DNA of 32,844 bases from Jimgerdemannia flammicorona (lineage: Eukaryota). Positions 1 to 32,844 of this stretch are shown here, piece after piece. The notes under the pieces are model-generated. The model was not told the DNA's origin. It did not search any database and worked only from the letters and a program-made list of their open reading frames with translations. A program made the position numbers and the translations under genes. Where the stretch lies: the NCBI GenBank assembly GCA_003990765.1, contig RBNJ01000330.1:1-32844 (forward strand), in the 5' to 3' direction. How positions within the stretch are numbered: position 1 is the first letter of the stretch; each line of letters begins with the position of its first letter.

Positions 1-464
1 CCTCTGTTGAGATCCACCATCAGCTGTCACATCTGGATTTTTTTTCAGATTAGCAGTCTTCTTGCCATCAGCAGTCCCACTCCTCTCAGCCACTACTCTC
101 TCAGCCCTACTGCCCTCACTATCATAGACCACTCCACTAGCCCCTACAGTTCTCACCCTCCTTGGCCAGCCCTCCAGTCCTGTCATCAGATGACTCTCCT
201 TTATCTTGTCTGTGAAGCTCATCCTCTCCATCCTCTGTTCTCCAGTACTATCTCCTCCCCTTTCATGTCCTCTTACCAGTAAGCCCTGCATGCTTCCCCC
301 CAAGCCATGACTCCTCCATACATACTGTCAATCAAAAACACTAGGGCCACTCTGCCCAGAACACACCTTGGAGTACTCATTGGTTACCATATTGCTAGTA
401 GCTTTTCTTTAAAAATGATGTCCTAAGTATTGCTAGAAGTTTGTATAATCTGAATGTTATCAGA
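1..464 (-). mobile_element. 5' end (5'UTR/ORF1 start) of a degenerate L1/Tx1-like LINE that runs off the left edge of the window
   Basis: The reverse complement aligns colinearly with 26591-27050 (e.g. ATTCAGATTATACAAACTTCT..CAATACTTA.GACATCATTTT and GACTGCTAATCTG.AAAAAAAT), the 5' end of the plus-strand LINE. Confidence 0.75.
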
Positions 465-468
465 GAAA

Positions 469-1650
469 GATGTCAATTCTTTTAAAATAGAAGCTCATCT
501 TCTCATAGGTAAACTCAATACTATCATAATATTTCTTTATTTATGATCTATATAGATGTCTTGTATAAGGTCTCAACTTCAATCTCTTATTAACTTCTTG
601 ACCTTTACTACTAAAATTATTCTACCAGAATAGCTCTTTTTCTAGTATTTCATTAATCTGCTCTCTGATAACTCTAACTTTTACATCTCTTTATCAGATA
701 TATTTCAAACTAATATTTGGTAATGGCTTGATTTTTTAGTACTATGGAATGGTATTTTAGTCATTTAGCCAATTAAGTGATTTAATTCATCTTATCTATT
801 TATGGACCAATGCTAGTAGTAACTTAGGCTTTAGAGTATACTATGATAGATTATAGTTCTCAGTCTCATGGCTCTTTGCTCCAATACTATATAATATTTA
901 ATTCAAAGAGCTTTATACTTTATGATAGCTGCTACTACTTAGAGCAATCTGTGGGCCTTCTACTGGATCCTTCTTTATATAGATAACAAAAATTATCAAC
1001 TCAGACATATATACAACTCTCTTCTACTTAAGCTTCTTTGGTAACTTTATTTTCTCATAATATTGCATCTCTTCCAACTTTATACTATATATATCTTTAT
1101 TTCTAATAATGACATAGCTGATAAATTTTTCTGTTCTGATCTCTTTTACTTCAACCACCTTACTCTCTATATATAGATATATCTAATAATATTTAGTAAG
1201 ATCTGCATATTATATTTCTACTCATCATTATCTTCTTTCTGTAGTATGGACTGATAAAATCTATATACTGCTTATGTATATTCTTCAGAACATTGCAGTC
1301 TTCCTCAATTCAGTACTCTCTATAGTAACTGCAGCTCTGATAGTACTATAACTATATATGAGCTAGTGCTAATATAATGGATCTATCATCTTACCTTATA
1401 ATACTGACAACTTACTACTATTAAGTAATATCTCACTACTATTCAGTTTCTTCACATTAACTCCTATCTTGCTGATCCTTACATATGTCTCCAACAGCTG
1501 CTCTGAGTTATATATAGTGTCAAATAATAGCTGAGCATATAGCTAACCTATTCTTAGCTTCCAATTACCATTAGTATCTTATATCAGTTATTGGCCCTTC
1601 TATATTTATAGATTATGATGATCTCAATAAGTAGTAGTAATGTCTCTACT
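469..1650 (+). pseudogene. Heavily decayed Ngaro/DIRS relic: RT C-terminus, RNase H and tyrosine recombinase N-terminus
   Basis: Conceptual translation follows the Ngaro copy at 10600-11800 colinearly: IEAHLLIGKLNT~MEACLPLGKIDT; LWTNASSNLGF~LWIDASGI.GF; FKELY; NNDIAD~DNGIAD; IIFFL*YGLIKS~VAFFLWFGLAKS; LHINS..ADP; DYDDL. Many stops arising from C>T/G>A changes. Confidence 0.8.
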
Positions 1651-2042
1651 CTAATATATATATACTATATTATATGAAGAAGATGTCACACTTACCAGAT
1701 ACATCAAACATAAGTCCACCAAGTAGTATAAGTAGAATGGAACCTAGAACAACTGGTAGTATAAGCCTACTTATTATAATCATCTTAACTATGACTATTT
1801 CTGCAGTGATGTCAATAGTAAAGAGGATGATTCTTATCTTTAATGATAAGGACTATACTATATGGGCATACTATATAAAGAATCTCTTAGAAGAATGTAG
1901 TCTAAAGAGAAATACTAAAAGCCACCAATACAAATAATAGGATATGATATTACAAAGAATTACAGAGTACTAAGGGAGATTATATTCACTCTTTTGAATA
2001 TATAAATGAAACTCATTATCAATGCTATGATGGTGAATATAG

Positions 2043-3340
2043 TGTAATGTGCCTGGCTCAATGAAGGCAAATTACAAGGTTGGGGATTGATGCAGTTTGG
2101 CTTGAGCCCCTAGTTACTTTGTCAAAAAGCAACAAAATGTTCTAAGATTCCTGAGGTCCTTGGTGTTTAGTGGTATAATAGTCAAAATCTGGATAATGTG
2201 CAAGTAGTTTCCTTTTTGGGACAAGTTCTTGGGTGTAGTGTAATTTGTATATGTGTGAACAGGTTTCCTAATTGGGTCAACTGGGAATACTACAATTTGT
2301 GTAGCGAGACAATTTCCAAAAGTATGCGATTTCTGGGTGACGGCTTTGGTGCAACGATCTCTGTGTAGCATGACGATCTTGATGCGACGATCTCTGTGTA
2401 GCGCGACTGGTTCCTTATGGGGATGTTCTGATAATTTGGCAGATAACTTGATTTGTCTACTGGGAATGGAGGATGGTGAGGATTCTTCCATATCGGGCTC
2501 ACTGGGAACAAATGAATAACTTGGTGGCAGATAATTCAGATAACTCAGTTAACCTGAATGTCGCGAATCAGGCTCTTCTGGGAATACAGATAACTCGGGC
2601 AGCACAGGTTCTCTGGGAATGTGAATAACTTGTTCTGGGAAATAACTCGGATGGCGTGGATTCTTCTAAATCAGCGGCTTCAACTGGGAATACAGTGGAT
2701 AACTTAAAAATGGCAGATAACTCAGATTCTTGGCAAGTTACGTCAAAGACTGGCTTCGTTTGCATGGGGTTATATCGTTAGACTGGCTCTACTGCAAAGT
2801 TGCATCAGAAAGACTGGCTTGTGGCAAGAAAGGCAGGCTTTTCTGGGATTCTTCAGGCTTATCTGGCAAGCGAACCAAGGGTTTCTCTTCAAAACAGACT
2901 CGTTCTTTGTATCGGAAAGTGGACCAGAGTGGGGAAATAAGCTCACAATCTCCTAGCAGTGGCTGTAGAGTTCCTCTCGAAGTGTGGTAGGCAGACTTGT
3001 CTTTTTGCTTCAATTTCGGAGTGAGGTTTATTCACTCTTGTCTCTGGGGTAATTTATACATTGTGGTTGCTATCTGGGTGCTATGTGGCTAACTATAGAT
3101 TTGCTATCTATGGCAGGTATACAGAGTCTGTATGGTGTATAGGACCTGTACAGTGTACAGAGTCTGTATGGTGTACAGAGTCTGTACAGGTAAACAGACC
3201 CTATCTGGTATGTTCTGCTAATTATACAGTTTCTGCAGCAATGGTTACTGGTTACTATGCTATATGTTCACATCATCTGGCTAATTGTTCACATCATCTA
3301 GCTAAGGTATAATTTGGGTGATATGTCTTAGTTTGTCACA
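2043..3340 (-). repeat. 3' LTR of the family A gypsy element (1298 bp)
   Basis: The minus strand reads TGTGACAAAC...CATTACA. It aligns with 8524-8715 + 14427-15538 and, inverted, with 17475-18970. Confidence 0.95.
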
Positions 3341-3352
3341 TCAGCCCCCACT
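3341..3352 (-). promoter_or_regulatory. Polypurine-tract-like plus-strand priming site
   Basis: AGTGGGGGCTGA lies immediately 5' of the TG of the 3' LTR on the minus strand. Confidence 0.7.
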
Positions 3353-3412
3353 GAAGGATAGTCTGTCCCAGACTGTTCTTCAGTCATCATCCCAATAGGC
3401 ATAGGCTGAATT

Positions 3413-3900
3413 CGTCATTCTCTGGAAGGTGGGGGGTATATTGCAAAGTCCAAAGGGCATTTAGAGGTACTCAAACAGTTTTCCTAGAGTAAGGAAGGCT
3501 GTCTTTTGGATGTCCTTTGGGTCCATGGGGATCTCATGGAATCCTGCAAAGAGGTCCATACTGCTGAAGTATCTGGCATCTTGTAACTGATCTAAGAGGT
3601 CATCAATTCTGGGCAGAGGATATGCATCTTTTTCGGTGACTGAATTGAGTTTTCTGTAATCCACGCAGAGTCTCCATCCTCCTTTCTTTGGTACAATAAG
3701 TATAGGGCTGGCCCAGGGGCTGGTAGAGGGTTGGATGACCCCATTATCTAAGAGTTCTTGAATGTGCTCCTTTTTGAATGTTTTCAAGTGATGGGGTATT
3801 CTATAGAGTTTCTGCCAGATGGGTGTTGCATTTCCTGTATTTATACTGTAGTGATATGATGGATTGTATGGCAGATTGCCTTAATTGGTGGTGAAGATAT
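3413..3900 (-). pseudogene. Ty3/gypsy reverse transcriptase, N-terminal half only
   Basis: IQPSTSPWASPILIVPKKGGWRLCVDYRKLNSVTEKDAYPLPRIDDLLD...KTAF...EYL*MPFGLCNIPPTFQRM. The sequence stops before the YxDD motif. Confidence 0.95.
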
Positions 3901-4389
3901 CTGGATATTTTTTGAGAAGTTCTACTAGTTGTTGCTATTATTGAGGTGTCAATTCTTCTCCAATGTTGGTGGAAGGCTTCACTGTCTCCTGGAGTGCAGA
4001 GGGGCCCTTCCTTTCTTCTGGGACCTTTTACCATTTCCCAATAGGTTTAGTTCATAAACCTCCCTATGAGTTCGGTTGAGAAAAGGCACCAGATGTCCTA
4101 TGATGGTTCCTTTTGGCAAGATGATGGTTTCCCAACTTTGGTTGGCTGCTTGGGAATGTACTGGATTCATCTTGTCAGGGAATGTATGTCCCTCTATGTC
4201 CAGGTGAGGAATATCTTCCTTGAGTTCAAAGAAAAGGTTTCTGAGATCAGGTATTGCAAAGATTTCGAAAGTTGTTTGTTCTCCAGGCTCTAGGATGAGA
4301 TTCTTGTACAGTCTGACTGGTTGCCAGTACACTTGTTGGGGAGCATTCTTCTTGAGGTGGTTGACTTGAAGGAGATGTACTTTCTTCTT

Positions 4390-4795
4390 GTCTGAGCTTC
4401 CAAATCCTTTGGCTTGCCTTGTTCCTTCAGTCAGTTCAGATACTTCCTGTAATTGCAGGGTCCTGACCTTCATGAAGACTGCTTGGGCAATCTTCTGTCC
4501 TCTAATGATTTGGTGCTATTCTGCACTGCTGTTGTGTAGGATAACCTTGATATTACCTTTATATCCTGGGTCGATGGTTCCTCCTTCTACAGTTATTCCT
4601 TGTCTGGCAAGTCCAGACCTTGAGGTCAATTGGATGTAAGCTCCTTGGGGTGGCTGCATGGCTAATCTGGTTCTGATCATGAATATTTTTCCAGACTTGA
4701 TAGATTCATCCTCCAGACTATGAAGATTATACCCAACATCTTCTGGGTGGGCTTTAGTCGGGGGTTTGGCCTTGGGATGTAGCAGGGCATACTGG
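4390..4795 (-). pseudogene. Trimeric dUTPase domain inside gypsy pol, between PR and RT
   Basis: Motifs I-V are recognisable: DVGYNL, RSGLA, GTIDPGYKGNI, KIAQ, RQAKGFGSS. One in-frame stop at 4516-4518. Confidence 0.93.
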
Positions 4796-6089
4796 GCAAT
4801 GTTCTTGCTGAGTTCAGGCTGTCCTAGAGCTGAGGCTCTACTAGCAGAGAGCCTCCAAGCTCTAAGATTGAGGTGTGGCCATCTGGCTCCAGTAGAGGGG
4901 TCTTGGAGATAGTTGATTCCCCTTCTTCCTATAGAGTCAAGGGCTTCCATGAAGTTGGTGGCATCTTCTGCCCATCCTTGGTGGGTTTTATGTCTGATGA
5001 GAGCTAGGATGTCTTCTCCCAAATCATAGATCTTGAGAACTCTTCTTCCTGGCTTCCTGGTTTGGCTTTTTCGGATCTGGCCTCTGTTGTCTCCTCTCTT
5101 TAGAGTGTGGACTGCAACATCATGACTGAGGTGAATCTTCTGATATCTGCAGTCTTGGCAGTCAGGGTGTCTTCTATGGTTGCAATATCCCATTGCTCAG
5201 AAATGATGTTCCTTGTTATTGATTTCTTGTTGCCTTGGGAATCAGTACCCATCTTGGTCATAAGTGGGTGAAAGAGTAGACAAGGGATATATTTCTGTCC
5301 AGGTGAAGAAGCCTTGCCCTCTGAATCAGCTTTGCAATTTGGTGGTGACTTCTTGAAAGGTAGTTGACTGTGCAAGTATGTTCAGGGGTTCTGGTCTCTG
5401 GGGTCTCTGTCTCTCCTGTTGGTCCAGTAAATGGCACTGATAGCAATAGTCTTAGGGAGAGTGAAAGATCATTTGGTATGGTCATCTTCCTAATTGAAAA
5501 GCTTTCTCTTGGTGAGTTTCTTTCTTGGGGATAATAGTGATTGTACTGGGTCCTTTTTCTGTATTCCAGGGGTCATTGTCTTCAGATGGTGTCCAGCAAG
5601 GATCATCCCAGGGAATGAGTTCAGGGGTCTCTTCTTCTTCAGGTACTTCTTGTTTGGGAACTTCTTGGTCAGAAGTTTCTTTTTCCTCAGATGATTCTTG
5701 ACCCCAAATTGCTTGTACTTCTGCAGCCTCAGTTGCAGGTGTTTCTGGAACATATCTGCATTTCTTCTTCTTCCTTCTGTACTCTGGGCAGGCTGTGTCA
5801 GGTGATTTCCTTATTCCCATGATCTTGGAGGAGTACTCAGGACACTTGTGTCTCTTGAGGCAGATAGGGCATCCTTTGACTTCTCCTGCAATGGCTCCAA
5901 TGGTGATGGGGATGGTGTTCTTAGCCCACACATTATCTTCTGGTCTGTCATCCACCAGGTTAATTTGGGGATTGAGTCTGGGATCATTTCCATCTTCAGA
6001 TTCTTCCTCTTCTTCTGTGGTAGATTCCTCACTACTGGCATATTCTTTCTGAATAGTGACCTTCTTCTTCTTCTTTGATTGCTCATAGC

Positions 6090-6450
6090 TAGTTACCTTA
6101 ACTCTATACTTCTTGCCTCAGTAATCAAACTTGAGAACTTGTTGGCCAATATTGATGACTGCATTCATTTCCTTCATCCAGTTGGTGCCAAGAATCATGT
6201 CATAGATGACAGCTTCAGTGACAACAGCTTTGGGGATAGAGAACTGAATGTGTCTGAGGGAGATAGTGATATTTCGTACTTCTCCAAGGGGTTGGGTTCA
6301 GGCTCCATCTGCTACTATGATGCTGAGGTTGGATGGTCCATCAATGGGCCATTGAAGGGTGTCTAGGAACTATTTGGCAATGATACAGACAGCTGCTCCT
6401 GTATCTATGTGGATTTTCGCCTTTTGTCCTCCAATATCTCCATGTAGGTA
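6090..6450 (-). pseudogene. Retroviral-type aspartic protease (approximate bounds)
   Basis: The minus strand at ~6380-6420 reads AKIHIDTGAAVCII; a downstream MILGTNWM matches the ILG-D motif position. Confidence 0.85.
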
Positions 6451-8490
6451 GGTACTGATATGTCTTTCAGCTGCCTGAACAGGGATGGGAACTGGTTCTT
6501 GCTGTGGGATTGGGACTTGGCCAGTGCTAGACCTGGTGGTTCTCAGCAATTTGTTTCAGACTCTGGCTGGTGTCAGTTGCAGGAACTGCAGGAGGGAGAC
6601 TTCCATCTTCACCTCTTGAATCTTCTGCCAGGCTTCATTGTAAATGTCCCTAGACATGGTCTTTGGAGTGTACTTCTTCTTGGGCCTTGGCGCAGCAGGT
6701 TCCTGTTCTTCTTGTTCCATTTCTTCATCTTCTGATAGTAACTCATTTGCCTTAGGAACAAAAGGTGACAGGGTTTGGGGAGGTGTTTCTACCTGTTCCT
6801 CTTCATGTTCTTTATTCTCTTCTTGGATAATTCTTCTGCTGATGTTCCTGGATGGCCTTTCCACAGGTCTCTTCCTTTTCTCTGCTGGGTAAACTGTTTT
6901 TCGAGAGATGACCTTAGTAGGGTATAAGTCTAAGTTGCTATAGTCTTCACTGTTGCTTGCTTCCTCAAAATCTTCTACAGGATGGGCTTCAGTCTTCTTG
7001 TACTGAGTGTTGTTCCTTCGGTTTGGTGGTTCTGAGTCCCTTTGGTCACTTCTTTTGTTGTCACATTCAGTGGCATAGTGTCCAAATTGTCCACAGTAGA
7101 AGTATTGGACTTGGGCTCTGTCTCAGATGAGATATCTTCTTTCTTCTTGGTGATAACCCCTGTTGTCTCTGGGTGGATAACTTTGGTTCCTCTGTGGTGG
7201 GTATCCTCTGTTATCTTGGTAGCTCCAGTTTTTGTGTATAGTGAGTTTTTCAATCTGTCTAACCAATTGGTCCAACTTGGAGCTAATGTCTTGGATTTTA
7301 TTTCTGTCCTTCTTTCCTTCCTTAGCTGGCCTTCTTTCTTCAGATCTTTCTTGTTCTTGAAGGAGTCCTTGTAGGGCTTTGACCAGGATGTCTTCTTTTT
7401 CTTCTTTTCTGTCATGGTCACTCCAGGTAGTTTCTTGTCTGACATCAAAGAATCCTTGGGCTGCATCTACTTGCTCTTTAGACCTTCTGATGCCTAGGGT
7501 GCAGACATGCTGGACAATTTTTGGGGGAATTCCATTCATGAAGATCATTGGACCAATGATGTCCTGGTTGGTGGTATTGAATCCAGCAGCATGCATTTTC
7601 TTCTGGATTTTTGTAAAGAAGGCTCTGGGTGATTCTCTGAGGTTCATCTTCATTCCCATGATAGATTCTTGAGCCTTGTGGTGGGTTTTGTTTCCTGCAT
7701 ACTTTTTGATAAGCCAGTGGACCATGGTCTCATATTCTAGTTCATCAGACATTGCTGTTTGTATCTGTCTCACCAGTTCTGAATCTTGGTTGTTTGCTAT
7801 TCAATGAAAAATTCCTCTGGCTGGTTCTCTGAGCTGAGCTTTGTAGATGGCAATTTTTCTTTCATCTGAGAGATTTCTCAAGGCTGCAATTCCTTCAATT
7901 CCATCAAGAAATTCTCTGGGGTCTTCCTCTGAATATCCTGCAAAGGTTGGTAATGAGGTGGCCATTTCATCATCACTTCCTTCTGATTCTAGTTCTGGTT
8001 CGGATTCTGATTCCAGTTCACTTTCTGAGCTGTCACTGGAGATAGGGGTGCTTAGGTATCTTGAAGATGGTGTTCTAGACCTTGGATGAAATTGAATAGG
8101 TCTAGGTATTCTTGTAGGAGCTACTTTCAGCTCTGCAAGGGGTTGTGGTAAAGGTTCTATTGGTGAAATTGGTGGGGCTGATCTGGGGCATCTGGCTGTA
8201 AGGTCTCGGGTTCATGTGATAAGGTCTTCTAGTTCTTGTGCAAGTTCTCCAAAATCTCTAACAGGGCTGCCTGTATTGTCTGGTTGATCTGGTTGAGAAT
8301 TTCAGGCTATACTGCCTTCTGGTTCAGGTTGGGATCCTTCTGATGCTGGGTAATTGACAAGTCTTGAAGTAATTACTTCTCTTCCTGTCCAGATGCTGGT
8401 GATAACTAGTTCTCCTGTAGTAGCAGAGGTTGGTGTTGTATCAAATGTATCCAGTTTGACTGTGGGTTCTTGTGAGCTGAAAAGTTGCAT
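6450..8490 (-). pseudogene. Gypsy gag with CCHC zinc knuckle, frameshifted and with stops
   Basis: ATG at 8490 just after the PBS; capsid-like LPTFAGYSEEDPREFLDGIE; knuckle YFYCGQFGHYATEC at 7064-7105 (first Cys mutated). Confidence 0.85.
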
Positions 8491-8503
8491 TGATTTTGAA
8501 ATC

Positions 8504-8521
8504 TTCCCAGTTGACCCCCCA
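8504..8521 (-). promoter_or_regulatory. Primer-binding site, 18 nt, shaped like the complement of a tRNA-Pro 3' end
   Basis: TGGGGGGTCAACTGGGAA starts 2 nt after the 5' LTR. Its complement TT-CCCAG-TTGACCC-C-CCA has T-arm/acceptor/discriminator/CCA geometry. Confidence 0.8.
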
Positions 8522-8523
8522 AA

Positions 8524-8715
8524 TGTAATGTGCCCAGCTCAATAGAGGCAAATTACAAGATTGGGAGTTGATGTAGTTTGGCTTGAGCCCCTAGTTACTT
8601 TGTCAAAAAGCAACAAAATGTTCTAAGATTCCTGAGGTCCTTGGTGTTTAGTGGTATAATAATCAAAATCTGGATAATGTGTGAGCAGTTTCCTTTTTGG
8701 GACAGGTTCTTGGGT
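8524..8715 (-). repeat. 3' portion of the family A 5' LTR, split by the Ngaro insertion
   Basis: Near-identical to 2043-2234. Confidence 0.95.
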
Positions 8716-8948
8716 CAATGTTTTTGCCATAATGTCGATCTATGCTAGGGAGGTGTAACTATACTACGTTTTGCATAATGTCAACTATGCTATGCTCACA
8801 TGATGTCAATCCTCGTGATAAAACACCAATAACTCCTTGTCACCGAAATGACCATACATCACTCCGAAATCCTAGGAAAGAAACCTCAAATAAATGATCG
8901 ATTGTTCTGTATTTGGGTGGAAACACACAGTATAAAAGACTGGCCCAA
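8716..8948 (-). repeat. Ngaro split direct repeat B2 (233 bp)
   Basis: Direct repeat of 9236-9468. Confidence 0.92.
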
Positions 8949-8982
8949 CCACTATGTATATATATGTAAGGTGAGGTGGGTG

Positions 8983-9235
8983 GTAATGAAATGCGTACGA
9001 ATGTACGAAAGTGCAAAAGCATAAGTGTAAAGTGCATATGAAGTAATGTTGGGTGAATGGTAGAATTACATATACATAGAAGTAATGCGCCTACTGCGCT
9101 AGTACCAAAAAAGGAAAGACTATGCCTGATTTAGAAACGCCTTAGACAAACAATGGCATTGAAACATTTTGGGCGCTATACGCCCAAGACCTTCCTGCAT
9201 TCATTGACCTGTGGTCTCGAGTGAGCCCCCTCATT
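8983..9235 (-). repeat. Ngaro split direct repeat A2 (253 bp)
   Basis: Direct repeat of 14178-14426 with a 4-bp indel. Confidence 0.92.
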
Positions 9236-9468
9236 TAATGTTTTTGCCGTAATGTTGATCTACGCTAGGGAGGCATAACTATACTACGTTTTGCATAATG
9301 TCAACTATGCTACGCTCACGTGATGTCAATCCTCATGATAAAACACCAATAACCCCGTGTCACCGAAATGACCATGCATCACCCCGAAATCCTAGGAAAG
9401 AAACCTCAGATAAATGATTGATTGTTCTGTATTTGGGTGGAAACACACGGTATAAAAGACCGGCCCAA
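9236..9468 (-). repeat. Ngaro split direct repeat B1 (233 bp)
   Basis: Direct repeat of 8716-8948; abuts A2 exactly. Confidence 0.92.
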
Positions 9469-9650
9469 ATGTTATATGTAAAATGTGTGGGATGATGATG
9501 TGTAGCAGTGTGAGTTGGCAGTGCCGAAAGAAAGAACTCAGCCCAAATGAAGTAAAAAGGGGGGTTATGGATGTGGAAATGTGAGCGGAGTAGATGATAG
9601 AAAGGTGCCGAAGGCTTAATAGAAAGGCCGCGCCCAATGTCGATGATATG

Positions 9651-10014
9651 GCTGGTGTCATGAGCCACGCGGTTAAAACCGAGGGCAGGTGTCGCGAATC
9701 GTGTGACAGCCAAGAAGCTGATTTAACGAGCCCAGTGATCAAGGGATAGAACTGGTGTCACGAGTTGCGTGGGGGTCCGAGTAGGCTGGTGTCGTGAGCT
9801 GCGCGATAACGAAAAGAAGGAGGGCTGGTGTTGCGAGCCGCGCAATATCGGAAAAGGTTGGTATCGCGAACTACACGGTGGCAAGAGGCTGAGGTGGGTG
9901 GATTAAAGGCTGGTGTCGTGAGCCACGCAGTGATGTAAGGCCGATGAGGAGAGGTAAAGGCTGGTGTTGCGTGCTGCGCGGGACCCAGAATAAGCTGGTG
10001 TCACAGGCTATGCA
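9651..10014. repeat. Array of 10 copies of a 21-nt motif (consensus GCTGGTGTCGCGAGCCGCGCG) with non-repeating 11-31-nt spacers
   Basis: Copies start at 9651, 9685, 9717 (degenerate), 9751, 9785, 9824, 9857, 9909, 9960 and 9994. Confidence 0.85.
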
Positions 10015-10039
10015 GTAGAAAAAAAGGAATGGGAAATCG

Positions 10040-11047
10040 TTAACCACAAGTAATATGAGTAACAGAACAAGTATTATGAGTTAATGAAGCCCGAAGGTGG
10101 AGAATGCAAGAAATAGGCATGTGAATATAGCCTTTAAATGCCACACTCTCCCACTGACCCAACATCTGAATCTCGTAATCGGATAAACCGGCCGCAGCAG
10201 TATCAGATGTTGCACCAATCCGAAAACTATGCCCAGCATAAAGAAGCAGATTCAGACCAATCCGTGGAAGTAACATGTGAAGACAACTAACGAGATAGGC
10301 CCGAGAGAACGATCAATTCGCGGAACGCCGGAACAGAGGGGTGTCGGGTGGGGCTGGGTGCGCCAGGTAATGAAGGCGAAGTAAGGATACAATGCATGGC
10401 GTGGTGGGATCCATTTTGGCGATAAAAAGTGTTGCACCCTGGCAAAACGGGTCTGTTTTAGAGGCCGGCAGGGTGAGCGTAATATGGGTGGGGTCGGCAA
10501 TGCTAGGTTGAAAGACCACAGAGCTGCGGGACAGCTGGGAAACGGGATCGAAAGACCTGTCCCACGTAAATTCGCCAGAGCAAAGAAAGCCGACATATGC
10601 AAGCGACATCGTGGTCATAAGATGCAGATCGTCATAATCAGATAGCTGAAGCAAACTGATAAGACTGCGAAGAATACCGAGCATGATAGAAAGCCGAGGT
10701 CGAGTTGGGCATATGCCTAGCCACCACTTCACGCCATGCATCACTTGGGGAAGTTGGTGAAGACTGATGAATGGATCGGCAAAACTGGAGTTGATGTGTA
10801 GAGAACGAACAGCTGAGAGGTAACATTTGATTGTGGATGGTTGAAGCCGTCACAAGGCCAAGCTACAGACCCACCGCACTAGCACCAGTTCGGATGCGGG
10901 CAAAGGCCCGCCGGAGGCATGATTACCGCCATAGAGATTGCAGAATTGGAGGAAGCTGTGTTGTCCTGAAGAGTATGAGCGGCGCGTTGATTTTGCCAGT
11001 CCGAACCACAAAAAGAAGGCAACGATGGGTGGAAGCGCAGAATGCAA
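10040..11047 (-). pseudogene. Ngaro tyrosine recombinase with N-terminal SAM-like domain
   Basis: A single frame with two TGA stops (10850, 10313): GLAKSTRRSY; GFL(C)SGEFT (catalytic R mutated); SKTDPF; YAGHSFRIGA; LGQWES.AFKGYI. Confidence 0.95.
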
Positions 11048-11079
11048 ACGATACCAATCGTGGTCAGGAGCGTCTGAGC

Positions 11080-12720
11080 TTATGGGGCAAGACGACGGAA
11101 ATGAGGAAGATCAGCGCGGGATAAAGCATCAGCAATGCCGTTATCGGACGTCGAGATGAATATAGCACGAAGTTGAAAAGCGTGATGCACCATTTGAAAA
11201 TAGAGCTGGTGGATAAGTTCCAGCAGAAGAGGGTTGTGTGAAGAGCCCGAGTTGATAATAGCGACGACCGCCTGATTATCAGAATGAAGCAATATATGGT
11301 GAAAACACCATTGAGCGCCCCAGGTAGCAGCAGCAGCGACCACGGCGTAAAGTTCCTTGAACTGAATGTCGCGTGAGGCTATATCGGGAGGCCAGGGAGT
11401 GGAAAACTATTCGCTATTGAAATGTGCACCAAAGCCTTAGATCCCGCTGGCGTCTATCCATAATTGTGCATCAGGCTCGTGGAACCATGCCACCGGATAT
11501 ATAACGGAAATGCCATTCCAGTGGGGTAGGATTTCGAGCCACCAATGAATGTCGGCATAGAATTCCTCATTCAGTGAGATATGGAATGAGGCGTTGCCGG
11601 AAAGAAGGTCGATAAACCGCCGCAGGAATGGGCGGCCCAGTGGAATGATTTTACAGGCAAATGCCAAGGAACCAATCAGAGACTGCAGTTGAGGGCATGT
11701 ACATAACGTGCACGATAGCCACTGCTGAAGGGTGGCGAGCAACGTGTCAATCTTGCCGAGAGGCAGGCAGGCTTCCATAGCCATTGTATCCAATTCGATG
11801 CCCAGAAAGACGAGTGACATTGTCAGGCCTTCGACCTTGCACTCTTGAATCGACCAGCTGAGATGACAACAGATAGCAAGAAGTAAACATAGGTCGGAGA
11901 GGGCAAACGGCTGGAGCGGTGGTGAAACGAGGAGAAAATCGTCGATGTAGTAGATGAGCGCGCATATGTCATGATGGTGGGCGATCCATGCAAGAAGTTC
12001 CGCAAAAAGGTTGAAAAGAAATGGTGATGAGGATGCACCAAAAGGAGTGAACCGATTGAAATAAAACTGCCCCGACCACTCGAAACCCAGCAACTCCCAA
12101 TCCGTAGGATGGATGAGAATATGACAATATGCATCGGTGAGGTCGACCTTCGATAGAAGACATCCCTGGCCAAAACGACGAACCAGGTCCAAAGCCTCGT
12201 CGAACTTAATGTAAGAGAGCTGGAAGGCATCGGTATCTATGCCGGTATTCACCGAATCGCCGTGACAGGGCCAAGAAAGGTCGTGAATACGACGCCATGC
12301 GCTATTAGAATTCTTCTTCACGACGGCACTGAGAGGAGATGAGCGAAAGCATTCGAATGGAGGGGATGAGAACGGGCCACAAATTCTACCAGCAGCAACT
12401 TCCCGCTCAATGTCAGACGTGATTGCTTCCGGGTGGTCGAGAGCGGAGCAATGATTATAGGACAGCAGGTGCCAACGAGGCCCATCAAAGCCGAGAAGAG
12501 CGCCTTGAGTAATAGTGGTGATGGCAGCCTGAGCTACCCGCGGGGCAGGATACAACTGGAGCTCACGCGCCCATGCGACAGAGCGAAGAGCAGAAGAAGG
12601 AAGAGGAAAACGACATAGAATGTCTTGAGCAGCTTCGTTGAGAGGGGCGGTAAATGGGTGGCAGAGTAGGGTATTTGGAGCAGCCGGGGGTATGTGTAAA
12701 GAATAAATAGGGGCGAGTTC
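11080..12720 (-). pseudogene. Ngaro pol: reverse transcriptase plus RNase H
   Basis: WRRIHDLSWP, KVDLTDAY, PFGASSSP, YIDDFL, FLGIELDT, WIDASG, DIQFKELY, SDNQAVV, NGIADALSR in one frame, with stops at 11437 and ~11408. Confidence 0.95.
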
Positions 12721-13985
12721 CTAGAGGCGAGACGATGGATTGTGGGAGCATCGATACCACGGATGATCACTATTACAGCGAGAACAGGAATGCACATAAG
12801 GGCATCCTTTTCTATTGCACCCAGGATCCTTCATGGGTGATCCATCGAATAGAATGCCGTTGTATGCCCGACAAGTAGACTGTTGAGAGGCTTTCTCGGT
12901 AGATGAAGCGGAGGAGCCATCAGTAAGACGTAGCCCCCATTGTACGTTGCGAGACTTGAAGGGCTTAAGCGGATTAGATGTAGAGGTCGGAGTTCGCGGA
13001 TGTTGATGTAGACTAAGGATCATAAAGAGGTTGGGGTCGCACTGGGCCCAGTGCTCGCACCATATCAAAGAAACACCATCGTTCGCGATCTTCGCCAGTC
13101 GTTTTGTGTGAAAGGAGACATGATAATCGAGAAGCACAGACCAATACGACAACGTCGATAGTAAAATAAAATCCGCGGCATATGAAAAGAATGGAGTAGG
13201 ATCGGTGAGGCCCGGATACGTGTCATGAAGAACGCTGAAATACGTAAGCAAGGCAGCGAGGAAAGCAGGGACATCCGGAAGATCTTTGATAAGGGATGGC
13301 GGCTTTCGAAGAATAATCTGGGCACCCGATTCGTCAAACGTTTCGATGAATTGAGCATCAGGAAGACCACCGATAGAAACGACATTTCGCTCTAAGAAAT
13401 GGCCGAGCGACATGGCAGTGAACAAATTGTCGATGACCATGGCCAACAGCCATTGATTAACATGGGCGTATTTTAAAGAGAGATTGACACCTCAGACAAT
13501 GGTATGGGCAGAGATGACAGAAGGAGGTATAGGGATGGACTCACCCTGGGGATTACCAGCAGGGCCGTGAATGCCAGTGGACCGAACCGAAGGAATGTCG
13601 GTAAGGGCTGGGATGAGGATGGGAATGCGAGAACCGCCGAAAGAGAGGCAGTAGTGCGATCGATAAAGGCTTAATCGATGATGGGAGATGCGTCCTGACC
13701 AGAAATGGCAGGAACTGCACTAGCCGGTGCCGCCAAAGATACGATGTCAGGGCGAGAGTGTAAGAGCTGAAAAAGTTCATTGAACTGATGGTCTTGTATG
13801 GATGCATGCTCTTGGAGCTGAGCAACGCTGGCTTCAATGGAAACATCAGAGGCCGGTGTGCTGAAAAAAGCTGGTCCGGCTGCCATAGTACTAGCGGGAG
13901 CCTTGGATGCGGCATGCGCTGATAGATGCGTGATTCGGCGGGGTGCGGAAGTAGAGTGATCAGGGAGGGTGGTGAGATAATCCAC
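12721..13985 (-). pseudogene. Ngaro gag-like ORF1 with C-terminal Cys/His zinc-finger cluster (start approximate)
   Basis: C-terminal CRAYN...CNRKGCPYVHSCSRCNSDHPWYRC is typical of DIRS/Ngaro ORF1. The upstream part is broken by stops and one frameshift. Confidence 0.85.
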
Positions 13986-14177
13986 GAGGATAGCAACATT
14001 GGGGTTCTCGCTATCAGATTCCAGGTCATCTTACAGAAAACGGAGCACATGCTCGATGAAATTAATGTCCAAGCGGAAAGGGCAGGTGGCAGAGCCCAGG
14101 TCGTGTTGGCCCTTCAACATATGGGAAGGGTCGTATTGACACAAAAGGCAGGAATTTGCGGAGAGGACTATGGTAAT

Positions 14178-14426
14178 GTAATGAAATGCATACGAATGTA
14201 CGAAAGCACAAAAGCATAAGTGTAAAGCGCATACGAAGTAATGTTGGGTGAATGGTAGAATTACATATAGAAGTAATGCACCTACCACGCTAGTACCAAA
14301 AAAGGAAAGACTATGCCTGATTTAGAAATGCCTTAGACAAACAATGGTGTTGAAACATTTTGGGTGCTATACGCCCAAGACCTTCCTGCATTCATTGACC
14401 TATGGTCTCGAGCGAGCCCCCTCATT
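14178..14426 (-). repeat. Ngaro split direct repeat A1 (249 bp), 5' terminus
   Basis: Direct repeat of 8983-9235. Confidence 0.92.
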
Positions 14427-15538
14427 GTAGCGGCAATTTGTATGTATGTGAATGGGTTCCTTCTTGGGTCAACTGGGAATACTACAATTTGTGTAGTGAG
14501 ACAATTTCCAAAAGTGTGCGATTTCTGGGTGATGGCTTTGGTGCAATGATCTCTGTATAGCACGATGATCTTGATGCAATGATCTCTGTATAGTGCGACT
14601 GGTTCCTTATGCGGATGTTCTGATAATTTGGCAGATAACTCAATTTGTCTACTGGGAATGGAGGACGGCACGGATTCTTCCATATTGGGCTCACTGGGAA
14701 CAAATGAATAACTCAGTGGTGGATAATTTAGATAACTCGGTTAATCTGGATATCGCGAATCAGGCTCTTCTGGGAATACAGATAACTCGGGTGGTGTGAG
14801 TTCTCTGGGAATGCGAATAACTTGAAAATGGCAGATGACGCAGATTCTCCGGAATCGGCGGGCTTCTGGGAAATAACTCGGAAGGCGCAGATTCTTCTAA
14901 ATCGGCAGCTTCAACTGAGGATACGGCAGATAACTTAAAAACGGCGGATAACTTGGATTCTTGGCAAGTTACGTCAAAGACTGGCTCCACTGCAAAGTTG
15001 CGTCAGAAAGACTGGCTTGTGGCAAGGAAGGCAGGCTTTTCTGGGATTCTTCAGGCTTATCTGGCAAGCGAACCAAGGTTTTCTCTTCAAAACAGACTCA
15101 TTCTTTGTATCGGAAAGTGGATCGGAGTGGGGAAATAAGCTCACAATCTCCTAGCAGTGGCTGTAGAGTTCCTCTCGAAATGTGGTAGGCAGATTTGTCT
15201 TTTTGCTTTAATTTCAGACTGAGGTTTATTCACTATTGTCTCTGGGGTAATTTATACATTGTGGTTGCTATCTGGTTGCTATGTGGCTAACTATAGATTT
15301 GCTATCTATGGTAGGTGTACAGAGTCTGTATGGTGTACAGGACCTATATAGTGTACAGAGTCTATATGGTGTACAGAGTCTGTATAGGTAAACAGACCCT
15401 ATCTGGTATGTTCTGCTAATTATACAGTTTCCATAGCAATGGTTGCTGGTTACTATGCTATGTGTTCAGGTCATCTGACTAATTGTTCATGTCATCTAGC
15501 TAAGGTATAATTTGGGTAGTATGTCTTGGTTTGTCACA
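14427..15538 (-). repeat. 5' portion of the family A 5' LTR
   Basis: Aligns with 2235-3340, ends ...TTGTCACA, and is followed by TSD ATAG. Confidence 0.95.
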
Positions 15539-17474
15539 ATAGCCTGGGAGATCTTATAAAATTACCACCAGTAGGCATCTATATCAAATAGATTCCATCT
15601 GTAAGTACAACTGTTCAATCTCTAAATGAAGTTCAAGAAGAGTATCTGAGACTATGCTAACTATATTGATGATCTGGCAAATCAAGTAAATTTCCTTTCT
15701 ATGCTAACATATCTTATCAAGGATGAAGACAAGGTTCTAGTCCTTATATATGATCTTTCCAAGATATATAATATAGTTGTCACCACTATGAAAACTATTA
15801 GACTATAAATATATCATTATGAGTCTCCTGAATGAGAAATTAAGGCTAGATGGCAATGATAATGAAAATAATGAAAAAATATTCTACAGAGCATATAAAT
15901 AAGGCAAAGAAAAACTGAATAAAGGATGAGGGCAAAACCAGTAGTATGATGGTCAATGAGCTAAATTTGATAATAAGTACTTCTACTGTAATAAGTATGA
16001 ATACTATAAGCAAGACTACAACTATAAGAAGAAAGAAAAGAGTGGTCAAGGTAAGTAACATAAACAGATATCAATGTAAGCTATATGCTGAGTATTTATA
16101 TATATCATAAAGAAGTCTGGCTTATGGATTCTGGTGCAATATAGTATATGAAAGTATACTATAAATAGCTCTATATATAAGAAGTTTGAGCACTATATAT
16201 CTCTCAAATTAGGTAACAATAATATCATTTATGCTCAAGGGAAGGGAAATATCAGTAATTATCTATATAGGAATATTGATGAATCCTCAGACATCTTTAT
16301 AGATATATTATATATACTAGATATAGATAAGAACCTCTTCTCAATAGGCTGGAAAATAGCTTGAGGAGATAAAGGAGTAAATAGATATAATGTGATCAAT
16401 CTAAAGAACAATTTGGAGCTAATATATATATCAAAAAGGGGAAATCTATGTGTAATTAATATTATACTGAGTTGTATATTATCTATACATTCTACAATAG
16501 TAACTGATACCTGACATATATAGTATGAATACTTGAAACACATTGGCAAGATAAGCTTTAAATAGATGATAAAAAGTAAATATATATATATAAATTACCA
16601 AACTATATACTATCTGATTTCAGATTTTGTAATAGATATATATATAGTAAATAAGACTTTCTAGTAACTATTTCTATAATGAATAAAGTGAGTGATGGGC
16701 ATTCTCAATATGATATATATGGATATCTGTAGTCCTATGTATGTATACTTCAACATACTTAGAGAAGAGGTACTTTATTACCTTCATTAACAATTATACT
16801 TATAAATTCTATATATACTTTTTTATAGTAAAGAATGAGGCATTTGAAAAATTCCAAGATTTCAAGACAATTATGAAAAACAAAATGGAATATAAAATAT
16901 AGACCCTATGCTCAGATAATGGTAAGAAATATATCAATAAAGCCTTTAGATAGTTCTTGAAGGAGTATAGTATCTAATACTCTATAATAGCTCTCTATAT
17001 ACTTAAACAGAATGGTATGGCAAGACATGATAATTGAATAGTAGTAGAGTTGGCTTAAACAATAGATGAATGGCTGGCTTACTATCTTTTAGGCTGAAGC
17101 AGTGAATATAGTAGCATATATCCAAATCATTATATTTCTCAAGCTCTAAGTAAGGATTTTGGCAGATTTAGTAATAATTAGCAATTTAGAATAATAGTAA
17201 TCTTACTATTAAAGAATTGTAGAATAGATCTAAGCCCAATATCTTGCACCTATAAATATTTAGAAGTGAGACTTATGTCTTAAATATGAGTAATAATGGA
17301 GATAAATTTTAGCCTAAAGTAGATAAGTACATACTCCTTAGATATAATAGAGTAGTATATAGATTATGGAATCTGCAGAAATAGCATATAGTCATCTCTC
17401 CATTCAGTTCAAGGAAATCAAAGAGTAGGAAATTTGAATGAAAATTTCTATTTCTATAAACTCAATAGTACTAC

Positions 17475-18970
17475 TGTGATAAACCAAGACATACTACCCA
17501 AATTATACCTTAGCTAGATGACATGAACAATTAGCCAGATGATGTGAACACATAGCATAGTAACCAGCAACCATTGCTACAGAAACTGTATAATTAGCAG
17601 AACATACCAGATAGGGTCTGTTTACCTGTACAGACTCTGTACACTGTACAGACTCTGTACACTATACAGGTCCTGTACACCATATAGACTCTGTACACCT
17701 GCCATAGATAGCAAATCTATAGTTAGCCATGTAGCAACCAGATAGCAACCACAATGTATAAATTACCACAGAGACAAGAGTGAATAAACCTCAGTCCGAA
17801 AAGTTGAAGCAAACCAAAGAAGCCTCTAAAGATTGAGCATTGGTCCCTTTTCCCCACTCCAGTCCACTTTCTGATACAAAGATTGATTGGTTCACTTGCC
17901 AGATAAGCCTGAAGTTTGCCGCCAAGTTCAAGGAAGAACTTCGCTGCTGTTTCCAAGTTAGAAAGCCTAAAAGAAAGCCGCCTTGCTCAAGCCAGTTTCT
18001 GATGCAACTTTGCAGTGAATCTGTTCGCGCAAACGAAGCCAGTCTTTAACGTAACTTTGCCATGAGACCCTTTCCCAGCCAAGCTGCCGATTCAGAAGAA
18101 TCCGCGCCATCGTATTCCCAGAAGAGCCCACCAATTCAGGAAGAATCTGCGCCATCCGAGTTATTTCCCAGAAGCCCGCCGATTCAGGAGAATCTGCGTC
18201 ATCCGCCGTTTTCAAGTTATCCGCTATATTCCCAGTTGAAGCCACCATTCCCAAGTTATCCGCATTCCCAGAGAAATCCGCACCATCCGAGTTAATTCCC
18301 AGTTGAAGCCGTCGTTTTCGAGAAACCCACCGATTCAGGAGAATCTGTGTCGTCCGCCATTTCCAAGTTATCCGTGTTCCCAGAAGAGCCGATTCGTGAC
18401 ATCTGAGTTATCTGAGTTATCTGAATTATCCACCGCCGAGTTATTTGTTGTTCCCAGTGAAGCCCGAGTTATTGAGTTATCCGCCGCCAGTATAATTCCC
18501 AGTGGACCACTCTAGGAAGAATCCGCGCCATCCTCTATTCCCAGTGAGCCGAATCGAGTTATCCACCAAATTATCAGAACATCCCACATAAGGAAGCCCG
18601 CACTACACAGAGATCGTCACGCAGTAATCGCAAAAGGAGAACCGCCAAATTGCCAGACTGTCACAAGATTATCGCACTACACAGAAATCACCCGCTACTC
18701 AAGAAGGAAACCGCTCATGCTACACACAAATTCTGCCATTCCCAGTTGACCCAAGAAGGAAAGACACAAATCTCTGCTATACCTAGAGATCTGTCCCAAT
18801 AAGGAAACCACTCACAGATATTCAGTTTTGACTATTATACCGCTAAACACCAAGGACCTCAGGAATCTTAGAACATTTTGTTGCTTTTTGACAAAGTAAC
18901 TGGGGGCTCAAGCCAAACTACATCAACCCCCAACCTTGTAATTTGCCTCCATTGAGCCAGGCATGTTATA
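17475..18970 (+). mobile_element. Solo LTR of a family A subfamily (1496 bp) inserted in the copia relic
   Basis: Both ends match the reverse complement of 2043-3340; TSD CTAC at 17471-17474 / 18971-18974; the internal repeat region is expanded. Confidence 0.93.
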
Positions 18971-21900
18971 CTACTAATAATATCTATGCCAATTTTAAAT
19001 AATAGTAAAATAGTATATATATCAGTACTAGTATAACTCATATATATACCAACAAGGCTTTCAGAGCTAAGAATTACAGAAATTATGAATGAGGAAGATG
19101 ACAAGGATATCTCTCTAAAAGGTAAGAAAACATACAAATCTAGATTACAAAACAAAGTCAAAGTAGATTTAGGAGATTATTGAGACAGATATTATATAAA
19201 CTATATCAGTAAGTATACCTATATAGTAATGACTAGTGAGCTAGAAAACAATGATGAAGCCATACACTCAAATGATAAAAAAGAGTGAAAAAGACTATAG
19301 ATAAGAAATATGATTTACTCATTAAGAATAATATATGAAATCTAGTCTCTCTTCTGACAAATCAACAAGTAATAGAATTTTACTAAGTATATAAAATCAA
19401 ATATAATAGTAATGACAACATAGAACAGTATAAGATCCAATTGATAGCAAAGGAGTATTTATAAGAATATAGTATAGACAACAATGAGTCCTGCTCTCTA
19501 GTATTCAAACTTACTTTACTTAGAATACTTCTTGTGATCTGAGCTAAATGCAACTATAAAATCAACTAAATAGATATTAAGACAGCCTTCTTAAATGGAA
19601 ATATAGATACAGAGCTATATATCTATTAATTATAATAATATAAACTATACAATGATGAGCAAAAGAAGCTTCTATACAAGTTATATAGAGATCTCTATAG
19701 TATTATATAAATAATAAGACTGTGGAACCAAAAATCAACAAATATCTCTTAAGTAACAGATTTAAGCATTATGAGACTGATATATATATATACATTTAAC
19801 AATATCCTCAGGATAGTATATCTAGGAATTTGGATCTATAATATTATTCTGGTCAGTATAATAAGTGAGATTATAATATAAAGGTGGATAGTTCTTCTGA
19901 TAGTAATTTTGAATAAACTCCCTATTTGTCTCTTTCTTTTCTTAACTGAGTAGACTGTTTTCTTAGTTAAGTATAGATTTAGGTCACTGTAGTCTTTACT
20001 GTTGCTTTCTTCCTTAAAGTCTTTAATAGAGTGAGCTTTAGTTTTCTTATACTAGATTGTACTCTTTTGATTTGGTGGCTCTGAGTCCATTTGGTCACTT
20101 TTTCTACTATTACAATCTGTATTATAGTATCTGAAAATCCATAATAGAAGTATTGAATTTGAGCTCTATCTCAGAATAGATATCTTCATTCTTCTTATAT
20201 CTAATATATAACTCCTATTATCTCTAGATGAGTAGTTTTGGTTTCTTCAGAGTATGTAACTTCTATTATCTTATAGATAGCTCTGATATTTACATATTGT
20301 AAGTATTTCAATTTATTTAACCAATCAGTCCAACTTAGAGTTGAGGTCATGGATTTCATTTCTCTCTTTCTTCTATCCCTTGACTGACTTTGCTTTTTCT
20401 GGTTTTTTATATACTTAAAGATATCCTTATAGGGCTTTACCCAAGAGTTCTTTCTTATCATCTTTCTTATTATAATTTCTCTTGGTAGTTCCTTGTCTGA
20501 TATTATAAAATTCTTAAGCTCTATCTACTTATTCTTTAGGCTTTCTAATATCTATAGTATAGATATATTGGGTGATATTTGAAGGAATTCTATTTACAAA
20601 GATAATTAAACCTATGGTATTCTGGTTAATATTATTGAACTCAGCTACATATATTCTATTCTAGATTCTAATAATGAATACTCTGGGTGATTTTTTGAGA
20701 TTTATCTATATCTCTAAAATAGATAATTAGACCTTATAATAGATTTCATTTTCTGCATATTTTGTAATAAGCTATTTAGCCATAGCTTCATATTCTCTAT
20801 CTCAAGATATTGCTTTCTAAATAGCAATTCTAAGGTCTGAGTATATATTATTTACAACTTAGTTAAAAATTCCTTTAGATGGTTCTTTGAGTTGGGCTTT
20901 GTAGACAATACTCTTTTTCTAAATAGTAGAATTCTTTAGAGCTATAATTCTTCAATTATATCAAAAAATTCTCTTGAGTCCTCTTTTGGATATGCTGTAA
21001 AGATTAACATTAAGGTGGCTATTTCATCATCACTATCTTTTAGTTCTGATTCTGATTCTAGTTTTCTTTCTAAGTTATTACTAAAGTTCAGAATACTTGG
21101 ATATCTTGAAAATAGAGTTATTGGTCTTAAGTGAGATATAGTAGATTGGAGGTATTCTTAAGAATACTGGACTGAAAGGATCTGCTACTCTAGATAATAG
21201 TGAAATTGATAGTACTTTACTAGAAAACTGATATTAGGTAATATATTCTTACAAGTTTATAGAAAGTTTGAGTATGATATTCTATATTCTCTGGCTGATC
21301 AGGTCTGTTAGTAGTAAGTCTGCTGGTGCTTCTAGAGTATTTTCAAGCTAAACACTTAGTTATAGAACTGGTACTGATTGTAGATTCTGTGCTATACTAA
21401 CTTCTTATTAGGATTCTTTTGATGCTGAGTAATTGAAAAGTCTTAAGGTAATTACTTCTCTTTTTGTCTAAATATAAATAATGACTTATTCTCCTATTTC
21501 AAATATATCTAGTTTGGTTGTTGAGTTTTTATAAGCTGAAAAGTCATCCAGATTTTAGAAATCTTTCTAGTTGAGCTCACAAATATAATATACTAACTCA
21601 ATGAATATAAATTATAAGATTGAGACTATTATTAGATTGGTTTGAGCTCTCAATTACTTTGTCAAAAGTAATAAAATATTCGTAGTTTCTTTCAAAAATA
21701 GATACAATATAAGAGGGTTGCTTTTTAAGGTAACTGTTACATAGTTCTGGAAGGGTTTTCTGAAAGTTCTGGATATTCTGGAAGACTGTTTTCTTATAGT
21801 CAAGATTAATTTCATATGGAGTACATCCTCTATGCTTATTGATTTCAAGATTGAGTTGACATCTCAACCAAAGTCCTTTTTCGGACTAGTTCTGGATGTT

Positions 21901-23319
21901 CAGGATTTTCTGTATTTCAGGAAGTTCAAGAAACTAAGACCAGCTTAGTTGAATTGGCGTATCGCTGCAGACAATACCCAATTAGGAAATTTCGTGATAG
22001 GGTTAGGAGTGGGACCTAACAGGAAGTGGATTTACTTAAGGGTAGTTTGTGGGTTATTGAATAAGTTTATTTGCTATTCATGATATTGCTATACTAGGAG
22101 TAGTTGTGTGAAGGGATATTGTGGGGAAGTATTCAGGAATGTTCTTGTGTGTTCGAGTCTGAGATTCTAAGGTCTGGAGGAGGGGATATTTATACTAATG
22201 AGGGGCTATCTGGACTATGCTGAATATGGATGTAGCACTAAGTGCCTTGCTGAGTCAGAATGCAGTCATGTAGTACAAGTGTGATCTGATATGTCAAGAG
22301 ATCATCTGATGGCTGAGTCAGTTCACAGTCACATCGTACAAGGCTAATCTAACTATACTATGACTGCCAGGCTAATTATGGGTTTAGGCACTATGTATCT
22401 GGGTAGTCCTCAATGATATCACTATTGATTGCATCATCTCTGATGAAGTAGTCATTTAGGAAAAGTGGTTCACAGATTACTTCTCCTTGTTTGCTGAGGT
22501 AGTAATACATTGGGACTTTGTCTCTATCTCACAGGATAGCATCGTCTGTCTTGTAGGCTGGATAAGGTATTGGTAGATAAAGGATGAGTATATCATCTTC
22601 ACTTTCATTGGATTCACTGTCTGTGTACCTTCTATAGGTTACAGCACTATGAGTTGCAGGATTGTAGTAAGCAGGTGGCTGTAGTTCATGTCACTCGTAC
22701 TCAGGTGGTGGAGTGGTTCAAGGGTTGTCTGGAGGTATAGGTTGTGTTCTCCGGTCTCTTCATTGTAGTTGAAGTAATTGGGGGTGAAGGCAGGTTGGTA
22801 TTCGTGCCAGTGGTCATTGTCCCAATAAGTCTCATATACAGTTATGAACTGTTGTAAGTTCATCGGTAAGGTTGGCAGAGTGATCAGGGTTGGCAGAGAT
22901 CCTTGGCTAGAGGTCATGTCAGTGTCAGAGGGATCATTGTCTTCTGCTTTGTCTTCATCAAAGTGGATTATATCATAGATGTCTTTCATGGCATATCCAA
23001 CTTGGGGCATTTGCAGGATATGATTGTTGGGGTGTGGGAAGGTTCTGTCTCTGGTTTTGACGTACTCAAGGTACTTGTGGTTGAGTTCTTGTATCATGTC
23101 ATCGATTTGGCCATAGGACAGGGTAGTAACCATTTCACTGGTGGTAACTTGGAGGTGGGGAATAAAGGTACTATACTCATAGAAGAGTTCTCGATGTTTG
23201 CGGGCAATGAGTTTCTGGTGTTGAGACATCTGGGTAATGTCTGTATCATGGTGGTGTTCGACTATGTCTTCCAGGAGGCGGCTGATCTGGTAGTAGCTTG
23301 AGTGTAAGCACACAACCTC

Positions 23320-23560
23320 CAAGCCACTGAAATTACATGTCACCCTCTGAACAAGCCACTGAAATCACATGCGACCTCTGAACAAATCTGGAAATCACAT
23401 GCGACCTCTGAACAAATCTGGAAATCACCTGTTGATCATGAAGCTGAGTCAAACCAAAGTCACAGCACACAAAGCTGAGTCAAACTGAAGTCACAGAACA
23501 CAAGATCTATACAAATGGAATCTTACCAATCAGGATCAAATGCATATATACCGAGCACTG
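23320..23560 (+). promoter_or_regulatory. Putative promoter 1 of the family B unit: ~30-bp tandem repeats, two TGAGTCA (AP-1/Gcn4-type) sites, TATATA
   Basis: About 3.5 copies of GAAATCACATG.GACCTCTGAACAA; TGAGTCA at 23445 and 23476; TATATA at 23545-23550, ~70 nt before the ATG at 23619. Confidence 0.55.
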
Positions 23561-23618
23561 AGATATGTTGAAACAGAGAACCAAAACAAACAACCACAAA
23601 CTTCCAAAACACACAAAC

Positions 23619-24716
23619 ATGACCACTGAGATCTACAACCGAATCCATACTGACATTTGGAATGCCATTGTCAACCGAGCCACACCCCCTCTGCCCCTTA
23701 TGAATATCCATAGCCTAGCACCTCTCTACTTCATGGAAGCCTGATGGAATACCCTGAACATGCTTAGTGAGACCCACCGAATCGGAAAAATCTCAAGCTA
23801 CTACCAGATCGGCCACCTCCTAGAAGACATGGTTGAACACCACCATGACACAGACATTACCCAGATGTCTCAACACCAGAAGCTCATCACCTGCAAACAT
23901 CGAGAACTCTTCTATGAGTACAGTACCTTTATTCCCTGCCTCTGAGTTACTACCAGCAAAATGGTTACTACTCTATCCTACGGCCAAATTGATGACATGA
24001 TACAAGAACTCAACCACAAGTATCTCGAGTATGTCCAGACCACAGATAGAACCTTCCCACACCCTGATGACCATATCCTGCAAATGCCCCAAGTTGGATA
24101 TGCTATGAAGGATGTCTACGATATAATCCACTTCGACAAAGATGAAGCAGAAGACAATGATCCCTCTGATGCCGACATGACCTCTAGCTAAGAATCTCTG
24201 CCAACCCTGATCACTCTACCAACCTTACCAATGAACTTACAATAGTTCATAACAGTATATGAGACTTATTGGGACAATGACCACTGGCATGAATACCAAC
24301 CCGCCTTCACCCCCGATTACTTCAACTACAATGAAGAGACCAGAGAATACAACCTGTATCTCCAGACAACCCTCGAGATCGAACCAACCACTCCACCACC
24401 TGAGTACGAGCGATATGAACCACAGCCGCCAGCTTACTAAAACCCCGCAACTTATAGTGCCATAACCTATAGAAGATAAGCAGATAGTGAATCTGATAAA
24501 AGTGAAGACAACATACCTATCCTTTACCCACCAACACCTTATCCAGCCTACGAGACAGACGATGCTATCCTATGGGATGGAGATGAAGTCCCAATGTATT
24601 ACTACCTCAGTGAACAAGGAGAAGTAATCTGCAAACCACTTTTCCTAAACAACTACTTCATCAGAGATGATGCAATCAATGGTGATGTCATCGAAGACTA
24701 TCCAGACAGTGCCTAA
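23619..24716 (+). pseudogene. Uncharacterised 365-codon ORF inside the family B unit; acidic, Pro/Tyr-rich C-terminal half with PPEY and PPAY motifs
   Basis: ACAAACATG start; one frame with no indels to TAA at 24714. Five of six internal stops are sense codons in the outer copy; the TGA at 23742 is shared. Confidence 0.75.
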
Positions 24717-24759
24717 ACCCATAAATAGCCTAGCAGTCATAGTATAGTTAGATTAGCCT

Positions 24760-24915
24760 TGTACGACATGACTGTGAACTGACTCAGCAGTCAGACGATC
24801 TCTTGACATATCAGATCACACTTGTACTATGTGACTGCATTCTGACTCAGCAAAGCACTTAGTGCTACATCCATATTTAGCATAGTCCAGACAGCCCCTC
24901 ACTAGTATAAATACC
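24760..24915 (+). promoter_or_regulatory. Putative promoter 2 (retroelement promoter) of the family B unit: two TGACTCA sites plus TATAAATA
   Basis: TGACTCA at 24780 and 24843 within a duplicated ~29-nt unit; TATAAATA at 24906-24913. All are retained in the outer copy (22187-22320). Confidence 0.6.
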
Positions 24916-26590
24916 CCCTCCCCCATACCTCAGAATCTCAGACTTGAACAATCTGAACACAACTCCTGAGCACTTCTCCACAATATCCCTTTACACAACT
25001 ACTCCTAGTATAGCAATATCATGAATAGCAAATAAACCTATTCCATAACCCACAAATCACTCTTAAGTAAATCCATGCCCTGTTAGGTCCTACTCCTAAC
25101 TCCATCATGAAATTTCCTAATTGGGTATTGTCTGCAGTGATACGCCAATTCAACTAAGCTGATCTTAGTTTCTTGAACTTCCTGAAATACGAAAAATCCT
25201 GAACATCCAGAACTAGTCCAAAAAAGGACTTTGGTTGAGACGTCAACCCAATCTTGAAATCAATAAGTGTAGAGGACGTACTCTATATGAAATTGATCTT
25301 GACCATAAGAAAATGGTCTTCCAGAATACCCAGAACTTCCAGAAAACCCTTCCAGAACTATGTAATGATTACCCTAAAAAGCAACCCTCTTATATTGAGA
25401 TTTGTCCAATTCGGTGGGCCTTGCTAAGCATGTTCAAAGCATTCCATCAGGCTTCCATGAAGTAGAGGGGTGCTAGGCTATGGATATTCATAAGGGGCAG
25501 AGGAGGTGTGGCTCGGTTGACAATGGTATTCCAAATGTCAGCACGGATTCAGTTGTAGATCTCGGTACTCATGTTTGTGTGTTTGGAAGTTTGTGGTTGT
25601 TGTTTGTTTTGGTTCTCTGATTTGACGTATCTCAGTGCTCAGTATATATGCATTTGGTCCTGATTGATAAGGTTCCGTTTATGTGAATCTTGTGTTCTGT
25701 GACTTCATATTGACTCAGCTTTGTGCACTGTGACTTTGGTTTGACTCAGCTTCGTGATCAAGCAGGTGATTTCCAGATTTGTTCAGAGGTCACGTGTGAT
25801 TTCAGTGGCTTGTTCGGAGGGTGACATGACTTAGAGGTTGTGTGCTTACATACAAGTTCTGTTTGTATAATGTAGATGATTTTTTTGAGTTTTCTTATTA
25901 AATAAAATCAGCATAATAGAGTAAATTCTTATATTTTTTCAGAAATAGTAGAGTTCTTGAATGGCAGATAGTAGTAGACTTCAACTTCTTCAAATAGCAG
26001 ATCTTCAGGCTTAGTCTGATAAGTATACTAAATCAGATATTCTCTTTTTTATTTTGAAAAGCAGACCAGAGTGTAAATTTGGAATAAAGTTCACAATCTT
26101 CTTAAAGTAGCTTTTGTGAAGGTATTTCTCTTAAATATTACAATTCTTTTTAGATCAAGTGGCTTTTGGTAGATTTATCTCTTGAGCTATAGTAGGCAGA
26201 CTTATCTTTTACTTTAGATTTCAGATTTCTAGACTGAGGTATAATCATTCTTATCTCTAGGGTATTTTATATATTTGTAGTTACTATCTGATTACTATGT
26301 GACTAATTATAGATTTCTATTTCTAACAATAATTATCTGTTTTAGTTAAGGATATAAATCTTAAATTCTGATATAGTATATAAGCTAGGAATACTTTGTG
26401 TCCTTATTTGACTATCTGAGTTATTTATATAAATTAGCACAGTAGGCCAGTTCTGATTGCCTAGTGTATCTGATATAGTATATGGTTAAATTATAGTGAC
26501 TAACTTAGATAGTAATTTAGTATATTTCTCTGCTGACTTATCATACTATGGATAGTTCAAAAATCAAATAATGACTACCTTCAATGTTTA

Positions 26591-29500
26591 TCTGATATAA
26601 TTCAGATTATACAAACTTCTGACAATACTTAAGACATCATTTTTAAAGAAAAGATTATAATAACATAGCAACTGATGAGCAACCTGAGGAGTATATAGAA
26701 TAGAGTTGCCTCAGTATATTTGACTAGCAGCATGTGAGGAGGAGTTATGACTTGGCAAAGAGTCTGTTGGGTACTCTCTTTGATAGATGAGGAGGTATAT
26801 AGAAGAGGTGGAACTAATAGACAGGAGTCTGAGAGAATGAGTTTCACTGATAAGGTCAAGGTAGGACATCTGGTGACTAGAATGAAGAACTGGCCACAGA
26901 AGGGCAAAGAGTAGATAAGGGCTGCAGGGCCTGGTAGAGAGTCCCATAGTGGCAGTAGCACTAAGACTGGGGGAGTAAGAACTGGGGGAAGTAGGACTAC
27001 TGATGGAAGGGAGACTGCTAATCTGGAAAAAAATTCAAATATAATGACTGATTGTAGGGCTGGGTAGGGGGGAGATATGAGGTCTGAGGATCTGGCTAAT
27101 AGTATTACAGAGCTGATAGTAATGCCATTACTTAAGAAATTAGATGTTCAAATTTGCAATCACACTGTGCTTTCAGAGCATAGCAATTATGGCAAAAATA
27201 ATTCTGAGACTTCTGGCCCAGGAGATGAAAAGAGCAGCTTTGATGAAGTTCCTGAAGAGACTGAAAGAAGTGGAGGTGGGTTTTGATAAAGAGGAGTTGA
27301 TATTGGAGGCATTGAAGAAAGGAGTAATAGTAGATAAAGTGGCAATCTCTATAGCTCAGTGTGTGGACTGAGACATCTGGGTAGTACAACTGGTGATAAA
27401 AAATATACTTTTAGTAAAGAGAAATATAACCAGAAGGCTGATTGTGAATATTATCAAAGAGTATAGAGATATAGTGAATATTAGATTCTAGGTCTGAGAA
27501 GGTATAGAGTTTAGAACTAGAGATGTAGATCTCAGAGTAAGGCTGGCAGACAAGGAGAATACTAAGAAAGGAAGAGATTGGCTGGTGACACTTAAGTGGG
27601 GACCAGTAGAGTACAAGGTCTCCAGAGTGAAGGGGATACCAGAGAAGAAGGAGGACTTGCTAGAGATATTGAAAGACTTGGCTAGAGTAGTAGAGAAGAG
27701 ACTACTGATATAGATGGAGTTTGAGGCTAAGATAGTGGTAGAGATTATAAATAGCAGAAGAGTGTGACTGGATCAGATTACCTGGGAGAAGGCACAAGAG
27801 AGGTAACATCAGAAAGACTTATTGGTTAAGCTGAGAGAGAGGGCAGAGAGAGAGAATACTGCTGAAGAAAGTGGATCAAGAGTAAGTACTTTGGCAGGAG
27901 AGAAGGGAGGGACTCCCATAGTGACTCTGGAGGAGAGTGGAGACTCATAGTAGAGTATAGTGAAAGAGAATGAGGTAATGGTGGAGGAAGTCCAAGTGCA
28001 GTATAGAGTGTCTATAGGAGGGCAGGGGACTGATAAGCTGCAGAATATGCCAGAGGAGGATTAGAACAAGTCAGTTAGGATGAATGCTGAGTGAGGTCAG
28101 GGGGTTTGGAGGCAGGAGATAGTTTTAGGTATTAATGAGATAATAGGAGAGAAGAGGTAATTATTGAAGATGCTGATGAATATTATGATAGATAAGTTAG
28201 ATAAGATAGATTTTCAGATAATTAGTGAAAGGTATTAGGGTGAGATCCTGTGAGGAGAAGAGGTAGTACAGAAGCTTCAAAATGAGCTGTTGGCAGACTT
28301 TTTGGAGGCTGAGGAATATGAGTTAGATAACAATGGGGAGGCAGTGCTTTTGGCAATTTTGAATAACTATACAGCTTATCTGCGAGGATCTAGGAAGGGG
28401 TTAGAGAAGTAACAGATAGTGTGTGAGGAGTACTGGTCTAACATAGAGGCTGTAGATAGTGAAGACTATTAGGAGATCTTAGAAGAACTAGATATATAAG
28501 AGAGAGACAGATGAGCTTGAGGCAAAGTGAAATCTGGATATTGCTGATAATATAATAAGTATGAAATTGTAGAGCAAGTGACTGGTCCTCAAAACATTAT
28601 TTAATATAAATAGTACAATTAGAATCTTTTCTTTAAATATTAATAGTCTATTAGGTATAGTGAGGCATCAGAATATTTTCAGCTAGTTGAAGAGACTAGT
28701 TGTAGATCTGTTCTTACTATAGGATATTAGATATAATGGGGAGTTGGATATGCTGGACTGGATAAGAGGATGGGGGAGTATGGCTATATGGCAGAAATAG
28801 GTGAGTATATTGGTTCAGAAGAGTAAGAGAGACATTGAGGATATTGGACATTGGACATTGGGGAATAGAGTGATGTGAGGAGTGTAGAGAAGACCAAGCT
28901 GGAGCCCTCTGATGGTTGGGTCTGGTCATTATCCAGCAGAAAGGGAAGAGTATATAAAATGGATAAGAGGATTAAAATAGGCCCATACTATAGTAGCAGA
29001 GGAGATTGATTATCTGGGGGAGAACTTTAATATAGTATAAGATGGACAGTTGGACAGAACCAGTAGCAGGAGAGAGATGGCTGAGAGGAGTTGGGATATA
29101 GAAGGCTGGGAGGAGATTGAAAGTCTAAGCTCACTAGTAGATATTGGATATCTTGAGTGGAGAGACTATAGGATCTATACTTACTAGATGGCAGAGCTGA
29201 GTTTGAGAATTGACTGGATCTTAACTGCTGAGTACTGGGGAGCAGATATCTGGGACTCTTTAGAGACAGCTTGGTGCCCATAGTCAGATTATTAGGGTCT
29301 GCTGAATTGTGAGAGGTTCAGAGTAGTGGAGAGAGGTCTGGACATTTGTACCTAAATACTTCATTACTAGAGGGACCCTCCTTATAGAAAAGTAGTAGCT
29401 CTAGAATTATTACCTAGTGGATACAGGGGCTGGTAATTGAGAATCATTGGAGGTATTTGAAATCAGATACTCAATAGTTCTGAGAGGAGACAGGGAGAGA

Positions 29501-30560
29501 GAGGGGTGCTCAGAGGAGGAGACATTTAAGGTGGACTTCTCTGAGATTAGAGAAGCTATTTGTGAAGTGGGCTGATTTGCTGAATAATAGGGAGGAGGAA
29601 GATTGGAGGGTTCAGTGGATCTGACTGGAGGTAGAGGAGCTGAGGAGTCTGCTGCAGTAGGACAAAGAACTACAGGTGAAGGATATGGTAGTACAATTGT
29701 GGTAGCAGGGCTTAGAAGAGAGAGAGAGGTCTACAAAGTTCTTATTGAGGTGGCATTAAGTGAGAAGAGTGAGGCAGCAGTGGGAAGAAGTATTAGATGA
29801 GATAGGAAAGTTAGTAGTTGGTATCTCAGAGATCTTGAGCCAGTTGAGTTCTCAGTAGGAGTGATTGTAGAGTGAGGAGGAGAGTGGGAAGGAGGTACAG
29901 GACATTGAACAATATCTGAAGGATTGGTACTCAAGCTTAGTAAAGAGCTTAGATGAACTTGAAGTATCTGTCTGAGAGGAGAAAATCCATAGAGTATTGG
30001 TAATAATAAGTCCCAAGATAGTCTCTAGAGAGGTTGGGTTACCTTGGGATTTCTGGAAAAGAATAGTGGATCTGTGAATATATAATAAAGTTATTGACTC
30101 AGAAGTATAGAAGGAGAGGTAGCATTAGAGACTTATAGCTCTATTGTATAAGAATAAGGGGAGAAGGGAGGATTGGAAGAACTGGAGGCCAATCGTACTT
30201 CTGGATATAGATTGTTAGCTGGTTTTGAAGATATTAGTGACTAGACTATAAGAGATAGCTCAGCAGATATTGGGAGCAGAGTAGAGAGGCTTTGTTAGAG
30301 ATTATTTAATAATGAGATAGCATGGGTATATAGTGTCATTGTAGGTACTTGTACTGCCAGGATCAATAGTCTGCTAGTATTTCTGGACTAAGAGAAGGCC
30401 TATGATAGAGTCTATCAAGTGTAGCTTATTGGAGTGCTGAAGTATATAGAGATTTCTCCAGAGTTTAGACAATCTTTAATCAGTCTATTAGAAGAGAGTT
30501 ATGTGACTATTTTGATAAATGAGTACAGGGGAGAGTCTTTCCCCCTAGGCAGTAGAGTGC

Positions 30561-30623
<63 letters not shown>

Positions 30624-31967
30624 GTCACTTGGACTTTTGTCACTAATTCTCTATACTCTATCTCTGGAGTCTTTGTTGGACCAGATTAGGTATAAGGTGG
30701 GGGCCTTTCTTGATATATAACATAGTGATAAGACTGGGTACAGTGGAGGTTGTAGTAGTACTAAAGAGAGAAGTAGAATAATATAAGAGATACTTAGATA
30801 CTAAGCTTAACTAGCATAAGGACAAGACTCTGATTCTAGATAGAGAAGTAGTAGGAGGGAATATGATTTGAACAGTTATCTTAGCAAGAGAGAGTCTGGT
30901 ATCTGGGAATCTACTTCTCAGTATACAGTTCCTTATTACTTTAGATATAGTGGAAGCAGTGGCTAATTGAGTAGAGAAATACTCTCCTAAAGTAGGGTAG
31001 CTAATATATCTCTTTAGTAGATAGGATGGTGGTATTGAATATATATTAGCTATCTAAGCTATAGTGTGGGATATCACTTAGACTTCTTAACATAGATAGT
31101 CAAGAGATTATTAGAGATAGTCAGAATATAGATCTGGACATTATGGTAGAGTCAGATTGGCTGGAAGGTATTGATGTTGCCAGTAAACTAGAGAGGAGTG
31201 GTTCTGGTAGATTTTTCAAAGTACCTGCACTGCTTGATGATATGGTGGCTAAAGTGAGCTAGTGAGTTGAGGGGCCAGGAGTGAGTGTCTCTTACATATA
31301 TAGCAAGTGTGGGATATATGGTTCTCTCCCCATAGTATGTCTGATGACCTGCTCTCCCTGGTGGTACTGGAAGAGAGTCAGAAGATGTGCTTTAGAGGAT
31401 TCTGGTGGAATGTGGTAAATAGAGCTAAACAGATTGACCTTTAGTAGCAGAGTAATGAGACTGGGGATCACAGATATAGGGGTGGAATCATCTTCTACTG
31501 AAAGGTATACTGGTAGAAGATTTCAGTCTAAAGGATAACATGGAATATCTTTGGAGGCATGGGGGAGATCTGTGGTCTGAGGCTTAGCAGGGGGTGGGAA
31601 TTAGCAAAAGTGGAACTAGAATAGTATTTGGTCTTAGAGCAAATAGGTGGTAAGGTGACTTCTCTCCAAGTTCAGAGTAGAATGGTAGAGACTCTTGAGG
31701 CAAAACATGATGCTAAATTATTACTTAAGACATTTGATAGAAGGGGGTTCTATGGAGTATGAGAAGTGCCTAAATATTAAGTAGGAGAGAGGAGTAGTAC
31801 AGACTTCTGAACATTGGCTGACAGAATGTGAGATTATAGGAGACTTTTTAAGAGTCATCAAGAGATGGATGAGAGTATGTATATCTGAGCAAGTAGTGGA
31901 TGAGTGGTGGGATGATCTCTGGAGGAAGCTGGTGAGAGGGATTGGTGATAAGCAATTAGATGAGCTC
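26591..31967 (+). mobile_element. Degenerate near-full-length L1/Tx1-clade LINE
   Basis: RT motifs GLPWDFWK (~30037), LLYKNKGRREDWKNWRPIVLL (~30142), FLD*EKAYDRV (~30380), VL[QG]D.LS (interrupted), YLGI (~30900), and C-terminal C..EHWLTEC (~31770-31830). The 5' end is shared with 1-464. Confidence 0.85.
30566..30635 (-). mobile_element. Extremely 5'-truncated LINE insertion: 15 nt of 3'UTR plus A55
   Basis: T55-ATAGTCACTTGGACT matches the tail at 31968-32002 and interrupts the RT QG motif. Confidence 0.85.
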
Positions 31968-32844
31968 TTTTTTTTTTTTTTTTTTTTATAGTCACTTGGA
32001 CTCTTCTTTTATTACACCCATCTATCCCATATAAGTACAGTGAACCCACTCTCTATCTGATCCCCCTAGGGGGGCCCCTCCCCCCTATCTCTTCTTAACA
32101 AAATACCACTCTATCGAATACAATCTCCACCCTCCCACTACTCTGGTCACAGATCCTCGCTACCAAATCTTGATGTTGCCCCCCCAAAGGACTCCAACCT
32201 ATCCACCATTCAGTCATCAGATCCCCCAACAGCTCCTCTCACCTTAAAACCTTCTCCAGCAGTCCCATCTACAACCCCTCCTCAAACACAAAAAGCCAAT
32301 GGCCTGCCAGTCCCATCCAAACTGCTAACACCCACCCAACAGTGAGCCAACTATCACCCACCCCCCCCACTAGCCAATATCTCAAGTCCTCCCAGCAGTC
32401 CCCCTCATCTGCCAGCCTGCGCTCCACACCCAGTCTATTCCCTATTTCTACCCAAAAGTCTCCCAAAACCTCACACCCTCCCAGCCAATGTTCCAGCATC
32501 TGCACCAAACCCCCAGCTTGCTCTACATTGTAATACTCCTTACAATCGAAACAGCCACCATCCACCAGATGCCCAGTGCAGAAATTCAGCATGACATTCC
32601 TTCGCAGCATTCACCACCACACCACCTAGTAATTAGATGAGCTCTGGCTATTTGGGTTAGACTTACTGGATATTGGCTGAATATATTTGAGGATGGTCAG
32701 CAGTTGGCACTTGGGGTACAAGTTGTGAGGTGGAAATTATTAATGTTGGACCTTTGGAATGATTGGTGGTGGCGGTGGAGATCTGGAGGGAGAACTTTGT
32801 AGAAGGCTTGGAGAGAGGTTTTGTAGGCAGAGTGGGGGGTGGGT
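31968..32844 (-). mobile_element. 3' end of a second LINE (ORF2 C-terminal CCHC domain, 3'UTR, A20 tail) extending beyond the window
   Basis: ORF 32269..32610 has CFDC...EHWLGGCEVLGDF, homologous to EHWLTECEIIGDF of the plus-strand LINE; poly(A) at 31968-31987. Confidence 0.85.

What the first reader, a model, noticed from the sequence alone, without database searches (positions are those of the whole stretch)
9651..10014. Repeat-spacer array (10 x 21 nt, variable spacers) directly downstream of the Ngaro tyrosine recombinase
Seen: ten copies of GCTGGTGTCGCGAGCCGCGCG, most deviations being transitions, at periods 34, 32, 34, 34, 39, 33, 52, 51, 34. The 11-31-nt spacers are purine-rich and do not align with each other. 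The array starts ~25 nt after the YR stop and ends ~180 nt before repeat B1. Most periods are not multiples of 3, so it is not a coding repeat. A conserved core with free spacers differs from a simple minisatellite. The core has internal symmetry (GCT-N9-AGC; CGCG-AGC-CGCG). One spacer shares TGAGGTGGGTGG (9890-9901) with the 34-nt A2-B2 linker (8972-8983), which may be chance. Established: Ngaro elements are defined by split repeats; I know of no such array as a standard part of them. Inference: multimerised binding sites (YR arm-type, Gag packaging or host factor) or a processed small-RNA cassette. It looks CRISPR-like in architecture, but no cas genes are present.
Basis: partly seen in the sequence, partly recalled or inferred. 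Interest (0 to 1): 0.72.

Follow-up and report, generated by a model that had tools for sequence, protein, structure and literature searches.

The report
Motif array in Ngaro retrotransposon tail
Ten copies of a 21-base motif, separated by unrelated filler, lie in the non-coding tail of a dead tyrosine-recombinase retrotransposon; they look like a cluster of recognition sites the element once needed and are not a CRISPR-like system.

Summary
Ten copies of GCTGGTGTCGCGAGCCGCGCG lie at the stated positions and periods. They sit on the antisense strand of a minus-strand Ngaro element, A1-ORF1-RT/RH-YR-array-B1-A2-B2. The copy is dead, with two in-frame stops in YR, and is nested in an older Gypsy element.

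Of 43 core deviations, 37 are transitions and 28 are CpG-type. CpG survival in the cores (22 of 50) matches the decay seen between the split repeats. So the cores were nearly identical at insertion. The spacers were already no more alike than their composition predicts (22/78 against 0.295). That asymmetry argues for selection on the core and against a plain decaying minisatellite.

No other copy of this family was within reach. Among distant Ngaro-like loci, 6 of 22 families carry motif clusters in the same place. Several are short hairpins, one class with strong covariation. Hairpin evidence for the window's core is weak.

Best reading (0.4): a multivalent cis-acting site in the 3' UTR, read as RNA or cDNA. 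Rivals are a neutral 3'-UTR repeat (0.3) and DNA-level sites (0.15). The CRISPR-like reading is rejected.

The parts
9651..10014 (-). Array of ten 21-nt cores with nine spacers of 11-31 nt. The element's sense strand is the minus strand, where the core reads as the reverse complement of GCTGGTGTCGCGAGCCGCGCG.
   Evidence: Core starts (+ strand): 9651, 9685, 9717, 9751, 9785, 9824, 9857, 9909, 9960, 9994.
10040..11098 (-). Tyrosine recombinase (YR) reading frame. It is decayed, with in-frame TGA at 10852-10850 and 10315-10313, and the terminal TAA at 10042-10040.
   Evidence: tblastn of this frame hits 72 of 80 related loci downstream of their RT. The homologous ORFs of L038 and L004 pass the Pfam Phage_integrase cut-off. 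The window's own frame gives no significant Pfam hit.
11080..11406 (-). RNase H-like ORF piece
   Evidence: RVT_3, E 2.4e-4, 21.5 bits, just under the 21.6 cut-off.
11437..12720 (-). Reverse transcriptase ORF
   Evidence: RVT_1, E 1.6e-10, 41.5 bits; 109 homologues, best 41-45% identity.
12721..13491 (-). ORF1, Gag-like by position, with a Cys/His-rich C-terminus
   Evidence: translation. The Cys/His motif was read by eye. No Pfam family was found.
14178..14430 (-). Split direct repeat A1 (5' end of the element)
   Evidence: D2, D4: 93-95% to A2.
9237..9468 (-). Split direct repeat B1. It probably extends to about 9500.
   Evidence: D1: 232 nt, 93% to B2.
8983..9235 (-). Split direct repeat A2
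   Evidence: D2, D4.
8949..8982 (-). It is a diverged extension of repeat B.
   Evidence: it aligns to 9469-9502 with score 27 against a null of 14.6 +/- 3.9; 5 of 1000 shuffles reach that score.
8717..8948 (-). Split direct repeat B2 (3' end of the element)
   Evidence: D1.

Best explanation
The array is a multivalent cis-acting element in the 3' untranslated region of a Ngaro tyrosine-recombinase retrotransposon. The active ancestor carried about ten nearly identical copies of a 21-nt GC-rich motif, strung on unconstrained linkers, between the YR stop codon and repeat B1.

My preferred mechanism is inferred, not shown. Each motif, possibly a weak 4-bp stem (GGCT/AGCC) with a 9-nt loop and a CGCGCG tail, is a binding unit on the element's RNA or its first-strand cDNA. 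The binding partner would be an element-encoded protein. The Cys/His-rich Gag-like ORF1 protein is the first candidate and the reverse transcriptase the second. Many copies would give avidity for selective packaging of the template or recruitment to it.

Shown here: the array is real, it lies inside the element, and it is non-coding. Its cores were far better conserved than its spacers before this copy died. Most later changes are CpG transitions of the kind expected from cytosine methylation.

Inferred: that the conservation reflects selection, that the ligand is a protein, and that the nucleic acid read is single-stranded.
For: 1. Core against spacer. In the four period-34 units with 13-nt spacers, pairwise identity is 22/78 (28%) for spacers, equal to the 0.295 expected from composition. 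It is 51/66 (77%) for non-CpG core columns (Fisher p=3e-9). The spacers as a set align no better than shuffled spacers.

2. CpG decay accounts for most core change. 28 of 43 core deviations are CpG-type, and 22 of 50 core CpGs are intact. In the split repeats, which were identical at insertion, there are 29 transitions and 1 transversion, 24 of them CpG-type. Only 8 of 25 CpGs are intact in both copies, which implies roughly half survive per copy. The cores were therefore close to identical when this copy inserted. A CpG-rich core that is better conserved than CpG-poor spacers is the opposite of neutral decay.

3. The same place in relatives. 22 Ngaro-like families had at least 600 nt after the YR. 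In 6 of them a 12-mer cluster within 900 nt after the YR exceeds all 20 shuffles (L004 family, L008 family, L011 family, L016, L043, L053 family).

4. Motifs shared across families. AGGGTG-TGTCGCTGC-CACCCT occurs in the L004 family and L016 (coding identity 79%). GGAGG-CCCAACT-CCTCC occurs in the L011 and L019 families (74%). A GATTATCAC loop occurs in L043 and L053 (66%).

5. Covariation in a relative. The GATTATCAC class is a hairpin with covarying stems: 88.9% of cells are paired, 14 cells change on both sides, and 0 of 500 shuffles reach this.

6. Weak stem signal in the window. For GGCT/AGCC, 90% of cells are paired against at most 47.5% when the partner is slid. Three of 4 pairs change on both sides, and 21 of 500 shuffles reach that.

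7. Context from a paper. How YR retrotransposons start cDNA synthesis is unknown, and a 3' hairpin has been proposed as the primer for DIRS-1 (passage of PMC7192593).
Against: Only one decayed copy of this family could be examined, so selection is inferred from within-array contrasts and not from a multi-copy alignment.

The array does not fold better than shuffles on either strand (z = -0.10 for sense and -1.00 for the + strand). It shows no enrichment of perfect hairpins of 5 bp or more (22 of 30 shuffles do as well).

The proposed stem has only 4 bp, and its covariation signal is marginal (21/500 and 32/500). The alternative CGCG/CGCG stem is no better than the same stem slid by 2 columns.

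16 of the 22 related families show no cluster by the k-mer test. One of them is L063, the only relative in which both split repeats could be verified.

The motifs of the different classes are unrelated in sequence, so homology of the arrays is not shown.

There is no expression, binding or structure-probing evidence.
Confidence: 0.4

Rival explanations
1. Neutral hypervariable 3'-UTR repeat. On this reading the array is a by-product of replication, made by strand-transfer errors or slippage of reverse transcriptase. That is the origin proposed for the tandem repeats in the 3' UTRs of Tat/Ogre LTR retrotransposons. It would have no function of its own.
For: The position, between the last ORF and the 3' terminal repeats, matches the Ogre case (Discussion passage of PMC7004042). 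Two adjacent unit pairs (5/6 and 7/8, the latter with periods 52 and 51) look like local duplications. In the L004 family the whole 43-nt unit is repeated, spacer included, as in an ordinary tandem repeat, and copy number differs between L004 (5) and L016 (4). Most relatives (16 of 22 families) have no such cluster.
Against: A neutral array should lose core and spacer similarity together, and CpG-rich parts fastest. Here the CpG-rich core is conserved (77% at non-CpG columns), while the spacers sit at the random level of 28%. TRF does not see a tandem repeat. Motifs are shared between families whose coding regions are only 66-79% identical.
Confidence: 0.3
2. Double-stranded DNA sites. On this reading the cores are direct-repeat binding sites on the DNA form of the element. 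They would serve either as accessory ('arm-type') sites for the tyrosine recombinase, or as sites for a host transcription factor. The core contains the palindrome TCGCGA and several CGCG.
For: The repeats are direct, in one orientation, with variable spacing and a conserved 21-bp core. This is the layout of arm-type sites and iterons (recalled knowledge). The array lies about 150-180 nt from B1, near the B-A junction region.
Against: The core does not recur at or near the element's ends or the B1/A2 junction. No other site in the window comes within 7 mismatches. In the relatives the corresponding motifs have covarying stems, which points to base pairing in a single strand and not to a duplex site. 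An upstream activating site about 5 kb downstream of A1 would be badly placed for a fungal promoter (inference from general knowledge).
Confidence: 0.15
3. A CRISPR-like or small-RNA-producing cassette, in which the repeats are processing signals and the spacers carry information.
For: Only the superficial repeat-spacer look.
Against: The spacers are 11-31 nt, purine-rich, and have no match in the window beyond what shuffled spacers give. There was no Rfam family, no tRNA and no significant fold. The surrounding ORFs are retroelement genes. The 34-nt units are too short for known hairpin precursors (general knowledge). The DNA carries eukaryotic retrotransposons and CpG-type decay.
Confidence: 0.02

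Closest known systems
Hypervariable 3'-UTR tandem repeats of plant Tat/Ogre Ty3/gypsy retrotransposons (Macas et al. 2009, as cited and described in PMC7004042; passages seen)
   Same: Short repeats inside a retrotransposon, between the last ORF and the 3' terminal repeat. They are thought to arise during reverse transcription.
   Different: Those are true tandem repeats whose whole monomer is repeated, and they vary among copies. Here only a 21-nt core is conserved and the linkers are unrelated. The host element is also of a different order (YR-encoding Ngaro, not LTR/integrase).
Clusters of short stem-loops downstream of the YR gene in Ngaro-like metagenome loci found here (L043, L053, L004 family, L016, L011 and L019 families)
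   Same: They occupy the same position, starting 200-700 nt after the YR, against 26 nt here. They have 3-8 copies, a conserved 7-9-nt centre, variable spacing, and motifs shared across diverged families.
   Different: Their stems are 5-10 bp and covary clearly. The window's stem is 4 bp with marginal support. The motif sequences are unrelated. Split repeats could be verified in only a few of these contigs.
Multi-stem-loop packaging signals of retroviruses and alphaviruses (recalled knowledge; the papers listed were seen only as a search listing)
   Same: Several short structured motifs with a conserved unpaired part, read multivalently by a Gag or capsid protein.
   Different: Those lie mostly in 5' leaders or coding regions and are shown by experiment. 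Here nothing is shown beyond sequence conservation.
3' hairpin of DIRS-1 mRNA, proposed as primer of reverse transcription (passage of PMC7192593)
   Same: A structured element near the 3' end of a YR-retrotransposon RNA, with a proposed role in starting cDNA synthesis.
   Different: It is a single terminal hairpin in a DIRS1-type element. Here there are ten internal motifs more than 600 nt from the element's 3' end.
Arm-type sites of lambda-family tyrosine integrases, and iterons (recalled knowledge)
   Same: Direct repeats of a conserved site at variable spacing near a recombination or replication site.
   Different: No arm-binding domain is known for Ngaro YRs. The motif is absent from the element's junctions.
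CRISPR arrays
   Same: Repeat-spacer look.
   Different: Eukaryotic retroelement context, irregular spacer lengths, no cas genes, no spacer matches.

Membership tests
Ngaro retrotransposon (the element that holds the array) | Split direct repeats in the order A1-[ORFs]-B1-A2-B2 (as described in PMC8547959, PMC9210276 and PMC3783388; passages seen) | tested here: met
   A: 14178-14426 matches 8983-9235 at 93-95%. B: 9237-9468 matches 8717-8948 at 93%. B1 abuts A2.
Ngaro retrotransposon (the element that holds the array) | Reverse transcriptase and RNase H | tested here: met
   RVT_1 at 41.5 bits (cut-off 29.6). RVT_3 at 21.5 bits (cut-off 21.6, just under).
Ngaro retrotransposon (the element that holds the array) | Tyrosine recombinase downstream of RT/RH | tested here: met
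   The window's frame gives no significant Pfam hit. It does match ORFs downstream of RT in 72 of 80 related loci. Two of 4 such ORFs tested pass the Phage_integrase cut-off, and the other two hit below it.
Ngaro retrotransposon (the element that holds the array) | No methyltransferase domain between RH and YR (this separates Ngaro from DIRS/PAT) | tested here: inconclusive
   Only about 80 nt of DNA lie between the RH piece (ends 11080) and the YR frame (from 11098), which leaves no room for an MT domain. No MT-specific search was run.
CRISPR array | Near-identical repeats with unique spacers of nearly uniform length, in a prokaryote, usually beside cas genes | tested here: not met
   Spacers are 11-31 nt. 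The neighbours are retroelement ORFs. The context is a nested eukaryotic retrotransposon.
Minisatellite / ordinary tandem repeat | Head-to-tail copies alike over the whole unit | tested here: not met
   TRF reports nothing here at score 30 or above. Spacer identity is at the random level.
Hypervariable 3'-UTR repeats of LTR retrotransposons (Tat/Ogre type) | Tandem repeats between the last ORF and the 3' terminal repeat, varying in monomer and copy number among copies of the element | tested here: inconclusive
   The position criterion is met. The whole-unit tandem criterion is not met. Variation among copies could not be tested because no other copy was available.
Hairpin cluster of Ngaro-like relatives (defined here) | Several stem-loops with a conserved loop and covarying stem, downstream of the YR | tested here: inconclusive
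   The position criterion is met. Stem GGCT/AGCC: 90% paired, 3 of 4 pairs change on both sides, 21/500 shuffles. But there is no fold signal and no enrichment of perfect stems.
Z-DNA-forming motif (reported as about 300-fold enriched in zebra finch Ngaro; passage of bioRxiv 10.1101/2025.10.17.683159) | Long run of alternating purine-pyrimidine (about 10 nt or more by the usual definition, which is recalled) | tested here: not met
   The longest alternating run in the consensus core is CGCGCG, 6 nt (read).
Arm-type recombinase sites | Bound by a dedicated N-terminal domain of the integrase | not testable with these tools
   No binding data. The motif is not found near the element's junctions.

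The most novel reading that the evidence does not exclude
Ngaro-type tyrosine-recombinase retrotransposons from fungi to marine animals may share an undescribed class of cis-element. It would be an array of 3-10 short stem-loop or motif units between the recombinase gene and repeat B1, read multivalently by the element's Gag-like protein or reverse transcriptase. That would make it the long-sought packaging or priming signal of this poorly understood order. The window's ten-core array would be the version carried by this family, whose host is probably a fungus.
Probability: 0.2. Interest if true: 0.6.

Novelty: new variant of a known kind. Interest (0 to 1): 0.4.

Why it matters
How tyrosine-recombinase retrotransposons choose their RNA and start reverse transcription is unknown. 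A passage of PMC7192593 states that no primer has been identified for DIRS-1.

A conserved multi-copy motif in the 3' UTR is a concrete candidate cis-signal that can be tested. It is mirrored by hairpin clusters at the same place in distant relatives.

If the array is only a replication by-product, it is still a documented case of internal repeat formation in a Ngaro element. Such repeats are the kind of sequence that seeds satellites in plants.

For annotation, the practical lesson is that a repeat-spacer look in eukaryotic DNA need not suggest CRISPR.

Tried and rejected
Searches that found nothing
- No whole genome is held for the window.
- Sequencing runs: none was listed, and no RNA holder was listed.
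- This scan's earlier notes: nothing on Ngaro or DIRS in this genome, and no look-alike stretch for the array or the RT.
- An exact-pattern scan for two neighbouring cores found 0 matches in genome contigs and 0 in viral contigs.
- The RT profile search of viral contigs found no relative.
- The single metagenome scan returned only distant relatives, at 34-43% RT identity.
- Rfam gave one chance-level hit outside the array (E 0.31). ARAGORN found 0 genes.

Ideas tested and dropped
- Spacers as captured sequence: best matches in the window are no better than for shuffled spacers.
- The shared 12-mer is chance level, and it lies in a B-repeat extension.
- The CGCG-AGC-CGCG mini-hairpin is not better than the same stem slid by 2 columns.
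- A global fold of the array is not significant on either strand.
- Z-DNA: the longest alternating run is only 6 nt.
- Coding repeat: 6 of 9 periods are not multiples of 3, and the two open frames across the array have no Pfam family.

Leads left untested
- The window core on the + strand and the L004-class hairpin on its sense strand share GTGTCGC. The orientation relative to the element is opposite, and the match is short. I treat it as coincidence and did not test it.
- On the + strand the core starts with TGG, like a tRNA primer-binding site. That comparison is recalled only. The strand is the wrong one for a template RNA, and I did not test the idea against tRNA sequences.

Slips corrected
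- Searches failed on term format and were re-sent.
- One search failed on a stop codon in one locus, and that locus was dropped.

Full report
1. WHAT IS THERE

The window's + strand holds ten copies of the 21-nt core GCTGGTGTCGCGAGCCGCGCG. They start at 9651, 9685, 9717, 9751, 9785, 9824, 9857, 9909, 9960 and 9994, with 2-7 mismatches to the consensus. The periods are 34, 32, 34, 34, 39, 33, 52, 51 and 34.

Five copies match within three mismatches, and none of 100 dinucleotide shuffles gave a single match. Only two other sites in the whole window, on either strand, come within eight mismatches. Tandem Repeats Finder lists nothing here at score 30 or above, so this is not an ordinary tandem repeat.

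The nine spacers are 11-31 nt long and 75% purine on the + strand.

2. CONTEXT

All genes of the element are on the minus strand. Read in the sense direction, the order is:
- A1, 14430-14178
- ORF1, 13491-12721
- RT, 12720-11437 (Pfam RVT_1, 41.5 bits)
- an RNase H-like piece, 11406-11080 (RVT_3, just under the cut-off)
- a recombinase frame from about 11098 to the TAA at 10042-10040
- the array, 10014-9651
- B1, 9468-9237
- A2, 9235-8983
- a 34-nt stretch
- B2, 8948-8717

This is the A1-[ORFs]-B1-A2-B2 layout that defines Ngaro elements (passages of PMC8547959, PMC9210276 and PMC3783388).

The recombinase frame has two in-frame TGA stops and gives no significant Pfam hit of its own. It does match ORFs downstream of RT in 72 of 80 related loci. 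Two of four such ORFs tested pass the Phage_integrase cut-off.

The 34-nt 'linker' aligns with the sequence beside B1 (score 27 against 14.6 +/- 3.9; 5 of 1000 shuffles). So B is simply about 30 nt longer, and the terminal structure is canonical.

The whole Ngaro element is nested in a Gypsy element. That element's LTRs, 2242-3346 and 14435-15544, are 85.6% identical.

3. DECAY AGAINST ORIGINAL VARIATION

Of the 43 deviations of the ten cores from the consensus, 37 are transitions and 28 are CpG-type. 22 of the 50 core CpGs are intact.

The split repeats were identical at insertion, so they give a clock for decay since then. They differ by 29 transitions and 1 transversion, 24 of them CpG-type. 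Only 8 of 25 CpGs are intact in both copies, which means roughly half survive per copy. That matches the cores.

So most core variation arose after the copy died, and the cores were close to identical at insertion. The spacers were already unrelated:
- Ungapped identity among the four 13-nt spacers is 22/78, equal to the compositional expectation of 0.295.
- Their cores score 51/66 at non-CpG columns (Fisher p=3e-9).
- Gapped alignment of all nine spacers is no better than for shuffled spacers (p=0.86). By eye, only the adjacent pairs 5/6 and 7/8 look like local duplications.

A neutral array would lose its CpG-rich part first, and here the reverse is seen. I take this as the main evidence that the core was under selection in the active lineage. 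It is an inference from one copy.

4. IS THE CORE A HAIRPIN?

The stem GGCT/AGCC, which uses the base before the core, with a 9-nt loop is paired in 90% of cells. When the partner is slid, at most 47.5% are paired. Three of four pairs change on both sides (21 of 500 shuffles reach that), and the covariation score is reached by 32 of 500 shuffles.

The CGCG/CGCG stem is no better than its slide by +2. The array as a whole does not fold better than shuffles (z = -0.10 for sense, -1.00 for the + strand). Perfect stems of 5 bp or more are not enriched.

The hairpin reading is therefore possible but weak.

5. RELATIVES

Exact-pattern scans of two collections found nothing. Protein relatives reach only 41-45% identity, and the named ones are basidiomycetes, molluscs and a tardigrade.

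The one metagenome scan matched 598 stretches, of which 476 encode relatives, and the best 80 were kept. These have 34-43% RT identity. 48 of them have at least 600 nt after the YR match, and they fall into 22 families at 80% nucleotide identity.

In 6 of the 22 families a clustered 12-mer (at most 2 mismatches) within 900 nt after the YR exceeds all 20 shuffles of that region:
- L004 family: 5-6 copies against a shuffle maximum of 4
- L008 family: 8 against 5
- L011 family: 5 against 4 in L011 and 4 against 3 in L013, but absent from L014 and L015, whose contigs diverge right after the YR
- L016: 4 against 3
- L043: 7 against 5
- L053: 4 against 3 (its family mate L054 only ties its shuffles, 4 against 4)

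The window scores 8 against 4 by the same test.

16 families do not pass. Among them is L063, the only contig where both A and B repeat pairs are visible.

The clusters are built of short inverted repeats, and the motifs are shared between families:
- AGGGTG-TGTCGCTGC-CACCCT in the L004 family and L016. Coding identity is 79.3%, and 3'-UTR identity is 82.6% over 362 columns.
- GGAGG-CCCAACT-CCTCC in the L011 and L019 families (coding 73.8%).
- GGGG or GAGAG stems around a GATTATCAC loop in L043 (8 units) and L053 (4 units) (coding 66.2%).

For the last class, covariation is strong. 88.9% of cells are paired, 5 of 6 pairs and 14 cells change on both sides, and 0 of 500 shuffles reach this.

Homology between these clusters and the window's array is not shown.

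6. MECHANISM

I commit to a multivalent cis-acting site in the 3' UTR, read on single-stranded nucleic acid by an element protein (confidence 0.4).

The reasons are the selection signature on the core, the free linkers, the single orientation, the position in the transcribed tail, and the hairpin clusters at that place in relatives. ORF1 ends in a Cys/His-rich stretch, read by eye, with no Pfam family. That makes a Gag-like nucleic-acid binder the first candidate and RT the second.

The literature I could read says that the start of cDNA synthesis in this order is unknown, and that a 3' hairpin was proposed as primer for DIRS-1 (PMC7192593, passage).

The main rival (0.3) is a functionless replication by-product, like the hypervariable 3'-UTR repeats of Ogre elements (PMC7004042, passages). 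It explains the position and the local duplications, but not the contrast between core and spacer.

DNA-level sites for the recombinase or a host factor (0.15) fit the direct-repeat layout. They do not fit the covarying stems of the relatives, and the motif is absent from the element's junctions.

CRISPR-like or small-RNA readings (0.02) fail on context, spacer lengths, spacer matches, Rfam and folding.

7. NOVELTY AND LIMITS

Three Ngaro papers contain neither 'tandem' nor 'hairpin' (PMC3783388, PMC8547959 and PMC9210276; term searches). Three library searches returned no paper describing such an array in Ngaro (one search did not require the word 'Ngaro').

[quoted passage not shown] The window's core has only a 6-nt alternating run.

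[quoted passage not shown] The claim 'not described' is limited accordingly.

Internal repeats in retrotransposon 3' UTRs are a known kind. A conserved-core, free-spacer array in a Ngaro element, with hairpin-cluster counterparts in distant relatives, is a new variant of that kind. Interest 0.4.

Noticed in passing
window 2242-3346 and 14435-15544; Ngaro at 8717-14430: The Ngaro element is nested inside a minus-strand Gypsy element whose two LTRs are 85.6% identical over 1144 nt. The Ngaro 5' end (about 14430) lies within a few bases of the inner edge of the Gypsy 5' LTR (14435).
   Followed up: partly
window 3461-8211 against 10040-13491: CpG observed/expected is 0.06 in the Gypsy coding region but 0.97 in the Ngaro ORFs and 1.05 in the array. 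The older element has lost nearly all its CpGs, while the younger one is in mid-decay. This fits methylation-driven CpG loss in repeats.
   Followed up: partly
window 8949-8982 and 9469-9502: The '34-nt A2-B2 linker' is a diverged extension of repeat B with a TA-repeat length difference. Repeat B is therefore about 265 nt long, not 232.
   Followed up: yes
L043:3799-4001; L053:4313-4448: Eight and at least four short hairpins with the conserved loop GATTATCAC and alternating GAGAG/CTCTC and GGGG/CCCC stems lie 460-680 nt after the recombinase gene. The two Ngaro-like families are only 66% identical in coding sequence. L027 also carries GATTATC-containing inverted repeats.
   Followed up: partly
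L004:5219-5500; L016:3967-4250: The 3' UTR of these two families is as conserved as their coding sequence (82.6% against 79.3%). Upstream of the 43-nt hairpin repeats it holds a further hairpin, GGGTGGGG-loop-CCCCACC, whose loop differs between the families. Repeat number is 5 in L004 and 4 in L016.
   Followed up: partly
window 9655-9662 (+ strand core) against L004 hairpin loop: The window's core on its + strand and the L004-class hairpin on its sense strand share GTGTCGC, followed a few bases later by GCC. Relative to the element the orientation is opposite, so this is probably coincidence.
   Followed up: no
window 10852-10850 and 10315-10313: Both in-frame stops in the recombinase frame are TGA. 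I did not test how they arose.
   Followed up: no
window 4516-5196 (minus strand): The Gypsy element's polyprotein region contains a stretch that looks like a dUTPase. This was read by eye and not tested. It agrees with earlier notes on this genome.
   Followed up: no

Follow-up and report, generated by a model that had tools for sequence, protein, structure and literature searches.

The nested repeat units

The window, by which is meant the whole stretch of 32,844 nt that was analysed, harbors two copies of a 2.1-kb repeat unit, each with a decayed 365-codon frame (Table 1). Copy 2 is on the minus strand, interrupted by copy 1, and has the same ends as copy 1 (TGTAAG...CTTATA). The two align with 89.8% identity: 1832 positions match, 185 differ by a transition and 22 by a transversion, and 65 columns are gaps. 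The copies, their ends, their 5-bp target-site duplications and the positions of their motifs were all found where the original prediction had placed them. Copy 1 is nested within copy 2. Sequence on either side of copy 2 resembles, at 68–75%, the gag/leader region and the LTR of the gypsy-like element present in the window, and the decayed element at 19928..21689 served as host for the insertion of copy 2. Copy 2 would have inserted first, into the 5' LTR of this older gypsy-like element, and copy 1 afterwards into copy 2.

Table 1. Features of the two LTR copies and of the surrounding host element (positions in the window)
Feature	Position	Strand	Remarks
Decayed gypsy-like element related to that of the window (gag, leader, LTR end)	19928..21689	-	68-70% identity to 6867-8631
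Copy 2 target-site duplication TACAA	21703..21707	.	Recurs at 25851-25855
LTR copy 2, 3' part, ORF codon ~59 to LTR end	21708..23302	-	87-93% complementary to copy 1
Copy 1 left target-site duplication TTGAG	23298..23302	.	Same 5 bases at 25395-25399
LTR copy 1, 2,092 bp, solo LTR	23303..25394	+	Ends TGTAAG...CTTATA
30-bp tandem repeats, LTR 5' end	23320..23428	+	Copy number varies between copies; 11 and 29 bp missing from copy 2
31-bp tandem duplication, TGAGTCA in each unit (23445, 23476)	23441..23503	+	Both sites kept in copy 2 (25711, 25742)
TATATA, candidate promoter 1, 69 nt 5' of ATG	23545..23550	+	Conserved in copy 2; putative function
365-codon ORF and stop, 6 internal stops in copy 1	23619..24716	+	Homologs P0001, P0002; selection tests
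TGA in both copies, codon 42	23742..23744	+	Arg in outside homolog P0002
TPPPEYERYEPQPPAY, two PPxY motifs	24390..24437	+	In both window copies, absent from P0001
Two TGACTCA sites (24780, 24843), 5' of second TATA box	24780..24849	+	Both kept in copy 2 (22251, 22314)
TATAAATA, candidate promoter 2 (element's own, near U3/R border)	24906..24913	+	Putative function
AATAAA, sole one in unit, candidate poly(A) signal shared by the two transcripts	25031..25036	+	Putative function
Copy 1 right target-site duplication TTGAG	25395..25399	.	
LTR copy 2, 5' part: LTR start, repeats, first TATA, ORF codons 1-59	25395..25850	-	
Copy 2 target-site duplication TACAA	25851..25855	.	
LTR of the same decayed gypsy-like host, continued beyond copy 2	26158..26320	-	73-75% identity to 2958-3107 and 15156-15305

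Identity of the unit as an LTR

Because elsewhere a PPT-like tract precedes the unit, a tRNA-primer-like site follows it and the copies in other runs end in CA, the 2.1-kb unit is evidently a genuine LTR, present in the window as two solo LTRs. A consensus of seven contig ends from run X8 (agreement 0.69) has the PPT-like tract ...AAGAAGGGGAGAGT before the first base of the unit, and the AAGAAGGGGAGAGT tract is also present in one X5 contig, directly ahead of TGTAAGCGCAC. Past the end of the unit, a PBS-like flank composed of CA, ACT and TGGTAGCAGCAG... was found in one X8 and one X5 contig. This indirect evidence comprises eight contig ends for the PPT and two for the PBS, all from runs of one organism, and no complete element was encountered. 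Other copies terminate in CTTACA (X5 loose end at 25392), which gives TG..CA termini; the ends originally described are those of the window copies, but the native terminus is rather CA, of which TA is the decayed form. These flanks and termini, together with the 5-bp duplications, bear out the earlier assignment of the unit as an LTR. Four public runs contain 420 to 4,428 pieces each that match the unit at 80–99% likeness, with changes that are nearly all transitions. Within the 32,844-nt window, neither the PBS string nor the PPT string is present anywhere, no tRNA gene is available for matching a primer-binding site, and no internal retroelement part lies near either copy; loci of the unit were found in none of the JGI metagenomes, GTDB genomes or IMG/VR. 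The unit would be the LTR of a high-copy LTR retrotransposon whose internal part lies outside the window, and both solo LTRs would be leftovers of LTR-LTR recombination.

The 365-codon gene and its selection

The 365-codon frame is a real gene, now decayed. It runs from the ATG at 23619 to the TAA at 24714 and contains 6 stops, compared with 15, 34, 9, 23, and 26 in the remaining five. The internal stops of copy 1 are at 23742, 23943, 24189, 24243, 24438, and 24477. The claim that combining the copies opens the frame except for the TGA at 23742, which is common to both, holds at five of the six stops, where copy 2 is open (Q, Q, Q, Y, and Y); copy 2, however, additionally has a 10-bp deletion, a 4-bp insertion and three private stops. 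The proposal that this TGA is a decayed CGA agrees with the homolog P0002, which reads Arg there. The gene is carried by both solo LTRs of the window, as had been predicted, but only in decayed form.

Selection was assessed by comparing copy 1 with copy 2, stratified by dinucleotide context. Differences within the ORF number 42/12/71 at codon positions 1/2/3, so that position 2 is avoided, and transitions per C/G site are 0.197/0.072/0.310 at these positions (chi-square P = 1.3e-6), compared with 0.16–0.18 in any phase of the non-coding LTR. At CpG, 33/39 synonymous and 26/53 non-synonymous sites have mutated, at CpA 14/51 and 14/81, and outside both contexts 16/113 synonymous vs 3/157 non-synonymous sites have changed. 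Synonymous, non-synonymous and stop changes were observed 63, 43, and 6 times, against expectations of 43, 61, and 8, and the observed synonymous count was attained in 0 of 20,000 within-context permutations. The synonymous excess thus remains after control for dinucleotide context, in support of the proposed gene as a real one: the gene was under purifying selection while the element spread. It would have been complete, at 365 codons, and kept open and conserved by selection while the family was active.

Homologs and properties of the protein

Only two true homologs were present among the 5.8 and 1.84 billion proteins of two libraries. Each is a fragment from a contig of ~1 kb that may or may not belong to an LTR, and gene calling favors intact ORFs. 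P0001 (247 amino acids) is intact and identical to the window protein at 161/247 positions (64%). Its divergence is old, since 41 of the 86 differences are transversions or multi-step changes. P0002 (128 amino acids) has the same start Met and 86% identity. Pfam contains no family match for the 365-codon protein and no gag, pol or env family was hit, in line with the lack of resemblance to these proteins reported earlier. Searches with the protein returned no match in the Atlas, none below E = 0.4 among PDB sequences and none at E <= 0.001 with Foldseek, where the query was a low-confidence model; no fused or longer homologous form was found.

The C-terminal half has a net charge of -36 with 10% Y and 11% P, and the tail is probably disordered as well as strongly acidic and Tyr/Pro-rich. 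Structure models have helices over residues 1–141 at low confidence. The N-terminal part, with a net charge of -6, is not basic, which argues against direct DNA binding. The product would most likely serve the element in trans, with short motifs of the tail making it a protein-protein adaptor, and might for example bring a host factor to the promoter or the particles of the element.

Promoter motifs and proposed placement in U3

In copy 1, ACAAACATG at 23613 is followed by the ATG at 23619, and TATAAATA at 24906 lies 489 nt from the LTR end. Eight of the nine TGASTCA sites in the window fall inside the two units, a concentration that, like the low stop count of the frame, exceeds chance. Each copy has conserved all four of its sites; these TGA(G/C)TCA sites are presumably of the bZIP AP-1/Gcn4 type. 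Each LTR would hold two similar promoters, each made up of two TGA(G/C)TCA sites and then a TATA box. The upstream promoter (23545) would give a dedicated mRNA of ~1.5 kb terminating at the only AATAAA of the LTR (25031), and the downstream promoter (24906) would start the genomic RNA of the element. The gene lies in U3 only if transcription of the element starts after 24906, at the second TATA box; if it does, R-U5 would be about the last 455 nt. Promoters, poly(A) site, U3 placement and expression are inferred at the level of motifs, and of the runs listed as matching the unit none is on record as RNA. The account as a whole, an LTR of a high-copy retrotransposon with a gene in U3 that has its own promoter and a trans-acting adaptor product, is considered fairly probable.

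Comparison with known systems

Complete genes within LTRs are otherwise known mainly from a few retroviruses, and the papers found under the phrase 'LTR ORF' were almost exclusively on MMTV. MMTV sag resembles the window gene as a complete frame of about 320–365 codons inside the LTR (U3 in MMTV); because the complete frame lies inside the LTR, every LTR copy carries the gene. The window unit differs in that it has no sequence or family similarity to sag and lies outside a vertebrate virus setting, and its frame has TATA-type promoter motifs of its own directly upstream inside the LTR. HIV/SIV nef and foamy-virus tas/bet are accessory genes at the 3' end or in U3 whose expression is separate from that of gag-pol; in foamy viruses there is a second, internal promoter, and Tas has an acidic activation part. 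The window gene would share with them the 3' or U3 location and an expression separate from gag-pol, whereas the viral genes overlap the LTR only partially and belong to enveloped viruses, and no homology to the window protein was found. No relationship to Sag, Nef or Bel was found by sequence or fold (Pfam, PDB sequence, and Foldseek on the low-confidence model). A transactivator role of the window protein would be a guess from its composition.

Non-autonomous elements offer a further comparison. Cassandra, Helenus, and Ajax are reported to have LTRs that carry 5S rRNA-like or other small-RNA-like sequence (10.1101/2023.07.14.548913, PMC10886601). The likeness is an LTR with an independent gene-like unit and its own promoter (a candidate promoter here), but their units are short pol III RNA genes transcribing the element, whereas the window unit is a 1.1-kb protein gene with pol II-type motifs. 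ORF0 of the plant Ty3/gypsy elements Retrosat2, RIRE3, and RIRE8 is described as lineage-restricted, without relatives outside the family and evolving faster than pol (PMC3485330). By that description it is likewise an orphan ORF of uncharacterised function in an element with very long LTRs; unlike the window gene, it is placed between the 5' LTR and gag-pol and not within the LTR, and solo LTRs are therefore without ORF0.

The usual view takes LTRs for control regions that do not code, and solo LTRs for inert scars or else stray promoters. With a selected and complete LTR gene, each LTR-LTR recombination would leave a potential gene copy, and U3 accessory genes would not be confined to complex retroviruses. 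Repeat masking would conceal such a whole protein family, of which only two fragments occur among billions of library proteins. Through the gene one can also approach directly which additional function a retrotransposon requires when its host methylates and mutates repeats. It is possible, if doubtful, that an LTR retrotransposon of non-retroviral kind here encodes a trans-acting factor, made from its own promoter in every LTR including solo ones, and that this factor activates the twin promoter or blocks host silencing. Scattered LTRs, solo ones included, would then be a dispersed gene family supporting the element family, and the gene would be to a retrotransposon what regulatory genes like tas or sag are to retroviruses. 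We know of no trans-acting LTR-encoded gene of this kind outside retroviruses.

Alternative explanations

That the unit is a small self-contained element moving as a 2.1-kb piece with its gene, and not an LTR, would agree with two window copies that are single, have clean 5-bp duplications and lack a nearby internal part. This is very improbable given the PPT-like and PBS-like flanks shared by other copies, the TG..CA termini, terminal inverted repeats that do not extend beyond 6 bp and a frame with neither transposase nor RT; LTR retrotransposons moreover commonly end as solo LTRs. If the unit is an LTR, its frame could still be a passenger, that is, a captured host gene or part of one that does not serve the element. 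Plant LTR retrotransposons are known to capture pieces of host genes, and the protein is unlike any retroelement protein. Against a passenger, the gene is at the same place in two LTR copies and the selection signal lies between them, so that constraint acted after any capture; the gene is complete inside the LTR with start, stop and promoter-like motifs, and no host-like or longer homolog was found in libraries from which the host proteome may be missing. A passenger thus seems improbable. A gene that serves the element could instead lie in a long R, with genomic RNA starting at the first TATA box and the frame read as a 5'-proximal 'ORF0' cistron ahead of gag. Promoters 1 and 2 are built alike, no conserved ATG lies upstream of 23619, P0002 begins at that ATG, and plant elements with a very long R and extra upstream ORFs exist, such as Retrosat2, whose R measures about 2 kb and which has its ORF0 upstream of gag-pol (PMC3485330). 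The strong TATAAATA with AATAAA about 120 nt later nevertheless points to an ordinary R-U5, the depth of run X10, a run whose kind is only guessed, rises ~100-fold (14.9 to 1485) exactly at the 24912 bin, and a 1.1-kb ORF ahead of gag would probably hinder gag translation. A start at the first TATA box is regarded as unlikely, although less so than a passenger gene.

A further question is how the acidic tail of the product would act. The original prediction suggested a ubiquitin-ligase adaptor or an anti-silencing protein; if the adaptor role is taken as the specific function, the tail would be a PPxY ligand for Rsp5/Nedd4-type WW domains. PPxY and LPxY are reported to bind WW domains of Nedd4-type ligases (PMC2824488, PMC2958808). 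Copy 1 contains PPEY, PPAY, and YPPTPYPAY, and copy 2 shares PPEY and PPAY; in both, the two PPxY motifs are 10 residues apart. Two PPxY motifs against 0.28 expected from composition is only a mild signal, because P is about 0.03 by shuffling. Tandem PPxY in a disordered proline-rich stretch is a feature shared with arrestin-related adaptors and with the late domains of retroviral Gag, but the window protein matches neither an arrestin nor a Gag family. In P0001, the sole diverged homolog (n = 1), PLSEY and PLAY replace the motifs, so that 0/2 are kept and no other [LP]PxY occurs; among the motifs only PPTPYPAY is conserved, which is not a PPxY. The adaptor idea is weakened because both canonical motifs are missing from the diverged homolog, an outcome of the kind that the original prediction had itself named as counting against it, and a PPxY ligand now appears rather unlikely. 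All three Pro losses are of C-to-T type, so that the change may have gone in either direction.

Mutation pattern

In either copy, decay of the gene would have followed insertion and come chiefly from C-to-T change at CpG. CpA-directed RIP of the Neurospora type was rejected, as C-to-T changes are not concentrated at CpA. The fraction of sites differing between the copies is 0.60–0.63 at CpG, 0.12–0.20 at CpA and 0.07–0.11 in other contexts, and the observed/expected ratio of CpG in old repeats is 0.00–0.06, a pattern that fits CpG-methylation-type decay.

Identity of the unit as an LTR

Two copies of the 2.1-kb unit lie in the window, and every motif listed for them in the original prediction was found in its place when the sequence was read directly (see table). 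Over the extent of copy 1, the copies are 89.8% identical (1832 matches, 185 transitions, 22 transversions and 65 gap columns).

Features of the two LTR copies (motif coordinates from copy 1) and of other elements in the window
Feature	Position	Strand	Remarks
Copy 1	23303-25394	+	starts TGTAAG, ends CTTATA; TTGAG on either flank
Copy 2	25850 to 25395, then 23302 to 21708	-	split by copy 1
Target duplication of copy 2	21703-21707 and 25851-25855		TACAA
Tandem repeats of 30/31 bp			copy 1
TGAGTCA	23445, 23476		
TATATA	23545		69 nt ahead of ATG
ACAAACATG	23613		
Frame	ATG 23619; stop 24714		exactly 365 codons
TGACTCA	24780, 24843		
TATAAATA	24906		489 nt to LTR end
AATAAA	25031		sole one in unit; ~120 nt past TATAAATA
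Gypsy-like element	2040-15542	-	PPT AGTGGGGGCTGA at ~3340-3355
Second retroelement	~8716-14426	-	terminal repeats 8983-9235 vs 14178-14426 and 8717-8948 vs 9237-9468
Third copy of 1.3-kb LTR	17471-18973		inverted
G-rich region	27000-32844		GC skew +0.35 to +0.53
T runs	30566-30620; 31968-31987		55 nt; 20 nt

Further copies of the unit occur in contigs from public sequencing runs. Immediately 5' of its first base, seven contigs of run X8 give a consensus ending in AAGAAGGGGAGAGT (agreement 0.69), and one contig of run X5 has the same polypurine tract ahead of TGTAAGCGCAC. Immediately 3' of the unit, one X8 and one X5 contig read ACT and then TGGTAGCAGCAG. In this X5 contig the unit has the terminus CA, not TA. 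Because of the polypurine tract before it, the TGG-starting primer-site-like string after it, the TG..CA ends and the 5-bp duplications, the unit is identified as an LTR, as had been proposed. The PBS-like and PPT-like strings each have no match within the window, and the internal part of the element therefore lies elsewhere; the PBS-like string also had no match among JGI metagenome contigs. Both window copies are evidently solo LTRs.

Parts of the unit, as 31-letter words, are present in 16 listed public runs from 11 studies, with a best share of 0.23. These runs are mostly soil metagenomes, and none of them is recorded as RNA; run X10 is RNA by guess alone, and its depth profile was excluded from expression evidence. 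Alignment of four runs to the unit has given 4,428, 559, 483 and 420 contig pieces with a likeness of at least 80%. The pieces range in likeness from <90% to >99%, with changes that are nearly all transitions. Judged from these sequences, the unit is a high-copy and long-lived family.

The flanks of copy 2 resemble the gypsy-like element of the window: 19928-21689 matches its gag, leader and LTR end at 68-70%, and 26158-26320, on the other side, matches its LTR at 73-75%. The order of events was therefore insertion of copy 2 into the 5' LTR of an old gypsy-like element, followed by insertion of copy 1 into copy 2. Reduction to a solo LTR befell each copy at some stage. In one X5 contig, 21681 is joined to 25850 with both LTR copies skipped and 21 other letters between. 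This joint resembles a paralogous gypsy-like host element that lacks the insertion; its flanks are short (34 letters) and of low likeness (80%), and it was left out of the evidence.

A decayed gene inside the LTR

The frame that begins at 23619 contains six internal stops in copy 1, and the other five frames contain 15, 34, 9, 23 and 26. At five of the six stop positions copy 2 has a codon for an amino acid (Q, Q, Q, Y and Y), and the TGA at 23742 is the sole stop common to both copies. Copy 2 shows decay of its own: three stops found only there, a deletion of 10 bp and an insertion of 4 bp. Two outside homologs, P0001 and P0002, come from contigs of 998 and 1,180 bp. P0002 (128 aa, 86% identical) starts with the same Met as the frame and has Arg at the position of the 23742 stop, which confirms the suspected change of CGA to TGA. 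P0001 is an intact protein of 247 aa that spans residues 115-365 with 64% identity. It differs from copy 1 at 86 residues: by a single transition in 23 cases where P0001 has the T/A and in 22 where the window has it, by a single transversion in 24 and by a multi-step change in 17. The divergence is old and is not decay. With stops scaled by the ratio of stop-making to replacement changes in the window (32:300), about nine would be expected with 86 neutral replacements, about half of them on the P0001 lineage. The probability that this lineage stayed open by chance is ~0.01, a rough figure; open frames are also favoured by gene callers. The frame is evidently a real gene that has since decayed.

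Mode of decay and purifying selection

Observed/expected ratios of CpG run from 0.00-0.06 in the old repeats through 0.36 in the 2.1-kb units to 0.94 in the young second retroelement. The two LTR copies differ at 60-63% of their CpG sites, as against 7-20% of sites in other contexts. The decay looks like deamination driven by CpG methylation rather than CpA-directed RIP, to judge from these patterns.

Of the differences between copy 1 and copy 2, 42 fall at first, 12 at second and 71 at third codon positions. Since mutation here is biased towards transitions and CpG sites, these counts were normalised stepwise. Per C/G site, the three positions show 0.197, 0.072 and 0.310 transitions (chi-square P = 1.3e-6), and non-coding sequence of the LTR, divided into codons in an arbitrary phase, shows 0.160, 0.167 and 0.181. 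The differing fraction is higher for synonymous than for non-synonymous sites in all three dinucleotide classes: 33/39 vs 26/53 in CpG context, 14/51 vs 14/81 in CpA context and 16/113 vs 3/157 in other contexts. With CpG and CpA sites left out, the ratio between the two copies is ~0.13; these other contexts are the class least touched by post-insertion decay. Overall, 63 synonymous, 43 non-synonymous and 6 stop changes were observed against 43, 61 and 8 expected, and the synonymous count was reached in none of 20,000 within-context permutations. The context-stratified excess means that part of the divergence between the copies arose under purifying selection. The constraint dates to the active period of the parent elements, with the gene already inside the LTR. 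Plain Nei-Gojobori values (dN 0.060, dS 0.40) were set aside, as dS is overstated under the mutation bias. Stop counts, copy 2, the outside homologs and the selection test all bear out the claim of a real coding gene.

Candidate promoters and proposed mechanism

All four TGA(G/C)TCA sites, which are of the AP-1/Gcn4 bZIP type, are conserved in each copy, and eight of the nine such sites in the window lie inside the two units. The LTR contains two promoter-like modules of similar layout, each with two of these sites and then a TATA box. The downstream TATAAATA, with 489 nt remaining to the LTR end and the only AATAAA ~120 nt further on, would be the promoter of the element, giving an ordinary R-U5 and leaving the gene in U3. 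From the upstream TATATA, a transcript ending at the same AATAAA would be a self-contained mRNA of ~1.5 kb, and any LTR, solo copies included, could be a source of it. The product might act in trans, its acidic, motif-rich tail serving as the adaptor to which a host factor binds. A rival reading has transcription of the element begin at the first TATA, so that a long R would contain the gene as its leader cistron; the two modules are alike, and it is the spacing of TATAAATA, AATAAA and LTR end that argues for U3. The two-promoter U3 arrangement with a trans-acting adaptor product is most likely, with the promoters and the U3 placement inferred. In the interpretation first offered, the LTR and the selected gene are real and have stood, and the role given to the PPxY motifs is weakened.

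The protein and its PPxY motifs

The frame protein matches no Pfam family, and only two true relatives were found in sets of 5.8 billion clustered and 1.84 billion representative proteins. Two further candidates, P0003 and P0004, were judged spurious, being internally repetitive with weak multi-stretch matches. There were no longer or fused forms among 816 candidates and no further paralogs in the window by tblastn. A protein pattern gave 74 matches in JGI metagenome contigs, and a P0001-only pattern gave 29 in GTDB genome contigs and one in IMG/VR; none was confirmed. A sequence profile against PDB detected no relative (best E = 0.4). In the ESM Atlas, P0001 had no usable feature match (Atlas model pLDDT 0.39) and P0002 had weak mixed matches only (131-155 of 256 features in common). 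AlphaFold2 has given a mean pLDDT of 33.6 for the whole protein (6 rows) and 55.5 for the N-terminal 128 residues (4 rows), the latter with five helices; Foldseek on this weak N-terminal model returned nothing at E <= 0.001. The first 145 residues carry a net charge of -6 and are predicted to be helical; in residues 146-365 the net charge is -36, and Tyr makes up 10% and Pro 11%. The protein alignment consists of conserved blocks with variable acidic linkers between them. Composition is the only firm descriptor of the protein.

Both window copies encode PPEY and PPAY, against 0.28 expected (P ~0.03, composition-preserving shuffles). These motifs are not conserved in P0001, which has PLSEY and PLAY at these positions and no other [LP]PxY. 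PPTPYPAY, which is not a PPxY, is the only motif that P0001 shares. All three proline losses in P0001 are of the C-to-T type and may have arisen late, as damage to that copy. On present data the PPxY motifs are nevertheless unconserved, and the reading as a ubiquitin-ligase adaptor is weakened, not ended.

Comparison with known systems

The closest analogue is sag of MMTV, a frame inside U3. Comparison may also be made with Nef, the genes of foamy viruses and gene capture in plants. In open-access full text, the papers on an ORF inside an LTR among the matches listed concern MMTV only, and the passages and matches listed mention no non-retroviral LTR retrotransposon with a protein-coding gene in its LTR. 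In the passages retrieved, a Talaromyces paper uses the wording 'LTR ORF' for pol frames only, and PMC6875170, PMC10787394 and PMC12037069 have the relevant phrases in unrelated senses only. Cassandra-type elements are described as having 5S-like RNA genes within their LTRs (10.1101/2023.07.14.548913, PMC10886601), whereas the unit here has a protein-coding frame. Retrosat2-type plant elements have an orphan ORF0 upstream of gag-pol that lies outside the LTR (PMC3485330), unlike the frame inside the LTR here.

Other elements in the window

The gypsy-like element encodes gag, an aspartyl protease and, with a Pfam match at E = 1.3e-23, a dUTPase domain. The RT of this element stops just short of the PPT, and most of pol is deleted. 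The LTRs are ~1.3 kb (TGTGAC...ATTACA), with a PBS-like string TTTGGGGGGTCAAC. The third copy of this LTR is 94-95% complementary to 3014-3340, 15212-15542 and 2040-2187, and contains 18-bp tandem repeats of the GGTGTACAGAGTCTGTAT type, as in the other two copies. The second retroelement breaks into the 5' LTR of the gypsy-like element. It has an RT match only (Pfam RVT_1, E = 1.2e-9), open frames of 427 and 256 aa and, by its CpG ratio of 0.94, is far younger than its surroundings. It is suspected to be DIRS-like; no recombinase match was obtained. Scans of the window for tRNA and Rfam families found none.

In the region from 27000 to the end one strand is strongly G-rich and an RT-like peptide (..EKAYDRV..) is seen by eye in one frame; Pfam over 27000-31200 gave no match at E <= 0.001. 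The region may represent a non-LTR element in an advanced state of decay. In addition, positions 155-349 of an X10 contig (9,601 nt, depth 368.7) match window 22592-22776, which holds codons ~233-298 in the C-terminal part of the ORF of copy 2, with ~80% likeness, and this contig could be a full-length relative with the gene near one end.
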